DNA from: a virus
Lineage: Duplodnaviria > Caudoviricetes
IMG/VR virus record: IMGVR_UViG_3300034053_000043
Span: 1 to 56,633 of that record
DNA length: 56,633 nucleotides
Direction: 5' to 3' (one strand)
Part shown: in pieces, positions 1-56,633 of the stretch
How positions within the stretch are numbered: position 1 is the stretch's first letter
How the letters are laid out: each line of letters opens with the position of its first letter
Made by a program: the position numbers and the translations under genes
Notes under the pieces: generated by a model
Seen by the model: the letters and a program-made list of their open reading frames with translations, nothing else
The model's database searches: none
Told to the model about the DNA's origin: nothing

Positions 1-484
1 GATCAACGGCTACCTGGGCACGGTCGGCATGTACGCGCTGTCGGTGTCCGACGCGGTGATCCGCCAGCTCGAGGACAAGCCGGACCGGCCGGCGCTGCGG
101 GCTGACGACCTGCCGATCATCCGCACCTTCTATGCGGTCGACCCGGCCAGGGCCACCGTCTTCGAAAGCGATGTCTACAAGATGCGCAAGGAGGTCGAGG
201 CCATCATGAAGGAGGTGATGGCCAACGCCACCAACCCGGACCCGGCCAAGCAGCAGCGCTCCCGAGAACTGATGGTCGACGAGGCCGACAAGATCAAGGT
301 GCGCGGCATCGTGTCCGGTTCGGCCAGGGAGCTCGGCTCGCTCAACCAGCAGATCAGCCGGGTCTACTCGGACCCGAAGATGACGCCGGACGAGAAGCGG
401 GCCAAGGTCGACGAGTTGCAGCAGCGCAAGAACGCAGTGGCCAGGAAGGCGGCCACCGACCCGAAGGTGCGCGAGGCCTTCTAG
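1..484 (+). CDS. C-terminal fragment of large polyvalent (LPD38-domain-like) phage protein, 5'-truncated
   Basis: Frame is open from base 2 (INGYLGTVGM...LPIIRTFY...MTPDEKRAKVDELQ); resembles LPD38 C-termini. Confidence 0.6.
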   Translation, partial: INGYLGTVGMYALSVSDAVIRQLEDKPDRPALRADDLPIIRTFYAVDPARATVFESDVYKMRKEVEAIMKEVMANATNPDPAKQQRSRELMVDEADKIKVRGIVSGSARELGSLNQQISRVYSDPKMTPDEKRAKVDELQQRKNAVARKAATDPKVREAF

Positions 485-708
485 AGTCGGCCGAGAAACT
501 GCCAGGCGGCCTGCAGGTAGACCAGCGCAGCGCCCAGGCCGCCCAGCAGCATCAGAACGGTGGTGAAGCCGCTGCTGTCGTTCGACAGCTTGGACTTGGC
601 TGACACCCACCAGCCGACCAAGACCAGCAGCAGGCCCAGCGGCAGGGCCGGCGTGGCCAGCAGCAGCATGCCGAACACCACCAGGCCGAACGAGAGCGGG
701 AAGCGCAT
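481..708 (-). CDS. small membrane protein
   Basis: 75 aa with 2-3 hydrophobic segments, convergent with the upstream gene. Confidence 0.6.
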   Translation of the reverse strand: MRFPLSFGLVVFGMLLLATPALPLGLLLVLVGWWVSAKSKLSNDSSGFTTVLMLLGGLGAALVYLQAAWQFLGRL

Positions 709-789
709 CCGGCAACTGTAGCCGGGCCGCGGGGTGCGGTCAGTGCGGGCGGGGTGGATTGAGGGCCAACCACGTTACCGCTGGCGCCA

Positions 790-990
790 CCTGTTTACTA
801 TCGAATCGCAACTCGTTGATTCGTATGGGACTCAAAACAGCCATTGTGCGCGCACTTTCGGCCCCCTCATCGGTGATGCAACTGCTTGATTCAAAACGAG
901 AAAGTGGCGTTTTGCTGCGGGTTCTGATGGTTTGCAGCGGCAACAGACCTCGCCCTGGCGAAAGTCACTTCCTGTTTACTTGAAAGTCAC
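790..990. promoter_or_regulatory. attP-like region of the lambda-type integrase
   Basis: Two IHF consensus sites (809-821, 879-891; WATCAAN4TTR on - strand); direct repeats CCTGTTTACT (790, 971) and GAAAGTCAC (960, 982); close to int. Confidence 0.6.
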
Positions 991-1010
991 ATCAGGCCTC
1001 AAGCCAGGCA

Positions 1011-1304
1011 TCACAGATCAGCCGCCGGCAGAATCTGCATCCCCAGCCGGTGGGCAATATGAACCTCCAGGTGCGCGCCCTTGCTGCGCTCCCAGCCCGG
1101 CAGCATCACCAGCGCATCGCAGTCGCACAGCGCCTTGATGTCGGCCTTCATGCACTGCTCCCACGGCATCGAGCTGTCCGGGTTGATCTCGGCCGGGTTC
1201 ACCACCTCCAAGCCCTTTGCGCGCAGCGTCGCCGCCGCGGCGTGAAAGGCTGGAAAGTTCAGTTCCGGAAGGCCGCTCATTGGGCCGCTGATGTACACGC
1301 GCAC
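1011..1304 (-). CDS. DUF4406-family protein
   Basis: VYISGPMSGLPELNFPAF...VVNPAE...LPGWERSKGA motif; GTG start after GAAAGGA. Confidence 0.8.
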   Translation of the reverse strand: MRVYISGPMSGLPELNFPAFHAAAATLRAKGLEVVNPAEINPDSSMPWEQCMKADIKALCDCDALVMLPGWERSKGAHLEVHIAHRLGMQILPAADL

Positions 1305-1380
1305 GTCTATCCTTTCGTTTCGGCGCCGGGCCGAACAGAGGGTGATCAACCGGAGCTCCGCGGCTCTGCAAGCAGCATGT

Positions 1381-2442
1381 TCACGCCACCCGAACCCTGA
1401 TCGGCTCGATGCCGCGCGGGTCGGCGTACAGGCGAGCCGTCTTCTCGTCCGCGTGCCCAAGCAGGGCCTGGGTGTCGACGCCGCCCTGCGCCTCGTACAG
1501 CCGCTTCGACAAGCTGCGGATCTCGTGAAACGTCGGCGCTCCGTCATCGGCAATGCCGGCCAGCTTGCGGGCCTCGGTGAAAGCGTGGCTGATCCGGTCC
1601 GGGTGAACTTTCGAGCCCGCCGGCGCGTTGTTCCACGGGTTGATGTGGTGCACAAAGTAGCCGCTGACGACGCCGGTGCGGCGCTTCAGCTCGTCGGCCA
1701 GCGTCCAGCCCACGACATCGAGCCTGATGCGCAGCGGGATCGCCACGCGCGCCCCGGTCTTCGAGCGGGCGAACGTCAGCCACTCGGCGTCGACCATGTT
1801 GCGGTGCAGGCCGGCGATCGTGCTGCGGTCCGCCCCCGTGATGAGCGCCAGGCGCATCGCCATCGGCAACCACTCGGCGACCTCGGCCGCCTTGGCGTAG
1901 ACCTGAAGGAACGTCTCCAGCGTCAGACGGCCGCGCTTGACCTTGACCGTCGGCGCGCGTGTGACCGACGCCGGGTTCGACTCGGACCAGCCCAGTTCAA
2001 CAGCGTGGGTGAACACGTCGACCATCCGCGCACGCAGGGCCTGTCCGGACCGCAGTCGCCCGGCCTCCGTCTCGCGCGCCACGAGCTCGGCCACATCCCG
2101 CACCGTGACCTGACCGCATGCCACGCTGCCAAGTGCTGCGGCGATCTTCTTGTCGAGCGACCGGCGGCTCTTGGCGGTGTTCTTGTTGTCCGACCGCGGC
2201 ATCTTCTCCAGCAGTTGGGCGACGGTGCGATCCTGGCCCGCGATCCGCTCTGCCAGGCTCGGCCGCGTGTCCGACAGCTGCTGATTGGCCGACATCGCCT
2301 CGGCCTTGGCGAAGGCCAGCGCAACACGGCCGATGGGGAACACCCGGCCGTCGGGGTGGCGCCACACGTAGTAGCCGGGCCTCGGCTCGTACAGCCGTGG
2401 CGGCCAGTCCCGGCGCTTATGGTTTCGGCGCGCGGCGTTCAC
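1381..2442 (-). CDS. int: lambda-like tyrosine integrase
   Basis: N-terminus like the lambda Int arm-binding domain; TFHEIRSLS, LLGH and catalytic Y; GTGA overlap with xis. Confidence 0.92.
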   Translation of the reverse strand: MNAARRNHKRRDWPPRLYEPRPGYYVWRHPDGRVFPIGRVALAFAKAEAMSANQQLSDTRPSLAERIAGQDRTVAQLLEKMPRSDNKNTAKSRRSLDKKIAAALGSVACGQVTVRDVAELVARETEAGRLRSGQALRARMVDVFTHAVELGWSESNPASVTRAPTVKVKRGRLTLETFLQVYAKAAEVAEWLPMAMRLALITGADRSTIAGLHRNMVDAEWLTFARSKTGARVAIPLRIRLDVVGWTLADELKRRTGVVSGYFVHHINPWNNAPAGSKVHPDRISHAFTEARKLAGIADDGAPTFHEIRSLSKRLYEAQGGVDTQALLGHADEKTARLYADPRGIEPIRVRVA

Positions 2443-2642
2443 AGCCTGGCCGCCAGCGGGGTGTAGTCGGGCCGCGGCACTCCGACGCGCTCGGCGTGCT
2501 CCAGCACGTAGTAGTGCTTGCCGACCTTCTCGGGCGCAGGCTGGATCTCGCCGTCGCGCGCCCAGCGGCGCAGCGTGAACAGCGGCGGCAGCGGGTCGTA
2601 GCGCTTCTCGGCCCACTGGGTGAGCAGGATCTTCTTGGCCAT
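2439..2642 (-). CDS. xis: lambda-like excisionase
   Basis: LTQWAEKRY...TLRRWARDGEIQPAPEKVGKHY resembles lambda Xis; directly upstream of int. Confidence 0.88.
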   Translation of the reverse strand: MAKKILLTQWAEKRYDPLPPLFTLRRWARDGEIQPAPEKVGKHYYVLEHAERVGVPRPDYTPLAARL

Positions 2643-3334
2643 CACCGCCCCCTGATCATGGAGCGCAACTCGCGCTCGGCCGCGGATGCCTTCACGTCCA
2701 TCTGCACGAGCAAGGCCCGAATCTGTGGCGCGTAGATGTCGTGCTGGTCGAGCGCCCACAGCGCCCGGCCAGTGGCGCCGCAGGCTGTGCACAGCAGCAC
2801 CGGCGAGGTGTATCCACCATTGAATGACCGCCCGTCGCAGGCGCTGCACACGCTGTCGAGCCAGATCCTCATGGCCTTGGCAGCGATGCTGGCCACGATG
2901 TCAGGCTGAAGCCCCCAGCGCTTGATGAGGGCGAACTTCTGCGCGAATCGATGCACGGCCTGAGAGGTGCCATGCAGCGACTTCAGGTAGGACATCGCGA
3001 GCACGCGCGCCGTCTCAGCGCCAGCCCTGGCCGTGGCCGTGTCGGCCGCTGCTTCGGAGGTCAGGCGCTGCGCCATCTTCTCGTCGTTGGTCCGCTTGGA
3101 CGCGCGCATGGCCCGCAGCGAGCGCAACTCGAGATCGCGCACGTGCGCCAGCGCCATGCGGTAATCCCCCGAGGCCATGTCCCACTCGGCGGCCAGCCGG
3201 TAAAGCAGCACGCCGAGGGTTTCAGTGATCAGGCCGGCTGCAATCAGGTAGTCGACATCGACCCGCTCGGACGAGAGGTTCGATGCTCGGACGGCCTGGG
3301 TGTAGCGCTCGTCTGTGGTGCGTGCGTCGGTCAT
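2642..3334 (-). CDS. putative antitermination protein Q-like
   Basis: CxxC...CxxCxxxG zinc finger near the C-terminus; follows a nin-type gene. Confidence 0.5.
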   Translation of the reverse strand: MTDARTTDERYTQAVRASNLSSERVDVDYLIAAGLITETLGVLLYRLAAEWDMASGDYRMALAHVRDLELRSLRAMRASKRTNDEKMAQRLTSEAAADTATARAGAETARVLAMSYLKSLHGTSQAVHRFAQKFALIKRWGLQPDIVASIAAKAMRIWLDSVCSACDGRSFNGGYTSPVLLCTACGATGRALWALDQHDIYAPQIRALLVQMDVKASAAERELRSMIRGR

Positions 3335-3795
3335 GTGCCGATGGTCCTTTCCACAACGCGCCGCACGTCGGCGTCACCGGCCGCCATCTCGCGCAGCTTC
3401 ATCCTGGTCTGGTTGGCCCACAGCAGTTCGCACTCTCGGCGCTCGGTCTTGTTCAGCAGCCCGCCGCTGTCGACGCCCGCATGGCACCCGAGTACGAACG
3501 GACGCGGCCCGCACAAGGGCATCGACTCGGCGTCGCTGACCTTGATGCCCATGCCCTTGCCCTGGTTCGCGTGAGCCACTTGCGAGAAGCCCTGCACGCC
3601 ACACAGCGCACATGGAAGCGTAGCGACCAGCCGTCGATACGCCTCACTGCGCATCGGATTGGCCTTCGGCACCTGCACCACCATCCTGGCCTTGCCGTCA
3701 GCGATCAGCACGGGCTTTGCCGGCGTGCGTGGGCGCGGGGTGTAGGTGCTCTGCGTCGCCTCTCGGCGGGGCTGGTTGAATGTGCGGCGCTTCAC
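3331..3795 (-). CDS. DUF968/DUF1364-like HNH-related nin-region protein
   Basis: RSEAYRRLVATLPCALCG...AHAN...PLC..CH motif. Confidence 0.7.
   Translation of the reverse strand: MKRRTFNQPRREATQSTYTPRPRTPAKPVLIADGKARMVVQVPKANPMRSEAYRRLVATLPCALCGVQGFSQVAHANQGKGMGIKVSDAESMPLCGPRPFVLGCHAGVDSGGLLNKTERRECELLWANQTRMKLREMAAGDADVRRVVERTIGT
3407..3533. repeat. 127-bp exact direct repeat (copy 1)
   Basis: Identical to 56507-56633, with a mismatch at 3406/56506. Confidence 0.97.
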
Positions 3796-3998
3796 GTCTC
3801 AAACTCCAATTCGATCTGAGCCGGATCTGCCTCGGTGGGCTGGCGGATAGCTGCCGCCGCCCGCGTCCTCTTTGGCAACGTCAGGCCCACAGCTACAGCG
3901 CACTTCGGCCCGTAGCCATGCGTTACGCCAGTTGCTAACGATGTGGCCTTGAGGGCATAGCGCTTCACCCGCTTGCCGCATCGAACGCAGCGCATCAC
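3792..3998 (-). CDS. small zinc-finger hypothetical protein
   Basis: CxxC...YGPKC; overlaps its neighbours by 4 bp. Confidence 0.6.
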   Translation of the reverse strand: MMRCVRCGKRVKRYALKATSLATGVTHGYGPKCAVAVGLTLPKRTRAAAAIRQPTEADPAQIELEFET

Positions 3999-4447
3999 GC
4001 CTCTATAACCTCGTTGCGCAGCGCGTCAATGGCGTACTGCGGGACGATGTATCCAAGCCCGCGCAGCCACTCAAGCCGATCAGCGCAGTCGTTCGCGGTC
4101 TCGTCTCCGAATGTCTCGCCATCGAACGGCAGGCCAATCGGCCGACGCGGAATCAGGCGCAATGTGCCCATATGGACAATGTTATGCCACCACGACACGA
4201 AGCTCATCCACGGGCTGTGAACCGCTTTGCGCCAGCGCGACGGATAACGAATATCGCGTGCAGCACGATCCCAGTACGCGCCTGACCAGCGAAGCAGCCA
4301 CATCGACAGCTTGCAGCCCAACAGATCAGGCGCGGGGCCTATGATCATGCGATTGCCCGCGACGTGCGTTGTCCACCCGCCCGCTACGTCCTCATAGACG
4401 TACACATCGCAGCGCCAGTTCATGCTGCTCCATCGGCAATAGCTCAT
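3995..4447 (-). CDS. phage hypothetical protein
   Basis: ATGA coupling at both ends. Confidence 0.7.
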   Translation of the reverse strand: MSYCRWSSMNWRCDVYVYEDVAGGWTTHVAGNRMIIGPAPDLLGCKLSMWLLRWSGAYWDRAARDIRYPSRWRKAVHSPWMSFVSWWHNIVHMGTLRLIPRRPIGLPFDGETFGDETANDCADRLEWLRGLGYIVPQYAIDALRNEVIEA

Positions 4448-4752
4448 GCCAGCGCCCTTTCAATCCACGCGACAGCCTCGCCGCTCTTGATGTGCTTACC
4501 TGTCACGCGCAGCACGCGCCAGCCATCGAGCGTGAGCGCCGCGTACTTCTCGCAGTCCTGCTCGAATCCTTTGCCGCGCGTGTGCCGCCCTCCAGACCAC
4601 GTGCCGCCCTCTACCTCGACGGCTATGCGCTTCTCGGCGTGCGCAAAGTCGACCCGCCAGCGCCGGCCCTTGATCGGCGTGAACTCGCGCACGAAGCCGT
4701 CGAGCTTCAGCGCGCGGATCTGCTGCATCAGGGCTTCTTCTAGTGCGCTCAT
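4444..4752 (-). CDS. DUF559/Vsr-like PD-(D/E)XK endonuclease
   Basis: WRVDFA...IAVEVEGG...GRH...D.EKY....L.GWRVLR. Confidence 0.8.
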   Translation of the reverse strand: MSALEEALMQQIRALKLDGFVREFTPIKGRRWRVDFAHAEKRIAVEVEGGTWSGGRHTRGKGFEQDCEKYAALTLDGWRVLRVTGKHIKSGEAVAWIERALA

Positions 4753-4762
4753 CGGCTACGGC

Positions 4763-4799
4763 TGCGACTTTTCATGGTTGCGGTAATGACGTGTTGTGC
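4763..4799 (+). mobile_element. attI-like cassette entry site A
   Basis: TGCGACTTTTCATGGTTGCGGTAATGACGT-GTTGTGC; 32/33 identical to the reverse complement of 26519-26551; TAAN-N5-GTT geometry. Confidence 0.55.
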
Positions 4800-5326
4800 C
4801 GCTCGGGGTCCGCCGCCATGAATGCGGCGCGCTGCATCACGTCGATGGCGGCCACCGCGGCGGCGGCTCGCTCGGGCACGTCGTGCCAGCTCCAGCGCGT
4901 AAGCGGCGGCTCAGGCCCGCGCAGCGCCACGGCCGTGCGGTTTAGCAGGCCCGCCATGCGCTCGCGCAACGCCTCGTTCTCGTCCAGGTCGCGGCGCGCC
5001 TCCTCCAGCGCGTCTGCCGCCTCAAGCAGCAACCTGTCTTTGCTGGGCACCACGCGCACGCACGCCACTACATAGCCGGCAAACTGGCTGTCCGGGAAGC
5101 GTCGCTTGTGGTCTGCCAGCCATTCCCGTGCCTCGCGCTCAGGGCTCATCGTTTCCGGCCACGAGTAGGCCATGCAATAGCTGCCGTCTTCGGGGCTCTG
5201 CACGCGCCATTCGTCATACCCACTGCAGGCGCCGCGAAGTCGCTCCACCAGCGGCACAACTGGTCGCTCAACCGGAGTGCCGCCGGCATCCGGCTTCTGT
5301 TCGCGTTGCTTGGTCATGGGCGTCAC
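4772..5326 (-). CDS. hypothetical protein in a single attC cassette
   Basis: 184 aa; N-terminus encoded by the attC; coiled-coil C-terminus. Confidence 0.7.
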   Translation of the reverse strand: MTPMTKQREQKPDAGGTPVERPVVPLVERLRGACSGYDEWRVQSPEDGSYCMAYSWPETMSPEREAREWLADHKRRFPDSQFAGYVVACVRVVPSKDRLLLEAADALEEARRDLDENEALRERMAGLLNRTAVALRGPEPPLTRWSWHDVPERAAAAVAAIDVMQRAAFMAADPERHNTSLPQP

Positions 5327-5347
5327 CCGGTTACCTTTGCGTTCCTC
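5254..5347 (+). mobile_element. attC-like site
   Basis: GCACAAC-N5-GCTCAACC...GGTTACC-N5-GTTCCTC; GCGGCACAAC is the perfect complement of GTTGTGCCGC at 4793. Confidence 0.75.
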
Positions 5348-5535
5348 TCATCCGGCACAGCCCCGCCGAGATACCGACTCGGCATCCGCTCGCACAGACT
5401 GCGCGCCACTTCGCGCGGCGGCGCCGGGTAGGGCCAGCCGGCAACGATCAGCGACAGCCGCAGGTAGTCCCGGCACGATCCCGGCATCTCGATTCCTTCG
5501 TGGCCACCTGGGAGCTTCCAGCGGTCGCCGGTCAT
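5323..5535 (-). CDS. hypothetical protein
   Basis: Translationally coupled within the operon. Confidence 0.55.
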   Translation of the reverse strand: MTGDRWKLPGGHEGIEMPGSCRDYLRLSLIVAGWPYPAPPREVARSLCERMPSRYLGGAVPDERNAKVTG

Positions 5536-5798
5536 TTGCCATCCACCCAGCTTGGCGGCTTCGGACTATCGGCAGATACGGTTAGCACTTCATAGCTAGA
5601 GCCGGCCTGAGACACGATGCGCTGCTGTGTCGACCACTTCAGCGTCTGATCTGGCGTCATCTCGTCGGGGCAATGCTCAAGCATCAGCTCGTCGATCCGC
5701 GCCTGTAGGCGCTCAAGTTCATCGGCGATCTGGGTCTTCAGCCGAGAGCCAAACACCTCATCGCCTGGGATGCGCAGCCGCGCAACGATGTCGGTCAT
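5532..5798 (-). CDS. hypothetical protein
   Basis: MTDIVARLR...IDELMLEHCPDEMT; ATGA coupling. Confidence 0.6.
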   Translation of the reverse strand: MTDIVARLRIPGDEVFGSRLKTQIADELERLQARIDELMLEHCPDEMTPDQTLKWSTQQRIVSQAGSSYEVLTVSADSPKPPSWVDGK

Positions 5799-6229
5799 GC
5801 TGTCACTCCCTGCTCTTGCAGCCACGCGGCAAACGGCCTGCGCACGCACTGGTGAAACCGGCTGGCCGCAGCCGGATCGGTATCAAGCTCTTTGCGCGAT
5901 CCAATCTCGCACGCCTCAAGGATGTAATCGCGCGGATTGACGCCATGCGGAATCCACGCCTTGAACATCGGATCGTCATCGCGCATCACAGCCCACTTGC
6001 ACAGCGGCCCCAGCTCCTGCCATGCGTCAGGGCTCGACGCCTTCTTCGCTTGCACTGGTTGCTCGTCTTCGCCAATCTCAACCAGCACCAGCATGTAGCG
6101 CTTGCCCTCGCATCCGACGAAGCGGTCCAGGTCGGCGCGATCAGCAAGGCGCAGGGTGACGCGCGGGCCGCTGCGGCTGCTGTCGGAGTAGCCCGCGAAC
6201 TGGACTTCGCCGCTGTATGTTGGCTTCAC
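5795..6229 (-). CDS. phage hypothetical protein
   Basis: C-terminal CEIGSRKELD motif; coupled ORF. Confidence 0.7.
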   Translation of the reverse strand: MKPTYSGEVQFAGYSDSSRSGPRVTLRLADRADLDRFVGCEGKRYMLVLVEIGEDEQPVQAKKASSPDAWQELGPLCKWAVMRDDDPMFKAWIPHGVNPRDYILEACEIGSRKELDTDPAAASRFHQCVRRPFAAWLQEQGVTA

Positions 6230-6408
6230 CTGTCGCCCCCAATCGAATCCAGCTTCGCGCGCAGCGCATCAATCTCCGCATGCTGCCGCCTGACTTCAGC
6301 GGCAAGTACAAGCACGGCGCCGAAGACTCCGCGCTTTTGATCCACCGGGAGATTCTCCAGATCGTCGGCTAGCAAGAGAGCCTCGTCGACCGTGATTGCA
6401 GGACTCAT
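6226..6408 (-). CDS. hypothetical protein
   Basis: Coupled small ORF. Confidence 0.55.
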   Translation of the reverse strand: MSPAITVDEALLLADDLENLPVDQKRGVFGAVLVLAAEVRRQHAEIDALRAKLDSIGGDR

Positions 6409-7001
6409 GACTTCGCCACCGACTTAGGCAACTCGTCCTTTTCGAGCGTCTTTTTAAAGCCCACGTTGCCGGCCGTGTGGAACACGACAACGCCCTCTGG
6501 TCGCATGAATCCGGGCGCAGCGGCACTGCCTTCAGACGCGAGCCCATCGAGCACGGTATCGATTGCGGACGTGCGGAACGGCCCCCGATAAAGCACAGGC
6601 ACTAGCCCGCAGCACGGCGGCAAGACATCTTGCGTCCGCGTCACGCGCGGGTCAGCGGTCGGATAAGTCTTCGGCTCAGTCCCATGCAGTGCCCAGCGTT
6701 GCACGTTGAACAGGCTGAATCGCCTTTCCTTCAGCCCATAGCCGCGCTGGATTCCACATCCCCACCACTCGCCGAAGTGCCGACCTGGCCCAAGCGTCAA
6801 CAGCTCGTCGCGGTGCGCCTCCACCCATGCGGCAAAGCCAAAGTTGTCATCGGCCGGGGTAATCCAGCGCGTGCGGCTGCCGGCCAGCAGTGCGCCGTCA
6901 TCGCCGATGTACACCTGCGCGTTCGTGCCGTCGATCTTCTCGGTGACGATGATTTCGCGTGTCAGCCGAGCCATCTTCGGGAACTCTTGAAACTCAATCA
7001 T
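6405..7001 (-). CDS. RNA ligase-like nucleotidyltransferase (Rnl2-type adenylation domain)
   Basis: Motif I TEKIDGTN, FGEW, F.LFNV, EGVVV, terminal KK. Confidence 0.8.
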   Translation of the reverse strand: MIEFQEFPKMARLTREIIVTEKIDGTNAQVYIGDDGALLAGSRTRWITPADDNFGFAAWVEAHRDELLTLGPGRHFGEWWGCGIQRGYGLKERRFSLFNVQRWALHGTEPKTYPTADPRVTRTQDVLPPCCGLVPVLYRGPFRTSAIDTVLDGLASEGSAAAPGFMRPEGVVVFHTAGNVGFKKTLEKDELPKSVAKS

Positions 7002-7990
7002 GCGTATGCCCTCGCTGCCCATGTGTCGGCCTCGATCCGCTTGCCGGCCGAAAAGAACGGCTCCGGCTTGTCGATGTGAAAGCGCGGCTTCGGTGTAGGC
7101 GCAACCGTCAGCTTTGCGCGGCTCATGTCGACCGGGCCAGTCAGCTGCTTGAGTGATGCTTTGCCTTTGGCAGCCGGCAAAGCACGGTTGGTGCTGTTGA
7201 TCTGCTCGCGCGCCACGTCCACGTGCTCAGGCATGCAATAGCGGCGCCGAGCGCTGGCGCGTGCTGATGGATCCCTCAGCCCGAGGATCATTCCAGCCCT
7301 TGCCAGATCACAGCAGACGGTCGCAATCGTCGATGGACTGAGGCCCATTGCGTGAGCGAGCTGCACAAGATGCATGCCGGCCTGGTTCTGCGTCAGCAGA
7401 GCCATGACAGCCATCTTTCGGCCGTCTTGCTTGATCGATCCCTTTGCGTACACACCCGACTCCTGGTTGCGCTTCCTGCCTGCATAGATCCGCTTTTTCG
7501 GCGGCGGCTTGGGGGGCATATCAACACCAGCCGGCCAGCACAAAGTGATGGTGCCGCCCCTTGGCGCAGCTCTCTCTGTGCGCTGTATGCGGCCTTGCCT
7601 CGACAGCAGGGAAATTGCCATGCTGGCTGTGCGATAGGTGATGCCGGCTGCGCGCGCAAGCGTCTTGGTGTCCTCGCCGCCCTTGCATGCGTCGATCAAC
7701 TTCTGTGCAGTCGACTCGGCCAGGTAGAAGTGCCGCTTCTCACGCGCGTCTTGTGCGGCCAGGTAGGCCGCTGCCGCGTCTGCAAAGTCAAGCCCGAAGT
7801 AGCGAATGGCCGACGTGCTGCGCGTCATCGCGCGGACGCAAATCTTGGTCTTCGACTCGTTCAAGCTCCATCGCGTGGCGCGCTTGTCCTTGCCCGAGCA
7901 CAGTTCGGCAAGCGAGCACCCAGCAGGCCCGGCATCCGCCAAAGCCTTGATGACATGCGCTCGAATCCGATCCGCGCGATTTACTTGCAT
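6998..7990 (-). CDS. hypothetical protein with repeated winged-HTH-like segments
   Basis: Several HTH-like stretches (LARAAGITYRTAS, LAHAMGLSPSTIA). Confidence 0.55.
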   Translation of the reverse strand: MQVNRADRIRAHVIKALADAGPAGCSLAELCSGKDKRATRWSLNESKTKICVRAMTRSTSAIRYFGLDFADAAAAYLAAQDAREKRHFYLAESTAQKLIDACKGGEDTKTLARAAGITYRTASMAISLLSRQGRIQRTERAAPRGGTITLCWPAGVDMPPKPPPKKRIYAGRKRNQESGVYAKGSIKQDGRKMAVMALLTQNQAGMHLVQLAHAMGLSPSTIATVCCDLARAGMILGLRDPSARASARRRYCMPEHVDVAREQINSTNRALPAAKGKASLKQLTGPVDMSRAKLTVAPTPKPRFHIDKPEPFFSAGKRIEADTWAARAYA

Positions 7991-8112
7991 GCCCACGCCT
8001 GTGCCCACGCAAGCGCGTCGGCGGTTAGTTTTTGGCCCGCGTTGTGCTGGGCCAGGATGAGCGTCGCCTGTTGCTGCATCAGCAGCTTTTGCTTGTCGGT
8101 CAATTCCGCCAT
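7981..8112 (-). CDS. small hypothetical protein
   Basis: Short ORF overlapping the next start. Confidence 0.4.
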   Translation of the reverse strand: MAELTDKQKLLMQQQATLILAQHNAGQKLTADALAWAQAWACK

Positions 8113-8398
8113 GCCAAGCGTCCTTCGTACTCCACTGCTGTCTTCTTTGTTCGCCACCGTCAACACCCTCTCATCTAGCGCTCTGCCTTAATCCCTGACC
8201 TTTGGTGAGCGGACCCAGCCGTGCCTAGCTGAGCCTTCACTACTGACCTTCGGAGCCACGTAGACCCGCCAGCCGTTCGACGCTGGGGCGCTAGCTTCGC
8301 CACCCCGATCCCCTGCTTCCGCGTCTTGCCACCAGTAGGGGTGTCGTGTCCATGGTGCTGGTGCCTGCTTCGCGTCCACCATGGTCATCGAGATCGCG

Positions 8399-9253
8399 TC
8401 ATGAAACAGGCTCCGTTTGCGTGGCGTCCATCATCAGCGATGCAACTTCAAACAGACCGCGCGCCTGATGTAGATCGTTGGCGTCATGTCCTACTGTGCC
8501 GGCCATGCAGTAGCGGAGCCCTGTGGCCTGTGCAGCTCGCTCGCCTGCTTTGCTTTCGTCGTTGTCCGCAAAGATCAGTGCATCACCGCTGATGAGGCTT
8601 GCAACATGCGTCAGATTGCCGGCGCTAAAACAGATCAAAACGGCATCGCGCAGTCGCAGCATACGTAATGCTAATTCAACTGTTAGCCCTGTGGCAAACC
8701 CCTCGACAAGCCATGTCCTACTAGATCGCTTATCACCAAGCCTGAACACCGCACCTTTCGCGCGCATGCCTGGGAGCATCTTCTTTTCGTGCCTCATCTC
8801 ATCAGGCAACCACTTGATGATTTGCGCCCCGACAACGGCGTTTGTGTCGAAGTGCCGCATCGGAACTAGCAACGACTCGTCAGGAAGGACTAGCCCGTGC
8901 GCGTCGTGAAAGCCTTTGTTTTGAAGGTAGCTATGCGGGCCTTGCTTGGCGGATTTGATTAGCTCCACGGCCTTTGCAGAGGCCCTGGCCCACCCTTCCC
9001 GCATGCGCGACTCATGCTGCGCAACCTTCGCATGGATGCGTGCCATATCTGCCGGCTTCGCTTCTGCGTCAGGGCGCCAAACATCAACATCAACCATCGT
9101 CGCGTGGTTCTGCGCAAAGCCAACATCGCCAAGCCACTTGTACGCGCCATTGCGCTTGCGCGGATGATCTGTTGTCGGGACGCGAACCCATCGGCCAGGC
9201 ACAAGCGAATCTACGATCAGCCCGTGGGTGCGGCAAAACTCAATGAACGTCAT
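8399..9253 (-). CDS. TOPRIM DNA primase (TraC/P4 alpha-like)
   Basis: LVEGFATG, FSAGNL, ADND and DAND motifs. Confidence 0.85.
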   Translation of the reverse strand: MTFIEFCRTHGLIVDSLVPGRWVRVPTTDHPRKRNGAYKWLGDVGFAQNHATMVDVDVWRPDAEAKPADMARIHAKVAQHESRMREGWARASAKAVELIKSAKQGPHSYLQNKGFHDAHGLVLPDESLLVPMRHFDTNAVVGAQIIKWLPDEMRHEKKMLPGMRAKGAVFRLGDKRSSRTWLVEGFATGLTVELALRMLRLRDAVLICFSAGNLTHVASLISGDALIFADNDESKAGERAAQATGLRYCMAGTVGHDANDLHQARGLFEVASLMMDATQTEPVS

Positions 9254-10797
9254 GCCGCGCGCCTGCCAATCGACTTTGAGTAGGCAATGTTCTTTGCCTT
9301 GATCTTGTTCATCACGTTCTTCGTGATTTCAACGCCAGGCGTTGTCGCCACACGCCATGTGGACGGCGGCTCTGATCCTGTGATGTCGCGGTAAATGAAG
9401 CGGGCTCTAGCCTGTTGCTTTTCAGGCGCGCTATGTGCTCTCGCGTAGGTCGATACCTGAGCCCACACATGCTCCCGGTCCTCGCCCATCTTCTTCCCGC
9501 CGAGCATTACGATCTCGCGCATCTCGCCGGCCGTTGCCTCGACAAGTGATAGCCGCTTGGACTCGTGCCCACAGGCCATGCAACGCTTGGTAAATGGCTT
9601 GTGTCCGCAGGCTGGGCACCCCTTGGGTTCCTTGTCTTCGTCGCCGTCCTTGCGGATTGTCTTGTCTAGCTTCTCGCCAGCGTCAAGCTCATCAAGGCCA
9701 TTGAAATAGATGGACTCGAAGTCCTCACGAAAGCGAATGATGTTCCCGCTGAAGTCCAGCAGGATGCAGTCCGTCTTGCCCGTGTCAGGCGAGCACCTAA
9801 GCCCACGTCCCCACATTTGAATGGCGGTAGAAAGCGACTTACGCAACGGCCTCGCGTCAGCGACGCAGCCAACGTCCGGGACGTCAAAGCCCTTTGCAAG
9901 CGCCTCGACGCTCACCAAAACACGCAAGCGAGAGTTGGGCTTGCGGTATTCATCAAGCATTGCCTTACGCTCTGCTGGCGTTGTATTTGCGGTGAACACC
10001 GAAGCCATCGTGCCGGCTTCGTTGAACTGCCTGCACAGTTCCTCGCAGTGAGCGATGGTCGCGCCGAACACAATGGTCTTGCGGCCCTCGCCGTGCTTTG
10101 CCCACTCGCTTACAACGTCGCCAACGATGCCCATGCCTCGCTCGGCCGCTGCACGATCGGTCCACTCGCCACCCTTAGTCTCGGCCCCAGTCATGTCGGG
10201 CCGAGTGCATGACAGCACACGCATCGGCACCAAGACGCCAGACTGCGTGAGGTCGTGCATCGTGGTGGCGTTGACAAGGCGTGTAAACAGCTTGCCGAGC
10301 CCTGTTGAAAACGGAGTCGCGCTGAGTCCGACAACGGCGGCCCTGCATGTCGGGATGTGGTCGACCCATGCCGCCATCTGTGTGTGGGCTTCGTCGATGA
10401 TGATGACATCGGCGTCAGGCCACTCCCTGCGCGCTATGGTCTGAGCGCTGGCGATCTGGAATGGCATGTCACGATTCGCGCGCCAGTGCTGCGCCTGCAT
10501 CACGCCGTGCGCGCTCAGCCCATAGCGGTCCGCCGCCTCGCTTGTCTGGTTGATGAGCGTTGTACGGTCACAGACGAACACAGCCCGCTTGCCGCGCAGC
10601 AAGGCCTCGTGAGCCACGCGCAAGCCTAGGTAGCTCTTTCCGGCGCCTGTCGGGGCCATTAGCATTTGGCACCGATGCCCAGCCCTTATGCCGTTTCTGA
10701 GCGCCTCATGTGACGACTCTTGAAATGGCCTCGGCGGCGGGAAGCATGCCGAAGCGTAGTTCGGCCGGTCCTCCGGGAATAGCGGCTCGACGCTCAC
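9250..10797 (-). CDS. SF2 DEAH helicase (RadD/UvsW-like) with zinc finger
   Basis: APTGAGKS, DEAH, SATP, GFDVPD, QMWGRGLR, CxxC. Confidence 0.9.
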   Translation of the reverse strand: MSVEPLFPEDRPNYASACFPPPRPFQESSHEALRNGIRAGHRCQMLMAPTGAGKSYLGLRVAHEALLRGKRAVFVCDRTTLINQTSEAADRYGLSAHGVMQAQHWRANRDMPFQIASAQTIARREWPDADVIIIDEAHTQMAAWVDHIPTCRAAVVGLSATPFSTGLGKLFTRLVNATTMHDLTQSGVLVPMRVLSCTRPDMTGAETKGGEWTDRAAAERGMGIVGDVVSEWAKHGEGRKTIVFGATIAHCEELCRQFNEAGTMASVFTANTTPAERKAMLDEYRKPNSRLRVLVSVEALAKGFDVPDVGCVADARPLRKSLSTAIQMWGRGLRCSPDTGKTDCILLDFSGNIIRFREDFESIYFNGLDELDAGEKLDKTIRKDGDEDKEPKGCPACGHKPFTKRCMACGHESKRLSLVEATAGEMREIVMLGGKKMGEDREHVWAQVSTYARAHSAPEKQQARARFIYRDITGSEPPSTWRVATTPGVEITKNVMNKIKAKNIAYSKSIGRRAA

Positions 10798-11606
10798 GCC
10801 GCAGACTCCAGGCTATCGAGCTTTCTGCGCAGCCCCTTGATGATCTTGACTTGCTCGGACGACTCCAGCATCAGGCCGGCAATCCGGCTCTCAAGCGTGC
10901 GAATCAGCGACGCCTGTTGTTTGCACTTGTCTGCCAGCGCTGCCAGCTTGTCGTCGGACTCCAGCAGCAGGCGCACCACCTCGGCGTCATCGGCGGCCGA
11001 GCGCTCAGCTTCTGCAACTTCGTCAGCGCTGGGTGCGCCGTTAGTGTCATCATCAGGTGCTTCGGTACTTGATTGCACCGCAACTTGCGCAGGTTTCGGC
11101 GGCTTGGTTTCCTTCACCGCTTGGTACAGCGATGTTTTCCCCTGAGCTACTTCCTTGGCCTTGGCCGGGTTCTCGCGCGCCAGTTTGTCGGCGTCCTTCT
11201 GCGTGCGTGTCGTGGCCCCAGACACCGCCGCGCGTTGCTTGGAGGTTTCAAGGTGAAGGGCTTCACCTTGATCCGATCTGCGGTCGCCGCCGTGCTGCTG
11301 TGCCTTTGCCCAGTCCGTTGCGCTGGCGACGATTGCCGCCTGCTGGCCGGTGGTCATGTGCCGCCTGTGCAGGTTGGCCGACAGCACGAATGACACCGGG
11401 CTCGACCCGCTGAACTCGACGAACTCAGCCCGAGCGCCGGTTTCCTGGCATGCCCGGTAGCGGTTACCGCCGTCCAGAATCATTCCGTCGTGCAAAACGA
11501 TGGGCGATCGCAGGCCGTTGATCTTGATGTCGGCGCACAGCGCTGCAAACTCAGGCCCGCCCATGCGGGGGAACAGCGTGCATAGCGGATGCAACTCAAA
11601 AGTCAT
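10794..11606 (-). CDS. ParB-N-like domain protein
   Basis: GLRSPIVLHDGMILDGGNRYRAC...SANLHRRH. Confidence 0.75.
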   Translation of the reverse strand: MTFELHPLCTLFPRMGGPEFAALCADIKINGLRSPIVLHDGMILDGGNRYRACQETGARAEFVEFSGSSPVSFVLSANLHRRHMTTGQQAAIVASATDWAKAQQHGGDRRSDQGEALHLETSKQRAAVSGATTRTQKDADKLARENPAKAKEVAQGKTSLYQAVKETKPPKPAQVAVQSSTEAPDDDTNGAPSADEVAEAERSAADDAEVVRLLLESDDKLAALADKCKQQASLIRTLESRIAGLMLESSEQVKIIKGLRRKLDSLESAA

Positions 11607-11881
11607 GTCGGTCTTACCCAGTCAAACCCCGCGCAGCGCATAAGCTGCTCTGGTGATGTTGGAAGTCGCTTCGCGCATGTCCGCGAGCGCTGAAAGTTCA
11701 AGCACTCAAGGCAGATCCGCCTGTCGTCGTGCTCATGGTCGCGCTCGAATAGCCGGTCTGCCCATGTCTCTGCGTCTTGCTCTGACATGCCGCGCCGCTT
11801 GAACAGCGCAACTCGAAAGTTGAATCTGGCGATCTGCTTGTCGCCCCATTCGATGTGCTCGTGATGCGAGCTGTAGCTCAT
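11603..11881 (-). CDS. hypothetical protein
   Basis: DDRRICLEC motif; ATGA coupling. Confidence 0.65.
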   Translation of the reverse strand: MSYSSHHEHIEWGDKQIARFNFRVALFKRRGMSEQDAETWADRLFERDHEHDDRRICLECLNFQRSRTCAKRLPTSPEQLMRCAGFDWVRPT

Positions 11882-12054
11882 TTGCTTGCCGCGCACTCAG
11901 CGCACTGCCACAGCCCTGCCACGCGGTACTTCGCCCGGCCGACGTAACTCAGAAACCGCCTGCTACACCGGATGCATGCCCAGCTCGACGCATGCCCAGG
12001 CCCGGCATAGGCGCGAGGCGCATCGGCTGCTTTACGTGACTCGTCGTGTGTCAT
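11878..12054 (-). CDS. 58-aa zinc-ribbon protein (below the ORF track cutoff)
   Basis: Hand translation MTHDES...CIRC...WQCAEC; ATGA overlap with the next gene. Confidence 0.5.
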   Translation of the reverse strand: MTHDESRKAADAPRAYAGPGHASSWACIRCSRRFLSYVGRAKYRVAGLWQCAECAASK

Positions 12055-12140
12055 GTGGTGTAGCGCACGGACTGGGTTGATCGGCGGTGGTCACACTGCG
12101 GCGAAGGGAAAGCGTTTGCCGGCGTTTCAGGCGGCAAAAA

Positions 12141-12536
12141 TCAAGCAGCCCGAAGCGCCGGCCGCTCTAGCGATTCGATGCGCCCGGCCAGCTTTGCCAT
12201 CGCACGCGCTGCCTCGATGTACTCGCGCTGCAACTTGGCCTTCTCGTCTTCTGGCTCCACCGGCTGCGGGTCGGTGTAGCCAAGTTCGCGCGACAGGTAA
12301 ACCATCCCGGCGTGGCATCCGCGCCCGCGCGCCAGCTTCAATATCAACATCACCTGCTCAGGTGAAAGCTTCTCGCGCTTGGAGTCGTTCAGGCAGTCGG
12401 ACAGAAGGCGCCCGGCTGCATCAGGCTCTTTTTCCGGCCAGAGCTTTGCGCCCATTGCCTTGGTGCCGCCGCAGACTGCGATGCACTCGCGCAGCGCGTC
12501 AGCCAGGGACTCGTGAAACAGGCTTGCGGGGGTCAT
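12141..12536 (-). CDS. CII-like phage regulator
   Basis: Downstream of cro; LSDCLNDSKREKLSPEQV motif. Confidence 0.6.
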   Translation of the reverse strand: MTPASLFHESLADALRECIAVCGGTKAMGAKLWPEKEPDAAGRLLSDCLNDSKREKLSPEQVMLILKLARGRGCHAGMVYLSRELGYTDPQPVEPEDEKAKLQREYIEAARAMAKLAGRIESLERPALRAA

Positions 12537-12718
12537 TTGGTGCCTTTCCTACTCATTCACGAGTCGTCGGATAGCGTCGGACATGGTTTGCGAGCGACAG
12601 TGAAGATATGCAAGCCACAAAGCCGCTCAGATCAGTTGGGGAAGAAAAGGCCCGCCGCCAGGACGGCGACGGGCAACCCTGCGCCAATGGCAAACCGCAC
12701 GCAGGGGAGGAGGTTCAT

Positions 12719-12910
12719 TTAGGCGACCTCGCCAGGTACGCGCTGGCCGCTGCAAACCCAGCCGACAGGCGCTTTGCTGGGCACCCACTCGCGCCAGGTG
12801 ATCTCGTTTGCTTTGGCCGGCCTGCGGCGCAGACACGGGACGCAGATCGGCAGCGGTTGACGGAGCAAGCCGGTGGCGCCGGAGCAGCGGGCGAGAGTTG
12901 GCTCTGTCAT
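12719..12910 (-). CDS. hypothetical protein
   Basis: ATGA-coupled to cro. Confidence 0.5.
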   Translation of the reverse strand: MTEPTLARCSGATGLLRQPLPICVPCLRRRPAKANEITWREWVPSKAPVGWVCSGQRVPGEVA

Positions 12911-13122
12911 AGCGCCTTGCTCTCTGCTTCTCTGTACACATCATCGAACGTGATGACGTGACCATGAGACTTGGCAACGCTGATAAGACGAGCCGCTACG
13001 GCGGGCGGGATCGTCTGCCCCTGTTCGTAGAAGCTGACGTTGCCCTGCGTGACGCCGATAGCCTGTCCTATCGCCGCTTGCGTCATTCCGAGAAGCTCTC
13101 GGATTCGCCTGAAGTTGTTCAT
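12907..13122 (-). CDS. cro: Cro-like HTH repressor
   Basis: TQAAIGQAIGVTQGNVSFYE HTH; divergent from cI. Confidence 0.85.
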   Translation of the reverse strand: MNNFRRIRELLGMTQAAIGQAIGVTQGNVSFYEQGQTIPPAVAARLISVAKSHGHVITFDDVYREAESKAL

Positions 13123-13129
13123 TCGCCGA

Positions 13130-13172
13130 ATACTATCGGCGCTAGTGCAGGATGTCAACAGCGGCGCTATTT
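13130..13172 (-). promoter_or_regulatory. PR-like promoter with two operators
   Basis: TTGACA (13153-58)-17 bp-TAGTAT (13130-35); imperfect palindromes at 13131-13147 and 13156-13172 match those at 14943 and 14969. Confidence 0.75.
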
Positions 13173-13206
13173 GCTTGATTTTGCTGGCATATCGACCATC
13201 GCGGGC

Positions 13207-13710
13207 ATGGCGAGCAAGCAATCAAAAGTGACTGACGAGCACCGACACGAGGCCGCGTTGTTGCGCGAGATTTGGGAGCGCAAGCAGCCCGAGCTTCGGG
13301 CGCGCGGCCACGGGACTCAGGCAGCGTTCGGGCACGAGTTCGACATCGGCAACCAAGCTGCCGTAGGCTTTTTTCTCAACGGCAAGACGCCGCTATCTGC
13401 CAAGGCCGCGCGCGGGTTCGCTACGGGCCTGGGCTGTCGCGTGGCGGACTTCAGCCCACGCTTGGCAGCATTGCTGCTGGATCTGCCGCCGACACGCGAG
13501 CCCACGGCAGGCGACGCCATCGCCCAAGCGTTCGATCAAGTTCCGAACACCGCCGCCAAAACGGTGCTGCTAACTACTCTGATGCTGGAGATTGGGCGCG
13601 CGACGCGAGCGGGCGCATCCTACCTACCGCCGCCCCAGCATACCAAGCCCATCGACGCGCAAGATCAGGCGAATCAAACGGCGCACGACACACCCCAAGA
13701 TGGCTCATGA
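13207..13710 (+). CDS. cI: CI-like repressor without an S24 peptidase domain
   Basis: N-terminus resembles lambda CI (NQAAVGFFLNGKTPL...VADFSPRLA); 167 aa. Confidence 0.8.
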   Translation: MASKQSKVTDEHRHEAALLREIWERKQPELRARGHGTQAAFGHEFDIGNQAAVGFFLNGKTPLSAKAARGFATGLGCRVADFSPRLAALLLDLPPTREPTAGDAIAQAFDQVPNTAAKTVLLTTLMLEIGRATRAGASYLPPPQHTKPIDAQDQANQTAHDTPQDGS

Positions 13711-13978
13711 GCCATGCGTATCGGTCGAACATTGCCATGTGCTCCGATGACGCCAATAGAGCGGTCGGGCATTCGAGCGACCTGTCTATGCGTAGGACGG
13801 CGGCAGAGCTGGCAAACATCTCATCGGCAGTAGTCATGATGGCCGCCCTTGCATATGACGCGACCTGCGCGACGGCGCCAGACCTGCGCAGCCACTCAGC
13901 ATTGTCAGCGAGCAGCATGGTCCTGTTTGCCGGAGTCAGCAGCCCACTGATATGCACAATACTGATCCTGCCGTCCAT
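13574..13978 (-). CDS. hypothetical protein convergent with cI
   Basis: Protein-like composition; fills the gap; start uncertain. Confidence 0.4.
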   Translation of the reverse strand: MDGRISIVHISGLLTPANRTMLLADNAEWLRRSGAVAQVASYARAAIMTTADEMFASSAAVLRIDRSLECPTALLASSEHMAMFDRYAWLMSHLGVCRAPFDSPDLARRWAWYAGAAVGRMRPLASRAQSPASE

Positions 13979-14115
13979 CTCTGCGCGCGCCGTCAGCGCA
14001 CCATATCTCCATGTTTGTATGATGGTTTCTCCGGTGAGGGCGTGTTTTTACATGTCGCTTACATGACGGTCAACACCCACACGAGCGGCGAGCAATTTGC
14101 GCCAGGAGACACAGC

Positions 14116-14484
14116 ATGCACGCCATGAGATTGACTGCCGTCCTTGTGTGTGCAGCCATGACTGTTGGATGCGCCACGCGTGGGGCGAACTACACACCTC
14201 TCGTCGATTTCCGCCCAGGCCAGGAAGAGCGCCGCATGCAATCCGATCTTGACGAGTGCCGAGCGATGGCAGGCGGACGCATCGACACGGGAGCGCTGGC
14301 AGCAGCTGGCGCAGTCATCTTTGGCGTGATTGGCGTACTGCTGGCCGCAAAGGGCTACCGAAACGAAGTCGGCGGCACCATGGCTGCAATCGGCCTGGCC
14401 CACGGCGCAGACGATGGCCTCGGCCGGCAGGAAGACATCATCAAGCGCTGCATGGCCGGGCGCGGGTGGAACGTGTTGAACTAG
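14116..14484 (+). CDS. glycine-zipper lipoprotein
   Basis: Lipobox TVGC; hydrophobic Gly/Ala hairpin; AGGAG RBS. Confidence 0.7.
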   Translation: MHAMRLTAVLVCAAMTVGCATRGANYTPLVDFRPGQEERRMQSDLDECRAMAGGRIDTGALAAAGAVIFGVIGVLLAAKGYRNEVGGTMAAIGLAHGADDGLGRQEDIIKRCMAGRGWNVLN

Positions 14485-14494
14485 GGAGTCTTCG

Positions 14495-14866
14495 ATGATG
14501 CGATTGCTTGCCGCGTGTGCGGTTGCTTCGGTAATGGCTGGGTGCGGCGGAGGGGAAGACGACTCGCCCAGACAGGTCGAATACACCGTCAGCGACGGAA
14601 CGCTGACATTGTTTTCCGGCCGTGCAGCCCACATCACCTACGCGCCGTCAATGGGCGAGACCGCGCAAGTGGATGCATTGATCCCATGGACGTACAAACG
14701 CACCGCCAAGCCAGGTGAGTTCCTGTACGTGAGCGCGCAGAGCCAGCAGCGCACAGGCACCATCTACGTGAACATTTTCATAGACGGGAAGCCGGCCCAT
14801 AGCTCATCGTCGCGCGCCGCATACGGTGTAGCCACTGCATCCGGCACATGCTGCTCAACGGACTGA
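14495..14866 (+). CDS. lipoprotein (MmpS-like beta domain)
   Basis: Lipobox MAGC; VEYTVS...IPWTY...LYVSAQ. Confidence 0.65.
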   Translation: MMRLLAACAVASVMAGCGGGEDDSPRQVEYTVSDGTLTLFSGRAAHITYAPSMGETAQVDALIPWTYKRTAKPGEFLYVSAQSQQRTGTIYVNIFIDGKPAHSSSSRAAYGVATASGTCCSTD

Positions 14867-14896
14867 CCGCATCCGTTCTTCAGCACCACCACCACT

Positions 14897-14918
14897 AGGC
14901 CCGCTTCGGCGGGCTTTT
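14897..14918 (+). terminator. intrinsic terminator
   Basis: GCCCGC-TTCG-GCGGGC-TTTT. Confidence 0.85.
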
Positions 14919-14942
14919 CATGGGCAACTTTTTTTGATTAAA

Positions 14943-14986
14943 CACTAGCGCGGCTATTGACACATTAGCACTAGTGCCCCTATTCT
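14943..14986 (+). promoter_or_regulatory. PL-like promoter with two operators
   Basis: TTGACA (14957)-18 bp-TATTCT (14981); CACTAGCGCGGCTATTG and CACTAGTGCCCCTATTC. Confidence 0.75.
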
Positions 14987-15112
14987 CTGTTCCGCGCCGC
15001 ACCCAACAGCGGCAAGGAGCAGACGAATGGCAACGGTAGAGATCAGGCACCGATACGTCTTAATCCCCTCGAATTCGGGGCTGGGCTCGCGGCTCGAAGC
15101 GGAGGCCGCGTA

Positions 15113-15406
15113 ATGGCAACGATCAGCATCGAGGGCGCGCTGTACTACGACACCAGCGACAAGGCTGATTTGTGCTGGGGCACGGCGTACCGCTGGTATC
15201 CAGGCAAGCCGCAAGACTTCAGCGAAACCGTAGTCGTCTGCCCGTTGACGATCACCGCCGACATCGGCAGCTTCGACCCGCGCCCGGTCGCCATCCGCGC
15301 GCTTGAAGAACAGCGCACCAAGCTTCGCGCCGCCTTCGAGGCGAGCATCACCGAGATCGCCCGCCGTATCAACGAACTGCAAGCCATTGAGCTTGCGGAG
15401 GCTTGA
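15113..15406 (+). CDS. hypothetical protein
   Basis: Early operon ORF with GGAGG RBS. Confidence 0.65.
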   Translation: MATISIEGALYYDTSDKADLCWGTAYRWYPGKPQDFSETVVVCPLTITADIGSFDPRPVAIRALEEQRTKLRAAFEASITEIARRINELQAIELAEA

Positions 15407-15409
15407 GCC

Positions 15410-15613
15410 ATGCAGTGCGATTGCGGCGCAACAGACTGCCGGTCGTGCGGGCCGGCTCAGGGCCACGAAGTGGTCCGCGTTCCAGGCCCTGGCGGCCGCG
15501 GATGGCGCTGGATCAACGTCGACAGCGAAGCCGAAGAGCGAGAGATTCGCGCGGCATTGGCGGACGAGGCAATCGACAGAGCAATCGCCGCGCGTGAGGC
15601 TGCATATGGCTGA
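15410..15613 (+). CDS. hypothetical protein (CxCG..DC..C)
   Basis: GGAGG RBS, Cys motif. Confidence 0.6.
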   Translation: MQCDCGATDCRSCGPAQGHEVVRVPGPGGRGWRWINVDSEAEEREIRAALADEAIDRAIAAREAAYG

Positions 15614-15779
15614 GCCCGTTGTCATCGACATGACGCCTGAGCTTTTCGGCGTGGCGCACCTGGCTGAAGCAATCGACGCCCTGAAGCTGGCGCTCGAATC
15701 GGCCCGGCGCGGGCAGTTCAAAGCTGCTGATCGCTACGTCATCGAAGCAGACGAACTGCTGCGGCAGGTGGGGCTATGA
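15606..15779 (+). CDS. hypothetical protein
   Basis: MAEPVVID... start with GAGG RBS. Confidence 0.55.
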   Translation: MAEPVVIDMTPELFGVAHLAEAIDALKLALESARRGQFKAADRYVIEADELLRQVGL

Positions 15780-15934
15780 GAAACGAACGAACCCCGCGCA
15801 CTCTGGCAGACACGATGTACAGCACCGGGTACAGCAGCGCACGGCTTGAGTCGCGCAGTTGGGCCGGATGGTGGCTTGCCGTGGCAATCGGGATCGCGCT
15901 GGCGCTGATGCTGGCGTATGGAGGACGGCTGTGA
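15776..15934 (+). CDS. small membrane protein (below the ORF track cutoff)
   Basis: Hand translation, 52 aa with a C-terminal TM segment; ATGA/GTGA coupling. Confidence 0.5.
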   Translation: MRNERTPRTLADTMYSTGYSSARLESRSWAGWWLAVAIGIALALMLAYGGRL

Positions 15935-16560
15935 GTGTTCGTGCCGTCATTTCTTCTGAACTCGGCATGAGCGAAGAGGCGTGGAAGCCGTGGAGAGACG
16001 GCACATATGAGGTGTCAACTCTTGGCAATGTGCGTCGGGCAAAGCCTGGCATATCAACCTTTGTCGGCCGCCCAGTACAACCGATTGCGAGTTCCACTGG
16101 CTATTCACAGGTAACGCTATTGAGCGACGGAAAGCGGCACCGAATCTACGTTCATCAAGCGATTGCCGAGGCGTTTTTGGGGCCTCGCCCAGATTGGCAT
16201 GTTGTCAATCACAAAGACGCAAACAAGCAAAACAACGCGCCGTCCAACTTGGAATACGTGACACACCGCGGGAACTCAATTCATGCGGCTGAGAACGTGC
16301 AGCGGAGGCGAGGCCCGACCATGACAAAGGCGCCGAAGAAGGGCCCTCAGCGAGGAGATGACCACTGGACGAAGCGAATGCCGGATCGCATTGCTAGGGG
16401 TAGCAGAATGCCTCATTCAAAGCTGACGGCAGAGATTGTGATGGCCGCCCGCAGCCGCGCTGCATCTGGCGAAAAGCAATGCGTTTTGGCGTGCGAGTAC
16501 GGGGTTTCTGTGGCGCAGATGAGTCGAATTATTAGGGGGACACGATGGACGGCAATGTGA
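15931..16560 (+). CDS. NUMOD4-HNH homing endonuclease
   Basis: WKP...YEVSTLGNVR; VNHKDANKQNN..SNLEYVT..N..H. Confidence 0.9.
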   Translation: MSVRAVISSELGMSEEAWKPWRDGTYEVSTLGNVRRAKPGISTFVGRPVQPIASSTGYSQVTLLSDGKRHRIYVHQAIAEAFLGPRPDWHVVNHKDANKQNNAPSNLEYVTHRGNSIHAAENVQRRRGPTMTKAPKKGPQRGDDHWTKRMPDRIARGSRMPHSKLTAEIVMAARSRAASGEKQCVLACEYGVSVAQMSRIIRGTRWTAM

Positions 16561-17423
16561 TTGACCAAGTTGTCACGGGCAACTACTCCGCATACCACGG
16601 GGATTGCGTTGAGGTTCTTAGGGGTTTGCCGAATGCTTGCATTGGGTACTCAATTTTTAGCCCGCCCTTTTCCTCGCTCTACACCTATAGCTCGTCTGCG
16701 CGCGACATGGGAAACGTGCGCAACGATGCGGAGTTCTTCGAGCATTTCGACTTCCTCATCGCCGAGCTGCGCCGGGTGATGAAGCCTGGCCGCAACATCA
16801 GCTTTCACTGCATGGACATGCCCAGCAGCAAAGAGCGCGACGGCGTGATCGGGCTGAAGGACTTCCCTGGCGACTTGCTGCGCGCATTCCAGCGGCACGG
16901 GTTCATCTACCACGCCAAGGCCACGATCTGGAAAGATCCGGTCACGGCGATGCAGCGCACCAAGGCGCTGGGCCTGCTGCACAAGAGCGTGCGCGAGAAC
17001 AGCGCCATGTGCCGCATGGGCATCCCTGACTACCTCATCACAGTCCGCGCGCCGGGCGAGTGCGAGCGGGTCACACACACGCCGGACGAGTATCCGGTGG
17101 ATCTGTGGCAGAAAGTGGCAAGCCCCGTGTGGATGGACATCAATCCGTCCGACACGCTGCAATACATGAGCGCCCGCGAGCACGACGACGAGCGCCACAT
17201 TTGCCCGCTCCAGCTCGAAGTTATCCGGCGTGGCGTGATGCTGTGGACAAACCCTGGTGACATCGTTTTGAGCCCGTTCATGGGCATCGGCAGTGAGGGC
17301 TATGTGTCGCTGGAAATGGGCAGGCGCTTTGTGGGCGTCGAACTCAAGACCAGCTATTTTCAGCAGGCCGCGCGCAACCTGGCGGCGGCCACCGCCAAAA
17401 CCATGGACCTGTTTGCAGCATGA
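16545..17423 (+). CDS. DNA N4-C/N6-A methyltransferase (beta class)
   Basis: SPPF catalytic motif, HICPLQL, VLSPFMGIGS. Confidence 0.9.
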   Translation: MDGNVIDQVVTGNYSAYHGDCVEVLRGLPNACIGYSIFSPPFSSLYTYSSSARDMGNVRNDAEFFEHFDFLIAELRRVMKPGRNISFHCMDMPSSKERDGVIGLKDFPGDLLRAFQRHGFIYHAKATIWKDPVTAMQRTKALGLLHKSVRENSAMCRMGIPDYLITVRAPGECERVTHTPDEYPVDLWQKVASPVWMDINPSDTLQYMSAREHDDERHICPLQLEVIRRGVMLWTNPGDIVLSPFMGIGSEGYVSLEMGRRFVGVELKTSYFQQAARNLAAATAKTMDLFAA

Positions 17424-19339
17424 ACTACGCAGACTTTGTGCGCCGCAAGCTGTCTACTGTGCCGGCCACTGGCATAACGGCAGACGTGCGCTTGCCTGCC
17501 TCCATGTTCCCGCATCAACTTGCGCTGACAAAGTGGGCGATCAAGCGGGGCCGGGCCGCGATCTTTGCAGATACCGGGCTTGGCAAGAGCCGCATGCAGC
17601 TGGCATGGGCTGACGCCGTGCAGCGGCACACCGGCAAGCCAGTGCTGATCCTGGCGCCGCTGGCCGTGGCGCAGCAGACAGTGCAAGAGGCGCGATCGAT
17701 CGGCATCGAAGCAGCGCAGGCCAGAAGTCATGAACAAGCGACGGATGCCGGCATCGTGGTTACGAACTACGAACGTCTGCACCGCTTCGATGCTGGCTGC
17801 TTTGGAGGCGTTGTGCTGGATGAGTCGAGCTGCATCAAGCACCACGACACCAAGACCTTGCGCACGCTGCTGGACGCCTTCAAAGATACACAGTTCAAGC
17901 TGTGCGCAACTGCGACACCGGCTCCGAACGACTGGACGGAGTTGGGCACACATGCCGAGTTCCTGGGCGTGTGCACGCGGCAGGAAATGCTGGCCGAATA
18001 CTTCTGCCATGACGGCGGCGACACGAGCGTATGGCGCCTGAAGGGCCACGCGCGGCACTTGTTCTGGGCTTGGGTCAGCACCTGGGGCGCCATGATCCGC
18101 AAGCCGTCAGACCTGGGATTTGACGACAGCGCATATGAGCTTCCAGCGCTGCACATGCACGAGCATCAGGTCGACTATGAGCGCCCGCTAGACGGCATGT
18201 TGTTCGCGGCTGAAGCGCAGAGCCTGAGCGAGCGCCGTGACGCGCGCCGGTCTTCACTGGCCGAGAGAGTTGCATCGTGTGTAGCGGTGGTAAACGCAGA
18301 GCGAGGTGTTGATGGCCTGGAAGAAAGAGTATGCGGGAGCGCGCAAAGCGAAGGCCGCAGCAGACCCGGAATACAGGGCAAGGAGAAATGCTCAATCGAC
18401 AGCGGACAAAGCGGCCAGAGCGGAATACATGAGGAACTACGCGAAGGCGAACCCGGAAAAGAGAAAAACAACGCCAGAGCAGAAAGCGCAAAGAAATGCG
18501 AAGCGCCGGGAGAAGTACCGCGCCGACTCAGAATTTCGGGACAAACACAAGGCCACGGTGAAGGAGTGGCAGGCGTCGAATCCGAAGGCCAGGAAGGCGC
18601 AGCGATTGAAGCAGTACGGGATCGAAACATCGGACTTCTTAGACATGCTGGCGACACAGAACGGCCGATGCGCGATCTGCGGGCACGAGGACACGACGAA
18701 CCTCAACTTCTTTCCGCTGGTGGATCACTGCCACAAGACGGGGCGTGTGCGCGGGCTTCTTTGCATGAACTGCAACCAGGGGCTTGGCAAGTTCAAGGAC
18801 GACGTGGGTCGACTATTTGCGGCGATTGCTTACCTGAACAAGCATGGCTGATTTGGGTTGAACTCAACGACGAGCAGGACGCGTTAGAGCGAGCATTCGG
18901 GGATCGCGCTTTTTCAGTGCGCGGCCCGATGACGCCGGACGCGAAAGAAGCCGCCATTCTTGGATGGGTGGCCGGCGAGCGCCCAATCATGATTAGCAAG
19001 CCTTCGATCATGGGATGGGGCATCAATGCACAGCATGCCGCACGCATGGCGTTCGTCGGGGTGACGGACAGCTACGAAGCCTTCTATCAAGCTGTCCGCA
19101 GATCCTGGCGTTTCGGCCAAACACGCGACGTGCATGTGCATGTGTTTGCCAGCAAGGCAGAGGGCGCTGTCGTGTCAAACCTGCGCCGCAAGGAACGCGA
19201 TGCACAGGCCATGGCCGAAAGCCTGAGCGCTGAAACGCGCGATGCCGTGATGGCCGAAGTCACTGGCCTGAAGCGCGAGACAAATGCCTACGGCGCAAGC
19301 AAGCGCGTAACAGTCCCCTCATTTTTGGAGGCAGCATGA
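17420..19339 (+). CDS. SNF2-like SF2 helicase with about 180 aa of in-frame insertion
   Basis: DTGLGKS, DESS, TATPAPND, GWGINAQ, QAVRRSWRFGQ; the insert is the alternate frame of the EndoVII gene. Confidence 0.85.
   Translation: MNYADFVRRKLSTVPATGITADVRLPASMFPHQLALTKWAIKRGRAAIFADTGLGKSRMQLAWADAVQRHTGKPVLILAPLAVAQQTVQEARSIGIEAAQARSHEQATDAGIVVTNYERLHRFDAGCFGGVVLDESSCIKHHDTKTLRTLLDAFKDTQFKLCATATPAPNDWTELGTHAEFLGVCTRQEMLAEYFCHDGGDTSVWRLKGHARHLFWAWVSTWGAMIRKPSDLGFDDSAYELPALHMHEHQVDYERPLDGMLFAAEAQSLSERRDARRSSLAERVASCVAVVNAERGVDGLEERVCGSAQSEGRSRPGIQGKEKCSIDSGQSGQSGIHEELREGEPGKEKNNARAESAKKCEAPGEVPRRLRISGQTQGHGEGVAGVESEGQEGAAIEAVRDRNIGLLRHAGDTERPMRDLRARGHDEPQLLSAGGSLPQDGACARASLHELQPGAWQVQGRRGSTICGDCLPEQAWLIWVELNDEQDALERAFGDRAFSVRGPMTPDAKEAAILGWVAGERPIMISKPSIMGWGINAQHAARMAFVGVTDSYEAFYQAVRRSWRFGQTRDVHVHVFASKAEGAVVSNLRRKERDAQAMAESLSAETRDAVMAEVTGLKRETNAYGASKRVTVPSFLEAA
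18312..18851 (+). CDS. recombination endonuclease VII-family homing endonuclease nested in the helicase
   Basis: QNGRCAIC...VDHCHKTGRVRGLLCMNCNQGLGKFKDD; GAGGTG RBS. Confidence 0.92.
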   Translation: MAWKKEYAGARKAKAAADPEYRARRNAQSTADKAARAEYMRNYAKANPEKRKTTPEQKAQRNAKRREKYRADSEFRDKHKATVKEWQASNPKARKAQRLKQYGIETSDFLDMLATQNGRCAICGHEDTTNLNFFPLVDHCHKTGRVRGLLCMNCNQGLGKFKDDVGRLFAAIAYLNKHG

Positions 19340-19506
19340 CCATTGTCTGTGACAAGCAATTCACGCCGCAGGCCGCCGAGGCCGCGACAGATGTCGGAGC
19401 CGACGACTACGACAACGCAGCACCTGAAGGCGCCTTTATCGCGGTGATGACGGTTGTCTTGACTGCCTTGATCGCCATCGCAGCAATCGCGGCCATTGCC
19501 GCCTGA
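19336..19506 (+). CDS. small membrane protein
   Basis: Hand translation; GGAGG RBS, ATGA overlap, C-terminal TM segment. Confidence 0.55.
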   Translation: MTIVCDKQFTPQAAEAATDVGADDYDNAAPEGAFIAVMTVVLTALIAIAAIAAIAA

Positions 19507-19587
19507 GTTTTCCGGGCCTGCCTACGCGCTGCCCGCGCACTGTGGACCCAGAGGGCGGCAGGCCCACCTAACACCGAGGAAGAAATC

Positions 19588-19731
19588 ATGATCGACATCG
19601 AAGCCCTGATGCTCACTCCCTGGCCGTTCCCGGTTGAGCCGGTGAAGGCCGATGACTATTCGGCCGAGCAGCCGGCCGACGATCCGCAACAGATTGACCC
19701 GGCAGGAACCTACTGTGGGGACGAAGAATGA
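19588..19731 (+). CDS. small acidic protein
   Basis: GAGGA RBS; ATGA overlap with erf. Confidence 0.45.
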   Translation: MIDIEALMLTPWPFPVEPVKADDYSAEQPADDPQQIDPAGTYCGDEE

Positions 19732-20345
19732 ACGACTGCAAGCAAGTCAGCGGCGCGCTTGTCAAAGCACAGCGCGACTTCGGGCCGGCCCTGAAGGACA
19801 AGACGAACCCTGCATTCCGCTCGAAGTATGCAGACCTCGGCGCCTGCATCGACGCGGTGATCGAAGCACTCAACGCAAACGGGATTGCTCTGATCCAACG
19901 CACGCTTCCGTGCGAGTCTGGTGTGACCGTCGAGACTGTGTTCGTGCACGAGTCCGGCGAGTCGCTGTCGTGCGGACCACTGCACGTTCCTGCCGCAAAG
20001 CAAGACCCGCAGGGCTACGGTTCTGCACTGACCTATGCGCGCCGTTACAGCCTGATGAGCGCATGCGGCATTGCGCCAGAGGATGATGACGGCAACGCTG
20101 GCAGCAAACGGCCGGATCCCAAGCCCGAGCAAAAGCCTAACCCAAAGGCAGACAAGCCGGCTATCGACATGAGCCCGAAGGCTCGCGCATCACGCATCGC
20201 TGTAGGCGTTGCAGCTGGCGACGCTACCGGCGCGGCTGAATCGATGGCTTCGATGGACGAACAGACGCTGAACGCGATCTGGGCACACCTTGACGAGAAA
20301 ACGCAGGCAAAGCTCACGGCTGCATGGCCGAAGGTGGCAGCATGA
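19728..20345 (+). CDS. erf: ERF-family ssDNA annealing protein
   Basis: NPAFRSKYADL...HESGE...GSALTYARRY...EDDDGN. Confidence 0.92.
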   Translation: MNDCKQVSGALVKAQRDFGPALKDKTNPAFRSKYADLGACIDAVIEALNANGIALIQRTLPCESGVTVETVFVHESGESLSCGPLHVPAAKQDPQGYGSALTYARRYSLMSACGIAPEDDDGNAGSKRPDPKPEQKPNPKADKPAIDMSPKARASRIAVGVAAGDATGAAESMASMDEQTLNAIWAHLDEKTQAKLTAAWPKVAA

Positions 20346-20842
20346 GCGGCATCACCTTGCACAGCGCCGTCGAGTCCGTGCGTGACTTGCTCGATCAGAT
20401 CGACTCCGAAACCGGAGAGCTACCGGCCGAGTACGAACAGGCCCGCGCCATCGTCGCCACCAAGGCCACGGCTGTTGCGGCGTACATCCTGCAAACGGAG
20501 CGCGAAGCCGACATGGCGGCGGAGTACGTCAAAGAGTTGCAGACGAAGGTCAAGGCCCACAAGCGCCGCGCCGACTGGCTGCGCACCTACCTGCGAGAAC
20601 ACATGGCGGCCGCAGGCATCACGAAAATCAGCGACGAACGCTGTGTGCTGACTGCGACTCTTTCGGTCGGACGCGACAAGTCAGTTGAAGTTTTCGACGC
20701 GGCCCAGGTGCCGGCAGAGTACATGCGAGTCATCCCTGCGACGACTGAGCCTGACAAGCGCGCGATTGGTGCTGCGCTTGAGATGGGCAAAGAAGTCGGC
20801 GGCGCAAGGATCGTTGCGCGTGATCGATTGACGATCAAATAG
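20342..20842 (+). CDS. siphovirus Gp157-like protein
   Basis: Coiled coil plus VPAEY...PDKRAI...GKEVGGA; next to erf. Confidence 0.8.
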   Translation: MSGITLHSAVESVRDLLDQIDSETGELPAEYEQARAIVATKATAVAAYILQTEREADMAAEYVKELQTKVKAHKRRADWLRTYLREHMAAAGITKISDERCVLTATLSVGRDKSVEVFDAAQVPAEYMRVIPATTEPDKRAIGAALEMGKEVGGARIVARDRLTIK

Positions 20843-20850
20843 TCACGACG

Positions 20851-21267
20851 ATGGCACCCGACTTCCTTCTCGTCAGCGACAACATCGCACGCAACCCGAT
20901 TTGCCGCGCTGTGGCAAGGCATAACCTGCAAGCAGCGGTGCGCGACTTCTCGATCCGCCTGCGGATGCTTGCTGACGGCGAAGACGCGCGGCTAGACGGG
21001 CTTGCAGCAGCACGCACGCTGGCAGTCGCTATCCGCGTGCTCGATCAGCGCGACCTGGGCGATACGCCTGATGCACGAGTCATGCGCGGAGGCATGGAGT
21101 GCTTGGTACAGCTTGCCGGGCGCAAGTGGAAGTGGCGAGCGTCTGACGCGGCGGCTGTTGATGTTGCGCTCGACAGGGCGCAAGGCGTGTACCGCACGGC
21201 TACGGCCCGAGAGCAGCACAGCGCTTATCGGTATGTGATGGATCTTGAAATGGAGCCGAAGCAGTGA
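20851..21267 (+). CDS. hypothetical protein
   Basis: Operon-spaced ORF. Confidence 0.65.
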   Translation: MAPDFLLVSDNIARNPICRAVARHNLQAAVRDFSIRLRMLADGEDARLDGLAAARTLAVAIRVLDQRDLGDTPDARVMRGGMECLVQLAGRKWKWRASDAAAVDVALDRAQGVYRTATAREQHSAYRYVMDLEMEPKQ

Positions 21268-21614
21268 CAGACCGCGAAATGCTCATCCTGGCAGCGAAGG
21301 CGGCTGGGTACACCATCAACCGTAGCTTGATGGCTGAGCGAGAGGCTGCAATGCCTAACGCTGTAGCGCTCGCATTGGCCGGTGTGTGTACGTGGTGGGA
21401 TCCACTCACAGACTCAGGCCAAGCGCTGGAGTTGGCTGTGAAGCTGCACCTATACCTGCGACCGATGTCTTTCCTCGGGCAAGACGGCGGGAGTGTTATC
21501 GCTGGTGTTGCCGACTGGACAGGCGTTGAGGAACAAGTCAACAACGACCCCTGCGCCGCCACCCGCCGCGCCATCACCAGAGCAGCCGCCGAGATTGGAA
21601 GGACGATGACGTGA
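21264..21614 (+). CDS. phage hypothetical protein
   Basis: WDPLTDSGQALELAVKL...ATRRAITRAAAEIG motif. Confidence 0.75.
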   Translation: MTDREMLILAAKAAGYTINRSLMAEREAAMPNAVALALAGVCTWWDPLTDSGQALELAVKLHLYLRPMSFLGQDGGSVIAGVADWTGVEEQVNNDPCAATRRAITRAAAEIGRTMT

Positions 21615-21635
21615 CCAGAAACGAAAGGACTGAAG

Positions 21636-21941
21636 ATGACACCGCAACAGGCATACGAAAAACGCTATGCGTCCGTAGACAACGGCGCACATACCTGGGC
21701 CGTGGCGCCACGGCATGTGCAAGACATTTGGATGGCCGCGTGGACCATTGCTAGCGCGATGCACACTGCCGAGGAACGGGAGCGCTGCGCCAAGCTGTGC
21801 GACGAGTGGGCGCGCATCTGCGACAGCGGCAAACGCCACGGCGCCAAGGTAGGCGCGCAGGAATGCGCAAGGCTGATTCGCACAGTAGACGACGCCGATA
21901 ACAGCGAAGGCTCTGCCAAGAATCACGGGCTTGAGCCATGA
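21636..21941 (+). CDS. hypothetical protein
   Basis: AAGGA RBS; ERERCAKLC motif. Confidence 0.65.
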   Translation: MTPQQAYEKRYASVDNGAHTWAVAPRHVQDIWMAAWTIASAMHTAEERERCAKLCDEWARICDSGKRHGAKVGAQECARLIRTVDDADNSEGSAKNHGLEP

Positions 21942-22162
21942 CGCGACCGGACTATTGCCCTATTGGCGGGCAACCCTGCCAGTCGATGTGTGTTGAGAAA
22001 TGCAGCGTGCTCAACAAGACCTGCGACACATGCAACGCCAGTCATGCAAACACGGTGCCGCGCATGGTGCGCTGCGGTACATGCGTGGCGACGGAAGCTG
22101 GCAACACAAAGTGGCGACCAAATGGCGAGCCTAACGCTGCCGGTAAGGCGCCGGCCCGCTAG
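21938..22162 (+). CDS. Cys-rich hypothetical protein
   Basis: ATGA coupling; stop codon lies inside the attC. Confidence 0.55.
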   Translation: MTRPDYCPIGGQPCQSMCVEKCSVLNKTCDTCNASHANTVPRMVRCGTCVATEAGNTKWRPNGEPNAAGKAPAR

Positions 22163-22192
22163 GGCCGGTCGCCCTTGACCGGCGTGTTAGGC
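22129..22192 (-). mobile_element. attC site
   Basis: - strand: GCCTAAC-N5-GGTCAAGG...CCTTACC-N6-GTTAGGC; canonical spacing with the extra C in L''. Confidence 0.9.
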
Positions 22193-22217
22193 CCCACCGT
22201 GAACGAAAGCACTGACG

Positions 22218-22439
22218 ATGGCACGCAAGAGATTCAGGTGGACGCGCAAAGCCTACAAGCAGGCCGACTGGATGGCGCGCTTCTACGGCCGGCATATCTA
22301 CGAGCTGCCGGAGCGACCACCACCGCTGCTGCAACGGTACTTTGCCCTGTGGGAGCGCCACAGACAGAACGATGACCCACTGCTGGTGCCGCTGCGCCAG
22401 CGGCCTGGATACGCTGACGATGACGGGATACCGTTTTAG
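22218..22439 (+). CDS. hypothetical protein
   Basis: ORF ending DDDGIPF. Confidence 0.6.
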   Translation: MARKRFRWTRKAYKQADWMARFYGRHIYELPERPPPLLQRYFALWERHRQNDDPLLVPLRQRPGYADDDGIPF

Positions 22440-22447
22440 GAGGAACG

Positions 22448-22651
22448 ATGGCTGACGGACACATCACCGTGACGATTGACAACCCTGACGTGGTGGCAGA
22501 CGCGGTGCGTTTCCGCTGGCTGTGCCTGCACCCAGACTGGCACTTTATCGAGCGCCTGTGCCGCGAGTTCGCGGCCGACAGCGGCGCCGCATTTTTGAAC
22601 GAGATGCGCCGCGTGATTGACGCGCGCCGCTCGGTGGAACTGGACCCCTAG
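22448..22651 (+). CDS. hypothetical protein
   Basis: GGAGG RBS; DAVRFRWL. Confidence 0.65.
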   Translation: MADGHITVTIDNPDVVADAVRFRWLCLHPDWHFIERLCREFAADSGAAFLNEMRRVIDARRSVELDP

Positions 22652-22659
22652 TAAGCGAC

Positions 22660-22974
22660 ATGACCAAGCATACCGAGAACAGCGAGCGCGGCCAGCCGTT
22701 GGGGCTCCCGTTGAACGACGGGTTAGGCCCGCTGCCTCCAGGCAATGAGCCGTGGTGCTTTGCGTACACCAGCGCCGACATGAAGGCCTATGCGCTGGCC
22801 GAAGTGCGCAAAGCCGTGGACGCAGAGCGCGAGCGGTGCGCCAAACTGTGCGAGCCAACAAGGCCGCGTCCTTGCAACTGCGAGCGCTGCGACTGCGGGA
22901 ACGCGACCGACGCCCGCATGGTTGCGGAGTGGGACGAAGCGGCTGCGATGGCGCGGCGCATTCGTGGTGCCTAA
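22660..22974 (+). CDS. hypothetical cassette protein
   Basis: N-terminus encoded by the attC half-site; TAA stop inside GCCTAAC. Confidence 0.65.
   Translation: MTKHTENSERGQPLGLPLNDGLGPLPPGNEPWCFAYTSADMKAYALAEVRKAVDAERERCAKLCEPTRPRPCNCERCDCGNATDARMVAEWDEAAAMARRIRGA
22696..22728 (-). mobile_element. attC half-site (R'' and L'' only)
   Basis: + strand CGTTGAAC-N5-GTTAGGC; partner arm absent. Confidence 0.6.
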
Positions 22975-23037
22975 CGACCTAGCTAAGCCGCCTGGCGCGG
23001 CTTTATGCGACAGGTCGGCTTGAGCGACGAGTTGGCC
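22969..23037 (-). mobile_element. attC site
   Basis: + strand GCCTAAC-N6-GCTAAGC...GCTTGAGC-N5-GTTGGCC. Confidence 0.9.
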
Positions 23038-23054
23038 GGCACCGGAGATAGACG

Positions 23055-23807
23055 ATGGATTATGTGATTTCAGCGAGCTACGGAAACGACAGCATGGCGA
23101 TGATGCAGTGGGCGCACGAACACGGCCTGCAAGGCGTGACGGTTGCCTACTGCGACACCGGCTGGGCCGCGCCTGGCTGGGAACTGCGCGTAGCAGAAGG
23201 CGAGGCGCTGGCGCTGCGCCTGGGGTTCGCAACGGTGCAACTGCAAAGCATGGGCATGGAAGCGCTGGTGCGGATGAAAAAAGGCTTCCCCGGCAACGGG
23301 CAGCAGTTCTGCACCGCATGGCTGAAAGGCTTGCCTTTCCTTCAATGGATCGACGAGGCCGACCCGGAGCGCACGGCGGTTGTGATGGTGGGCAAGCGCC
23401 GCGACGAGAGCGAGAACCGCAAGGACACGCCGGAATGGATTGAGGCGAGCGAATACCATGGCGAGCGCCGGCTGTGGCACCCGCTCTACCTGCACTCGGA
23501 CGGCGACCGCGATGCACTGCTGACGCGCGCAGGCGTGAAGAAGCTACCGCACCGGAGCGACGAATGCAGCCCATGCGTGAATGCGAACCGCGACGATCTG
23601 CGGCGGTTGAGCGGCCGGCAGATTGGCAAGACGGCCGCACTCGAAGCCGATGTAGGGCAGCCGATGTTCCGCGCCGCGAAGCACGGCGGGGCGGTAGGAA
23701 TTGAGCAGGCCATCCAGTGGGCGAAATACTCACCTGGGCAATACAAGCCCGGCATGGATGACCTTTTTGTGGTCGGCTGCGGCTCGCCCTTCGGGTGCGG
23801 AACGTGA
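23055..23807 (+). CDS. PAPS reductase-family (PP-loop) protein
   Basis: SASYGNDS PP-loop, CDTGW, FCTAWLK, GKRRDES..R, C.PC, GCG. Confidence 0.8.
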   Translation: MDYVISASYGNDSMAMMQWAHEHGLQGVTVAYCDTGWAAPGWELRVAEGEALALRLGFATVQLQSMGMEALVRMKKGFPGNGQQFCTAWLKGLPFLQWIDEADPERTAVVMVGKRRDESENRKDTPEWIEASEYHGERRLWHPLYLHSDGDRDALLTRAGVKKLPHRSDECSPCVNANRDDLRRLSGRQIGKTAALEADVGQPMFRAAKHGGAVGIEQAIQWAKYSPGQYKPGMDDLFVVGCGSPFGCGT

Positions 23808-23808
23808 C

Positions 23809-23866
23809 GGCCAACGTTTGACATAACCGGCAGCCGGAGGCTGTCCGGTTGATGGAATGGTTATGT
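23809..23866 (-). mobile_element. attC site
   Basis: + strand GGCCAAC-N6-CATAACC...GGTTGATG-N5-GTTATGT. Confidence 0.9.
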
Positions 23867-23885
23867 GTCTGGTGGAGGAAACAAG

Positions 23886-24077
23886 ATGCCAATTGAATGC
23901 GAGAAACTGAGGAACGCGCCATACGCCAGAGAGAAGTGCAAGCACTGCGGCGAGCCGTTTCCTGAATTCATGCGCGGCGAGGTTCAAAGTGGGTGGCGTC
24001 GCTTATTTGGGCTGGCTTACTGCGCGGTGATCTGTCACAAGTGCAAGCGGCTCACTGGGTGGGAGAAACCACGATGA
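23886..24077 (+). CDS. small zinc-finger protein
   Basis: GGAGG RBS; two CxxC. Confidence 0.65.
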   Translation: MPIECEKLRNAPYAREKCKHCGEPFPEFMRGEVQSGWRRLFGLAYCAVICHKCKRLTGWEKPR

Positions 24078-24301
24078 AGAAGGCGAGCCATTGCGACGAG
24101 TGCAAGCATGCAAGCGTGAAGTGGTTTTTGTATCGCGGGCCGCCTGCATTCGATGTGCTCACATGCGCGAAGAAACACAAGCCACGTTTCTACCAGCCGA
24201 AAAGCAACCCGCACGATTGCAACTGGGGATGGAAGCGAGTGTGCAACGAGTTCGAGACACATAACGTCCGAGGTAAGCCGCGCCGCCAGGCGTCGGCTTG
24301 A
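24074..24301 (+). CDS. Cys-rich hypothetical protein
   Basis: ATGA coupling; reads into the attC. Confidence 0.6.
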   Translation: MKKASHCDECKHASVKWFLYRGPPAFDVLTCAKKHKPRFYQPKSNPHDCNWGWKRVCNEFETHNVRGKPRRQASA

Positions 24302-24315
24302 GCGAAGTGTTAGGC
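24259..24315 (-). mobile_element. attC site
   Basis: + strand ACATAAC-N6-GGTAAGC...GCTTGAGC-N5-GTTAGGC. Confidence 0.9.
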
Positions 24316-24375
24316 AGCATTAGCGCCGGAGCGCGCCATTGTTTGCAGTGTTACAACTTTCTTTTGCTAGACCCC

Positions 24376-24404
24376 TTGCGGATGTTTGATTGTCGTACTA
24401 CAGT
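24376..24404 (+). promoter_or_regulatory. cassette-internal sigma70-like promoter
   Basis: TTGCGG-17 bp-TACAGT in an AT-rich gap. Confidence 0.5.
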
Positions 24405-24437
24405 ACACCCATCGACACACCAACCCGGAGACAGCAA

Positions 24438-24617
24438 ATGAACGGCTTTCAAGTTAACCAAATCGTCGCAGGCAAGTTCGGCAAGTTCGTGATCCTGGCC
24501 TTTCGCACCATCGGCGGCGAACAGTACGCGCAGGTGAAGGAGTACGACGAAGTGACTGGCAAAACTCGGCGCGGCGAAATGTCCCTGCCGCTGACCGCGC
24601 TAAAGGCGGTGGCGTGA
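24438..24617 (+). CDS. small beta-rich hypothetical protein
   Basis: GGAG RBS. Confidence 0.65.
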   Translation: MNGFQVNQIVAGKFGKFVILAFRTIGGEQYAQVKEYDEVTGKTRRGEMSLPLTALKAVA

Positions 24618-24781
24618 TGCGAGGCGGCCCAGGGCGAGGCCAGGGGCGAAAGCCCCTGCCGGCAGAAGAGGCCACCAAGCCGCGCAGCGTGCGATTGAAC
24701 GATGCGCGCTGGGAAAAGTTGAAGCGCCTTGGGGCTGAGTGGCTGGCGCGACAAATTGACAAAGCAAAGGAGCCGCAGTGA
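24617..24781 (+). CDS. 54-aa RHH-like DNA-binding protein (below the ORF track cutoff)
   Basis: MRGGPGRGQGRKP...RSVRLNDARWEKLKRLGAEWLARQID; TGATG/GTGA coupling. Confidence 0.7.
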   Translation: MRGGPGRGQGRKPLPAEEATKPRSVRLNDARWEKLKRLGAEWLARQIDKAKEPQ

Positions 24782-25302
24782 CTGAACCTGTTGCATGGAT
24801 GGTCGTCAACAACGACGGACGAGACGCTTTTGTCACAGCCGACCCGCTGCTGGCAAATGTCAATCTAGGCCAGCGTGCGCTGCCACTTTACGCGGCGCCA
24901 GTGATGGACACCTGCGCGAACGTGCGCAGCAGCAGGCCAACCAGTGGCGGCGGCTTTGTGGAACGCGAGCTTGCAGTGGCGCGTGGCCTGGCAGCGTGCC
25001 GTGGTGACGATGCGCGACTTGACGAAGCCGACACCGAACTAGCCGACCTTCGGCAAGCGTGCCGCGAGGGCTGGCGCTACGCGGCCGAACTGGAAGAGGA
25101 ACGCAAGCGCCTGCAAGCCGAGCTTGACCGCATGAAGCGATACGCGGCCGTGGCGTTGGACGTTTGCACCACGTTCTCAGAAGAAATGGGGGATGGCGGG
25201 CATTGGCTGCCGCGCTGGAAGGTGCTTGCGGTATTCGCCACGCAAGAGGCGGCGACGGCACTGGCCGACACGCTGCGCCGGCCGGCTGTTGATGCTGCAT
25301 AA
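24778..25302 (+). CDS. hypothetical protein
   Basis: EPVAW...PLYAAP motif; TAA stop inside GCATAAC. Confidence 0.7.
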   Translation: MTEPVAWMVVNNDGRDAFVTADPLLANVNLGQRALPLYAAPVMDTCANVRSSRPTSGGGFVERELAVARGLAACRGDDARLDEADTELADLRQACREGWRYAAELEEERKRLQAELDRMKRYAAVALDVCTTFSEEMGDGGHWLPRWKVLAVFATQEAATALADTLRRPAVDAA

Positions 25303-25389
25303 CGTTCAAGGTAACAGGCCGCCGCGTGACCAAGGTTGAGTAAACGAGACGAGCTTATTTCGGCGGTCCTGTTGACCGCAATGTTAGCC
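25297..25389 (-). mobile_element. attC site
   Basis: + strand GCATAAC-N6-GGTAACA...TGTTGACC-N5-GTTAGCC. Confidence 0.88.
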
Positions 25390-25413
25390 GGCTGGTGGCT
25401 ACGAAGAAAAGGA

Positions 25414-26052
25414 ATGACGATGGCGGAGAAAATCACTATTGGAAATGCCGAGTTGTGGCACGGAGACTGCCGCGAAGTGCTGCCGGTGTTGCCAGCGTGC
25501 GACCTGATTTTGACCGACCCACCGTATGGAATTGGCGCAGACAAGGTGAAGGCGCATAGCTCGATACGGGACAACGAAGCATGGGAGAAAGCCGATTGGG
25601 ACAACGCGACGCCGCCGGCTTGGGTGTTCGGCTTGATGCGAGAGAAGGCCGGCACGCTCATGGTTTGGGGCGGCAACTACTTTGCCGACATGCTGCCGGC
25701 CACAAGCGGGTGGCTGTGCTGGCGGAAGCCCGAAGCAGAAACAGGGTTTTCACTCGCCGACATTGAACTGTGCTGGACGAGCCTGAGCTTTGCCGCCCGA
25801 ACCAAGACGCTGCCGCGCCGAGACGGAAACGAACACCCGACGCAAAAGCCGGTGGCGCTGATTGAATGGGCGATGACGTTCGCGCCGAAGGCGGAAACGG
25901 TTTGCGACCCGTATATGGGGAGCGGGACGACCGGCGTAGCGTGCGCCAACATGGGTAAACAGTTTGTCGGGATTGAACGCGAACGCCGGTACTTTGATAT
26001 TGCCTGCGAGCGGATTGCCCGCGCACAGGCACAAGAGCGGCTGTTCGCATGA
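25414..26052 (+). CDS. DNA adenine/N4-C methyltransferase (beta class)
   Basis: TDPPYG, HPTQKPV, DPYMGSGTT. Confidence 0.92.
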   Translation: MTMAEKITIGNAELWHGDCREVLPVLPACDLILTDPPYGIGADKVKAHSSIRDNEAWEKADWDNATPPAWVFGLMREKAGTLMVWGGNYFADMLPATSGWLCWRKPEAETGFSLADIELCWTSLSFAARTKTLPRRDGNEHPTQKPVALIEWAMTFAPKAETVCDPYMGSGTTGVACANMGKQFVGIERERRYFDIACERIARAQAQERLFA

Positions 26053-26056
26053 AGAC

Positions 26057-26169
26057 GGCTAACGCAAAGTTGACCGGGAGCCAACGCGATGACCAATGAA
26101 CACCCCGAAGCGCGCGACGGCGCGCAGACCGCCGAGCCGTTGGCTCTCCGGTCGAACGACCAGTTAGGC
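26057..26169 (-). mobile_element. attC site containing the start codon of the next gene
   Basis: + strand GGCTAAC-N5-GTTGACC...GGTCGAAC-N5-GTTAGGC; ATG at 26089 is in the variable region. Confidence 0.85.
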
Positions 26170-26520
26170 CCGCTGGTGGATCGGCTGCGGGGGTGCGTGA
26201 CGATGAAGCACGAGACGGCCTTGATGCGCGATGCTGCCGATGCGCTTGCCGACCTGTGGCTTGAGCACCGCGCGCTGCTGGAGAAGCACAACAACCTTCA
26301 CATGAATGCATATCGGCTGCGCCGCGAGAACGAGACACTCCGACGCGGGCCTTGGATCGGCAGGTGCCAAGCATGCGGACACGAGCACGAAGTGCCGAAG
26401 GAAGAGGCGCGCTTACTGAGTGATGCGCTGCAGGCGCTGTGCCACTACCGAGCGCAGACGCGCCCGATTGCAGACTGCGACGCGGTGATTGATCGGCTGA
26501 GTGCCGTGCTTAGGGCCTAA
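26089..26520 (+). CDS. hypothetical cassette protein
   Basis: TAA stop inside GCCTAAC; N-terminus encoded by the attC. Confidence 0.7.
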   Translation: MTNEHPEARDGAQTAEPLALRSNDQLGPLVDRLRGCVTMKHETALMRDAADALADLWLEHRALLEKHNNLHMNAYRLRRENETLRRGPWIGRCQACGHEHEVPKEEARLLSDALQALCHYRAQTRPIADCDAVIDRLSAVLRA

Positions 26521-26551
26521 CACGTCGTTACCGCAACCATGAAAAGTCGCA
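26515..26551 (-). mobile_element. attI-like cassette entry site B
   Basis: - strand TGCGACTTTTCATGGTTGCGGTAACGACGT-GTTAGGC; no hairpin; near-identical to 4763-4795. Confidence 0.55.
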
Positions 26552-26901
26552 AGCGCAACCGTAGCCGCTGGGCACACGTCAACAACCCGGACGGGCTGCG
26601 TCGCCGCAGGGCCAAGGCCGACGCGCGCCGCGAGGCCATTGCCGCCACCCTGCCGCCTGCCTACGCACCACCCGTGCCACTGACCCACTGGCAGCGCATC
26701 GTGATCGACCTGTACGTGCCGACTGGCGGCCGATGCGACCAGCACGCGACGATGATCGACGACGAGCGGGTGGGCCTGCTGTCGGCGACGGAGATTGCGA
26801 CCAAGGTGCGCGCCCTGATCCGCAAGCGGCCCAGCGTGACGGCGCAGGCAGAGAGTCGGCGCGACGAGTGGCGCGAGGCGGCGCGCAGCCAGCTTGCATG
26901 A
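26539..26901 (+). CDS. hypothetical protein
   Basis: ATGA-coupled to the xis-like gene. Confidence 0.6.
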   Translation: MKSRKRNRSRWAHVNNPDGLRRRRAKADARREAIAATLPPAYAPPVPLTHWQRIVIDLYVPTGGRCDQHATMIDDERVGLLSATEIATKVRALIRKRPSVTAQAESRRDEWREAARSQLA

Positions 26902-27095
26902 TTGGAACATTGATGGAAGACCTAGCAGACATCCCCACAATCGCACGCATCCTGGGCGCGTCAGTCCGCACCGTGCGGGACCGCTACGTGCACGCGCCTG
27001 GCTTCCCGCCGCCTGCGATTGCGCCGAGTTCGCGCAAGCGCAAGTGGAAGATCAGTGAGGTGATGGGGTGGGCGAAGCCGAAGGAGAAGCCGTGA
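26898..27095 (+). CDS. AlpA-like excisionase / recombination directionality factor
   Basis: IARILGASVRTVRD...PGFPPP...KWKISEVMGW. Confidence 0.75.
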   Translation: MIGTLMEDLADIPTIARILGASVRTVRDRYVHAPGFPPPAIAPSSRKRKWKISEVMGWAKPKEKP

Positions 27096-27466
27096 GCGAC
27101 TACATCAAACAGCCTGACGTGCCGGGCCACCCAGAGCCGCACACCATGACGTGGAGCGAGATGGAGCTCGGCGCGCTGCATCTGTACGGGCGCGAGTGCT
27201 ATGAGGCCGGCAAGCAGGAGCAGCTCCGCATTGAGCAATCCGCCAGCCACCGGAACTGGATGCTGCTGGCTTTCCGTGCGCTGAACGACACCGATGGCGT
27301 GCTGCAAACCATCGTGCCAGAAAGTAGCTCCGAAGAACGAAAGCTCGCTGAACTGCGAGATCGCGTGCAGTCGCTTGCGATTCAGGTGCCGACGTTGCTC
27401 GGCATGACATACGCTGGTGCTGATAGCGCAGCGGCGCAGAGGGTCAATTTGAGGCGGGGGAGGTAA
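27092..27466 (+). CDS. hypothetical protein
   Basis: GTGA coupling, AAGGAG RBS. Confidence 0.65.
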   Translation: MSDYIKQPDVPGHPEPHTMTWSEMELGALHLYGRECYEAGKQEQLRIEQSASHRNWMLLAFRALNDTDGVLQTIVPESSSEERKLAELRDRVQSLAIQVPTLLGMTYAGADSAAAQRVNLRRGR

Positions 27467-27489
27467 AGAAACGAACGCGGCTGTTCCTC

Positions 27490-27514
27490 GGTCGGCTGCA
27501 CCGTAGGGTTAGAA
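27490..27514 (-). mobile_element. attC half-site
   Basis: + strand GCTGCACC-N5-GTTAGAA; GTTAGAACGCGC pairs 11/12 with GCGCGCTCTAAC at 27735. Confidence 0.55.
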
Positions 27515-27539
27515 CGCGCCATTGCTACGGAGAAAGACA

Positions 27540-27782
27540 ATGCACATTGAATGCTGTCCGCATTGCGGCGGGAGACTGAACGAGCCGGAAATCAAGCGCC
27601 CGGAAGGCTGCGTTTGTGACCACATGGAATGGGGCGATCCGTACAACCTGCCGCCCGTTTGCGACAAGTTCGAGGGCGACAAGATCGGCGGTAACTGCAC
27701 CCGCTGCGAGCACGATTACGAGTGCCACGCGGAAGCGCGCTCTAACGCCAAAGGCGAGGCACGGCAAGAACCGAAGGAGTGA
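27540..27782 (+). CDS. Cys-rich hypothetical protein
   Basis: GGAG RBS; several CxxC/CxH. Confidence 0.65.
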   Translation: MHIECCPHCGGRLNEPEIKRPEGCVCDHMEWGDPYNLPPVCDKFEGDKIGGNCTRCEHDYECHAEARSNAKGEARQEPKE

Positions 27783-27829
27783 ACATGGAACAGAAGCCAG
27801 AGGCCGTTGCCTCGACCGCCCAGTTGGGC
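27740..27829 (-). mobile_element. attC site
   Basis: + strand CTCTAAC-N6-GGCGAGG...CCTCGACC-N5-GTTGGGC. Confidence 0.8.
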
Positions 27830-27848
27830 CTGTAGCCGGAGCGTGACC

Positions 27849-28109
27849 ATGGCCGAATACCTACTGATTGCCGCCGCCCTGGTAGCCGCCATTGCTGCGG
27901 CTGTGCGCTGGTGGTTCTGGCGCGACTACAAAGCCAAACACGCCGACGCGCTGCTGTTCATGACGCACACACCGCACGCCTTCCAGTCGGGCAAGCTGCA
28001 CGACGGCAAGGTCATCACGCGGCTGGTGCAGGTGGCGCCGACCGCACTGGCGAACGGCGGCCGGGCGCCATGCTGGGAGGTGTATGGAAGGCCCAACGCC
28101 ACCCGATAA
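27849..28109 (+). CDS. membrane-anchored hypothetical protein
   Basis: GGAG RBS; N-terminal TM segment. Confidence 0.65.
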   Translation: MAEYLLIAAALVAAIAAAVRWWFWRDYKAKHADALLFMTHTPHAFQSGKLHDGKVITRLVQVAPTALANGGRAPCWEVYGRPNATR

Positions 28110-28145
28110 GCCGCCCGAAGGGTCGGCTTGATTGATCTGTTCGGC
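28091..28145 (-). mobile_element. attC site
   Basis: + strand GCCCAAC-N7-GATAAGC...GCTTGATT-N5-GTTCGGC. Confidence 0.8.
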
Positions 28146-28159
28146 CGGCGCCTCAACCA

Positions 28160-28387
28160 ATGGACAAAATGAGCAAGCAATTCAAACTGCCGAGCGGCAA
28201 ATTCACGGCGAGCACACGGCGATACCTGAGCGAGTGGAGGAAGCTCACGGATGCCGTTGAGCAGAGGTTAGGCGCTCGCGTGTATGCCTTCGATCCTGGC
28301 GTGGCCGTGAGCCTGCCTGATGGGCGCGGTGGGTGCTCTCTGCCGCTGTGGGTGGCGCAGAAGATCGCCGATCTGCCTACCGCCTAG
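28160..28387 (+). CDS. hypothetical protein
   Basis: Last early-operon ORF; overlaps the int 3' end. Confidence 0.6.
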   Translation: MDKMSKQFKLPSGKFTASTRRYLSEWRKLTDAVEQRLGARVYAFDPGVAVSLPDGRGGCSLPLWVAQKIADLPTA

Positions 28388-29390
28388 CCGCGAACTGCGC
28401 CGCAATGTCGGCGGCTGTGTCTCGGTAGTAGACCGCCAAAAGCAAGCTCAGATCCTTGTGGCCGCTGACGCGCGCGAGCTGCATCGGGTTCATGCGCCGA
28501 GACATGCTTGTCAGCGCAGTGCCGCGCGAGTCGTGATAGTGCGCGTCCGTCACCAGCGCCTGCTTCGACATCTTGCGGAACAGCGCATCTAGGCTTGACG
28601 GCGACAGGTGGATCAGCTTGTCATCAGTCGCGGCCACAAGCACGCCCAGCACCCGAGCGCCGGCCGGAGTCAGCGGCACCTGGCGCTTTCCGACAACCTC
28701 CAGCGTCTTGTGCTGCGTCAGCGTCACCACGCGCCGCTGCAAATCGACAGACTCGCGCGTCAGGCTCAGCACTTCGCCGGCCCTCATGGCGGTCCTCAGC
28801 GACACGAGAAAAGCCCACGCAACGGCCTGTAGGCCAGTCCTGGGTGGCTTGCCGCTGACGAACCCGCAGCGCCGCATGATGCGTCGAATCTCGCGCCAGC
28901 CGTAGAGCCGATCCCTGGGCGCGTTGTCGCCCGGCATCCTCAGAGCCCGCCACGGGCTTGGATCAGGCGTCCACCCCCATTCCTTGGCCGCAATCGTCCA
29001 GACGTTGCGCAGCGTGCCAATCTCACGCTGCACAGACCCCGGCGTGACGCGCTTGAGTCTTGCATCCCGCCATACGGCAAGATCCGCCGTCGTCACTTCG
29101 CTGATGATTTTGCCGGCAAGCGCGGGGTTGTCTCGCGCGAATGCTGCCAGGCGCAGACCCTCGGGCCTGGCACCGCGCTTTGTCGAGCTGACCTCGGCCA
29201 CGTATTTGTCGATGGCGTCGGCGACAGTCTTGCTCGGCCATCGACTCAGGGCGCCGGACAGGATCGCGGCCTCTTCCTGGGCCGCCCACTGGGTGGCGGC
29301 AGACTTGGTTGGCAGCGTGGCTGACTTGCGGACGCCTTTGCGCTCGATCTGGACTTGCCAGCCGTTGGGTGTCTTGCGGACGTGGGCCAC
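28377..29390 (-). CDS. int: phage tyrosine integrase (Rci/HP1-like)
   Basis: TAMRAGE, HYHDSR, SGHKD, YY catalytic residues; GTG start. Confidence 0.9.
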   Translation of the reverse strand: MAHVRKTPNGWQVQIERKGVRKSATLPTKSAATQWAAQEEAAILSGALSRWPSKTVADAIDKYVAEVSSTKRGARPEGLRLAAFARDNPALAGKIISEVTTADLAVWRDARLKRVTPGSVQREIGTLRNVWTIAAKEWGWTPDPSPWRALRMPGDNAPRDRLYGWREIRRIMRRCGFVSGKPPRTGLQAVAWAFLVSLRTAMRAGEVLSLTRESVDLQRRVVTLTQHKTLEVVGKRQVPLTPAGARVLGVLVAATDDKLIHLSPSSLDALFRKMSKQALVTDAHYHDSRGTALTSMSRRMNPMQLARVSGHKDLSLLLAVYYRDTAADIAAQFAARR

Positions 29391-29583
29391 TTCGGGATGC
29401 TCTAGGGATCTGGGCGGGATGCCGTCCCGATCATGCGTGACTTCGTGCGACGTTCTACATAGGTAAAGTGCGCTTGTGCGCGCTTTTGTTGGGGCGTATG
29501 CGTCACTGGTACTGGTGCACCCGGCCTGCACCGTATGTATTGTCAGCATTGAGGTTTTCGGCGCACTTCGGGATTTTCTAGGG
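29388..29583. promoter_or_regulatory. attP-like site
   Basis: Direct repeats CACTTCGGGATnnTCTAGGG (29388, 29564) flank GGTGCA-N7-TGCACC (29514-29532). Confidence 0.65.
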
Positions 29584-29699
29584 GCCGCGCCTACAATTAG
29601 CCCGAGGGTCAAGCGCAGCGCGCAGGGTTGGGGCTACCTGGCCGCCCTCGCCTACAGGCAGCTTACTGCATCCTGTGCCGGCAACACATACAATCGAGG

Positions 29700-30420
29700 C
29701 TCCCTAGCCGCGCGAGTGGTTGCCGGTGCTTAGCCCGATGACGCTTAATCGAGCCGATTCGCCCACGTAACGGGCGGCCATCACGCATGCGCTGCCGGGC
29801 AACGCGAAGCCCGAAGCCGGCACCCGTCGCGGGGTGACAAAGCCGGCATAGGCCCACCTCGGGCCGCAACAGCGCAGCCGTGAGGGCAAATGCGCAGGCT
29901 GCATGCGTCCATCATTTGATAAACTGTGCGCCGTCTTCCCGCAAGGGGCTTGTGAGACTCCCGCTTGCGGGAGCCGACCGGGCTGATCGCCGCCCTCTGT
30001 ACATGGCCACCACAGTCGAGCAATCGGCGCGTGGGGGTTCTTTTTTGGGATCGCCATAGGGCAAGCCGAGGGGTGTCCTGCCCCCTCTTTTGCATTCCGA
30101 TGTCGGATGCACTCGCTCGCGCGGGATGTTCGATTTCCGGGGCGCCCGTATCGTGGGCCGGACGACTGACACCTTGCTGCCCCGTTCCTGCGGTCCCCAT
30201 CCAAGGTCCGCGCGCCGACTTGCCAGTAAGCGCTTGTCTGTTTTGCGGTGGGGCCAACTATCGCCCGCTTCCTGTTGCGCCACATCAGTCGCCGCTCTGG
30301 CTGACCGGAAACGAGAAAGCCGTCAGGCTCGCCGCTTCCGTGGTACCAGCACGTTGCCCGTATGGGCCGAAGCAGCAAGCCTGACGGCTCGAAGATTCTC
30401 TGCCAATGCTGGTACCAATG
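29700..30420 (-). ncRNA. candidate structured non-coding RNA or leader
   Basis: No credible ORF; many hairpins; 12-bp stem 30318-29/30378-89; downstream of an extended -10. Confidence 0.4.
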
Positions 30421-30428
30421 GCAAGCGC

Positions 30429-30457
30429 ATTATAACAGACACTGGATGCACATACAG
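30429..30457 (-). promoter_or_regulatory. extended -10 promoter with LexA (SOS) box
   Basis: TGTTATAAT (30429-37) and CTGTATGTGCATCCAG (30442-57). Confidence 0.72.
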
Positions 30458-30505
30458 CAGAACCCGTGCTACGTGCGCGAATAGCATAAGATCACAGCTG
30501 TTCGA

Positions 30506-30970
30506 GTGAGCAGTAACTCTATGAGCGCGATAGTCCTGCAAAACCTGCACAAGGCCACTGCCGAGCTACACGAGGCCCGCGCAGAGCTTGCGCAAATTCG
30601 CGCCTATGCCGAAGCGCTGAATGCGCGCTGCATCGCTGATACGGATGATGCCGAGCGTTATCGGTGGCTAAGGGATCAGCACTGGAGCCGGGCACCGCTG
30701 GCCGTGGTGCGCGACCCGAAGGATGCCGTCAAGCTGGGCCACGAACTGCCGTCAGGATCGCGACTGGATGAGGCAATCGACGCGGCCATGTCTGTGCAGC
30801 GATGCTCATCGCTTTGCGCGCCTGGTGAGCCGTGCTCTGTGACGGCTGACGGCAAGTGTGATGCTGTGGCAAAGCCAAACTACGGACCTGTTTTGCCCAT
30901 GGACAAATCAACGCCCGTGCGATGGGGCGACGGTCTAAGCATCACTGTCGAAAAGTGGCCCGACTTGTAG
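30506..30970 (+). CDS. Ead/Ea22-like hypothetical protein
   Basis: DAERYRWLR...LDEAIDAAM motif. Confidence 0.65.
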   Translation: MSSNSMSAIVLQNLHKATAELHEARAELAQIRAYAEALNARCIADTDDAERYRWLRDQHWSRAPLAVVRDPKDAVKLGHELPSGSRLDEAIDAAMSVQRCSSLCAPGEPCSVTADGKCDAVAKPNYGPVLPMDKSTPVRWGDGLSITVEKWPDL

Positions 30971-31006
30971 GCCTAGCGCCGCAATGATCTGGCGCCCAGG
31001 TGATGT

Positions 31007-31249
31007 GTGATGCATGGGGCAAGCGATATGACGTATGACGACTGGCGCGAAAGCTACAGCGCGCACCCGATGTACAACGAGGCCATGGCTGAGGCCGCAT
31101 GGCGTGCGGCCACCGCAGCCGAGCGAGAGCGATGCGCCGGCCTGTGCGAAGGGGCCGCCGATGTTGTTGCCGCCACAAGCAAAGGCGTCACAGCGCAAAA
31201 GGCGCGCGAAACGGCCCTGTCCTGCGCCCGCGTGATACGCCTGCCCTAA
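31007..31249 (+). CDS. hypothetical protein
   Basis: AWRAA...ERERCA motif. Confidence 0.6.
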   Translation: MMHGASDMTYDDWRESYSAHPMYNEAMAEAAWRAATAAERERCAGLCEGAADVVAATSKGVTAQKARETALSCARVIRLP

Positions 31250-31406
31250 ACCGGCGCCAGCGGGACAATGATCCCGTGATGCGTGCGCGCGTACTGCTGC
31301 GCTTTTTCGTAGTCTGGGAAGTAGGCGGTGAACTGATGCCTGTCGCCGTAGAGCACTTTCCAGTCTGTCGCTTGCCGGGCTGACAGATCAACGGGCCGGG
31401 TGTCCA

Positions 31407-31682
31407 TCACATCGGCTCGGGCTTGCGCACAGCGGCGACAGGCACCACGCCCGCATCGCCGTCGAGAAACGCAACCGTGATTGTGTCGTCCGGCCGCAGC
31501 ACCCAGCAGCCGACGATCACCGGCTTGTGCAGCGGCACGTATTCGGCCTTGCGGGCAGGCCCGACGCAGATGCCGGGCTCACTGTGCAGCCGCAGCGACG
31601 CACCAGCGCTCAACTGCACGATGCCGACGACTTCGGCATGAGCACTAAACGCGGCGAACAGTGCAAGTACGCATGCCTTCAT
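31407..31682 (-). CDS. secreted hypothetical protein
   Basis: Signal peptide; AGGAG RBS. Confidence 0.65.
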   Translation of the reverse strand: MKACVLALFAAFSAHAEVVGIVQLSAGASLRLHSEPGICVGPARKAEYVPLHKPVIVGCWVLRPDDTITVAFLDGDAGVVPVAAVRKPEPM

Positions 31683-31717
31683 GGATCACTCCTATGTGTG
31701 GCTGGTTTGGACTTGAG

Positions 31718-32890
31718 TCACGGCGCTGGCGCCCTGTTGCGTGACGTGCTGGTGCCCCAGAAATAACCAGCAGCCCCGCCGACAACCAACGACACGATGG
31801 CCGTTGCGATGGCCGCTCGCACGTCGCTTGGCCAGGACTCGCCCCACAGCCCGACGACGCTGCCGACAACCATGTAGACCAGCGGCAGCAGCGCCAGCGT
31901 GACCCAGAATGACGGACTGTGCAGCATGTCGCCGGCAGCGGCAGCCGCTCGATCAGCCTTGCGCGCTCCGTCAATTCCGCCGCCTCCGACCTCCGTCAAC
32001 TGGAACCAGATCGCGTCGACTGCCTTGGTAGCAGTCGCCACCGCAGCCGGATCGGTTTGCAGGATCTGCACCGCCTCTTGTTCGGTCTTTGCGCCCAGCG
32101 AATCCTTGACGGCGCCGACAGCAAGCTCCACGGCCGCGAGATTGCGCTCGCTGACCTGAGATCCGCTGCCGAACAGCTTTCCCAGTTTGGGGATGGCTTC
32201 GATGATGGCTGGCAGTGCAGCGAGAAGGAACGGGGCCATGCGTGACCTCCATGTGTTTGTGGTTGGCTCAGGATCGGCCGCCACGGGGCCAGGATCGGCG
32301 ATAGCGGGCTTTTCCGGCTCGGGCAATGGTGTAGGCGCAGGCGCGACAGCAAGCGCCTGCTTTGCACGCTCCCAGCGAAATTGCCGGTCCCCGATCCCGT
32401 TGAGCCCGCCGTTGATGCGCTTGGTCAGTCCGACGAAATCGCCAGCGTCTGCAAGCCGATTGCACCCGTGCGCGGCCCACCAGTCGCATGCCGACCAAGC
32501 GGCCCACTTCGGCGACTCAAGCGCCTCGGGCGTGGCCTCGAAGTCAGGCGCCCCAAGCTGGGCCATGCGCTCTGCTGTGCGCCTGTAGTTGTCGCGCCCG
32601 GTAATCTGGATCAGGCCCCGGCCTTTGAAGCGCTCTCCGTCGCCTGGCTGGGTGTTGCCCAGGTCGGCCCGGCCCTCATACCGCGCCTGAGCCGGCGTCG
32701 GCCCCCACAGCTCGCGCGTGTGCCTGAAGCTGCCGCTCTCGTGCCCAATCTGGGCCAGGAGTGCAGCCAGCCGCTCGGGCGTGTCGATGCCGTAGTGACC
32801 GCAGGCAACGCTCAGGTGCTCGGCGTAGGTGTCGGCCAGATCCTGGCTACAGCCTACGGCCGCGCGCAGCAGGGCCGGTGTGATGGTCAC
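31718..32890 (-). CDS. GH19 endolysin fused to a membrane (holin-like) domain
   Basis: LAQIGHESG, FKGRGLIQITGR.NY, TKRINGG; Pro-rich linker; C-terminal TM helices. Confidence 0.88.
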   Translation of the reverse strand: MTITPALLRAAVGCSQDLADTYAEHLSVACGHYGIDTPERLAALLAQIGHESGSFRHTRELWGPTPAQARYEGRADLGNTQPGDGERFKGRGLIQITGRDNYRRTAERMAQLGAPDFEATPEALESPKWAAWSACDWWAAHGCNRLADAGDFVGLTKRINGGLNGIGDRQFRWERAKQALAVAPAPTPLPEPEKPAIADPGPVAADPEPTTNTWRSRMAPFLLAALPAIIEAIPKLGKLFGSGSQVSERNLAAVELAVGAVKDSLGAKTEQEAVQILQTDPAAVATATKAVDAIWFQLTEVGGGGIDGARKADRAAAAAGDMLHSPSFWVTLALLPLVYMVVGSVVGLWGESWPSDVRAAIATAIVSLVVGGAAGYFWGTSTSRNRAPAP

Positions 32891-33135
32891 GTCAGCTCGC
32901 CTCGGTCTGTGTCCTGCATCGATTGCAGCCTGACTCGCTCAGCCTCTCGCCGCATGTCGCGCCGCAGCCGCCACAAGTAGCCGACCGCCTGCAAGCCGAT
33001 GAAAGCGATGCCAACAACGCCTAGCCACTTTTCAACTGTTAGCCCTGCGAGCCATGTCATGATCGCGGCCAGTGATGGCGCCGATTGCCATGCGCTGGTG
33101 ACTGCTTCTGTGCGCTGATCCTGTGTCATCGGCAT
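32887..33135 (-). CDS. putative holin
   Basis: Small TM protein with a charged tail, upstream of the endolysin. Confidence 0.55.
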   Translation of the reverse strand: MPMTQDQRTEAVTSAWQSAPSLAAIMTWLAGLTVEKWLGVVGIAFIGLQAVGYLWRLRRDMRREAERVRLQSMQDTDRGELT

Positions 33136-33138
33136 CCC

Positions 33139-33798
33139 TTAAACCAGCCGGCCATTTCGGCACCAGACGCGAACGTCTCGCGCCCCCAATCTCACGACGG
33201 CGCTTGCGCCCTCCGGCAGACGCGGGCCGGCATAGACTGCCGTCAGCCCGTCTCGCCGCACCGTGGCGCGCCCGCAGCCTGGCGCGGCAACCGGGGTCGG
33301 AGCGCTTGCTGGAGGCGCCGCCGACGCTGGCGCGACCGGCTCGGCAGCGACCTGGACGCACGACGAATGGGCGACAGTGCGGACGCCATCGTCGCAGCGC
33401 TCTACCAGCACGCCCATCGTCGGACCGTCACCCTGCCGCCAGACGCCATAGGTGCCGTGCAGCAGGACGCGGTTCAAGCGCTGATCGTCGACGCCGGAGT
33501 AGCCGCGAGCGCTGGCCGTGGTGCAGGTATTGCCATTGGCCATCCACTCGCGCGGCTTGCTGTCGCCGATGCAGGGCCGATTGCACTGCACCCAGTTGCC
33601 TCGCTCGTCAACCCGCTGGCCAGGATACGCTCCGCGCACGACGGCGCGCGATAGCGGGTCGAGCCCGACGCCCTCGGCGCCGCATGCGGTGCCCGGTGTG
33701 GCTGGCGTGCCAGGCGGCATCATTGACTGAGCCCAGGCGGATGGGGACAGCAAGGCGGCCAGAATGAGCGCCAGTGCGGCGCGGGCTGCGTGTTTCAT
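33139..33798 (-). CDS. secreted Cys-containing hypothetical protein
   Basis: Signal peptide; GAGG RBS. Confidence 0.6.
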   Translation of the reverse strand: MKHAARAALALILAALLSPSAWAQSMMPPGTPATPGTACGAEGVGLDPLSRAVVRGAYPGQRVDERGNWVQCNRPCIGDSKPREWMANGNTCTTASARGYSGVDDQRLNRVLLHGTYGVWRQGDGPTMGVLVERCDDGVRTVAHSSCVQVAAEPVAPASAAPPASAPTPVAAPGCGRATVRRDGLTAVYAGPRLPEGASAVVRLGARDVRVWCRNGRLV

Positions 33799-34043
33799 GG
33801 TTGCCTCATTTCAGGGGGGAGGTGGATGCGCTGGCGCTCCTTTTCGTAGGCTCGCCTGCAATGCTCTGGGCCTTGCCACGCAAACAGCAGGTCGATTACC
33901 GGCCGCCAGAACCTGCCCCAGGGCTTGCCGTCACGGTCTGTCCGGTAGGCGCGGCTCGATAACGTTTCATCGGCGTACCCTCCAGTCAGAGCGTTGAGTT
34001 GCTGGTCAAACGCCAGCCCGTTCTGTAGCAGCCAGCGCCGCAT
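33795..34043 (-). CDS. conserved phage protein
   Basis: DQQLNALTGG.ADETLSSRAYR...HC..AY motif. Confidence 0.75.
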   Translation of the reverse strand: MRRWLLQNGLAFDQQLNALTGGYADETLSSRAYRTDRDGKPWGRFWRPVIDLLFAWQGPEHCRRAYEKERQRIHLPPEMRQP

Positions 34044-34447
34044 CACAGCACCTGTGCAGCAATGAACATCGAATCGAGCTGCTCGCTTGTAAGCCCCAGC
34101 GATGCCCCCAGTGTCGACACAAGCGGGTGCGCCCGCTGAAGCTCGCTGCTGTAGTCCCACTCGATCCGCGCTGCCGTCTTTGCCGGCTCGGCCATGGCAT
34201 TGATGGCAGCCTCTACGTCGTCGAGCAAGCCGGCGCCGAGCAAGGCCAGGCGAGCCTGCCGCATCGTGACGGCAGCAGGAACAGGAGGCGGTGGCGCGGC
34301 CGGGCGAACGAACTGCCCGCCGCTGTATGTGTCGCCGGGCGATGCGTCGTTGCTGGCCACGGCGCCGGGCGCGTACTTGGCGATCCATCCCGCATCGGCT
34401 TCGACCACGTTGATAACCTGGTCGTCTTTGATGATTGCGTAGCGCAT
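34043..34447 (-). CDS. tail fibre assembly-like protein
   Basis: VTMRQARLAL...IEWDYS...LDSMF..A; follows the fibre gene. Confidence 0.65.
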   Translation of the reverse strand: MRYAIIKDDQVINVVEADAGWIAKYAPGAVASNDASPGDTYSGGQFVRPAAPPPPVPAAVTMRQARLALLGAGLLDDVEAAINAMAEPAKTAARIEWDYSSELQRAHPLVSTLGASLGLTSEQLDSMFIAAQVL

Positions 34448-34457
34448 CGCTGTCTCC

Positions 34458-35798
34458 TTACCACTGAGTCACGCGCACATGGCCTCGGCCGCCTGCGCCG
34501 CCCGCTGCGTTGGTTGAGTTTCTTGACCCGCCGCCGCCACCGGAGCCAACGCCACCCGCCGTGCCGTTAGCACCAGTGCCAGCTGGCGTCGTAGTGGCGC
34601 CACCAGTTCCAACCAGTGGATTGATGCCGCCAGACACGCCGGCCAACGTGGTCGAGCCTCCGCCGTTACCGCCATGGCCGCCGAGGTAGGACACGCCTCC
34701 GAGCCCGCCAACGCCAGGATTCGATGTACCAAGCCCGCCACCCGCCCCGCCGCCTGCGCCGCCGTAGATCGCGTCAGCGCCAGCGCCGCCTGTCTTGCCG
34801 TCCGTTGTCGTGCTGGTGCCGCCACCGCCGCCGCCCGCCCCGCCGCCGATGCTGCGGGTGTCGTTGTGAGTCGCTGCGGTTCCGTTGGTGTCGGCAGCCG
34901 CTCCGGCCGGGCCGGCAACGCCGGACGAGTTGCTGCTGCTCTTGCCGGCGGTGCCGCCAGCGCCTCCCGTGGACGCAGCGCTGGCGCCGCCTGTGCTTCC
35001 TTGGCCGTAGCCACCGCCACCGCCGCCGCCGCCTGGGCCGCTGTTGTTGGCCTTTGCCCCACCGCCACCGCCTCCAGCCGCCGCGACGAGTGATGCCGCG
35101 CCGAAAAGGGAGTTACCGCCTACGCCACCGGCAGAGCCAGCGCCGCCAGCAGCGCCACCAGATCCAACAGTGACGGTTTCGGTCGCGCTCAGTGACGAGG
35201 CGAGAAAAAAGCTGCGCGCGTAGCTGCCGCCACCGCCGCCGCCGCCGCCTCCCATGGTCAACGCGCCGCCGCCGCCGCCGCCAGCGCCCAGGCACTCCAC
35301 CATCACAAACTGGCCCTGACCTTTTGTCCAGGTGCCAGAGCTGGTGAAGTCGGTAACGGTCGATGCACCTTGACTCAGCGGCGCAGTCAGCAGCACGTCC
35401 CACGACGCGATGGTGCCGCTGCCGCCGACGTGGCTTACCGTCACATCAAGCGCGCCGGTGCCTGTGGTGTATGCGCTGACGATGCCAAACATCCAATTCG
35501 CGCGGTTTGCCGTGCTGCTGATCACCACGCCCTGGCCTGACGCGAAGCCCAACCCAGTCTGCGTGGTCAACGACTTGGCGCCGACGCCAATAGTTAGGCT
35601 CGTGCTGCTTGTGCCGCGTGCCAATGCGTCGTTGGTCTGAGCGGCTACAAAGGCGGCAGCCGCGTTAAGCTCCGCTGCAACGCTGTTGGCTTCAGCCCCA
35701 AACGTGGGCAGCGCCGCCAAAAACGCATCGACGCGCGACTCGAACGTTGTGCTGTCCGCGCGGCTCGGCGGTTCCGGCAAGTCGGTAATGGTAGTCAT
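34458..35798 (-). CDS. glycine-rich tail fibre / receptor-binding protein
   Basis: FTSSGTWTK...GAGGGGG repeats; position in the tail module. Confidence 0.75.
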   Translation of the reverse strand: MTTITDLPEPPSRADSTTFESRVDAFLAALPTFGAEANSVAAELNAAAAFVAAQTNDALARGTSSTSLTIGVGAKSLTTQTGLGFASGQGVVISSTANRANWMFGIVSAYTTGTGALDVTVSHVGGSGTIASWDVLLTAPLSQGASTVTDFTSSGTWTKGQGQFVMVECLGAGGGGGGALTMGGGGGGGGGSYARSFFLASSLSATETVTVGSGGAAGGAGSAGGVGGNSLFGAASLVAAAGGGGGGAKANNSGPGGGGGGGGYGQGSTGGASAASTGGAGGTAGKSSSNSSGVAGPAGAAADTNGTAATHNDTRSIGGGAGGGGGGTSTTTDGKTGGAGADAIYGGAGGGAGGGLGTSNPGVGGLGGVSYLGGHGGNGGGSTTLAGVSGGINPLVGTGGATTTPAGTGANGTAGGVGSGGGGGSRNSTNAAGGAGGRGHVRVTQW

Positions 35799-36694
35799 CA
35801 GATCATCCCTTGTATTTCAAGGCTGCAATAGCAAAAAACAGGGCCTGGCACCTCAATCTGAAAGTCGCGCGCATAGCCAAAGATCGTCAGCGGCGCGTAT
35901 TTGTCTGAGTAGTCAGGCTCGGCCACCCAGACGCACGGCACAGAGTCAAGTTCGGTCAGCAGCGCATGCACGCGCTTGAATGACGAGGTGTCGAGCTTGA
36001 GATTTAGACTCATTCGCTTAGCAGACAGCCGGCGCACAATCTGAGTAACACCAAACGTATTTTGCTCTATACGTGAGTAAGACGTTATGCCAGCACGCGC
36101 GCCAGTGAGCACGTCGCCAATCTCAAACGAGTTGCCAAAGACAACACCGCCGACGCGAGCCGTGCCCGACGTTTTGGTGACAGTGACGGTTACTTGACCG
36201 TTCAGGTAGTACGGCAGTCCGTCGATGATCTTTTGAGTCGCATACGTAAACGGCTCGAAGAAATAATCAGTCCATGTTGCGATGTTCGATTCGACGAGGC
36301 GAACGGTCGACGTGAACACCTCGGTTGCTCCGTCGTGCATCGTGACGGTCGCTGTGTCGGCCTCAACATCCAGCAGCACAACGCTGTTGATGTACCCAGG
36401 CGCGACAACTACGGTTATCGGGCTGCTGTCCGATGACCCGGTGTTGATCTGCTGATCGAACATGGCCCATCGGTTCGTCGGCCCGATCTCAAGCCACCAT
36501 GCGTCCGATGTCTCGCCGGTCGGCGTGTGGTTCGTGTTCGAGCCTTGCAGCGACTCGTAGATGTAGTGCTCATGGATCACCCGAGCCGCGAGCGCGTATG
36601 TCGTGGCGCTGCTCCACGCGCTGTGCTCGGCCTCGGTCAGAGTCGAGCTGACAAACTCGGAATCTGTGATAGCGACTGGGCGAACGACTTTCAT
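35798..36694 (-). CDS. tail tip structural protein
   Basis: Directly after the tape measure gene; WLEIGPTNRWAMFD. Confidence 0.7.
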   Translation of the reverse strand: MKVVRPVAITDSEFVSSTLTEAEHSAWSSATTYALAARVIHEHYIYESLQGSNTNHTPTGETSDAWWLEIGPTNRWAMFDQQINTGSSDSSPITVVVAPGYINSVVLLDVEADTATVTMHDGATEVFTSTVRLVESNIATWTDYFFEPFTYATQKIIDGLPYYLNGQVTVTVTKTSGTARVGGVVFGNSFEIGDVLTGARAGITSYSRIEQNTFGVTQIVRRLSAKRMSLNLKLDTSSFKRVHALLTELDSVPCVWVAEPDYSDKYAPLTIFGYARDFQIEVPGPVFCYCSLEIQGMI

Positions 36695-36698
36695 GCTT

Positions 36699-39600
36699 TT
36701 AGGCCCTCACGTCCGGCATGCCTTCGCCGTCCCATCGATCAAGCTGCCGAGCCGTCCTGCCCGTGTTTGTCGCAGTAGCCACCAGCACAGATTCGAGCGC
36801 CGACACTTTTTCATTCAGCCTGCGGACTTCTGCCACCAGCACGTCGTTGGCTCGGTCTGGGTTGCGCATCATCGCCATGAGCTGCGCGTTATCCGCAGCA
36901 GGCACGATTCGCTCGCCCTCATGGATGCGAGCAACCATGTCGGCCGGGACGTAGTTCGTGCCGACTTCGAAGGCCGGCAAGCCCTGCGATAGCGCCCACT
37001 GCAAAGACGTGCCGCGCGGCCAGCCGCCCAGGGCGTCAACGGTGTAACTGCTAATGCCGTTTTGGACCGCTAGGTCATAAATCCGGCGTAGGTTCCCCTG
37101 GCTGACCAGCGTCTTGATCGTGTCTGTGATCTGGGCCGCCGTGAAGCCGGCGATTGTGGATTGCGCGTCACTTAGCGCCGCCGTTGTGCCAGACGTAAAC
37201 CCGGCCAGCGCATCAACCCCTGAGAGGCTGATGCCGACAGTGTTTGCGGCAGTCGCAATGTTCCCAGCGGTGCGGCCTGTGATCTGCTGGTCGACGAAGT
37301 TGCGGGCATCGCCAACCGTAAACACGCTGTCATTGACGCCTTGCACAATGGCCTGATCGACTGGCTGACCGACGACGCGAGTAGCCACTGCTCCGGCCCT
37401 GTCGGCCCACACTTGCGTGTGTCCGCTAGTCACCCATGCGTCGGTAACTGCGGCTGTGCCATCGGGCTGCTGACCTCCGGTGGCCGACGCAAATGCAGAC
37501 AGCGCCGTGTTGAGCCCGTTCAGCGCTGCGGCTACGCTTTCGAGAGCGCTGGTGTTGTTGCCGACGACGGCATCGTATGCGGCTTGCGCTTGCTCCCACT
37601 GCCCGTCAAGCTCAGCTAGCGTTCGCTCAAGCTCGCCGCTTAGCTTTTCAAGGATGCTGTCGCTGGTTTCCTGAGTGGCATCCAGCGAAGCACGCGCAAC
37701 AGTCTCCCGCACGTCAATTCCGGCGAGGTTGTTGTCGAGGCTCGTTCGCAGCTGGTCGAGACTTCCTTGAGCACGTTCACGCTGGGCGTCAAGCTGCTGT
37801 CGAGACAGATCGTTAGCCTTCTCAAGCGCATCAAGCTGAGCGTCAAGCCGCAGAAGCGTTGTCTCGTGCTGCGTGCTGAGCGTGTCGCTGAGTTCGAGCG
37901 TGGCGTCAAGCTGAGTCTGTGCCTGGTCGAGTTGATCGCCCGCAATCTGGCCGAGGTCGCGGATGTCGATCTGCGTGCGGTAGAAGTCGCGCGCATAGTC
38001 GACAAAGGACGAAAACAGATCTGCACTCGGCCGCGCCAGTGTCTGCAATGAGTCGCGCAGATCGTCGGCTGCTGGCAGCTGCCCGCCCGCTCGGGCTTGC
38101 GCAAGCGCTTCGCGGATCTGCGCTTGTGCCCGACTGCGGTCCGACATCTCGCTGCCGATGGGCCGCATGCTGCGCAGCGTGCCGTCGATTGCATCGCGCA
38201 GACCAGCCAGCCGGCCAACGGCCTGGCGCGCCGAATCGATGGTCTTGGTAAGCGCATCGGCAGCAGACTTGTACGTGTCTTGAGCCGATTCACGCTCAGC
38301 ACGCAATGCGTCGTGTGAGTCCTTGTATGCGTCCTGCTGTGCTTTGAGTTGCCGTTCGATGCCGTCAATCTCGGCGCGGATGGCTGCGCTGCGCACGTCG
38401 TACTCATCACGCAAGGCCTTTCTCTCAGCGTCCAGGCCTTTCTTGATTACATCGAATCGCGCCTGCGCCTCGTCCGTCTGCTGGCCGATCATCCCAGCGG
38501 ATGTGTCGAATGCAGTCTGGGCCTCCGAGCGTTTGGCGTCGATTGTGTTGCGCACACGCGAGAGCGCGTCAGACGCGGCATCTCCAAGTTGCTGCTGCAT
38601 CTCGGTCAATGCGTCGGCGAGCGCCTTTACCGCGTCGGCAGCGTCCTCTGCCGCTTGCTTTGCAAGGTCAGCGGCTTCGATCTCGTCTTCAAGCGCGGTG
38701 ATGCGGTCATACAGCGCGCGGTTGCTCGGGTCAATGGTCTCTCGCTCACGGCGGCGAAGCTCGACGGTGTTGCCTTGCAAAGCAAGCAGCTTTTCTTCAA
38801 GGCCGACCCGCTCCTGAGCGATGTCTTCCACAGAGCGCGCCGCTGGCGTGATGGCCGCGAAAGCATCAGCAACACCCATAAGGGCGCCAAAAGCCTTGCG
38901 TCCGCTTTCGGTGCTCAGGTCTTGGGCGTCAACCAACGCGCGGAAGCCGTCTCGTGTGTCCGGAAGCTTCAGCCCGACATCGCCAAGCGTTACGCCAAGT
39001 TGTTTTGTGGTTAGCGCAGCGCGCTCGGCTTCTGTGTAGTAGGCGCCAACGTATGAGCCTATTTGCTCCTTGAACTGCTCCAGGCCGCCGAATGCAGAAA
39101 CAAGCGCATACCTTGCATCGCTTGACATTTCTGCAAGCCTGCTAAAGGCGCCACCGAGTCCGCCAAGCTGCTCATCAAGCGCGTCGAGCTGCGCAAATGT
39201 TCCACTGATACCATCGAGCATGCCGACCATGGCCTGATTCAATGCCTGGGCCTGCTCTAGCGGGTCTCCGAATTGCTTGACGATTTCAGGCGTGATGCGC
39301 TCAAGCTCAGCCGGGATCTTCGCCAGCGAAGCCTTAATCCAGTCGGCCGCGTCTGACCCCTGCATGGCCGTGGCAAACGCCCCGGCGCTGCGTGCCACGA
39401 GCTGCGGGGCTGCCACGTCTGCATCCCAGCTCAGATCGGTCTGCATGCCGGTTGAGGCTAGTTCGCTGTTACCTGCCCCAAGGAACTTGATTTGCCCCCA
39501 TGACGGATTCGCACGGTCTGACTCAAAGACGACTTGCGTGCCCTGGATGGGAGACGTTGCTTTGACGCCTGCCGCGAACGTGTCTGCGAAGCTGAACAGC

Positions 39601-42461
39601 GACGAGGCCAGGGTGTCCGACAGCTTTTGGATGTCGGGGATGTAGACCCCCTGCTCCTTCATGCCGGCGATGGTGTCGGCATCCAGCGTATTTGCCCCTG
39701 GAATGTCGGCCGCAATGTTGCGTACGCCTGATCTATCCGCCTGGCTGTAGCCGCCGAGGTGCAGCGACCAGTCGGCCATTTGGTCGGCGCCGATAGCGTA
39801 GGCGATGGCCGCGATGGCGTACGGGCCGATGGTGGACATGGCGCTGGCAGAGGAAGATCCGGCGCCCATTGCGCCTCCTGCTCCATCTGTCACGGGGCCG
39901 ACAGTGCCTGCCCCCATGCTTGCAGATGATCCGCGATAGCCGGCCATAAATTGTTCGTAAGTGCCGCCTGCCACGGTCCCGTCGCTGTATGTCCTGTATG
40001 CGCCATATGCGTCCTTGGCGCCTCTGTACGCGCCGCCCCACGACATGCCGCCACCATCGGCTGATGCGCCTCCTTTGCCTGTTGCCCAACCGATGAACTC
40101 GTTCACGCCGTACTGCACAAGCGGGCGCAGCACCAAGTTCTTGAACAGCCGTTCCAGCTGCTTGCCCGCATCCCGTCCGCCGTCCATGATGATGTCGACC
40201 ATGGTCGCGCTGACTTCGGCAAACGCAGATTCCCACGCTCGCGCAGCATCATCTGCGGCGCGACGGTTCGCGTCAGCGATGTCGCGCCCGCCGATCAGGC
40301 CCGCCAGCTCGCGCTGCTTCTCGATCTGCCGGTCAAGTGAGGCCAGCTTTTCGGGATCGTTTTGCAGCGCCGCGCGGCTGTCTTCCATGCGCCGAAGCGT
40401 CACAAGGGCCACGGCATGCGCTAGGCTGATGTGCTTAGACTCGGATAGTGCTTGCGCCTCAATCTCGTCGTGCAACGCAGACACACGCCCAGCCATGGCC
40501 GCTTCGGCGTCCTGCATGGCCTTCACGGACGCCTGCTCAGCGGCAGCAATCTCGCGCTCGCCCTCAGCCCGCAGCTCCTGCATGCCGATATACGTTTTGT
40601 AGTCCTGCTGTACGGTCTTGATCGCAGCGGCTTCGGCCTTGCCGCGCTCGATTGCTGCGCTTGCCGCTGCGTAGGCCTGCACAGCCATCGTGCGCATTGC
40701 GTCGGTGTGCTGTTGATAGGCGTCAGACTTCAGGTAGCCGATGAGTTCCTGCTGCGCCTTGTTCAGGCCCAGCGTTTTGCCGGTGGCCTCGTCCTCGATG
40801 TCCGCCGCTTCGGCCAGGGCCTTGGCCCATTCCTTTGCAGCATCGCGTTGCCGATCAAGCGCCGCAGAGCCTTCTTTGTTGGCCTGCGCGCCTTTGGTCG
40901 ACTGCGCCACCAGAGCCTGTGCGATCTTCGCCTGCTCGGCCTGCGACAGCCCCAGGCGGCGCGATGCCTCGTCCAGTTCGATAAGGCTTTTCACCAGGGC
41001 CGTGTTGACGCCTAGCGCCTTGTTGCGAAGCTCTGTTATCACGGCCTGCGCACCCGCGTCGATCTTCGCCGCCTTGGCGAGGTCGTCAGCAGACCCGCCT
41101 CGGTCGCCGCCACGGTCAGCCCCGGCCCCGCCTTGCAGCCGCTTCAGGCCGGCATATGCGAGTTCGGTGCGGGCAATGTAGGCCTCAAGGTCACCAATCT
41201 GGCTGCGCAGGTAGATGCCTGGCTTGGCCCCGCCCAGCGCAACGAGCGATGCCATTTCAGTACGGGCGCCCGTCAGCCGCTGCTCCAGCGTGTTGACCTG
41301 TTCGGCCGTTGTCTGGAATGCCAGCGGCATCCCGCGCACGTTCTCGTTTAGCCCGGCCATGCCGCCGGTCAGGGCGTTGATCGTGCTGTTGAGCTTGCTG
41401 GCGCCAGTGTTGAGCAGTTCGAACCCGCCCCTGCCCAGCGCCAGCGCGCCAGCCGCGCCAAGTTGGCTGACGAACCCGGCGCCTGAGGACTCAGCGCGCG
41501 CCATGGCCTCGCCGAGCCGGCCAATGTCATTAGCCGCCGCTTGTGCGATGCCGCTGATGCTCTTGGTCGCGCCGGACGCCTTGTCCATTTGCCCAGCCAA
41601 ATGCACGGCGGCATTGCCAAGCTGTGTCATGGCCTGCGCCACGGTAACGACGCTGTCCTTAACCTCGCCAGACAGCACCTTAGCCTGCGCCTCAAGCGCG
41701 CCCAGCACCGCCTGCGAGGTGAGCTTGCCCTCTTGCCCCATCGTGCGAAGCGCGCCGATGCTCACGCCCAGCCCGTCAGCAATGGCCTTGGCAAGCCTTG
41801 GGGTCTGCTCAAGGATCGAGTTCAGTTCCTCGCCGCGCAGCGTGCCGGACGCGAAGCCCTGCCCCAACTGCACCAGCGCCGCATTCATGCTCGCTGCACT
41901 GCCGCCGCTGATCGCCATAGCGTTGCCGATGGCCTCGGTGACGGTCAGCAGTCGCGCCTGGCTGATTCCCATTTCCTGGGTTGCACGCGAGATCGATGCA
42001 AACGTCGCGCCAAGATCCATGAAACTCGTCCGGCTGCGCTGAGCGATGCCGAACAGCTCTGCATATGCGGTCTTGGCATCGCTCGCGCTGCTGCTGGCCA
42101 GCCGCAGTTGGTTGTTGAGCACCGTCACCGCGTCAGCCGTTTGCACGAACTGACGGGCAACGGCCGCAAGACTCAGCCCGCCGATGACGCCTTTCACTGC
42201 GGACAGCGATCCGCCAAGGGCGTTTGCCGCAGTGCCGGCATCACCCATGCCGCGCGCCATCTCGCCGGTTGCCGATCCAGTTTCGCGCGCGCTCTTGGCG
42301 ACGGCGCCCATAGGCGCAGACGCCTTGCCAACGGCTGCGCCTAGCGCATTTGCAGCGCCCTCGGCCTTACCCGCCGCCGCAGTGAGCCCGTCGAGGTCGA
42401 CGTATGCCTTTTTGACATCCGTCGAATCGACGCCTAGCTTCAGAACTGATTCTGTGGTCAT
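36699..42461 (-). CDS. tape measure protein
   Basis: 1920 aa, Ala-rich helical; LRGEELNSILEQ; C-terminal GTNYVP.DM.ARIHEGE. Confidence 0.92.
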   Translation of the reverse strand: MTTESVLKLGVDSTDVKKAYVDLDGLTAAAGKAEGAANALGAAVGKASAPMGAVAKSARETGSATGEMARGMGDAGTAANALGGSLSAVKGVIGGLSLAAVARQFVQTADAVTVLNNQLRLASSSASDAKTAYAELFGIAQRSRTSFMDLGATFASISRATQEMGISQARLLTVTEAIGNAMAISGGSAASMNAALVQLGQGFASGTLRGEELNSILEQTPRLAKAIADGLGVSIGALRTMGQEGKLTSQAVLGALEAQAKVLSGEVKDSVVTVAQAMTQLGNAAVHLAGQMDKASGATKSISGIAQAAANDIGRLGEAMARAESSGAGFVSQLGAAGALALGRGGFELLNTGASKLNSTINALTGGMAGLNENVRGMPLAFQTTAEQVNTLEQRLTGARTEMASLVALGGAKPGIYLRSQIGDLEAYIARTELAYAGLKRLQGGAGADRGGDRGGSADDLAKAAKIDAGAQAVITELRNKALGVNTALVKSLIELDEASRRLGLSQAEQAKIAQALVAQSTKGAQANKEGSAALDRQRDAAKEWAKALAEAADIEDEATGKTLGLNKAQQELIGYLKSDAYQQHTDAMRTMAVQAYAAASAAIERGKAEAAAIKTVQQDYKTYIGMQELRAEGEREIAAAEQASVKAMQDAEAAMAGRVSALHDEIEAQALSESKHISLAHAVALVTLRRMEDSRAALQNDPEKLASLDRQIEKQRELAGLIGGRDIADANRRAADDAARAWESAFAEVSATMVDIIMDGGRDAGKQLERLFKNLVLRPLVQYGVNEFIGWATGKGGASADGGGMSWGGAYRGAKDAYGAYRTYSDGTVAGGTYEQFMAGYRGSSASMGAGTVGPVTDGAGGAMGAGSSSASAMSTIGPYAIAAIAYAIGADQMADWSLHLGGYSQADRSGVRNIAADIPGANTLDADTIAGMKEQGVYIPDIQKLSDTLASSLFSFADTFAAGVKATSPIQGTQVVFESDRANPSWGQIKFLGAGNSELASTGMQTDLSWDADVAAPQLVARSAGAFATAMQGSDAADWIKASLAKIPAELERITPEIVKQFGDPLEQAQALNQAMVGMLDGISGTFAQLDALDEQLGGLGGAFSRLAEMSSDARYALVSAFGGLEQFKEQIGSYVGAYYTEAERAALTTKQLGVTLGDVGLKLPDTRDGFRALVDAQDLSTESGRKAFGALMGVADAFAAITPAARSVEDIAQERVGLEEKLLALQGNTVELRRRERETIDPSNRALYDRITALEDEIEAADLAKQAAEDAADAVKALADALTEMQQQLGDAASDALSRVRNTIDAKRSEAQTAFDTSAGMIGQQTDEAQARFDVIKKGLDAERKALRDEYDVRSAAIRAEIDGIERQLKAQQDAYKDSHDALRAERESAQDTYKSAADALTKTIDSARQAVGRLAGLRDAIDGTLRSMRPIGSEMSDRSRAQAQIREALAQARAGGQLPAADDLRDSLQTLARPSADLFSSFVDYARDFYRTQIDIRDLGQIAGDQLDQAQTQLDATLELSDTLSTQHETTLLRLDAQLDALEKANDLSRQQLDAQRERAQGSLDQLRTSLDNNLAGIDVRETVARASLDATQETSDSILEKLSGELERTLAELDGQWEQAQAAYDAVVGNNTSALESVAAALNGLNTALSAFASATGGQQPDGTAAVTDAWVTSGHTQVWADRAGAVATRVVGQPVDQAIVQGVNDSVFTVGDARNFVDQQITGRTAGNIATAANTVGISLSGVDALAGFTSGTTAALSDAQSTIAGFTAAQITDTIKTLVSQGNLRRIYDLAVQNGISSYTVDALGGWPRGTSLQWALSQGLPAFEVGTNYVPADMVARIHEGERIVPAADNAQLMAMMRNPDRANDVLVAEVRRLNEKVSALESVLVATATNTGRTARQLDRWDGEGMPDVRA

Positions 42462-42754
42462 TGTTTTGGCGGATGCATGGCTGCTAACGCAGCGTCTTGG
42501 AGCACTTGCAGATCAGCGAATATCTGGTCGCGGTGCTTGCGCTTTTTCACGCGCAGCCGCTCCCACACTTCAGGCAGCGTGCCGAAGTCAAGGCCGGCAG
42601 CGCCACCGAATGAGTAGCGCCACTGCCTGCGCATGACGATGAAGACTTCGACCGACTTCTCGTTGTCAGGCCAAACGACTGTCTCGTCTTCGAGGTCTTC
42701 TGCAACGAATCCGAAGCCGGCTATCTCCGATGCTGTCGGGGCGGCCCGATACAT
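42458..42754 (-). CDS. DUF1799-like tail assembly chaperone extension (gpT-like)
   Basis: VWPDN...QWR....G..GLD; in the -1 frame of the upstream chaperone. Confidence 0.75.
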   Translation of the reverse strand: MYRAAPTASEIAGFGFVAEDLEDETVVWPDNEKSVEVFIVMRRQWRYSFGGAAGLDFGTLPEVWERLRVKKRKHRDQIFADLQVLQDAALAAMHPPKQ

Positions 42755-42771
42755 GGCCTCCCCGACTCGCC

Positions 42772-43233
42772 TCAGTTTCCCAAGCGGCCTTCAGCGATGC
42801 TCGTGCGGTAGTCGTTCATAACCGCCGACGCCGTTGCGTTGTACATCCGGATCATCTTGGCGATGTTCTCTGCCGTGAACTCGTAGCCTTCGACGTTCCA
42901 GTCGCTGGCGCATTCGAGGATCACAGCGACATCGCGCTTGATGCCTTCAGCGGCGCGGGACTTCAGATCAGGGATCGGCTCGATGTAGGTCTCGCCGCTG
43001 GCCTCTGCGGTTTCCCGTGCGGCCTGCTCGGCGGCTTCCTCATCCTTGACGCGCAGCAGATTGGCTCGACCATCTGCAATCCAGCGCTCGGTGAGGTCGG
43101 CCATCTCATCGCGCGTGCGATGCTTGAACACAAACTCAACCGACAGCGGCTTGCCATCGGGGGTCGGAATCTTGACCTCGCGTTTGAACGTGATCTGCTC
43201 GCCGGGGTCGAGTTTCAGGCGTACTTTGGCCAT
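42772..43233 (-). CDS. tail assembly chaperone (gpG-like)
   Basis: Between tail tube and tape measure; ends RLGN over a slippery site. Confidence 0.8.
   Translation of the reverse strand: MAKVRLKLDPGEQITFKREVKIPTPDGKPLSVEFVFKHRTRDEMADLTERWIADGRANLLRVKDEEAAEQAARETAEASGETYIEPIPDLKSRAAEGIKRDVAVILECASDWNVEGYEFTAENIAKMIRMYNATASAVMNDYRTSIAEGRLGN
42775..42781 (-). other. -1 programmed frameshift site G GGA AAC
   Basis: XXXYYYZ heptamer; the -1 frame joins ORF 42458-42754. Confidence 0.8.
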
Positions 43234-43337
43234 GTTTGCTCTTTCGTGGGGTTGTTTGTTTTGAGTGGGGCAAAAAGCCGCCCATGCCGAAGCGCAAGCG
43301 GAAAGGGCCGCCATTGCGGCGGCCACCCCAAACATGA

Positions 43338-43988
43338 TCAGGACGTGTAGCGGGTCGGGCGAGCCAACAGGCTGATGGACGCCTCAACCTGCATGGGCTG
43401 ATTGACGTTCATAGTCGGCGTCTCGCGGAAGCCGACATAGCCGTTGTAGAGAAGGATCGCGCCGCTCGGCAGGACGATCTTGAAGGCGCGCTTCAGCCGA
43501 TCCTCGCCAGCGGCCTTCAGCGCCGCATAACCCGACAGCGATGAGTCATCGCCGAGTGTCAGCGTCATGGTGTACGCAGACTGCACGGTAGGCATGCGGA
43601 CAACAGAATCAGCTTCGAGCAACTGGTACTCGGCGAACTGCTGCTCGCCACCAGACGAAGACGTGCCAAGAATCTGCGTGATCTGGGTCCAGCCAGAGAT
43701 TGCGCGGATAGACCCGGCCCCCCCGCCGGTTGGGTGCGTCGCGGTGCTGCTGGCGTCGTAGCCCTCGTATGTGATCACCGATGCCGATGCAGCCGCTGCG
43801 CGCACGATGCGCTGATCCAGGCGCGACCAGCCCGAAGTGACTTCGATGAAGTCCCCCGTGCTGATCCCGTGGGCCGCGCTGGTGGTGGCGACGGCCGGGT
43901 TTGCGCTCGTCACGGCGGAAACCGTGTCGGCAGCGGCATAGCCGGAAGCGATGTAAACAAATGCGCCGTTAGGCAGTGAGATGGCCAT
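43338..43988 (-). CDS. major tail tube protein
   Basis: MAISLPNGA...SGW..L...SSGGEQQF; position. Confidence 0.85.
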   Translation of the reverse strand: MAISLPNGAFVYIASGYAAADTVSAVTSANPAVATTSAAHGISTGDFIEVTSGWSRLDQRIVRAAAASASVITYEGYDASSTATHPTGGGAGSIRAISGWTQITQILGTSSSGGEQQFAEYQLLEADSVVRMPTVQSAYTMTLTLGDDSSLSGYAALKAAGEDRLKRAFKIVLPSGAILLYNGYVGFRETPTMNVNQPMQVEASISLLARPTRYTS

Positions 43989-44059
43989 GATTAGAGCCCC
44001 TTTCAGAAACGAAAAACCGGCACGAGGCCGGTCGGTTACGCCCTTGACAGGGCACAAAT

Positions 44060-44080
44060 AAGCCCGCACGAAGCGGGCTT
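44060..44080. terminator. hairpin, possible terminator
   Basis: AAGCCCGC-ACGAA-GCGGGCTT. Confidence 0.5.
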
Positions 44081-44100
44081 AACTGGTTGGCCTTGCGGGC

Positions 44101-44517
44101 TTAACTGGTCACATGAGCCGCGTAGTAGCAGCTCACCGGCACGGCATACATGCCTGGCTCTCCAGGCAGTTGCGGCCCGCGTGATATGGGCTGGCGCAGA
44201 GTCACGGTCACGCCGCCTGCTGTCAGCGGAGTGGCGGGGCTGAATGCGGCATCCAGCGATGCCACCAGCGCATCGGCCGCAGCCGGGCCGGTGCCCTCTG
44301 GCATACAAAGCGTGATCTGATAGACCCCGGTGTAGGCGCGGTCTGTGCGGTCAAGAAACAGGCTCTCGGTGTCCGCTGGAAGCAAGTAGGAACGTGCGTA
44401 AGCGGTCCCTGCGGTCGGGGTGAACTCGACGTTCTCCCAGGCCACGGACAGGCTCTGCGCGGTCGCCCAGGTATCAAGCGCGGACTCAAGGGCGCGGCGC
44501 ACGAGGGCTTGGGTCAT
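44101..44517 (-). CDS. tail terminator (DUF4128-like)
   Basis: VAWENVEF...YTGVYQI....GTG; position. Confidence 0.75.
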   Translation of the reverse strand: MTQALVRRALESALDTWATAQSLSVAWENVEFTPTAGTAYARSYLLPADTESLFLDRTDRAYTGVYQITLCMPEGTGPAAADALVASLDAAFSPATPLTAGGVTVTLRQPISRGPQLPGEPGMYAVPVSCYYAAHVTS

Positions 44518-44927
44518 GGCTTGGCCTTCGATGCGATGGACGCGAACTCAGCAGTAGCAAGGCGGACCATGCCTCCTGGCGCCTGCTTCGACCAGCCGTA
44601 CTCCAAGCGCTCGGAGTAAGGCAACCCGTTGGCGAGCCATGTCACGCCGCCTACTGGCAGCGTTAGCGCCTTTGCAGCCTCGGCATCACCGCGACTCTTT
44701 ATCTTGGACGCAGTGACCGTCACGTCAGGCGTGCCATAGCTCACATTCCAATTCGCGCGGAATCGGCCTGTGTCTACCGGCGAGCGCAGGACAACCTTAC
44801 GGAATAGATCCAGCGTCACCTTGCGCACCACGGTCTCCACGTCGCCCTTAGCCGCTTCGACCATCCTCGCCATCGGCAGCGACCACTGCGAGCGCCTGAC
44901 TTCAGCCACGGCGCACCTGGCACTCAT
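44514..44927 (-). CDS. HK97 gp10-like neck protein
   Basis: SPVDTGRFRANW, LEYGWSKQAP.GM. Confidence 0.85.
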   Translation of the reverse strand: MSARCAVAEVRRSQWSLPMARMVEAAKGDVETVVRKVTLDLFRKVVLRSPVDTGRFRANWNVSYGTPDVTVTASKIKSRGDAEAAKALTLPVGGVTWLANGLPYSERLEYGWSKQAPGGMVRLATAEFASIASKAKP

Positions 44928-45264
44928 AGACCACGGCCGTGCCGCCCGGATCTGTCGGCGTCACGCTGACAATCGTCCAGACGGTCGAGCCGATGGTGAG
45001 CCGATCAGCAGGCTCCGGCGCAACGCTCAGGCCCTCGGCCGAGACCGTCACTTTGCGGTCGCCGGCCTGGATCATCAGAGGCCCAACGCGGTCGCCTTTG
45101 TAGGCCCATACAACGCCTTTAACGGTGTAGGTGGTAGTAGTGATGGCACTCGCCCCAGTCGTTGGGCTGTAGGCCCCGCTAGAACGCTTGCTCAGCGTCA
45201 TTGACTGGCCGAAGCTCGTGATGAGCCGGCCGGCTGTCGCTCGAAGATCGGTGTAGGTGCTCAT
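44902..45264 (-). CDS. head closure / head-tail adaptor
   Basis: Position; IQAGD....Y.CQVR. Confidence 0.7.
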   Translation of the reverse strand: MSTYTDLRATAGRLITSFGQSMTLSKRSSGAYSPTTGASAITTTTYTVKGVVWAYKGDRVGPLMIQAGDRKVTVSAEGLSVAPEPADRLTIGSTVWTIVSVTPTDPGGTAVVYECQVRRG

Positions 45265-45782
45265 GCGCGCACAAGAGGCAGCGCCCCGCCTGCGGTTTTG
45301 AGCAGCGGAGCCAGCAAGCGATCAACAGCGACGAATCGCACGTATTGCGCGGCCCCTGCTTCGTATTGCACGGCAATCTCGCCGACCTTCTCCGATGCGG
45401 TCTTGCGGCTCAGGTCCGGGGCCAGTTCACCGAACGCCGCGCGCCAGGCCAGCTCGGCGCATGCGTGCTGCACCTCAGTCGGCACAGCATCGGACGCATA
45501 CAGGCTGACGGTGTAGGTGCCGTGATCCGGGCGCGGCACGTTGTACCGGGGCCAGTCGAGCGCCTGCGTGGTGTTGACGCGTGTCCCGCGCCAGCGCATG
45601 CGATAGACCTGCTGCATGTAGTCGGTTGCGCGGCGCAGGCAACCCTCTTTCTCGGCTGTCGAGAAATCGGCAGAGGCCCACAGCGTCTGGTTGCGGGCGG
45701 CAAGGTAGGTGTCGCAGTCGGCCACGCTGATATAGCTCTCTGCCGTCGCAGAGCCTGTGCCTGTTTCGGTTTCGAGCGCCAT
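45261..45782 (-). CDS. head-tail connector
   Basis: ESYISVA...QALDWPR...VP.EV..A.AELA. Confidence 0.75.
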   Translation of the reverse strand: MALETETGTGSATAESYISVADCDTYLAARNQTLWASADFSTAEKEGCLRRATDYMQQVYRMRWRGTRVNTTQALDWPRYNVPRPDHGTYTVSLYASDAVPTEVQHACAELAWRAAFGELAPDLSRKTASEKVGEIAVQYEAGAAQYVRFVAVDRLLAPLLKTAGGALPLVRA

Positions 45783-45785
45783 GTG

Positions 45786-46382
45786 CTAGTCCTGTGTCTG
45801 CCCGGTAAGCGGGTATGTCTGCGGGCTGGTCAGCACGCCGGCTTGCGATAGACCAGCGAGCGGAAATGACGCGCTGCGGCCCTTGAGTGGGTAGGCTGCG
45901 TCGGAGCCAACTCCGACAAGCCCGCCAGCAATTGAGATGACGCCCAACGCCACATCGCCTGACAAGGCGCTCGCGCCTGCGTCTGCCAGCGTGCCCGCCG
46001 ACGCAACATCGCCCAGATCCACGTTGCCAGACAGCGTGGCGACATCACCGACAGCAAGCTCAAACCGCCCGATCCCAGCCCCGTAGCCAATGTCTGTCGT
46101 GCTTGCCACGCCGTCGACGTAGAGCGCGTACAGCGCGTAATCGGCGTCGCCCGTGTACGAAAACGCGCTGTCCTCGTAGACCGTCAGCGCGCCACTCGGC
46201 CAGCGCGTGATAGGCCCGCGAACCTCTTTGCCTGCATCGGCCGGCAGGCTCAGCCCGGCGTACAGGTAGCCCGCGCCATCCAGGCCGCCAGACGGCACCA
46301 GCGAGCCAAGCACGCCAAGGCCGGGACCGCCGTAGTGCGTGCCTGTTATGCCGGGTGGCGTGCCGCCGTAGCTGGTGCTCAT
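45786..46382 (-). CDS. virion-associated hypothetical protein
   Basis: In the head operon; two LSGxV.L...AG.L repeats. Confidence 0.6.
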   Translation of the reverse strand: MSTSYGGTPPGITGTHYGGPGLGVLGSLVPSGGLDGAGYLYAGLSLPADAGKEVRGPITRWPSGALTVYEDSAFSYTGDADYALYALYVDGVASTTDIGYGAGIGRFELAVGDVATLSGNVDLGDVASAGTLADAGASALSGDVALGVISIAGGLVGVGSDAAYPLKGRSASFPLAGLSQAGVLTSPQTYPLTGQTQD

Positions 46383-46384
46383 GC

Positions 46385-47674
46385 TCAGGCGGCGGTGATG
46401 GGCACCGCGAATCGCTGCGAGCCGTCAGCATTCCAGCCGGCGACCATGTAGGTCGTGCCGGCCACCAGCGCCGCGTTGGTGATACTCAGTTCGGCGGTCG
46501 TGCCGTCGGTTGTCTGGTCGGTCAGCGCCAGCACCTGGGCGCCTGTGGTCATCGACAGGACGGTGACGACAGGGATCGTGACGCTTGTTTGCAGGGATCC
46601 AGACCAGTTGCGCAGCGCGGGGACAGTGACGACACCGGGCTGCTGGCTCAGCGTTCCAGCCGGGGCGATGGCATCGAGCGTGACATCGCCGCTCAGCGAC
46701 GTAGGGCCTGCGTCGGCAATGGTGCCGGCCGGCGCGATAGCGTCTAGGGTGACGTTGCCGGATAGCGTGCTCGCTGGTGCGGCGTACTGATCAGCTCCAA
46801 TGTCCCATGGAGCGTTCCGTGTATCGCCCTGCGCGTCCGTCGTGAACGACGCAGACAAGTCTTCGCCTGCTCCGACCAGCGCATTTGTCCCGGCCTTGAG
46901 GCGGAAATCCTCCGCGCCTGCGGTCACGCTGGCGAAAACGGCAGAGCCCGCAATGCTGGTCAGCGATCCGGTCGGATAGTCGATGGTCGCCGTGCTGTCG
47001 CTGCTGACGTTGTTGTTTCCAGCCGGTGCTGCTGCGCCAGTCCAGAAGTCTTCTGCTGTGCCGGTGGATTTGCCGCTGTACGTGTTCTTGCAGGTTAGCT
47101 CTGTGTCGCATACGACGCCGAGTTGATCAGCTGTGCGCCAGAACACGCAGTTGTGGATCGTAGCTGCCGCCATCGTGCGGGTGTCGATGGAGCGGCTGGC
47201 GCCGTACACAACCGTATTGCGCATGCGCAGCGTCAAAGATGCCGGGGAGCCTTCGACGGCATAGACACTGCCTGTGCGCGTGTCGTGGATCAAGCATGAA
47301 TCAACATCCACCAGAGTCGGGGAGCCGAATTCAAGGGCAGCGCCGGCACCGTCCGACCGGAACAGCTCCAGGCCTTCGAGGTACACATGCCCGCCGGAGA
47401 TGACCAGCGTCCCCATGCGGAAACCGGATCCCGACACAGAGCGGGGCCGCAGGCTGTGGCGGTAGGCGACAGGACAGACGATCTTGACGTAACGGGTGGC
47501 GTCAGTCGTCCAGCCCGTCAGGTTCAGGTTCTCGGCAAGGCCGAAGTCGCGCACCTCGGCGACGGCGATCTGATCCGCCGTCACGAGGTTGCGGACCTGC
47601 GCGGTTTGCCAGGCCGACAGCGAGGTGTAGTCGCCGCCGCTCGCTGCGATGACGTGCGTAACGGTCGTCGGCAT
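46385..47674 (-). CDS. virion-associated beta-helix-like protein
   Basis: GGDYTSLSAW, WDIGADQY; two LSGxVTLDAIAPAGT repeats. Confidence 0.65.
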   Translation of the reverse strand: MPTTVTHVIAASGGDYTSLSAWQTAQVRNLVTADQIAVAEVRDFGLAENLNLTGWTTDATRYVKIVCPVAYRHSLRPRSVSGSGFRMGTLVISGGHVYLEGLELFRSDGAGAALEFGSPTLVDVDSCLIHDTRTGSVYAVEGSPASLTLRMRNTVVYGASRSIDTRTMAAATIHNCVFWRTADQLGVVCDTELTCKNTYSGKSTGTAEDFWTGAAAPAGNNNVSSDSTATIDYPTGSLTSIAGSAVFASVTAGAEDFRLKAGTNALVGAGEDLSASFTTDAQGDTRNAPWDIGADQYAAPASTLSGNVTLDAIAPAGTIADAGPTSLSGDVTLDAIAPAGTLSQQPGVVTVPALRNWSGSLQTSVTIPVVTVLSMTTGAQVLALTDQTTDGTTAELSITNAALVAGTTYMVAGWNADGSQRFAVPITAA

Positions 47675-48618
47675 TAGATGGTCTCCAGCGGGAATCCGCA
47701 GATCACCGAGGCGCACGAATAGCCGAGATTGACCATGCCGCGCCCGTTAAGGTGGACGTTGTCAGCTCTCATGTAGTACGGCAGCGCTGGCGCCGTGACG
47801 TGCCCTGGCGAAGCGGCCGCGGCGGCGGCCTTTGCGGCATACACGCCTGCGCCATAGGATGCGCTCGACGGGTCCATCTGCCACAGCAGGATCGGGTTCG
47901 GCGCGACAGCGATGCCGTCTGCATCCCATGCTGTGACGAGCGCGTCAAGGCGGGCGCGATACCATGCCTCGGTCATGCCCATGTCGGCCTCTCCCTGCAC
48001 CCACACCATGCCGCGCTGGCTGATGGTTACGCCATTGCTGACGAACCACGCCTCGGCCTCATCGTGTTCGGCCTTGCCCTGTAGATACATCGCGCCAGCA
48101 GTCGACTCGAAGGCGTCGATTGACTGCGACCCCGCGGCGTTTTTCAGCAGGTAGAGGTTGCCGCTTGTGGTGTTGCGCATCCACTCGACAGCCAAACCGA
48201 ACTCAGGCCCAAAAAGACCGGCACCTGTTTGGTTGTTGCTGTCTGGATCCAGCTGGGCAAATGCCGCGCCAGTCCAAATGTAGACCCTGCTGAAAATGCC
48301 CGCGTAGTAAGTGGCTAGGCCGGCGTCTCCAGACAGCGGAGCGGCGCTAATGTCGCTGCCATACGTCTGCCCCATAGCGTTCGACTGGCCCCAAATCTCG
48401 ACGAACGTAGGAACAGCAGTCGCCTCCATAGACCCACTAGGCGCCACCACATCTAGCGTCACGTCGCCGCCCACGTCAGACTGTTGCGCAGCAAGGGTGC
48501 CGGCGGGCAGGATCGCATCAAGCTCAACGCCCGAAGACAAGCGGCCGCCAGCCCAGCGCCCGCCGTGGATCGGCTGGCCTGCGGCAACGCTGTAGGTCGT
48601 GAGCGCCGGTACAGCCAC
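47674..48618 (-). CDS. SASA/CE6 SGNH carbohydrate acetylesterase-domain protein
   Basis: GQSNA, FGPE, WVQGEAD, DNVH motifs. Confidence 0.8.
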   Translation of the reverse strand: MAVPALTTYSVAAGQPIHGGRWAGGRLSSGVELDAILPAGTLAAQQSDVGGDVTLDVVAPSGSMEATAVPTFVEIWGQSNAMGQTYGSDISAAPLSGDAGLATYYAGIFSRVYIWTGAAFAQLDPDSNNQTGAGLFGPEFGLAVEWMRNTTSGNLYLLKNAAGSQSIDAFESTAGAMYLQGKAEHDEAEAWFVSNGVTISQRGMVWVQGEADMGMTEAWYRARLDALVTAWDADGIAVAPNPILLWQMDPSSASYGAGVYAAKAAAAAASPGHVTAPALPYYMRADNVHLNGRGMVNLGYSCASVICGFPLETI

Positions 48619-48620
48619 GA

Positions 48621-49010
48621 TCAGGCGTTAGGTGCGGTCCAAGTCAGACCGGTGACGGTCACGTTCTGGTTTGCGACCACCGTGCCGGTGAACGTCAGAT
48701 TGCCAGCGCCCCCGCCCGTGTCGATGTCGGCCACCACCGTGTCGTCGCTCTTGGTGAATCGCACGAATGTCGGCGTGCCGTTGACGTGGCTGCTGTTGGT
48801 CTGCGTGACAGAGCCGAACGTGAGCACGCCTGACGCCGTGGTGCCAGCCGTGGCGCCAAGCGTCAGCGTGGCAAGCAAGGTGCCGGCCGGGGTGCCGAGT
48901 GCTGCCGGCTTGCTGCCGTTGTAAATCTTCATCTTGCCACCGCTGCCGATGGCAGTAACGAGCGCGTCGGCAACCAGGTTGCGCGCGGCGGTGGATAGGG
49001 TCATGGTCAT
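48621..49010 (-). CDS. virion structural hypothetical protein
   Basis: Thr/Gly-rich beta protein after the capsid gene. Confidence 0.65.
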   Translation of the reverse strand: MTMTLSTAARNLVADALVTAIGSGGKMKIYNGSKPAALGTPAGTLLATLTLGATAGTTASGVLTFGSVTQTNSSHVNGTPTFVRFTKSDDTVVADIDTGGGAGNLTFTGTVVANQNVTVTGLTWTAPNA

Positions 49011-49013
49011 GGG

Positions 49014-49205
49014 TCAGTCCTCGATACGCCATCCGCCTCGTGCGTAGTTCTCCACCTCGTCGAGGTGAACGTCAGCGGTGTACGGGGGCGGGTTGGTTTC
49101 AGCGGAGCGCACCATTCGCACGGTGCGCGGCTTGTCTTGCGCTTCAGGCTGGGCGACGGCCGAAGCCGCCGCCTTAGCCGCGCGCTGTTCGCGCGTGTAG
49201 GCCAT
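49014..49205 (-). CDS. small hypothetical protein
   Basis: TAATG coupling to the capsid gene; ADVHLDEVENY. Confidence 0.6.
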   Translation of the reverse strand: MAYTREQRAAKAAASAVAQPEAQDKPRTVRMVRSAETNPPPYTADVHLDEVENYARGGWRIED

Positions 49206-50350
49206 TAGCCCAACAGGGTAGCCACGAAGTCCGACTTCCAGACCTTCGTGCCATACAGGCAACGAACGTCGAACATCGCCTTCATGAAGCCCTTGTAGAC
49301 CGCAATCTCGAACACGAGACCAGACCACGGATCTTGCACGGTCATCATGTCGACCGCGGCGTCACCACCAGGCGGCATCGCCGGAGGACGAATACCAAGC
49401 TCAATCGCCGAGCGATGGAATGCCAGGTTTGGCGTGTACGCGGCGCCGACAGTGATCGCGTCATTGTCTGCTTCAGCAACGCGCAGGCCAGGAGCACCAA
49501 TCACGAAGTTACCGCCGCTCAGTGCCGTATTGACAACATACTTATGCGTCGTCCCGGCGAACGTCACGATGTCGCCAGCCAGCACGGTGCCTGTGCCGGT
49601 GTCGGTGGCGATCGTCGTGTTGCCAACGGCAGACGCCGCATCGTTCAACAAGTAGCCAGATCCCGTTCCAGCCGTGTGCGAGCCGATGCCGGCCGACTCT
49701 TTGAGCATGAAGCCCATCAAGTCGAGCAGCGTGCCCTGGCGCAATAGATCGGTGCCGCCGCCCTCATTCGCCTTTTGCAGCTGAGCAAGGCTGCGCAGGT
49801 TTGCGCCTGCTGTGGTGTTCATGACAACCGACAGTTGACCGTCAAACGGGCAGCCGTTGTCTGCCAGGATCTTGCGCAGTTGCGGCAACTCAGCAAAAGA
49901 CGATGCAAACGGTGTGGTGCCAGCAGTGCCATAGCCGCGCGAGGCGCCCTTGTACGCGGCGGTCCAAAGCGCCGTTTCGATGGTGTTCGTGATGGCGCGC
50001 ATGGCTTGCTTGATCTGATCGCCGTAGATCGTTTCGAAGCCGGTGCCGTTGTTGACGTGTTTCACGTCCTCGCCAGTCCACGGGATCTGTACCGAGGCGT
50101 AGGTGTCCACCGTCATCGTCTTGGTGTCGACGGTCTGATCGGTGCCCTCAGGGATCGTCATCGCCGGAGCGAAGGACGACGACACGGTGACGGCGCGAGT
50201 CGCGTGCGAACGGATGGTGTCTCCCTTTGCGGCACGCGTGGTGGCGTCGCCGTTGATGGTGACTGACGGAATGATGCCGACGAGTTCGCGGCCCACCATG
50301 TCGGCGGCCTTGTAGATGTCAGCAGCAAGGTTAGAGAGAACGTTTGCCAT
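49205..50350 (-). CDS. major capsid protein (P22 coat-like)
   Basis: 381 aa after the scaffold gene; NLAFHRSAI; AAAGG RBS. Confidence 0.85.
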   Translation of the reverse strand: MANVLSNLAADIYKAADMVGRELVGIIPSVTINGDATTRAAKGDTIRSHATRAVTVSSSFAPAMTIPEGTDQTVDTKTMTVDTYASVQIPWTGEDVKHVNNGTGFETIYGDQIKQAMRAITNTIETALWTAAYKGASRGYGTAGTTPFASSFAELPQLRKILADNGCPFDGQLSVVMNTTAGANLRSLAQLQKANEGGGTDLLRQGTLLDLMGFMLKESAGIGSHTAGTGSGYLLNDAASAVGNTTIATDTGTGTVLAGDIVTFAGTTHKYVVNTALSGGNFVIGAPGLRVAEADNDAITVGAAYTPNLAFHRSAIELGIRPPAMPPGGDAAVDMMTVQDPWSGLVFEIAVYKGFMKAMFDVRCLYGTKVWKSDFVATLLG

Positions 50351-50371
50351 GGTTAGGCCCTTTCAGGATTG

Positions 50372-50395
50372 AAAAAGCCCGCGCATGGCGGGCTT
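50372..50395 (-). terminator. intrinsic terminator-like hairpin
   Basis: AAGCCCGC/GCGGGCTT stem plus T tract on the - strand. Confidence 0.6.
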
Positions 50396-50417
50396 AGATG
50401 CTGGATTACTTGAACGG

Positions 50418-51200
50418 CTAGTCGGTGACCTTGCCGCCTGCCTTGACGAATGCCGCACGCGCCATCTGGTCCATGGCATCAAATGCGGAGCGCTGAACGG
50501 TCTTCGATCCGCCACCACTGCCGTTTCCGCCTTGTGCTCCTGACCCAGAAGCGCCGGAGCCCTTCAGGATCTGTGCTTTGTGCGGGTAGGCGTCCACCAT
50601 CAATTCGAGCGCTTCGTCGAAGTCGGCAATCTCGCCGGGCTTGGTGCGCGAATAGAGCTTGTTGCCGCTCGCGTCATAGCCGACTACCTTGCCGCCGTCC
50701 TCGACCTTGAACCGCTGGCCGAACAGAGCTTGCGCAATGTCCCCTCCGGCAGGCCCTTCGGCTGCGAACTTCTCCGCGATGAACTTTGATCGGGAGAACC
50801 CGCCGCCGATCATGTGCGCCGTGAGTTGCTGTTCAAGCGTCTGAGCACGCTGCACGATGGGCGCGTACTTTTCCTCGACGGCCTTGACTGCCTCGGACCT
50901 CACCTTGTCGACCTCGCCCGCATCCACGAGCTTTTTGTCGTCCAGGTTTTTGAGCGTCTGAAGCGCCTTCAGGGCTGCGGCTGGATCGCCGATGCCTTCG
51001 TAGTTCTTCAGCGCCTTCTCGGCTGCTTCCTTGGCTTCGCGGTGGGCTTTCGCCTCGCCGTTCAGCCGAGAGATAGTGCCGAGCGTCGTGTCTGCGTCGA
51101 ATGGCGATTCTTTGCCGTCTGCGTGGACGTAGATGGGCAGTTTCGCGCCGTTGACTTCAGCGAGAGCAATGGAGCCTTCTGGGGTGAGCTTGAATGGCAT
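50418..51200 (-). CDS. capsid scaffolding protein (DUF6651-like)
   Basis: Coiled coil, Gly-rich tail; precedes the capsid gene. Confidence 0.75.
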   Translation of the reverse strand: MPFKLTPEGSIALAEVNGAKLPIYVHADGKESPFDADTTLGTISRLNGEAKAHREAKEAAEKALKNYEGIGDPAAALKALQTLKNLDDKKLVDAGEVDKVRSEAVKAVEEKYAPIVQRAQTLEQQLTAHMIGGGFSRSKFIAEKFAAEGPAGGDIAQALFGQRFKVEDGGKVVGYDASGNKLYSRTKPGEIADFDEALELMVDAYPHKAQILKGSGASGSGAQGGNGSGGGSKTVQRSAFDAMDQMARAAFVKAGGKVTD

Positions 51201-51298
51201 GTGATGGTGGGTGATGTGCGCGTGGCATCCGCCTAGCGCTTGCGGTGAGGACATCCGTCCCCGTGGCGCCCGTTGACTTCCGTCGCTGGGCAGAAAAG

Positions 51299-51331
51299 CA
51301 AAAGGCCCCAGGGCTTGCGCCGAGGGGCCTT
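51299..51331 (-). terminator. intrinsic terminator-like hairpin
   Basis: AAGGCCCC...GGGGCCTT plus T tract. Confidence 0.6.
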
Positions 51332-51359
51332 AGTCGCCTGTGGTCAGGCTAGATAGTGG

Positions 51360-51584
51360 TCAGGCGAGCTTGACTCGCTCGCCCTTTGAAAAGCACAGCG
51401 CGCACAGCAACACCTTAGTGCCGCCTCGCGTCTTGCCGCCGACGTAGAGCACGCCGACCTTAGTCTCGATCACCTCGCGCCCGCCGCAGCGCACGCACTG
51501 CAACATCGCAGCTGGGCGAGCGTCAGCAGCCCGCGCGCGCTTGCGCGGGGCCGGCTTGGGGACAAGGTGTAACGGCACGGGCAA
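51360..51584 (-). CDS. small zinc-ribbon protein
   Basis: CVRCG...CALC. Confidence 0.6.
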   Translation of the reverse strand: MPVPLHLVPKPAPRKRARAADARPAAMLQCVRCGGREVIETKVGVLYVGGKTRGGTKVLLCALCFSKGERVKLA

Positions 51585-51587
51585 ACA

Positions 51588-52676
51588 TCATACGCGCGCC
51601 GCAAGTTCGTCTAGCGTGAGCCACCGGCCCTTGTGGTCGTACATGTCCCGCAGGCCCAGCTTGCCAACCCGGTACAGCTTGGCTCGCTCTGGCCCAAGCA
51701 CCTGATCCTGCCGGCCTGCGCTTTGCTTTGCCAGCCAGTCAAGATACGTGGTCGCCGCAGGTACGGCGCCGTCCATGCTGGCCCGCTCGGCGTCTGTCGC
51801 GTCGTCTGCGTCGATGCCAAGCTCACGCCAGGATTTCGTCACAGGCACCGCAGAACTCCGGCAATTCCAGTGCGCGCGGCCAGGGCCTGAGCCCCAGGGG
51901 TAGCTGTGCCCGATAGGCTTGTGCGTGTCGGGTGTGAACTTCAGCCCATCCCTGAGCCTGCAAATCTCGGTTGTTCTGAGGTCGATGGTGCTCGACCATT
52001 GCACCGCTTTGATGAGGTCGGAATTGCGGTCAAAGAACGAATCGCGCACCGTGCTAGCAGTGTGGCTCACCGCCGTCCTGACGATGGCCTCCAAGTGCCG
52101 TCTAGGGGCCTCCATGAGCCCATCCGCATAGCCCCTCGCTCGCGTGCCGCGCAGCCTGCGGACAATCTCCGGAATCGGCTGCTGCTCGACGTAGCCAATG
52201 CGCACCGCGTCCCGAATGCGCGCCGCCCGGTCTGCCTCTAGCGACTGGGACCACTCACGCAGCAGGCGGCCGCTAAACGGCCGGCTCATCGCAGCCGCGT
52301 AAACCTGCGCCGCTTCCACCTGAGCGATGCCAACCGATGCCACCACCTGGGGCGGGATCGCTCGGCTGAACAGCTCAAACTGATACGTCGCCTCGACCTC
52401 GGTCAGCTTGCGCAACTCTTCAGTCAGCGCCTGGCCGACTTGCTGATAGGCCTGTGCATTGAGCCAGCGCACAGACTGAAGCAAAGCGTCAAGCCGGTCG
52501 ACTGTGAACGACTCGGGCGGCAGCTTCTCCAGCGCATCCTGCAAGGCGCGCATGAGGTCGGCGTCTGTGCGATTCAGCAGGGCCAGCATCCTACGCACTG
52601 ACCCATTGCTGTACTGCGCCAGGTCTACCGCTCGACTGATCGCCTCATCGCGCAGGTACTCATTGACCGATGGCAT
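51588..52676 (-). CDS. minor head protein (SPP1 gp7/Mu gpF-like)
   Basis: IVRTAVSH...D.RTTEIC..RDG...HWNCRS. Confidence 0.85.
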   Translation of the reverse strand: MPSVNEYLRDEAISRAVDLAQYSNGSVRRMLALLNRTDADLMRALQDALEKLPPESFTVDRLDALLQSVRWLNAQAYQQVGQALTEELRKLTEVEATYQFELFSRAIPPQVVASVGIAQVEAAQVYAAAMSRPFSGRLLREWSQSLEADRAARIRDAVRIGYVEQQPIPEIVRRLRGTRARGYADGLMEAPRRHLEAIVRTAVSHTASTVRDSFFDRNSDLIKAVQWSSTIDLRTTEICRLRDGLKFTPDTHKPIGHSYPWGSGPGRAHWNCRSSAVPVTKSWRELGIDADDATDAERASMDGAVPAATTYLDWLAKQSAGRQDQVLGPERAKLYRVGKLGLRDMYDHKGRWLTLDELAARV

Positions 52677-54057
52677 TTGGATCGCTCATCGCCCCCAGGC
52701 TAGGCCCCTCTGCCGATACCTGATCGAGCACAGTGTCAGGATCTAGCCCGGCATCCAGCTCGCCGCGCCGCTGCATCTCCAGGATCGCGGTAGCTTTGTC
52801 GATAAGCCCGCCTTGCTGCATCGCCAGGACCAGTTGGCCGGATGCTTGACCCAGGCTGCTAGCGCCGTAGTCTGCAAACAGCGCAACGCGGCCGCCGCTT
52901 GGCAGGCTAAGCCAGTCGGCCATGTACTGCAAGGCAGTGGCTAGCGCATCCTCGAAGACCTCTGCGATGCGTTGCAGCGTGCAGCGGTTGCCTTCGTTGT
53001 CGGCCGCTGATTCGGTCGCAGTCCTGGACCCTGGCTGCTTCACCAGTAGCTCTGCACCGGCCTGAATCATTTGTTGTTCGAGGTCTTGCAGCGACTCGCG
53101 GCCAGCACCGATTGCTGCTCCTGAGTGCTCGACGTAGGCCATCGCGGCGCCAGTCGGGAGCCTGACCGCAGCAGACCCGCCGACCGTGACCTGAAACTGG
53201 TCATCATCGACGCCTGAGACGGTCAGGATCGGGACGCGAGCTACGTGCATCAGCGTGTCCTGATCGCTTTGGGCCTGCCAGTGCTTGACGTTGAGATAGG
53301 CCACGTCCAAGAGTGGCGCATCGCCCTCCATGAACTCATCGCGGAGGCCATAGATCGGCACGAAAGGAATGTCCTTCAGCGTCGTCGTACCCTCTTCGAT
53401 CAGCACGTAGTCGGTGCTTTTGGTCTTGTCCTCGGGCTCTTGCCAAAGCTCATAGCGCCCAGGCTCAAGCACCCGAACGCGTTTGATGCACTTGACCCCG
53501 TAGGGGCCGTCAGGCGCTTCGTATTCCTCGGCGAGTCGAATCTGAGTCAGCTTCCACGCGCCACCGATCAGCGCAGTCTTCCAGCCCAGGATGGCGCCAT
53601 GGCCGATCAGAGCCATGTACGGGCGGGCACCGACTCGCGCCTCGTCCGCCAAGGTCTTGACGCCTTCGACCTTCGGATAGTCGACAAGGATGCCGGCAAG
53701 CCCGTAGGCAACGGCGCGTTCGAACGCCTCAGCCGCGAAGGCGTGCAGGTTGCGCCCTTGAAGATCGACGTTCTCACACAGCTCGCGGATCTTCGGCGGC
53801 ACGTCTTCGCCGCAGCTCAGGGCCTTGCTGAACGGCTTGCTTGCCATGACCTGCACCGTGCGCCTGTAGGCCGGGAACAGGGTCGCTGTCTTGAGCCTGG
53901 CGCGATGCGCCGAGTCGTCTTCGCCGGGCCACTTCGGCAGCAGCGATTCGCCTGCCTTGCGCATCGCTGCGGTTCCGCCCATGAGGGCTTCGACCACAGC
54001 CCAGCCTGCCGCACGTTCTTCGATTTCGTGCGACGGGTCTTGGACGCGAAGGGTCAA
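52660..54057 (-). CDS. portal protein (DUF4055-like)
   Basis: Follows terL; LNVKHWQ..SD motif. Confidence 0.85.
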   Translation of the reverse strand: MTLRVQDPSHEIEERAAGWAVVEALMGGTAAMRKAGESLLPKWPGEDDSAHRARLKTATLFPAYRRTVQVMASKPFSKALSCGEDVPPKIRELCENVDLQGRNLHAFAAEAFERAVAYGLAGILVDYPKVEGVKTLADEARVGARPYMALIGHGAILGWKTALIGGAWKLTQIRLAEEYEAPDGPYGVKCIKRVRVLEPGRYELWQEPEDKTKSTDYVLIEEGTTTLKDIPFVPIYGLRDEFMEGDAPLLDVAYLNVKHWQAQSDQDTLMHVARVPILTVSGVDDDQFQVTVGGSAAVRLPTGAAMAYVEHSGAAIGAGRESLQDLEQQMIQAGAELLVKQPGSRTATESAADNEGNRCTLQRIAEVFEDALATALQYMADWLSLPSGGRVALFADYGASSLGQASGQLVLAMQQGGLIDKATAILEMQRRGELDAGLDPDTVLDQVSAEGPSLGAMSDPNAIGQ

Positions 54058-55301
54058 ATTCTCAGAGGTGCAACAGTTGCGATGCGCTTTTTGATCGGGT
54101 AGCGATAGACGACGAAGTAACCGGCCGCGTCGATGACGTGATCCAGGCCGCTCGTCTTGTCAGGCTCGCCGTGCTTGTCATAGGCCTGCTTTTCCATGGC
54201 CTCGACAAGATGTGGGCAGGCTTGAGGATTGACGCGGTAGCGCCGTTTCCCCTCAAGGTGTATCTGTGCGTTGAACGACAGCACGCGATCTTTGACTGCC
54301 GGATTGCTTGCGTTGACGCAGACCTGAAAGCCGGCTTGCCTCAACAGCGCTATGTCGGACTCGCTGGCGTCCTGGCTCTTGCGATTCTTGCCGCTGGCGT
54401 CCGGGTAGATCATCAGCGGGTGGCCCTTAGACTTGTACCGCTGCACCAACAGTCGGACCATCGCCGGAGTGTCGAATACGCCTGTTAGCTCATCGACTGC
54501 GTGAGGCTCGTCACCACGCAGCACATGCACAACGGCGGCGCCATGCGATACGTTGAAATCCATGCCGACATGCAGAGTCTCGCCGGGCTTCACAGTCTCG
54601 AACGAAGCATTCAGCGCCCGGTCAAACTCGGGGTAGACGCTGCCGGCAGTGAGGTTCACGAACTCGCCGTCTAGGTACGCTGACAGCAGCGCGCTAGGGT
54701 AGCTGGCACGCAAGCTGTCGATGTAGCCTGCGGGCAGATTCTTCGCGTTGCTTTCCGTCGGCGCCTTGATTAGCCGGTATCCATCCGCTCGGTTCTTCAC
54801 CCAGCGGTCATAGACGAAGCGGAACCCTTCAGGCGTTGTGACTGCGCCGACAGTGTTCAGGCTTCCGTCCGACTTCTTTTGCCGGTTCCGAGAAATGATT
54901 TTGTTCCACGCCTCGCGCGCCTTCTCAGCGGGAAGCGTATCAAGCTCGTCGACAACACTATCGGCGACTTCGTAGCCGATGATTCGCTCTGGCGTGTCCA
55001 TCGTGCGAAACATCAACTGGCCCCACTGCCCAAAGTCGATAGTCGCATCGGTCTTGTTGAACTTGCGCGGCAGGCGCATGGACTCCATGACTTCCCCGAA
55101 TCGAGGAAAGCCGATGGTCCGCACCATGTCATACGTCGGCAAGTAGTAGGCGACTGTCTGCCCAGGATATTGCAGCTTCTTTGCTATCGACCTGCAAACG
55201 CCGGCATGTGTCTTCCCTGATCCGAACCCGCCACAGAATGCGGGGAACTGCTCAGGCGCTGTGACGAACTGCCACTGCGGATCACTTAGCGGGATCTGCA
55301 T
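54054..55301 (-). CDS. terL: terminase large subunit
   Basis: GGFGSGKT, VVDELD, TTPEG, GMDFN, DHVIDA. Confidence 0.93.
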   Translation of the reverse strand: MQIPLSDPQWQFVTAPEQFPAFCGGFGSGKTHAGVCRSIAKKLQYPGQTVAYYLPTYDMVRTIGFPRFGEVMESMRLPRKFNKTDATIDFGQWGQLMFRTMDTPERIIGYEVADSVVDELDTLPAEKAREAWNKIISRNRQKKSDGSLNTVGAVTTPEGFRFVYDRWVKNRADGYRLIKAPTESNAKNLPAGYIDSLRASYPSALLSAYLDGEFVNLTAGSVYPEFDRALNASFETVKPGETLHVGMDFNVSHGAAVVHVLRGDEPHAVDELTGVFDTPAMVRLLVQRYKSKGHPLMIYPDASGKNRKSQDASESDIALLRQAGFQVCVNASNPAVKDRVLSFNAQIHLEGKRRYRVNPQACPHLVEAMEKQAYDKHGEPDKTSGLDHVIDAAGYFVVYRYPIKKRIATVAPLRI

Positions 55302-55596
55302 CCCGCACGAACTGGATCACAGGCGGTTGCAGTGGAGCGCCGTCAGGCCCACTCACTTCCATTGCCGCCAGTCGCGGGTGGATGTATGGCGCAGCTGACT
55401 TCGCCGCGTCTAGGCGCCTGGCCGGCTCTTCAATGTCAGAGCGCATCACCTGAAGCATGAACTCAAGCGGTGTAATCCCGTCTTCAGCAGCGCGATCCGC
55501 TATCTCACGCGTCCTGCGCGTTGCAGAGCCAGGCTTGCGGCCGGCGCCCTTTCGTTGCCCGCCGCGCCCGCTTGAATTCGTTTGATTGTTGGGCAT
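55282..55596 (-). CDS. terS: terminase small subunit
   Basis: GAGRKPGS...TPLEFML..M...AAPYIHPRL; upstream of terL. Confidence 0.75.
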   Translation of the reverse strand: MPNNQTNSSGRGGQRKGAGRKPGSATRRTREIADRAAEDGITPLEFMLQVMRSDIEEPARRLDAAKSAAPYIHPRLAAMEVSGPDGAPLQPPVIQFVRDADPAK

Positions 55597-55736
55597 TATT
55601 CAAACGGAATTCAAAGTGTCTTTGTGTGGTTAGCCGATCAGCCTACGTTTCCACGCTCGGCCTGCTGTTCTCACTCGCGCCCGATAGCCGGAGTGCGCGG
55701 CCAGGAAGACACGTCGGGCTCGTGGGCAGCAAATGC

Positions 55737-55760
55737 AAAGGCCCACCGTGCAGTGGGCCT
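55737..55760 (-). terminator. tR'-like terminator
   Basis: AGGCCCAC/GTGGGCCT stem plus short T tract, about 70 nt after the late promoter. Confidence 0.55.
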
Positions 55761-55831
55761 CGCTTCACTGGCGCGCTACCCTCCGCATGGATGGGCTGCT
55801 CTAATGCGTATGCGCTCTACAGTTGGCGCGC

Positions 55832-55858
55832 ATTATAGCCATTCTGCAAACATGTCAA
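55832..55858 (-). promoter_or_regulatory. late (pR'-like) promoter
   Basis: TTGACA-15 bp-TATAAT upstream of terS. Confidence 0.6.
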
Positions 55859-55865
55859 GCCCCAT

Positions 55866-56051
55866 TCACACAAAGCCGATGCGCGGCTTATCTGGCGGCG
55901 CAACTGGCTTTCCTGTCACGTCCTCGACCGCCGTACGCAACTCGGCGCCAATGTCGCGCTCTGGCTCTGTCGGCAGAGTTGTCGCCATGCCCATACCGCT
56001 GCCCGGAGCATCGTAGCCATAGAGGTAGTAGTCCCAATAGTCGGCGATCAT
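55866..56051 (-). CDS. small hypothetical protein
   Basis: ATGA-coupled; ends RIGFV. Confidence 0.5.
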   Translation of the reverse strand: MIADYWDYYLYGYDAPGSGMGMATTLPTEPERDIGAELRTAVEDVTGKPVAPPDKPRIGFV

Positions 56052-56419
56052 GACATTCCCCTGTTGCACAGCATTTGCCGGCCATCCCTGACCAGCTTTT
56101 GCAGCCCATCTAGGCTGACGCCCAGGCCGCGTGCCATGCGCATCGGAGCTGTCCGGTACACGTAGGACCACCGGATGGCCGTGCGGTTGTCGCCTGGAAG
56201 CCTGAAGACCGCCTTCTCGGCAGCCTGGGCGCCTAGTGCGTCGACCGTCGTCGTTATCTCGACTGCCTCCCATTGCTGGCTTGGCTTGACTCCCTGAAAC
56301 ATCGGGTGGACGCCTACCCTCCCTGTTCCGTGGCACCACCGCGCCCAGTTGATGAGCCAGGCATGCACGTCGGCGTGCTTTGGCTCGACCGCGTGAAAAT
56401 CGACGTATTCCTTCGCCAT
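56048..56419 (-). CDS. putative late-gene regulator (Q-like)
   Basis: LINWARW motif plus C-terminal HTH; upstream of the late promoter. Confidence 0.55.
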   Translation of the reverse strand: MAKEYVDFHAVEPKHADVHAWLINWARWCHGTGRVGVHPMFQGVKPSQQWEAVEITTTVDALGAQAAEKAVFRLPGDNRTAIRWSYVYRTAPMRMARGLGVSLDGLQKLVRDGRQMLCNRGMS

Positions 56420-56430
56420 CTAGTCTCCGG

Positions 56431-56633
56431 TTAAAGCCCAATCGTTTGCTCGACGACTCGCCGCACGGCCGCATCGCTCTCGGCCATCTTGCGCAGCAGC
56501 ATCCTTGTCTGGTTGGCCCACAGCAGTTCGCACTCTCGGCGCTCGGTCTTGTTCAGCAGCCCGCCGCTGTCGACGCCCGCATGGCACCCGAGTACGAACG
56601 GACGCGGCCCGCACAAGGGCATCGACTCGGCGT
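56431..56633 (-). CDS. C-terminal part of the DUF968-like gene (circle allele of 3331-3795)
   Basis: Identical to the 3331-3795 ORF for 127 bp, then a diverged but homologous C-terminus. Confidence 0.85.
   Translation of the reverse strand, partial: AESMPLCGPRPFVLGCHAGVDSGGLLNKTERRECELLWANQTRMLLRKMAESDAAVRRVVEQTIGL
56507..56633. repeat. 127-bp exact direct repeat (copy 2, window end)
   Basis: Identical to 3407-3533. Confidence 0.97.

What the first reader, a model, noticed from the sequence alone, without database searches (positions are those of the whole stretch)
18300..18851. Endonuclease VII gene nested in another frame inside a helicase whose frame stays open
Seen: about 180 codons of non-helicase sequence separate VVNAER from AWLIWVELNDEQ with no stop. 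The same DNA in a shifted frame encodes a complete EndoVII with its own RBS. The ORF fills the insert, leaving no room for a group I/II core, and no intein ends are present. A rough hand count finds about 17 T-ending EndoVII codons, none followed by GA/AA/AG despite a K/E/N/D-rich protein, which suggests selection against stops (this frame is also naturally stop-poor at high GC). Inference: a splicing-free homing strategy using dual coding, where the host protein tolerates or bypasses the insert.
Basis: partly seen in the sequence, partly recalled or inferred. Interest (0 to 1): 0.78.

Follow-up and report, generated by a model that had tools for sequence, protein, structure and literature searches.

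The report
Homing endonuclease hidden inside helicase gene
A selfish endonuclease gene sits in a shifted reading frame inside a phage helicase gene, with no intron or intein, and its codons avoid every stop in the helicase frame; this adds a case to a kind first described in 2025.

Summary
The window holds a 639-aa SNF2-like helicase ORF (17420-19339). About 180 of its codons (18302-18841) are absent from insert-free relatives. The same DNA, one base over, encodes a complete Endonuclease VII-family protein (18312-18851, Pfam E 4e-22).

No intron (Rfam) or intein (Pfam, junction residues, AlphaFold) was detected.

I found the same arrangement in 27 further loci, 24 distinct in all. They include the isolated Gordonia phages Malisha and Squiddly and contigs of Rhizobium and Mesorhizobium genomes. 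The two helicase halves share a frame in 28 of 28 loci. The insert holds no helicase-frame stop in any of them.

In the window, synonymous shuffles expect 5 stops and reach zero in 2 of 3000. Across eight such loci, no codon that would complete a stop follows a T-ending codon (0 of 470, against 185 of 923 elsewhere). Other window genes show no such avoidance.

The 55 residues after the insert travel with it, as in co-conversion during homing.

Best reading: an intron-less, intein-less homing endonuclease gene that persists because the helicase is translated straight through it as a disordered linker. The kind was published in 2025 (ShiLan methylase insertion). This is a new member, with another nuclease family, another host gene and direct statistical evidence of selection.

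The parts
17420..19339 (+). Helicase ORF, 639 codons plus stop, SNF2/Rad54-like superfamily 2. It is read through the insert without a stop.
   Evidence: ORF list. Pfam SNF2-rel_dom, DEAD, ResIII and Helicase_C; PHROG 62 DNA helicase. The nearest solved relative of the family profile is the SNF2/Rad54 helicase 1z63, E 3.7e-13.
17420..18301 (+). Helicase part before the insert (residues 1-294): first RecA-like lobe and its helical extension, ending ...VVNAE.
   Evidence: Alignments with insert-free relatives. The AlphaFold model is confident up to about residue 295.
18302..18841 (+). The insert: 180 codons in the helicase frame (R295-Q474), absent from insert-free relatives. In this frame it gives a G/E/A/R/S-rich peptide of no known family, predicted disordered.
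   Evidence: Gap in 41 insert-free viral helicases plus EBPR podovirus 1. Pfam finds 0 families at E<=10. pLDDT is below 50 over residues 297-472. The hydrophobic fraction is 0.19 against 0.34 in the flanking helicase parts.
18303..18306 (+). GAGG, a Shine-Dalgarno-like site 5 nt upstream of the endonuclease ATG.
   Evidence: Read directly from the sequence. Function inferred.
18312..18851 (+). Endonuclease VII-family gene, 179 codons plus TGA, in frame +1 relative to the helicase. GTG at 18306 is an alternative start. The TGA overlaps the helicase codons for L477 and I478.
   Evidence: Pfam PF02945 E 4e-22. PHROG endonuclease VII families. The start aligns with 6 homologues, and CxxC...DHCH...CxxCN is invariant. 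Solved relatives are Hpy99I 3fc3 (E 2.7e-6) and T4 endonuclease VII 1e7d (E 2.3e-4).
18845..19009 (+). Helicase residues W476-I530, the 55-residue stretch just after the insert. It resembles other insert-bearing alleles and not the closest insert-free relatives. It is a putative co-conversion tract and holds the site-linked N-x-E-Q signature (Q486).
   Evidence: Window against insert-free L019: 75% identity before the insert, 37% in this tract, 77% after it. Window against insert-bearing L005: 69, 73 and 71%. At this position Q occurs in 18 and H in 1 of 19 matched site-1 loci, and in none of 43 insert-free viral helicases.
18842..19336 (+). Helicase part after the insert (residues 475-639): second RecA-like lobe (Helicase_C).
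   Evidence: Pfam Helicase_C at residues 487-566. The AlphaFold model is confident over 476-615.

Best explanation
A free-standing type homing endonuclease gene of the Endonuclease VII (His-Me finger) family has inserted into the linker between the two RecA-like lobes of a phage SNF2-like helicase gene. It carries no intron and no intein. The insert is a multiple of three bases, and the endonuclease lies one base out of the helicase frame.

The element survives because ribosomes that translate the helicase read straight through it. This adds about 180 residues of hydrophilic, disordered peptide between two lobes that can still fold and work. Any stop in that frame would cut off the second lobe, so selection has shaped the synonymous codon choice of the endonuclease gene to remove every stop in the helicase frame.

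The endonuclease itself is made by internal initiation at its own ATG (18312). In the window this follows a GAGG site. In relatives it follows a conserved leader motif.

The element spreads by cutting insert-free helicase alleles in co-infecting phages. Repair then copies the element in, together with about 165 bp of the downstream helicase sequence.

Shown here: the anatomy, the absence of detectable intron and intein features, the stop avoidance, the recurrence in 24 distinct loci, and the mosaic downstream tract.

Inferred: read-through translation, a working helicase, internal initiation, cleavage and homing.
For: Anatomy.

No intron or intein:
- Rfam finds 0 matches at E<=1.
- Pfam finds 0 families at E<=10 in 4 of 4 host-frame insert peptides.
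- No residue is conserved at either junction.
- Two different frame relations give two unrelated host-frame peptides, G/E/A/R-rich against S/T/A/P-rich. The peptide therefore cannot have a sequence-specific role such as protein splicing.
- The AlphaFold model shows residues 297-472 below pLDDT 50 between folded lobes.

Recurrence:
- There are 28 nested loci, 24 of them distinct. They come from INPHARED (Gordonia phages Malisha and Squiddly, where the helicase is annotated as one CDS and the endonuclease is not annotated), IMG/VR and bacterial genomes.
- The two helicase halves share a frame in 28 of 28 loci. The insert holds a helicase-frame stop in 0 of 28.

Stop avoidance:
- In the 12 distinct loci with the window's frame relation, zero stops arise in 0 to 0.021 of 1500 synonymous permutations. 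The expected number of stops is 3.3 to 9.3.
- L010 is among them, at 44% G+C, where the endonuclease gene carries a TAA but the helicase frame is still open.
- Pooled over eight such loci, a T-ending codon precedes a codon that would complete a stop in 0 of 470 cases, against 185 of 923 before other codons.

Baselines:
- Of 76 Endonuclease VII genes that are not nested in this helicase, 10 are stop-free in the window-type frame and 16 in the other type.
- Other window genes show 261 observed against 271.5 expected stops.

Mobility:
- Malisha against its insert-free relative Holliday is 88% identical before the insert, 41% in the 55 residues after it, and 92% beyond.
- Q after N-x-E occurs only in site-1 insert-bearing alleles: 18 of 19 matched, against 0 of 43 insert-free.
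- Endonuclease and helicase similarities are only partly congruent (r 0.55 over 276 pairs).
- Three loci carry a related endonuclease at a second site about 50 codons downstream.
- L142 has a homologue free-standing just downstream of an uninterrupted helicase.

Helicase motifs are retained.

Precedent for the kind: PMC11855218 (abstract and sections 3 and 4 read).
Against: - There is no RNA or protein evidence of any kind. No sequencing run could be listed for this stretch.
- In the 12 distinct loci with the other frame relation (endonuclease +2), the host frame is naturally stop-poor. Zero stops arise in 0.002 to 0.87 of permutations, so most of those loci add recurrence but little statistical weight.
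- The loci share ancestry, so they are not fully independent replicates.
- L154 has a TGA at the conserved Trp codon just after the insert. At least one insert-bearing helicase may therefore be dead, or misassembled.
- Whether this helicase is essential to the phage is unknown.
- No sigma-70-like promoter was found near the endonuclease start in the window. The conserved leader seen in relatives is missing from the window.
- Cleavage activity and target site are untested.
- Rfam holds only described intron families.
Confidence: 0.78

Rival explanations
1. The insert is removed after translation. Either an unrecognised protein-splicing activity excises it, or proteases clip the exposed linker, so that the working helicase is the normal length or a two-piece enzyme. 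An open frame would still be needed, so the stop avoidance fits this reading too.
For: Selection for an open frame shows only that ribosomes must reach the second lobe, not that the linker stays. A 176-residue stretch with pLDDT below 50 would be exposed to proteases. Split two-piece enzymes created by endonuclease gene insertion are known: nrdA split by mobE in Aeromonas phage Aeh1. That example is recalled; the preprint 10.1101/2025.01.02.630785 cites Gibb and Edgell 2007 for nested endonuclease genes.
Against: Against protein splicing: Pfam finds no Hint or intein domain at E<=10. No Cys/Ser/Thr or His-Asn is conserved at the junctions. The two frame relations give unrelated peptides, so a shared catalytic fold in the host frame is excluded. 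Nothing here bears on simple proteolysis, for or against.
Confidence: 0.1
2. The insert is removed from the mRNA by an intron of an undescribed or highly reduced type, or by a host RNA-processing route. The endonuclease is then an ordinary intron passenger.
For: Endonuclease VII-family genes do ride in group I introns. The DNA polymerase of Yersinia phage Berlin is annotated as a joined CDS around such a gene. Rfam holds only described families.
Against: Rfam finds 0 matches at E<=1 over 17300-19500. The ORF fills the insert: the ATG lies 10 nt after the insert begins, and the TGA lies past its end, so there is no room for a ribozyme core outside the ORF. An insert that was spliced out would be under no selection for an open exon frame. 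Yet stops are avoided in 12 of 12 distinct loci of the window's type, and at 44% G+C in L010.
Confidence: 0.06
3. The helicase is inactivated by the insertion and dispensable. The open frame is a by-product of high G+C and a lysine/glutamate/arginine-rich endonuclease, not of selection.
For: At the +2 frame relation the host frame is open by chance in about half of the shuffles. Of 76 unrelated Endonuclease VII genes, 10 to 16 have a stop-free alternative frame. L154 carries a TGA in the helicase exon.
Against: At the window's frame relation, zero stops arise in at most 0.021 of shuffles in 12 of 12 distinct loci. L010 is open at 44% G+C, where 9 to 15 stops are expected. T precedes a stop-completing codon in 0 of 470 cases. 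The two halves share a frame in 28 of 28 loci. Helicase motifs are retained.
Confidence: 0.03
4. The read-through peptide has been co-opted. The host-frame insert has gained a function of its own in the helicase, such as regulation, partner binding or spacing.
For: The association is old (24 distinct loci, endonuclease identities down to about 40%). The composition is hydrophilic.
Against: The two frame relations give unrelated peptides at the same site. Insert length varies from about 134 to 210 residues. There is no Pfam match and no predicted structure. Close relatives lack the insert altogether.
Confidence: 0.03

Closest known systems
[quoted passage not shown] A second case in Pacc40 gp60 is described there.
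   Same: A complete nuclease ORF in a shifted frame fills an insert within a phage DNA-metabolism gene. The host frame has no stop. No intron or intein could be detected. The distribution is disjunct. The host-frame peptide is predicted to be a loop or disordered. The authors likewise propose read-through and homing.
   Different: - The nuclease family differs: Pfam Endonuclease_7 here, against an HNH with zinc fingers there.
- The host gene differs: an SNF2-like helicase, the neighbour of the methylase in these genomes.
- Here the element occurs in two frame relations and at two sites, and well beyond mycobacteriophages (Gordonia phages, Rhizobium and Mesorhizobium genome contigs, candidate-phyla MAG contigs).
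- The parts of that paper that I read note the open frame but report no test of codon-level stop avoidance. That test is made here.
- A text search of that paper for 'endonuclease VII', 'Gordonia', 'Malisha' and 'Squiddly' found nothing.
[quoted passage not shown]
   Same: The nuclease family is the same, and it is encoded in a shifted frame inside an in-frame insert of a phage gene.
   Different: Those inserts keep an intein splicing domain that removes them from the protein. Their non-canonical cases lie in DNA polymerase, minor capsid, terminase and thymidylate synthase genes. Here no splicing domain exists, and the ORF fills the insert.
Group I introns that carry an Endonuclease VII-type gene in the DNA polymerase gene of T7-like phages (Yersinia phage Berlin, annotated as a joined CDS).
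   Same: An Endonuclease VII-family gene lies inside an essential replication gene.
   Different: There the interruption is annotated as spliced, as a two-piece CDS. Here no intron is detectable, and the host frame is kept open by selection.
Gene-splitting free-standing homing endonucleases: mobE in nrdA of Aeromonas phage Aeh1, and the mobA cassette with the gene 60 bypass in T4. These are recalled. A search listing also shows the abstract of bioRxiv 10.1101/2022.08.31.505936 on the bypass cassette.
   Same: An intron-less endonuclease gene sits inside a host gene, and the host function is rescued by an unusual route.
   Different: In those cases the host gene is split into two polypeptides, or the ribosome hops over 50 nt. 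Here the host gene stays one uninterrupted ORF through 540 nt.

Membership tests
Endonuclease VII family (Pfam PF02945, His-Me finger) | Significant match to the family profile above the curated cut-off | tested here: met
   E 4e-22, 78.4 bits against a cut-off of 23.6, over residues 100-179 of the 181-aa reading. PHROG endonuclease VII families, E down to 1e-30. T4 endonuclease VII 1e7d E 2.3e-4 and Hpy99I 3fc3 E 2.7e-6.
Endonuclease VII family (Pfam PF02945, His-Me finger) | Cys4 zinc site and His-Me finger residues kept (CxxC ... DHCH ... CxxCN). The role of these residues is recalled, not tested. | tested here: met
   C120, C123, D138, H139, C140, H141, C151, C154 and N155 are invariant in 7 of 7 aligned nested homologues.
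Homing endonuclease gene (functional class) | Patchy presence at one homologous site in otherwise related host genes | tested here: met
   The insert-bearing rows need at least 2 changes on the helicase tree. Malisha and Squiddly carry it, while Holliday (83.5% identical helicase) does not. Site 1 is shared by 21 distinct loci.
Homing endonuclease gene (functional class) | Co-conversion of flanking host sequence with the element | tested here: met
   In the 55 residues after the insert, Malisha against Holliday is 41% identical, against 88% and 92% on either side. The window against L019 is 37%, against 75% and 77%.
Homing endonuclease gene (functional class) | Site-specific cleavage of the insert-free allele | not testable with these tools
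   This needs the expressed protein and a target DNA.
Group I or group II intron | Ribozyme core detectable by covariance models | tested here: not met
   Rfam 15, E<=1, window 17300-19500, both strands: 0 matches.
Group I or group II intron | Room for a core outside the ORF, and no constraint on the exon frame inside the intron | tested here: not met
   The ORF spans the insert apart from 10 nt at its start. The exon frame is kept stop-free against expectation.
Intein | Hint splicing domain in the host frame | tested here: not met
   Pfam at E<=10 on 4 host-frame insert peptides: 0 families. pLDDT is below 50 and almost no secondary structure is predicted over residues 297-472.
Intein | Conserved nucleophile at the first insert residue and His-Asn plus Cys/Ser/Thr at the C-terminal junction | tested here: not met
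   The junction residues differ among loci (R, W, N, F ... at the start; Q, E, K, S ... at the end).
Out-of-frame endonuclease insertion element (ShiLan type, PMC11855218) | Insert inside a host ORF that adds no stop in the host frame | tested here: met
   0 stops over 180 codons in the window. 0 of 28 related loci have a stop in the insert.
Out-of-frame endonuclease insertion element (ShiLan type, PMC11855218) | A complete nuclease ORF in another frame of the same strand that nearly fills the insert | tested here: met
   18312-18851 against the insert 18302-18841.
Out-of-frame endonuclease insertion element (ShiLan type, PMC11855218) | Sequence relationship to the ShiLan HNH endonuclease itself | not tested
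   The ShiLan sequence was not fetched. The window protein matches only Endonuclease_7 in Pfam, so at most it belongs to the same superfamily.
Superfamily 2 helicase, SNF2/Rad54-like | Two RecA-like lobes with motifs I, II, III and VI | tested here: met
   Pfam SNF2-rel_dom, DEAD, ResIII and Helicase_C. PDB profile match to 1z63, E 3.7e-13. Motif II in 24 of 24 distinct loci, III in 24 of 24, VI in 23 of 24, I in 21 of 24. Two folded lobes in the model.

The most novel reading that the evidence does not exclude
Endonuclease VII-type homing genes use a general third route into essential genes, beside introns and inteins. Their lysine/glutamate/arginine-rich coding sequence gives hydrophilic, stop-poor alternative frames. 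An in-frame landing in an inter-domain linker is therefore tolerated at once, and codon choice then purges the remaining stops.

The endonuclease gene plus about 165 bp of recoded, cleavage-immune helicase sequence then moves as a cassette. It passes between phages of hosts as far apart as Actinomycetota and Alphaproteobacteria. It changes frame and site within the same gene, starting from a free-standing copy next to the helicase, as in L142.
Probability: 0.55. Interest if true: 0.68.

Novelty: new member of a known kind. Interest (0 to 1): 0.56.

Why it matters
Homing endonuclease genes are thought to need an intron, an intein or an intergenic site in order not to kill their host gene. A fourth way, being read through as a harmless linker, was proposed only in 2025, from one methylase insertion and without a test of selection.

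This helicase family gives that proposal what it lacked.
- It supplies many independent loci.
- It includes two isolated, culturable phages (Malisha and Squiddly on Gordonia terrae) in which RNA, protein and homing can be tested directly.
- It shows a clear codon-level signature: the host frame shapes the synonymous sites of the selfish gene.
- It shows a co-conversion tract that marks where the enzyme probably acts.

It also matters for annotation. In the GenBank records these helicases are annotated as one long CDS and the endonuclease is not annotated at all. Such hidden genes are probably under-counted.

Tried and rejected
- Sequencing runs: none was listed for window 17900-19300 and no RNA holder was listed. 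Splicing could therefore not be looked at in reads, and read laying was not used.
- Yersinia T7-like phages, where the endonuclease match lies under 'DNA polymerase', turned out to be an annotated joined CDS, not the same arrangement.
- Several bacterial loci showed long open alternative frames over Endonuclease VII genes. They looked like further nested cases. Of the 5 I checked with Pfam, two are downstream genes whose open stretch runs back over the endonuclease (a histidine kinase and a terminase), and three have no Pfam match. I kept all 76 loci in the baseline.
- A DNA alignment of Malisha, Squiddly and Holliday was too fragmented to fix the insert ends to the base. Protein alignments were used instead.
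- A local-pair MAFFT alignment wrongly merged the site-2 inserts into site 1. The site was settled from motif positions and by reading the sequences.
- The promoter scan found no sigma-70-like site in 17300-19500.
- An in-frame internal start for a separate C-terminal helicase piece was considered. The only nearby Met of the host frame is not conserved among loci.
- Programmed frameshifting into the endonuclease frame was considered. It was rejected because the endonuclease start codon is conserved and the frame relation differs between lineages.
- One script timed out and one stopped on an indexing error after printing its table. Both were rerun in corrected form.
- The metagenome collection was not scanned.
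Full report
**What is there**

The window is a complete virus record of 56,633 bases. One ORF on the + strand runs 17420-19339 (639 aa). It matches SNF2-related, DEAD and ResIII domains at residues 31-183 and Helicase_C at 487-566. It also matches the phage helicase family PHROG 62.

A second ORF one base over runs from 18306 (GTG) or 18312 (ATG) to 18851. It matches Pfam Endonuclease_7 with E 4e-22 and several PHROG endonuclease VII families. Its nearest solved relatives by sequence are the restriction enzyme Hpy99I and T4 endonuclease VII.

Insert-free relatives were used to fix the insert. They are EBPR podovirus 1 gp52 and about 40 IMG/VR helicases, up to 72% identical over the whole protein. 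Against them the insert is residues R295-Q474 (nt 18302-18841). It lies between ...VVNAE and AWLIWVELNDEQ. The endonuclease ORF thus fills the insert. Its ATG lies 10 nt inside the insert, 5 nt after a GAGG, and its TGA overlaps helicase codons 477-478.

**Is the open frame more than chance?**

The ORF has 17 T-ending codons and 60 codons that begin AA, AG or GA. None of the latter follows a T, where 5.7 are expected.

- Permuting synonymous codons within the ORF gives a mean of 5.0 helicase-frame stops, and zero stops in 0.0007 of 3000 shuffles.
- Drawing codons from the helicase's own usage gives a mean of 7.7, and zero stops in 0 of 3000.
- The remaining frame has 7 stops.
- Twenty-two other coding-like ORFs of the window show 261 stops in the same relative frame, against 271.5 expected. 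The genome has no general habit of avoiding such stops.

**Not an intron, not an intein**

- Rfam at E<=1 over 17300-19500 finds nothing.
- Pfam at E<=10 finds no family in the host-frame insert peptide of the window or of three relatives.
- No residue is conserved at either junction.
- An AlphaFold model, built on a 32-sequence alignment, folds residues 30-295 and 476-615 with confidence. It leaves 297-472 below pLDDT 50 with almost no secondary structure. The insert sits exactly between the last helix of the first lobe and the first strand of the second.

**The same thing elsewhere**

A protein search of isolated phage genomes showed that Gordonia phages Malisha and Squiddly carry a homologous endonuclease (42% identical) at the same helicase position. 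The helicase there is annotated as one 'DNA helicase' CDS, and the endonuclease is not annotated.

Scans of IMG/VR and of bacterial genomes with the endonuclease brought the total to 28 nested loci. After dropping the near-identical L002, L008, L147 and L157, 24 are distinct. They include large contigs of a Rhizobium and a Mesorhizobium genome, presumably prophages, and small MAG contigs labelled Parcubacteria and Saccharibacteria.

- The two helicase halves are in one frame in 28 of 28 loci.
- The insert holds no helicase-frame stop in any of the 28.
- The one stop found (L154) is a TGA at the conserved Trp codon just after the insert.
- The endonuclease ORF is intact in 27 of 28. L010 has a single TAA.

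**Two frame relations**

In 12 distinct loci, the window among them, the endonuclease is +1 to the helicase. In the other 12, Malisha and the rhizobial loci among them, it is +2.

For the +1 group the host frame is stop-prone.
- Shuffles expect 3.3 to 9.3 stops, and reach zero in at most 0.021 of 1500 permutations in every one of the 12 loci.
- L010 belongs to this group, at 44% G+C.
- Pooled over eight +1 loci, T precedes a stop-completing codon in 0 of 470 cases, against 185 of 923 before other codons.

For the +2 group the host frame is naturally stop-poor. Zero stops arise in 0.002 to 0.87 of permutations, so those loci mostly add recurrence rather than significance.

As an outside baseline, 10 of 76 Endonuclease VII genes not nested in this helicase are stop-free in the +1-type frame, and 16 of 76 in the +2-type frame. 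The long open alternative frames that I checked among them were downstream genes or had no Pfam match, not hosts.

The two frame relations translate the insert into unrelated peptides, G/E/A/R-rich against S/T/A/P-rich. Both have about half the hydrophobic content of the flanking helicase. The peptide's sequence therefore cannot matter; only its openness and blandness can.

**Evidence of mobility**

- The closest insert-free relative of Malisha's helicase is that of Gordonia phage Holliday. The two are 88% identical before the insert and 92% identical in the last 79 residues. They are only 41% identical in the 55 residues just after the insert. There Malisha is closer to the window (56%).
- The window shows the same pattern against its insert-free relative L019 (75, 37 and 77%) and against insert-bearing L005 (69, 73 and 71%).
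- One position in this tract marks the allele type. After N-x-E stands Q in 18 and H in 1 of the 19 site-1 loci that the pattern matched. It stands G, S or A, never Q, in the 43 insert-free viral helicases, one of which had no motif.
- Endonuclease and helicase similarities are only partly congruent (r 0.55 over 276 pairs). For example, Malisha and L151 share 77% in the endonuclease and 67% in the helicase.
- On a helicase tree the insert-bearing rows need at least two changes. The window, L005, L006 and L009 lie in an unresolved group with insert-free rows (L002, L042 and L057 were left out).
- Three distinct loci (L065, L150, L152) carry a related endonuclease about 50 codons further on, just before VLISKPS. 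That is the far end of the mosaic tract.
- In L142 a homologue (47% identical) stands free, directly downstream of an uninterrupted helicase. It is preceded by the same TTTAACTGGCAG-like leader that precedes the ATG in most nested copies. This looks like the ancestral free-standing state.

**How it most likely works**

The endonuclease gene behaves as a free-standing type homing gene that has moved into its target gene. The helicase is translated through it, which adds a disordered linker between two lobes. SNF2-family enzymes, which are this family's nearest solved relatives, often carry insertions between the lobes; that point is recalled, not tested.

Stops in that frame would remove the second lobe, so they are purged at the endonuclease's synonymous sites. 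The endonuclease is made from its own conserved ATG.

Homing copies the gene together with the downstream 165 bp. This tract probably holds the recognition or cleavage site in a recoded, immune form.

Shown: anatomy, recurrence, stop avoidance, mosaic tract. Inferred: translation through the insert, helicase activity, internal initiation, cleavage.

**What is known**

Searches found that this kind was described in 2025. [quoted passage not shown] Its non-canonical cases lie in four host proteins, not including the helicase (10.1101/2025.01.02.630785; passages read).

The ShiLan paper does not contain the terms endonuclease VII, Gordonia, Malisha or Squiddly. I could not see the supplements or repositories of either paper, and they may list further cases. 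In what I could search, the helicase/Endonuclease VII element is not described.

**Verdict**

The finding is a new member of a recently described kind. It stands out for its breadth, for its two frames and two sites, and for direct statistical evidence that the host frame constrains the selfish gene's codons. RNA and protein evidence is still wholly lacking.

Noticed in passing
L142:1571-3546: A homologue of the endonuclease (47% identical, full length) stands free, directly downstream of an uninterrupted 456-aa helicase of the same family. The same TTTAACTGGCAG-like leader precedes its ATG. This is probably the ancestral free-standing state of the element.
   Followed up: partly
L065:398-2326; L150:1859-3787; L152:1952-3760: A second insertion site lies in the same helicase, about 50 codons downstream of the first and just before VLISKPS. 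It holds a related endonuclease in the +2 frame relation, and the helicase frame is again open.
   Followed up: partly
L005, L006, L007, L009, L010, L001, L062: 10-45 nt upstream of the endonuclease ATG: A conserved leader motif, TGnTAAAC(T)GGCAG-like, resembles an extended -10 element. In Malisha it reads TAAACT, then 6 nt, then ATG, as for a leaderless transcript. The window lacks this leader and has GAGG instead.
   Followed up: no
L154:3407: A TGA replaces the conserved Trp codon of PWLIWC just after the insert. It is the only helicase-frame stop in the 28 nested loci. It could be a dead helicase or an assembly error.
   Followed up: partly
L010:3160: A single TAA lies at codon 54 of an otherwise conserved endonuclease gene in a 44% G+C phage contig. 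The helicase frame over it is still open.
   Followed up: partly
L155:2806-3663: About 70 residues of the helicase N-terminus, up to the Walker A motif, run in frame into an Endonuclease VII core. A second Endonuclease VII copy follows. This is a different, possibly decayed arrangement.
   Followed up: no
window 15859-16560: A free-standing HNH_3 endonuclease ORF (Pfam E 8e-14) lies just upstream of the N6/N4 DNA methylase gene (16545-17423) and overlaps its start. The methylase gene itself abuts the helicase. The module therefore holds a second, ordinary endonuclease gene.
   Followed up: no
INPHARED search with the Malisha helicase: Three phage records cover at least 80% of the 619-aa query. 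Only Malisha and Squiddly were identified. The third record, which may carry an insert at this place, was not in the 30 rows listed.
   Followed up: no
L007:3001-3558; L010:3001-3579: In these two loci the endonuclease ORF has lost its usual stop and runs 6 to 13 codons further into the helicase's conserved WxxWC region.
   Followed up: no

What the first reader, a model, noticed from the sequence alone, without database searches (positions are those of the whole stretch)
22129..28145. Phage early operon built as an integron-type attC cassette array with no integron integrase
Seen: 8 complete attC-shaped sites here (22129, 22969, 23809, 24259, 25297, 26057, 27740, 28091; 55-113 bp), a ninth at 5254, and 2 half-sites. 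Each has RYYYAAC/GTTRRRY-type ends, 7/8-nt L boxes with one extra base, and spacers of 5 plus 5-7 nt. The ends pair across the genes rather than within each site: GTTGGCCG/CGGCCAAC (PAPS gene), GTTATGTGTCT/AGACACATAAC 11/11, GTTAGGCAGCAT/ATGCTGCATAAC 11/12, GTTAGCCG/CGGCTAAC (MTase), GTTAGGCCC/GGGCCTAAC, GTTAGAACGCGC/GCGCGCTCTAAC 11/12, GTTGGGCCT/AGGCCCAAC. Established: this is the footprint left when circular cassettes integrate at G|TT; IntI acts on folded ssDNA and is often SOS-induced. Inference: the phage gains, loses and reorders phage-type accessory genes using a host IntI in trans, plausibly during SOS induction.
Basis: partly seen in the sequence, partly recalled or inferred. Interest (0 to 1): 0.93.

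Follow-up and report, generated by a model that had tools for sequence, protein, structure and literature searches.

The report
Integron cassette array inside a phage
A temperate phage carries a genuine integron-style array of swappable gene cassettes in its early operon but no integron integrase, and its genes sit the opposite way round to those of ordinary bacterial integrons.

Summary
The 8 sites at 22129-28145 and a ninth at 5254-5347(-) are real attC sites. A covariance model trained only on 76 attC sites lying beside integron-integrase genes on other viral contigs recovers all nine (37.5-62 bits; best non-site hit 14.8). Their L-box helix covaries, and their ends pair across the genes. 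The window is a complete tailed temperate phage with no IntI, so the region is a CALIN.

Two corrections apply. First, the + strand, which carries the genes, is the attC bottom strand. The crossover is therefore AA|C in the left box, and each gene travels with the attC upstream of it. Alignment to the aadA1 attC, the position of intI in relatives, and cassette-exact indels all agree on this. Second, IntI need not come from the host. Of the 21 related viral records I searched, 11 encode an IntI above the curated cut-off, and 10 of those are at least 92% complete.

Phage CALINs are already published (Qi 2023). The reversed gene orientation and the phage-borne integron group appear to be new.

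The parts
22129..22192 (+). attC site s1, bottom strand on +. This is the end of the array farthest from where attI/intI lies in relatives.
   Evidence: R2 55.8 bits; sequence.
22969..23037 (+). attC site s2. It belongs to the PAPS-reductase cassette 22975-23814.
   Evidence: R2 62 bits. Homology with L050 and L051 starts inside this site and stops at or just past the gene's stop codon.
23055..23807 (+). Cassette gene: PAPS-reductase-like protein.
   Evidence: PF01507 25.4 bits; phrog_424 85.7 bits. The protein is 86% identical to a cassette gene of the IntI-bearing phage G004/L051.
23809..23866 (+). attC site s3. It begins cassette 23815-24264, which holds two small ORFs (23886-24077 and 24074-24301).
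   Evidence: R2 48.1 bits. This cassette occurs in metagenome contigs of runs X1, X3 and X4, with unlike sequence before 23813 and after 24267.
24259..24315 (+). attC site s4, the site closest to the aadA1 attC. It begins cassette 24265-25302, which holds three ORFs.
   Evidence: R2 56.9 bits. Best alignment score to the aadA1 bottom strand: 33.5, against 15.0 for its reverse complement.
25297..25389 (+). attC site s5. It begins the methyltransferase cassette 25303-26062.
   Evidence: R2 51.1 bits.
25420..26052 (+). Cassette gene: N6/N4 DNA methyltransferase.
   Evidence: PF01555 71.6 bits. Homologues lie between attC hits in L082 and L100.
26057..26169 (+). attC site s6. ORF 26089-26520 starts inside its loop. 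The cassette spans 26063-26520.
   Evidence: R2 51.9 bits; sequence.
26513..26521 (+). Half-site consisting of an R box only. It closes cassette 26063-26520 and is complementary 9/9 to the right end of s6.
   Evidence: Sequence.
27508..27519 (+). Half-site consisting of a right box only. It is complementary 11/12 to the left end of s7.
   Evidence: Sequence.
27740..27830 (+). attC site s7.
   Evidence: R2 41.2 bits.
28091..28145 (+). attC site s8, the last site. It lies about 230 bp from the 3' end of the phage integrase gene.
   Evidence: R2 37.5 bits.
22668..22728 (+). Degenerate attC. The right arm is kept and lies inside the 5' part of ORF 22660-22974. The left arm is lost.
   Evidence: R1 16.7 bits and R2 16.4 bits.
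5254..5347 (-). Ninth, solitary attC, bottom strand on -. The gene sense there is also -. An ORF starts inside its loop.
   Evidence: R1 34.9 bits (this site was not in R1's training set) and R2 37.5 bits. Its cassette ends at an R-box-only half-site at 4793-4801.
28377..29612 (-). Phage tyrosine integrase, not an IntI. It is convergent with the array. It is context, not part of the array.
   Evidence: PF00589 42.9 bits; phrog_1 136 bits. No TIGR02249 match. The best NCBIfam hit is 18 bits.

Best explanation
Positions 22129-28145 are a genuine integron cassette array without an integrase (a CALIN). It has 8 intact attC sites plus decayed half-sites. It sits at the downstream end of the rightward early operon of a complete temperate tailed phage and ends about 230 bp from the phage's own, non-IntI integrase gene.

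The array was built by IntI-type recombination of folded single-stranded attC sites. [quoted passage not shown] That triplet lies in the left box of each site on the + strand, because the + strand is the attC bottom strand.

Each mobile unit is therefore an attC followed by its gene or genes, running up to the RYYYAA of the next site. The genes lie on the bottom strand, the reverse of ordinary integron cassettes. As a result the whole array is read in one direction from the phage early promoters.

In relatives that keep an integron integrase, the order is early genes, then cassettes, then attI, then intI, all on one strand. This phage has lost, or never had, intI. Further gain, loss or reordering needs an IntI supplied in trans by a co-resident phage or prophage integron or by a host integron.

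Shown: the nature of the sites, their orientation, the cassette footprint, the absence of IntI in the window, and cassette-exact indels in related arrays. Inferred: present-day activity in this phage, the donor of IntI, and a counter-defence role for the cargo.
For: Nature of the sites:
- R2, trained only on attC sites next to IntI genes on other viral contigs, finds 9 of 9 window sites at 37.5-62 bits. The half-site comes next at 16.4 bits, and the best hit outside any site is 14.8 bits.
- R2 also finds the aadA1 attC of plasmid R100 at 70 bits, on the strand opposite aadA1.
- The L-box helix covaries. In the window set, 7 of 9 pairs show compensatory changes. In the 76 IntI-adjacent sites, 8 of 9 pairs do, with 92.8% of all cells paired. 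None of 500 shuffles reached those values.

Orientation:
- All 8 window sites align better in + orientation to the aadA1 bottom strand. The unpaired T and G lie on the arm opposite the AAC. That is the published criterion for the bottom strand (passages of PMC5027507).
- On 27 IntI-bearing viral loci, 107 of 107 R1 hits (E<=0.001) lie on the intI-sense strand, and all but 3 lie upstream of intI. R100 has the same geometry.
- In L051 the last cassette abuts a short spacer just upstream of the intI start codon.

Mobility:
- L077 and L078 are 98-99% identical and differ by three single-cassette indels. Each breakpoint lies at RYYYAA|CG in the left box.
- L072 and L082 share a 301-bp cassette at 100% identity, bounded in the same way.
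- The window's cassette 23815-24264 occurs in contigs of 3 studies. These contigs run on into unlike sequence before 23813 and after 24267.
- The window and phage G004 share only the PAPS cassette.

Footprint: cross-gene complementary runs average 5.66, against 1.47 within a site.

Gene strand:
- Of 126 intervals between sites, 82 favour an ORF on the bottom strand, 13 favour the top strand and 31 are ambiguous. The window gives 5, 0 and 2.
- Pfam domains on the bottom strand include PAPS_reduct, N6_N4_Mtase, RNA_ligase and MT-A70.

Phage identity: terminase, portal, major head protein, endolysin and integrase are present, and CheckV rates the record 100% complete.

No IntI in the window.
Against: - No close relative of this phage itself was found, so no gain or loss in this particular array was seen directly. 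Its integrase has no close relative in viral contigs, and its cassette proteins have no homologues in the 45 helicase-related loci.
- The metagenome support comes from short assembly contigs matched at 88% likeness or more. Such contigs often break at repeats.
- Several sites have decayed (22668-22728, 26513-26521, 27508-27519). That fits an array drifting without an integrase.
- The host is unknown, so no trans donor of IntI is shown.
- The ORF-strand call is a crude composition score, and 31 of 126 intervals were ambiguous.
- R2's training sites were picked with R1, which had seen the window sites. R2 is therefore independent in sequence but not in how its sites were selected.
Confidence: 0.85

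Rival explanations
1. Frozen relic. The array was inherited from an ancestor that carried intI, as G004 does. It is now inert and is kept only because its genes are useful and its hairpins are harmless.
For: The window has no IntI. Three half-sites have decayed. The closest PAPS homologue, in L050 (89% identity), has only a partial upstream site and no downstream site. The cassette content has no homologues in the 45 helicase-related loci, so recent exchange cannot be shown for this array.
Against: Eight sites keep the full geometry and score as well as sites lying next to live intI genes. R-box pairing across cassettes is still 8 of 9 or better for most pairs. Cassette 23815-24264 is found at about 100% identity with other flanks in three studies.
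Confidence: 0.3
2. A piece of a host chromosomal integron picked up by imprecise prophage excision or by a chimeric assembly, as described for the Vibrio anguillarum phages in Qi 2023.
For: Published precedent (PMC9892861, sections 9 part 1 and 13 read). L095, an IntI-bearing 'viral' contig, has mostly ordinary gene orientation and looks like a bacterial array.
Against: The array is internal, with phage genes on both sides. Its genes run with the early operon and are phage-type. The same layout recurs in 8 of 45 helicase-related phage loci. It also occurs in a complete phage genome with terminal repeats that carries intI.
Confidence: 0.05
3. The phage's own tyrosine integrase (28377-29612, - strand) recombines these sites.
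For: It lies directly beside the last site, and it is a tyrosine recombinase.
Against: It has no match to the integron-integrase model. Its best NCBIfam hit is only 18 bits, to a Xer model. In G004 an ordinary phage integrase and a separate IntI stand side by side, so the two jobs are done by two enzymes.
Confidence: 0.03
4. Intergenic hairpin repeats unrelated to integrons, such as terminators or REP-like elements.
For: The sites are GC-rich hairpins lying between genes.
Against: They share the geometry of the aadA1 attC and are close to it in sequence. A model built from sites next to IntI finds them. The terminator scan gave nothing above shuffles. The ends pair across the genes.
Confidence: 0.01

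Closest known systems
Clusters of attC sites lacking an integrase (CALINs) in phage genomes (Qi et al. 2023, Front Microbiol, PMC9892861)
   Same: attC arrays in phage genomes without intI. DNA methyltransferase cassettes are frequent. Phage attC sites were shown to recombine with IntI1.
   Different: The CALINs shown in that paper's main figures have few attC sites (for example, 3 in TJE1). Two were described as having the typical gene orientation. Here there are 8-9 sites, every gene lies on the attC bottom strand, and the array is part of the early operon. I could not see their Supplementary Table S1, which lists all 17 CALIN phages.
attC of the aadA1 cassette, class 1 integron In2 of plasmid R100
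   Same: Same architecture: RYYYAAC box, 5-6 nt spacer, L box, unpaired T, 6 nt, unpaired G, 3 nt, 5 nt spacer, GTT box. The 3' arm of s4 is almost identical to it.
   Different: aadA1 lies on the attC top strand, with its attC downstream of the gene. The window's genes lie on the bottom strand, with their attC upstream.
Complete integrons on other viral contigs found here (G004/L051, L076-L102)
   Same: Same attC type, same reversed gene orientation, shared cassette families (PAPS reductase, methyltransferases), and the same place at the end of an early operon next to a phage integrase.
   Different: They carry intI. All 11 records that had a hit scored above the TIGR02249 cut-off, out of 21 related records searched. 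They also have an attI-like junction. The window has neither. The backbone genes of the window and G004 are unrelated.
Sedentary chromosomal integrons of bacteria
   Same: Long arrays of small cassettes, mostly of unknown function, with attC sites of one type.
   Different: Those are chromosomal, have intI, and are read from Pc away from intI. Here the carrier is a phage, and the genes read towards the place where intI sits in relatives.

Membership tests
integron attC site (59-base element) | Conserved AAC and GTT triplets in inverse boxes at the two ends | tested here: met
   AAC and GTT are invariant in 8 of 8 window sites and in the aadA1 site (A1). The full 7-mer consensus is met in only 3 of 8 left boxes and 4 of 8 right boxes (my reading).
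integron attC site (59-base element) | Imperfect L-box helix with extrahelical bases on the arm opposite the AAC of the bottom strand, plus an unpaired central spacer | tested here: met
   Unpaired T and G lie on the 3' arm of the + strand with the same spacing as in the aadA1 bottom strand. Seven of 9 L pairs show compensatory changes. The criterion comes from passages of PMC5027507.
integron attC site (59-base element) | Match to an attC covariance model | tested here: met
   R2, built from 76 IntI-adjacent sites, finds 9 of 9 sites at 37.5-62 bits. IntegronFinder's own model was not available. Rfam has no hit here.
integron attC site (59-base element) | Recombined by an integron integrase at AA|C (G|TT) | not testable with these tools
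   Indirect only: cassette-exact indels at this point in L077/L078 and L072/L082, and loose ends at 23813 and 24267 in metagenome contigs.
integrated cassette array | The right box of one site is complementary to the left box of the next site rather than to its own left box | tested here: met
   Mean run of 5.66 across genes, against 1.47 within a site and 1.17 at random. Runs of 4 or more occur in 84%, 16% and 10% respectively.
complete integron | intI (TIGR02249) and attI next to the array | tested here: not met
   No candidate in the whole 56.6-kb record. The neighbouring integrase is not an IntI.
CALIN | Two or more attC sites close together with no intI nearby | tested here: met
   Eight sites lie within 6 kb and the record has no intI. 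This definition is recalled from the IntegronFinder papers and from Qi 2023.
canonical cassette layout | The gene lies on the attC top strand, with its attC downstream of it | tested here: not met
   The PAPS reductase and methyltransferase genes lie on the strand that matches the bottom-strand models. Of the window's 7 intervals, 5 favour the bottom strand, 0 the top, and 2 are ambiguous.

The most novel reading that the evidence does not exclude
There is a dedicated phage integron system. A group of temperate phages carries intI as the last gene of the early operon. These phages share a cassette pool of their own in which the genes are reversed relative to attC.

This layout has three consequences:
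- Cassettes, attI and intI form one co-directional unit driven by phage early transcription.
- The recombining bottom strand is the non-template strand of that unit.
- New cassettes enter at the promoter-distal end.

The pool holds methyltransferases, a PAPS-reductase-like protein, an RNA ligase and many small unknown proteins. It would serve as a bank of counter-defence genes, mirroring the defence cassettes of bacterial integrons. Phages without intI, like this one, would draw on it through an IntI supplied by a co-resident phage.
Probability: 0.45. Interest if true: 0.85.

Novelty: new variant of a known kind. Interest (0 to 1): 0.72.

Why it matters
Integrons are regarded as bacterial devices whose cassettes are read from a promoter beside the integrase. 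This phage shows the same recombination sites used the other way round. The array is read from phage early promoters towards the integrase position, and each gene is carried behind its own site.

The finding also led to at least 11 viral records, 10 of them at least 92% complete, that encode their own integron integrase next to such arrays. Cassette-exact differences between near-identical phages were seen among these.

If the cargo is counter-defence, as the methyltransferases suggest, phages would have a modular gene bank that mirrors the defence cassettes recently reported in bacterial integrons. That would make the exchange of counter-defence genes between unrelated phages directly testable.

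Tried and rejected
- A strict regular expression for RYYYAAC...GTTRRRY found only 1 of the 8 sites, so it is too strict.
- Rfam has no attC family. The only hit in the window was Betaproteobacteria-1.
- A MAFFT alignment of the 8 window sites alone (A2) misaligned the L box. I used A1 for the model instead.
- Megablast of 12000-36000 against GenBank phages gave one irrelevant 67-bp hit.
- The window's integrase has no close relative in viral contigs.
- The helicase query in genome contigs gave only 3 MAG contigs. The host therefore stays unknown, and I could not check it for intI.
- The window's cassette proteins have no homologues in the 45 helicase-related loci.
- The 75-aa protein of cassette 23815-24264 gave only four relatives at about 70% identity. 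Their arrays were used only for statistics.
- The joints reported by read laying have short sides (20-38 letters, one of 68) at 88% likeness. I took them as cross-matches between similar attC sites, not as excision products.
- The habitats of runs X1-X4 rest on small word shares (0.05-0.06), so I draw no habitat conclusion from them.
- The promoter and terminator scan gave nothing above shuffles.
- The LexA-box scan upstream of intI found a box in 2 of 28 phage loci. It also found none at intI1 of R100, which was meant as the positive control. No conclusion on SOS control can be drawn.
- Virus Rctr41k (KX853513) has an IntI-like gene at 48% identity but no attC of this type.
- Literature searches for phage integrons returned only Qi 2023 as relevant. 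For the other papers I saw only the search listings. Supplements were closed, so the full list of 17 CALIN phages in Qi 2023 was not seen.

Full report
WHAT THE WINDOW IS. The window is one whole IMG/VR virus record of 56,633 bp. It is classed linear, and CheckV rates it 100% complete. GC content is 63%. It is a real tailed temperate phage. PHROG matches include:
- large terminase, 54054-55301
- portal, 52660-54057
- head morphogenesis protein, 51588-52676
- major head protein, 49205-50350
- a tail protein, 34458-35798
- endolysin, 31718-32890
- integrase, 28377-29612

All of these lie on the - strand. The + strand from about 13 kb to 28.4 kb carries early genes: an HNH endonuclease, a DNA methyltransferase, an SNF2-type helicase, an ERF recombinase and a Gp157 homologue. 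The region of the finding follows these directly on the same strand. It ends about 230 bp from the 3' end of the integrase gene.

THE OBSERVATION. I aligned them with the attC of the aadA1 cassette of plasmid R100, taken from the annotated record. From that alignment I built covariance model R1. Scanning the window with filters off gave three results:
- The ninth site, 5254-5347(-), was not in the training set and scored 34.9 bits.
- The half-site 22668-22728 scored 16.7 bits.
- Nothing else scored above 15.9 bits, and the opposite strand of the same sites scored 12.4 bits or less.

The named structure is supported by covariation. In the L-box helix, 7 of 9 pairs change on both sides and 97.5% of cells pair. 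None of 500 shuffles reached the observed values, and sliding the partner columns drops pairing to 21-47%.

For a test free of window sequence, I collected 76 sites from 19 other loci whose arrays lie beside integron-integrase genes. I built model R2 from them and scanned the window with filters off:
- All eight sites scored 37.5-62 bits, and the ninth scored 37.5.
- The next hits were 16.4 bits (the half-site) and 14.8 bits.

R2 also finds the aadA1 attC at 70 bits. One caveat applies: the R2 training sites were chosen with R1.

The strict 7-mer consensus is met in only 3 of 8 left boxes and 4 of 8 right boxes. Only AAC and GTT are invariant, which is usual for attC sites (passages of PMC5027507).

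THE FOOTPRINT. It is correct and general. I measured 124 consecutive site pairs across all the arrays collected. The right box of a site is complementary to the left box of the next site for a mean of 5.66 contiguous bases beyond the core. The figure is 1.47 for a site's own two boxes (n=162) and 1.17 for random pairs (n=4796). Runs of 4 or more occur in 84%, 16% and 10% respectively.

THE STRAND IS THE OTHER ONE. Three independent lines show that the + strand, which carries the genes, is the attC bottom strand.

1. Alignment to aadA1. All 8 sites align better in + orientation to the aadA1 bottom strand. The two unpaired bases (T, then 6 nt, then G, then 3 nt, a 5-nt spacer and GTT) lie on the arm opposite the AAC. 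That is the published mark of the bottom strand.

2. Position relative to intI. On 27 viral loci with an IntI gene, 107 of 107 R1 hits lie on the intI-sense strand. All but three (in L080) lie upstream of the intI start. Class 1 integron In2 has exactly this geometry: intI1 on +, the aadA1 attC hit on +, and the array upstream.

3. Breakpoints. L077 and L078 are 98-99% identical, and they differ by three indels of exactly one cassette each. L072 and L082 share one cassette of 301 bp at 100% identity with unlike neighbours. In every case identity starts or stops at the AAC(G) of the left box, not at the right box.

The crossover is therefore AA|C in the left box on the + strand, which is G|TT on the - strand. 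Each gene travels with the attC upstream of it. The window's cassettes are then:
- 22135-22974
- 22975-23814 (PAPS-reductase-like)
- 23815-24264
- 24265-25302
- 25303-26062 (methyltransferase)
- 26063-20 -> 26063-26520
- a stretch with decayed sites
- 27746-28096
- a last cassette starting at 28097

This reading explains why ORFs can start inside a site: 26089 in s6, about 5317 in the ninth site, and 9111 in L051. It also explains why three ORFs end on the TAA of the next left box, at 22974, 25302 and 26520.

GENES ARE REVERSED RELATIVE TO ORDINARY CASSETTES. aadA1 lies on the strand opposite the model hit. In the window, the PAPS-reductase and methyltransferase genes lie on the same strand as the hits. 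I scored 126 intervals between sites with a crude composition measure. Of these, 82 favour an ORF on the bottom strand, 13 favour the top strand and 31 are ambiguous. The window gives 5, 0 and 2. One contig, L095, behaves like an ordinary bacterial array, with 6 top-strand and 3 bottom-strand calls.

I ran Pfam on 10 of the 23 large bottom-strand cassette ORFs. It found an RNA ligase, an MT-A70 methyltransferase and a weak DHH phosphoesterase match. Seven ORFs had no match.

RELATIVES.
- Helicase query: this found 45 viral loci. Eight of them carry arrays downstream of the early genes (L002, L003, L007, L017-L019, L025, L045). The other 37 have none, and many of those are short fragments.
- PAPS-reductase query: this found 20 loci. 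Four carry arrays. In L052 and L053 the same gene, at 75-79% identity, has no flanking sites. The gene therefore exists both as a cassette and as an ordinary phage gene.
- G004, the record of L051: this is a 37,084-bp genome with direct terminal repeats, rated 100% complete. It has a tape measure protein, major head protein, terminase and tail genes. It encodes an integron integrase scoring 473 bits against a cut-off of 265. The gene lies immediately after six attC sites and an attI-like junction and is co-directional with the cassette genes. A separate ordinary phage integrase follows it.
- That IntI has 27 further relatives among viral contigs. I checked ten of their records, and all ten have an IntI above the cut-off. 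Nine of the ten are at least 92% complete, one has terminal repeats, and two are classed as proviruses. Nine other related records had none, and most of those are fragments.
- The window and G004 share nothing but the PAPS cassette.
- The 50,697 GenBank phage records hold no IntI closer than 55% identity. The hits are the phages already discussed by Qi 2023, plus Virus Rctr41k.

THE WINDOW'S OWN CASSETTES ELSEWHERE. Four public runs from three studies hold parts of the region. When laid on it, contigs cover 23813-24267 at or near 100% identity: X1 records 4-6, X4 record 30 with no differences, and X3 record 21. Contigs run on into unlike sequence before 23813 and after 24267. That is within 2-3 invariant bases of the predicted cuts. 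These are short assembly contigs, so I count this as supporting evidence, not proof.

MECHANISM. Shown: the nature of the sites, their orientation, the integration footprint, the absence of IntI in the window, and cassette-exact gain or loss in related phage arrays.

Inferred:
- The array was assembled by IntI acting on folded bottom strands.
- Any present activity needs IntI in trans.
- The donor may be a co-resident phage integron as well as a host one.
- Reversed genes may have been favoured because they let early genes, cassettes, attI and intI form one co-directional unit.
- The cargo may serve counter-defence.

WHAT IS KNOWN. Qi et al. 2023 screened 10,705 phage genomes and reported 3 complete integrons, one In0 element and 17 CALINs. 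Methyltransferase cassettes were frequent, and phage attC sites recombined with IntI1 (PMC9892861; outline, section 9 part 1 and section 13 read). The bare idea of attC arrays in phages is therefore published.

My four literature searches found no description of either of the following:
- arrays in which the genes lie on the attC bottom strand;
- a group of phages encoding their own IntI at the end of the early operon.

Supplements were closed, so I could not see the full list of CALIN phages in Qi 2023.

VERDICT. I rate it a new variant of a known kind, with interest 0.72.

Noticed in passing
window 8264-8386 (-): A full-length match to the Rfam family Betaproteobacteria-1 sRNA (85.4 bits, gathering score 49.4) lies inside the phage. 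It is the only hint to the host group.
   Followed up: no
window 22660-22974 (+), 26089-26520 (+), about 5317-4796 (-): Three ORFs start inside the loop of an attC or its remnant and share similar N-termini encoded by the right arm of the site. Part of the protein is therefore dictated by the recombination site. Metagenome contigs match only this part and then diverge at the right box (X1 record 1).
   Followed up: partly
window 26519-26560 (+) and 4801-4760 (-): The sequence that follows the R-box-only half-sites at the ends of two cassettes is nearly the same for about 40 nt, including the start of a short ORF. It may be a repeated secondary insertion site or a duplicated junction.
   Followed up: no
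window 22972-22974, 25300-25302, 26518-26520; 24299-24301; 28107-28109: The attC bottom strand supplies stop codons in several frames. Three ORFs end on the TAA of the left box, one on the TGA of the right L arm and one on the TAA of the left L arm.
   Followed up: partly
L080 9610-10651: Three attC hits lie downstream of intI on the same strand, in addition to the site upstream. This may be a second array.
   Followed up: no
L095 (whole locus): This IntI-bearing 'viral' contig has 13 attC hits upstream of intI, with mostly ordinary (top-strand) gene orientation. It looks like a bacterial chromosomal integron rather than one of the phage type.
   Followed up: partly
L052 8001-8747, L053 1458-2204: The PAPS-reductase gene, at 75-79% identity to the window's, has no attC on either side. 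L050 (89% identity) keeps only part of an upstream site. These may be useful for asking how cassettes arise or decay.
   Followed up: partly
L105 (KX853513, Virus Rctr41k) 4680-5678: A GenBank phage gene annotated xerD is 48% identical to the phage IntI over 93% of its length, but no attC of this type lies nearby.
   Followed up: partly
window 24316-24437: This is a 120-bp stretch without an ORF inside cassette 24265-25302, upstream of three small ORFs. It is the only sizeable non-coding gap in the array. The consensus promoter scan found nothing there.
   Followed up: partly

What the first reader, a model, noticed from the sequence alone, without database searches (positions are those of the whole stretch)
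22129..28145. Every attC is inverted relative to its gene, and the sites double as coding and translation signals
Seen: the extra L-box base and the 5-nt spacer lie in the right arm on the coding strand, so the sites are canonical only on the non-coding strand. This holds in both the + operon and the - operon (5254). Stop codons fall in the TAAC (22974, 25302, 26520). Start codons lie inside the attC variable region (26089, 5326/5317, AAGGAG-N5-ATG at 27785), giving related N-termini (PLALRSNDQLGPL, PLGLPLNDGLGPL, GTPVERPVVPL). Established: bacterial cassettes usually carry the ORF in the same orientation as attC. Inference: this is a phage-adapted cassette class expressed from phage promoters and antisense to Pc when parked in a host integron.
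Basis: partly seen in the sequence, partly recalled or inferred. Interest (0 to 1): 0.78.

Follow-up and report, generated by a model that had tools for sequence, protein, structure and literature searches.

The report
Mirror-image integron cassettes in a phage
A temperate phage carries a row of integron-type recombination sites between its accessory genes, all turned the opposite way round from bacterial integrons, and the same reversed arrangement recurs in many other viral contigs, pointing to a phage-side gene-cassette system.

Summary
The window is a complete 56.6-kb temperate siphovirus record. Between 22129 and 28145 lie nine attC-like hairpins on the + strand; a tenth lies at 5254-5347 on the - strand. 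In each, the coding strand is the attC bottom strand: RYYYAAC, 6-nt spacer, L arm, then L arm with a bulged G, 5-nt spacer, GTTRRRY. Three controls fix this polarity. A model built on the phage strand hits the strand opposite to the cassette genes in a true IntI-linked array of a related host genome, in a class 1 aadA cassette, and in a GenBank-annotated P1 integron. Of 77 viral contigs with such sites, 65 were called coding=bottom and 4 coding=top by a noisy predictor. By homology, 23 of 75 bottom-strand cassette ORFs hit PHROGs against 0 of 75 top-strand ORFs. Hits include DNA methyltransferases, Lar-like anti-restriction proteins and PAPS reductase. Homology breakpoints and metagenome contigs place cassette boundaries in the left R box, so the mobile unit is attC plus the downstream ORF. 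Two near-complete viral genomes carry their own IntI, with cassettes reading toward it. Recombination and expression are inferred, not shown. No parked copy in a host integron was sought.

The parts
22129..22192 (+). attC-like site S1 (64 nt). The bottom strand is on the coding strand. The stop codon of ORF 21938-22162 lies in its loop.
   Evidence: R1 59.2 bits; fold -29.9 on the coding strand against -27.4 kcal/mol on the other
22668..22728 (+). Degenerate site S9. Only the right arm (L''-spacer-GTTAGGC) is kept. It lies inside the N-terminal coding part of ORF 22660-22974.
   Evidence: R1 14.1 bits, E 0.36; right-arm regex hit at 22711; contigs of run X4 share only 22688-22729
22969..23037 (+). 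attC-like site S2 (69 nt). The TAA of its left R box is the stop of ORF 22660-22974. It heads the PAPS-reductase cassette.
   Evidence: R1 65.5 bits; homologous sites in L002 and L006
23055..23807 (+). PAPS-reductase-like gene, the cargo of cassette 22975-23814
   Evidence: PF01507 1.6e-05 and phrog_424 6.8e-24; DNA homology to L001/L002 is limited to 22990/23018..23800/23816
It heads a cassette with two small Cys-rich ORFs (23886-24077, 24074-24301).
   Evidence: R1 54.8 bits; a contig of run X1 diverges upstream of 23813, inside the AAC of its R box
24259..24315 (+). attC-like site S3 (57 nt), 81% identical over 55 nt to a class 1 aadA attC read on the strand opposite to aadA
   Evidence: R1 65.8 bits; contigs from three runs (X1, X3, X4) end or diverge at 24267
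25297..25389 (+). attC-like site S4 (93 nt). The TAA of its R box is the stop of ORF 24778-25302. It heads the methyltransferase cassette.
   Evidence: R1 45.8 bits, not a seed
25420..26052 (+). N6/N4 DNA methyltransferase, cassette cargo
   Evidence: PF01555 1.2e-19, phrog_67 5.4e-44
26057..26169 (+). attC-like site S5 (113 nt). The ATG of ORF 26089-26520 lies in its variable loop, and its right arm encodes ...LRSNDQLGPL.
   Evidence: R1 39.5 bits, not a seed
26515..26573 (+). Half-site S6. The GCCTAAC R box supplies the stop of ORF 26089-26520. It is followed by a junction block shared with the - strand copy near 4760-4810. No right arm is present.
   Evidence: alignment A4; no + strand R1 hit
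27740..27829 (+). Weak attC-like site S7 (90 nt) with AAGGAG-N5-ATG in the loop, opening a 16-codon ORF (27785-27835)
   Evidence: R1 18.0 bits, E 0.04
28091..28145 (+). attC-like site S8 (55 nt), the last of the array. The stop of ORF 27849-28109 lies in its L arm. ORF 28160-28387 and the phage integrase (28377-29612, -) follow.
   Evidence: R1 52.3 bits; integrase phrog_1 4.6e-39, no NCBIfam hit at E<=1e-10 and no TIGR02249 match at E<=0.001 in the record, so not an IntI
5254..5347 (-). attC-like site S10 in the leftward operon, with the bottom strand again on the coding (-) strand. The start of ORF 5326/5317-4772 lies in its loop.
   Evidence: R1 32.1 bits on -; neighbouring - strand genes have PHROG hits

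Best explanation
Region 22.1-28.1 kb is a cluster of genuine integron-type attC sites with no integron integrase in the record (a CALIN). It sits in the accessory end of the rightward early operon of a temperate siphovirus, which is probably betaproteobacterial (inferred). One more site lies in the leftward operon.

The sites have mirror polarity: the strand that IntI recombines (the bottom strand, cleaved in 5'-AAC-3' of the left R box) is the coding strand. The mobile unit is therefore [most of an attC + downstream ORF(s) + RYYYAA]. The attC travels on the 5' side of its gene. It often supplies the ribosome-binding site and start codon in its variable loop. The ORF often ends flush with the cassette end, at the TAA of the next R box.

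Such units are exchanged among phages by an integron integrase. That integrase may be the host's (IntI-positive genomes occur in the candidate host class) or, in some relatives, the phage's own. The phage operon promoter reads through the array, and in IntI-bearing relatives toward intI.

Shown: site identity, polarity, its recurrence in many viral contigs, cassette-like mosaic boundaries in the left R box, and the phage-borne IntI.

Inferred: that IntI catalyses the exchanges; that polarity is kept by selection, either for expression from phage operons or for a fork- or transcription-exposed bottom strand; and that much of the cargo is counter-defence.
For: Site identity.
- Over 280 distinct viral-contig sites the consensus is GCCTAAC...GTTAGGC and the median length is 66 nt. 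The coding strand folds 1.68 kcal/mol more stably (230 of 280) and is G-rich (244 of 280). These are the bottom-strand traits described by Nivina 2016.
- The bulged G is invariant in 11 of 11 aligned sites, and a second bulged T lies 7 nt further in.

Polarity controls.
- R1 hits 7 of 7 sites on the strand opposite to the cassette ORFs next to a true IntI (TIGR02249, 492 bits) in genome G002.
- R1 hits the strand opposite to aadA in class 1 integron L099.
- S3 aligns to the strand opposite to an annotated aadA CDS in MH445380.

Gene strand in the window.
- Erf, Gam-like, PAPS reductase and the methyltransferase are all on +.
- 17 of 18 site flanks in the window, and 47 of 52 with relatives L001, L002 and L006, are called on the site's strand.
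- L006 and the window carry sites on both strands, and polarity flips together with the operon.

Survey.
- 265 R1 sites lie in 77 viral loci, and no locus has sites on both strands.
- The flank predictor gives coding=bottom 332, top 41, ambiguous 140. By locus: 65 bottom, 4 top, 8 unclear.
- In 75 cassette intervals drawn at random from 138 eligible, 23 of 75 bottom-strand ORFs and 0 of 75 top-strand ORFs hit PHROGs at E<=1e-6.
- The same pattern in bacterial genomes gives 26 top, 8 bottom, 22 ambiguous. Two bacterial loci called bottom on both flanks (L155, L157) are not near an IntI.

Cassette boundaries.
- Where both partners have a site at the end of a homology block, 12 of 20 5' ends start within -2..+3 nt of the start of the upstream site. 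All 5 of 5 3' ends stop short of the end of the downstream site.
- In the window, contigs from other metagenomes carry 23813-24267 with different flanks that diverge inside or 2 nt past the AAC of S2b and S3.

Integrase.
- L002 comes from a 37-kb record with direct terminal repeats, rated 100% complete. L113 comes from a record rated 99% complete that has a terminase. Both encode IntI (473 and 449 bits against a cut-off of 265) directly downstream of, and co-directional with, their arrays.
Against: - No recombination, excision circle or transcript was observed; everything rests on sequence comparison.
- The window has no IntI. None of the 5 viral records with the largest arrays has one either.
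- The GC3-based strand predictor is noisy. It mis-called the class 1 integron L099 as 'bottom' and gave mixed calls on the true array L033.
- The cruder longest-ORF test gives only 118 bottom against 60 top out of 178 intervals.
- 52 of the 75 sampled cassettes have no homology evidence on either strand.
- Several homology blocks begin inside or after the upstream site rather than at its R box (8 of 20). Much of the clean 5' signal comes from one widespread attC-methyltransferase cassette.
- One S2-type attC lies upstream of PAPS reductase in the window but downstream of it in L006. One joint in run X2 links the end of S1 to 24395, not to an R box. Exchange is therefore not always at the R box.
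- The viral contigs are not phylogenetically independent, and the retrieval pattern covers only one attC subfamily.
Confidence: 0.7

Rival explanations
1. Polarity is set by replication, not by expression. The arrays are oriented so that attC bottom strands lie on the lagging-strand template of forks leaving an origin between the divergent early operons. This maximises hairpin folding and cassette turnover. It would be the opposite of bacterial chromosomal integrons, which are recalled (not read here) to keep bottom strands on the leading-strand template. This rival concerns why the polarity exists. It accepts that the sites are real attC sites.
For: The site strand flips with the operon on either side of about 12 kb in the window (S10 on -, S1-S8 on +) and likewise in L006. 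Replication genes (primase, helicase) sit at 8.4-10.8 kb. Cumulative GC skew has its minimum near 12 kb.
Against: In this genome transcription and the presumed fork direction coincide, so the data cannot separate the two. GC skew equally tracks the coding strand. No origin has been mapped. The geometry in L002, with cassettes reading toward intI, is explained directly by expression from an upstream operon promoter.
Confidence: 0.2
2. The hairpins now work mainly at the RNA level. They would act as intercistronic structures that couple or gate translation: the stop lies in the left arm and the start in the loop. Alternatively they protect the mRNA. On this view their attC ancestry is exapted and IntI no longer acts on them.
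For: The coding strand carries the more stable fold, so the mRNA would form it. The TAA of the left R box ends the upstream long ORF at 71 of 283 sites. A start codon for an ORF of at least 50 aa lies inside 35 of 68 long sites, against 24 of 215 short sites. No IntI is present in the window or in 5 of 5 records with the largest arrays.
Against: An RNA role does not explain conservation of the DNA-recombination features (RYYYAAC/GTTRRRY cores, bulged bases at fixed spacing). It does not explain cassette boundaries falling in the AAC, or IntI genes abutting arrays in L002 and L113. The two roles are not exclusive.
Confidence: 0.12
3. Passive relic. One bacterial cassette array, or a few, was captured once by an ancestral phage. 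The sites are decaying leftovers between ordinary phage genes, and the uniform polarity reflects shared ancestry only.
For: Degenerate sites exist in the window: S9 keeps only a right arm, S6 is a half-site and S7 is weak. L001 has a decayed left R box. PAPS-reductase genes in 8 of 13 compared loci have no adjacent site.
Against: A captured bacterial array would carry its genes on the top strand. Here the homology-supported genes are on the bottom strand (23 against 0). Polarity flips with operon direction within single genomes. The same cassettes occur in different contexts with junctions in R boxes. The 77 loci span 44-74% site GC, and many share no other DNA (165 of 168 aligned locus pairs align over less than 35% of their length).
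Confidence: 0.08
4. The sites are not attC at all. They would be an unrelated palindromic repeat family, such as REP-like elements or intrinsic terminators, that resembles attC by chance.
For: Rfam gave no attC-type match at gathering thresholds. This may only mean that no such family is in the library.
Against: The model built from these sites finds bona fide IntI-linked and class 1 attC sites at 24-52 bits. S3 is 81% identical to an aadA attC. None of the 9 + strand sites is called terminator-like, and the region shows no terminator excess (5 found, 6.7 expected).
Confidence: 0.03

Closest known systems
[quoted passage not shown]
   Same: The site architecture is the same: RYYYAAC/GTTRRRY cores, unpaired spacer, L box with extrahelical bases, variable loop, 51-126 nt. 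Sites are directly repeated with spacings of 0.4-1.6 kb. Relative to intI, where one is present, the bottom strand is on the intI coding strand and the array lies 5' of intI (L033 and L099 compared with L002 and L113).
   Different: The cassette ORFs are on the bottom strand. The attC therefore precedes its ORF, the genes read toward intI rather than away from it, and a Pc-type promoter at the intI end could not express them. The array sits inside a phage early operon. The window itself has no IntI and no recognised attI.
CALINs and integrons reported in phage genomes (Qi et al. 2023, PMC9892861; outline, passages and section 3.4 read)
   Same: attC clusters in temperate and virulent phages. 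DNA methyltransferases recur as cargo. That paper shows IntI1 recombining 5 of 6 tested phage attC sites.
   Different: In what I read, that paper describes phage arrays as having the structure typical of bacterial arrays and does not report a systematic reversal of ORF against attC polarity. It found 17 CALINs in 10,705 isolate genomes. Here one attC subfamily alone gives at least 119 stretches in IMG/VR. Its supplementary tables were not available to me and may hold orientation data.
Reverse-oriented cassettes within bacterial chromosomal integrons (for example toxin-antitoxin cassettes with their own promoters). Recalled from general knowledge; Nivina 2016 only mentions 'few exceptions' that carry promoters.
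   Same: The ORF lies on the attC bottom strand of an otherwise normal cassette.
   Different: In bacteria these are scattered exceptions inside canonical arrays. Here whole arrays are of this type, and they are co-transcribed with a phage operon.
'Inverted-integrase' or reverse integrons such as that of Treponema denticola
   Same: intI and the cassette genes point the same way.
   Different: There, as I recall, intI itself is flipped and lies upstream of canonical ORF-attC cassettes. In L002 and L113 the geometry of intI, attI side and attC is canonical, and it is the ORFs that are reversed.

Membership tests
integron attC recombination site | Inverted core sites 5'-RYYYAAC ... GTTRRRY-3' at the two ends | tested here: met
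   The window sites read GCCTAAC/GTTAGGC or close variants. Over 280 distinct viral-contig sites, AAC and GTT are present in 279-280, and the consensus is GCCTAAC...GTTAGGC.
integron attC recombination site | Single strand folds into R-box stem, unpaired central spacer, L-box stem and variable terminal structure; length about 50-150 nt | tested here: met
   Folds; alignment and imposed structure; lengths 55-113 nt in the window and 51-126 nt in the survey.
integron attC recombination site | Extrahelical bases on the arm opposite the cleaved AAC, near L'' (Nivina 2016) | tested here: met
   The bulged G in the right arm is invariant in 11 of 11 sites, and a second bulged T lies 7 nt further in. 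Counted from the 3' end these are positions 16 and 23. The paper names the same numbers (G16, T23) for attCaadA7. That the numbering origin is the same is my inference.
integron attC recombination site | Bottom strand folds more stably and is purine/G-rich | tested here: met
   Mean difference -1.68 kcal/mol, with 230 of 280 sites more stable on the modelled strand; GC skew +0.106, positive in 244 of 280. In the window 6 of 8 sites are more stable on the coding strand.
integron attC recombination site | Likeness to sites of proven integrons | tested here: met
   R1 finds 7 sites beside a true IntI (24-44 bits) and the aadA attC of a class 1 integron (51.9 bits). S3 is 81% identical over 55 nt to an attC in MH445380.
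integron attC recombination site | Recombined by an integron integrase, with crossover in the AAC of the bottom strand | not testable with these tools
   Only indirect evidence: homology and contig breakpoints fall at the left R box.
canonical integron gene cassette (ORF followed by its attC, ORF on the top strand) | ORF co-oriented with the attC top strand, so that Pc can express it | tested here: not met
   Window genes with family hits are on the bottom strand. In the survey, 23 of 75 bottom-strand ORFs hit PHROGs against 0 of 75 top-strand ORFs.
complete integron | intI gene and attI adjacent to the array | tested here: not met
   No TIGR02249 match in the window's record. The window's integrase has no NCBIfam hit at E<=1e-10. 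The feature is met in relatives L002 and L113 for intI. attI is only guessed in L002.
CALIN | Two or more attC sites close together, without an integron integrase | tested here: met
   Nine sites within 6 kb and no IntI in the record.
intrinsic terminator / REP-like repeat | GC-rich hairpin followed by a T run (terminator) | tested here: not met
   None of the 9 + strand sites is called; 5 terminator-like matches in the region against 6.7 expected.

The most novel reading that the evidence does not exclude
Phages run their own mirror-image integron system. It would be a pool of counter-defence and accessory cassettes (methyltransferases, Lar-like anti-restriction proteins, PAPS reductases, many unknowns), each carrying its attC as a portable 5' leader. 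The cassettes would be shuffled between phage genomes by host or phage-encoded IntI during the SOS response, the same response that induces the prophage. The reversed polarity would insulate expression: a cassette moving between a phage array and a bacterial integron arrives antisense to the resident promoter. Phage and host cassette pools would then share one recombinase but not each other's genes.
Probability: 0.45. Interest if true: 0.9.

Novelty: new variant of a known kind. Interest (0 to 1): 0.8.

Why it matters
Integrons are known as bacterial gene-capture platforms and, more recently, as stores of anti-phage defence cassettes. attC clusters in phages have been reported, but as imports that look like bacterial arrays.

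A consistent reversal of gene against attC polarity changes that picture. It is seen in dozens of viral contigs, including complete genomes with their own IntI. It would mean that phages keep a separate cassette class adapted to phage operons.

Three consequences follow.
- It offers a mechanism for the mosaic turnover of phage accessory and anti-restriction genes.
- It predicts a built-in expression barrier between phage and host cassette pools.
- It provides many examples of attC-ORF units in which the attC supplies translation signals, which bears on the open question of how cassettes are born.

All three can be tested with standard attC x attI assays and strand-aware censuses.

Tried and rejected
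- Rfam at gathering thresholds gave no attC-type family.
- Megablast of 20-30 kb against isolate phages found nothing. A distant search with S3 found only the P1 class 1 integron, so the pattern is so far seen only in metagenomic viral contigs.
- A rigid regex and pairing scanner found only 4 of the window's sites and sat at the background level of shuffles. An MFE-based scanner was too noisy. Both were dropped in favour of the covariance model.
- The GC3-based flank predictor is kept only as a rough measure. It mis-called L099 and gave mixed calls on L033.
- The longest-ORF test is weak in GC-rich DNA (118 against 60).
- The genome-contig scan with PAPS reductase gave only 3 loci.
- Sequencing runs: no RNA holder was listed. 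Four DNA runs from 3 studies hold only 5-6% of the sampled words. Parts of the stretch without contig cover are not interpreted.
- GC skew cannot separate replication from transcription.
- I did not search bacterial integron arrays for phage-type cassettes parked in reverse. I did not fold or search the unknown cassette proteins.
- Literature searches found no report of the reversed polarity in phages. They cover open-access text only, and supplements were closed.

Full report
CONTEXT

The window is a whole IMG/VR virus record of 56,633 bp, rated 100% complete, with 63% G+C. It is a temperate siphovirus.
- Structural and lysis genes lie on the - strand from about 31 to 56 kb. They include terminase, portal, major head protein, tape measure and endolysin.
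- A leftward early operon holds primase, helicase, RNA ligase and HNH genes (2.6-11.9 kb, - strand).
- A rightward early operon holds HNH, two DNA methyltransferases, a helicase, Erf and a Gam-like protein (12-28.4 kb, + strand).
- A tyrosine integrase lies at 28377-29612 on the - strand.
- The only Rfam match is a Betaproteobacteria-1 sRNA.
- No integron integrase is present.
The finding covers the distal, accessory end of the rightward operon.

THE SITES

Reading the sequence shows imperfect palindromes that begin with RYYYAAC and end with GTTRRRY. I aligned 11 short examples: five from the window and six from relatives L002 and L006. I imposed the attC-type structure and built covariance model R1 on the phage coding strand.

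With filters off, R1 finds nine sites on the + strand between 22129 and 28145, and one on the - strand at 5254-5347.
- Five are seeds.
- Four are not seeds: 25297-25389 (45.8 bits), 26057-26169 (39.5), 5254-5347 (32.1) and 27740-27829 (18.0, weak).
- A right-arm remnant at 22668-22728 (14.1 bits) and a half-site at 26515 are degenerate.
- The same sites score far lower on the other strand (S1: 12.2 against 59.2 bits).
- None is terminator-like.

WHICH STRAND IS WHICH

Nivina et al. 2016 (PMC5027507; abstract and passages) give the definitions. The recombined bottom strand carries the cleaved 5'-AAC-3' in R' (RYYYAAC) at its 5' side. The extrahelical bases lie on the other arm near L''. Bottom strands fold about 2 kcal/mol more stably and are purine-rich.

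In the window the + strand reads RYYYAAC, a 6-nt spacer and the L arm, then an L arm with a bulged G (invariant in 11 of 11), a second bulged T 7 nt further in, a 5-nt spacer and GTTRRRY. The coding strand folds more stably in 6 of 8 window sites. Over 280 distinct viral-contig sites it is more stable in 230, by a mean of 1.68 kcal/mol, and G-rich in 244.

Three empirical controls agree.
1. Genome G002 is a betaproteobacterial MAG. It holds a prophage-like contig (L022) with a PAPS-reductase homologue flanked by six R1 sites on the gene's strand. It also encodes a true IntI (TIGR02249, 492 bits against a cut-off of 265). In the array next to that intI, all 7 R1 hits lie on the intI strand. The cassette-filling ORFs, including a HicB/HicA-like pair (named from my reading of the translations; no family search was run), lie on the other strand.
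2. Locus L099 is a class 1 integron with IntI1, aadA and qacEdelta1. R1 hits the attC on the strand opposite to aadA.
3. S3 aligns at 81% over 55 nt to GenBank record MH445380, on the strand opposite to an annotated adenylyltransferase CDS that ends beside the match.
R1 therefore models the bottom strand. In the phage that strand is the coding strand.

GENES

The coding strand in the finding region is + by family hits: Erf, Gam-like, PAPS reductase (23055-23807) and an N6/N4 methyltransferase (25420-26052). Codon-position statistics agree at 17 of 18 site flanks. S10 lies in the leftward operon, whose neighbouring genes have PHROG hits on the - strand.

- The TAA of the left R box is the stop codon at 22974, 25302 and 26520.
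- Start codons lie in the variable loop at 26089 and at 5317/5326.
- The ATG at 27785 opens only 16 codons.
- The related N-termini are the translated right arms. The + and - copies share DNA identity over the right arm plus about 30 nt, and over a second block at the 3' junction, while the ORF bodies between them are unrelated.

IS THE POLARITY GENERAL?

An attC-specific pattern was scanned on both strands of IMG/VR. It gave at least 119 stretches, of which 80 loci were listed. R1 at E<=1e-3 found 265 sites in 77 of those loci, and never on both strands of one locus.

- A rough flank predictor (open frame length times GC3 minus GC2) called coding=bottom 332 times, top 41 and ambiguous 140. 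By locus: 65 bottom, 4 top, 8 unclear.
- This predictor is noisy. It mis-called L099 and gave mixed calls on the true array L033.
- A longest-ORF test gave only 118 against 60 out of 178 intervals.
- I therefore used homology. From 138 eligible cassette intervals I drew 75 at random and scanned the longest ORF on each strand against PHROGs at E<=1e-6. 23 of 75 bottom-strand ORFs hit, and 0 of 75 top-strand ORFs.
- The hits come from 19 loci. They are seven DNA methyltransferases, three Lar-like restriction-alleviation proteins, a PAPS reductase, two HNH endonucleases, a DHH phosphoesterase, an FtsK-like fragment and families of unknown function.
- The same pattern was searched in 401 genomes of G002's class. 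It hit 16 genomes, and there the predictor gave 26 top, 8 bottom and 22 ambiguous. Three loci in that tally come from unpublished genomes G041 and G143; without them the tally is 23, 7 and 19.
- Two bacterial loci were called bottom on both flanks (L155, L157). Neither lies near an IntI gene. A third bottom call (L153) is on the prophage-like contig of G002.
- Five of five tested bacterial genomes with pattern hits encode an IntI-type match (four above the cut-off). In G180 the array lies in the canonical position, 8 kb from intI.

CASSETTE BEHAVIOUR

The PAPS-reductase gene shares 81-82% DNA identity with L001 and L002, but only over 22990/23018 to 23800/23816. That span runs from inside S2 to the R box of S2b, and the flanks are unrelated. 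L002 has a homologous attC upstream of the gene and a different, long attC downstream.

I compared all oriented loci with one another and kept pairs that share less than 35% of their length (165 of 168 aligned pairs). For homology blocks with a site at the boundary in both partners:
- 12 of 20 begin within -2..+3 nt of the start of the upstream site;
- 5 begin 6-20 nt before its end, and 3 begin 21-30 nt after it;
- all 5 of 5 3' ends stop short of the end of the downstream site, two of them at exactly +7.
The shared unit is thus the whole upstream attC plus the ORF, ending at the next R box. This is the mirror image of the canonical ORF-attC unit, and it is what cleavage in the bottom-strand AAC predicts.

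Much of the clean 5' signal comes from one attC-methyltransferase cassette found in at least six contigs. Two other cassette families show the same boundary.

Independent data come from Logan contigs of four DNA runs in three studies. A contig of run X1 matches the window from 23813, inside the AAC of S2b, with different sequence before it. A contig of X1 diverges after 24267, which is 2 nt past the AAC of S3. Contigs of X3 and X4 stop at the same place.

Counter-examples exist. An X2 joint links the end of S1 to 24395. An S2-type attC lies on different sides of the PAPS-reductase gene in the window and in L006.

PHAGE-BORNE INTEGRASES

A local tblastn with the G002 IntI found homologues in viral loci L002 (62.6% identity) and L113 (61%). 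Both exceed the TIGR02249 cut-off, at 473 and 449 bits.
- L002's record is 37,084 bp with direct terminal repeats and is rated 100% complete. L113's record is rated 99% complete and has a terminase.
- In both, intI lies directly downstream of the array and points the same way as the cassette genes.
- The bottom strand is on the intI coding strand and the array lies 5' of intI, exactly as in canonical integrons. The platform geometry is therefore normal and only the ORFs are reversed.
- In L002 the last cassette ORF starts in an attC loop and stops about 60 nt before the intI ATG. A TTAAC lies between them and may mark attI (a guess).
- None of the 5 viral records with the largest arrays has an IntI, including two complete genomes. 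Most arrays, like the window's, are CALINs that would depend on a host enzyme.

HOW IT MOST LIKELY WORKS

Shown: the sites are genuine attC-type sites, they have reversed polarity, the reversal recurs widely, cassette-like boundaries fall in the left R box, and some phages carry IntI.

Inferred:
- IntI, from host or phage, excises and inserts [attC+ORF] units.
- The phage operon promoter reads through them.
- The attC acts as a portable leader, which in long variants carries the start codon. A start codon for an ORF of at least 50 aa lies in 35 of 68 long sites against 24 of 215 short ones. The R-box TAA ends the upstream ORF at 71 of 283 sites.
- Polarity is maintained either because only bottom-strand ORFs are expressed from an operon that reads toward intI, or because this orientation exposes bottom strands on the lagging-strand template or the non-template strand. 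The data cannot separate these.
- The attG preprint (10.1101/2022.09.11.507474; passages) reports no orientation bias for off-site cassette insertion. A strong bias therefore implies selection or a fixed platform.

KNOWN AND NEW

CALINs and a few integrons in phages, with methyltransferase cargo and IntI1-proficient attC sites, were reported by Qi et al. 2023 (PMC9892861; outline, passages and section 3.4 read). In what I read they are described as typical arrays.

Four full-text searches, and passages of a 2024 preprint on integrons as defence biobanks, gave no report of a systematic reversed polarity or of cassettes reading toward a phage intI. Supplements were closed and subscription journals are not covered. 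I rate this a new variant of a known kind.

VERDICT

Interest 0.8.

Noticed in passing
window 8264-8386 (-): A Betaproteobacteria-1 sRNA (RF02932, 85.4 bits against a gathering score of 49.4) sits inside the phage's leftward replication operon, just downstream of the primase gene. Its role in a phage is unexplained. L005 shares 77% identity over 8200-8305.
   Followed up: no
L002 7066-8849: A complete viral genome with direct terminal repeats (G408) encodes a true integron integrase. The last cassette ORF (7111-7766) starts inside an attC loop and stops about 60 nt before the intI ATG, with a TTAAC between them that may be the attI crossover. A second tyrosine integrase follows at 9006-9995.
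   Followed up: partly
window 26515-26573 (+) and about 4760-4810 (-): The two divergent early operons share a junction block of about 55 nt (TAAC-ACGTCGTTACCGCAACC-ATGAAAAGT...). It starts a 120-aa ORF in the + copy. In the - copy it gives only an 8-codon ORF, because of a 6-nt gap and a stop.
   Followed up: partly
window 24316-24437: A non-coding stretch of about 120 nt, relatively AT-rich, lies inside the array between S3 and ORF 24438-24617. The consensus scan called no sigma-70-like promoter there. In one X2 contig S1 is joined to 24395 with 31 other letters between.
   Followed up: no
window 27785-27835 (+): A 16-codon mini-ORF with a strong Shine-Dalgarno sequence lies wholly inside attC-like site S7 and ends 14 nt before the next gene's ATG. 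It could be a leader peptide or a remnant of an attC-embedded start.
   Followed up: no
window 21938-22162, 23886-24301, 27540-27782 (+): Several cassette ORFs are small and cysteine-rich with CxxC pairs (probably zinc-binding). They have no Pfam or PHROG family, and their last residues are encoded by the next attC.
   Followed up: no
L099 (IMG/VR record) and MH445380: A class 1 integron (IntI1, aadA, qacEdelta1) occurs in an IMG/VR 'viral' record. It served as a canonical-polarity control. Some IMG/VR loci with 'top' polarity may be of this kind.
   Followed up: partly
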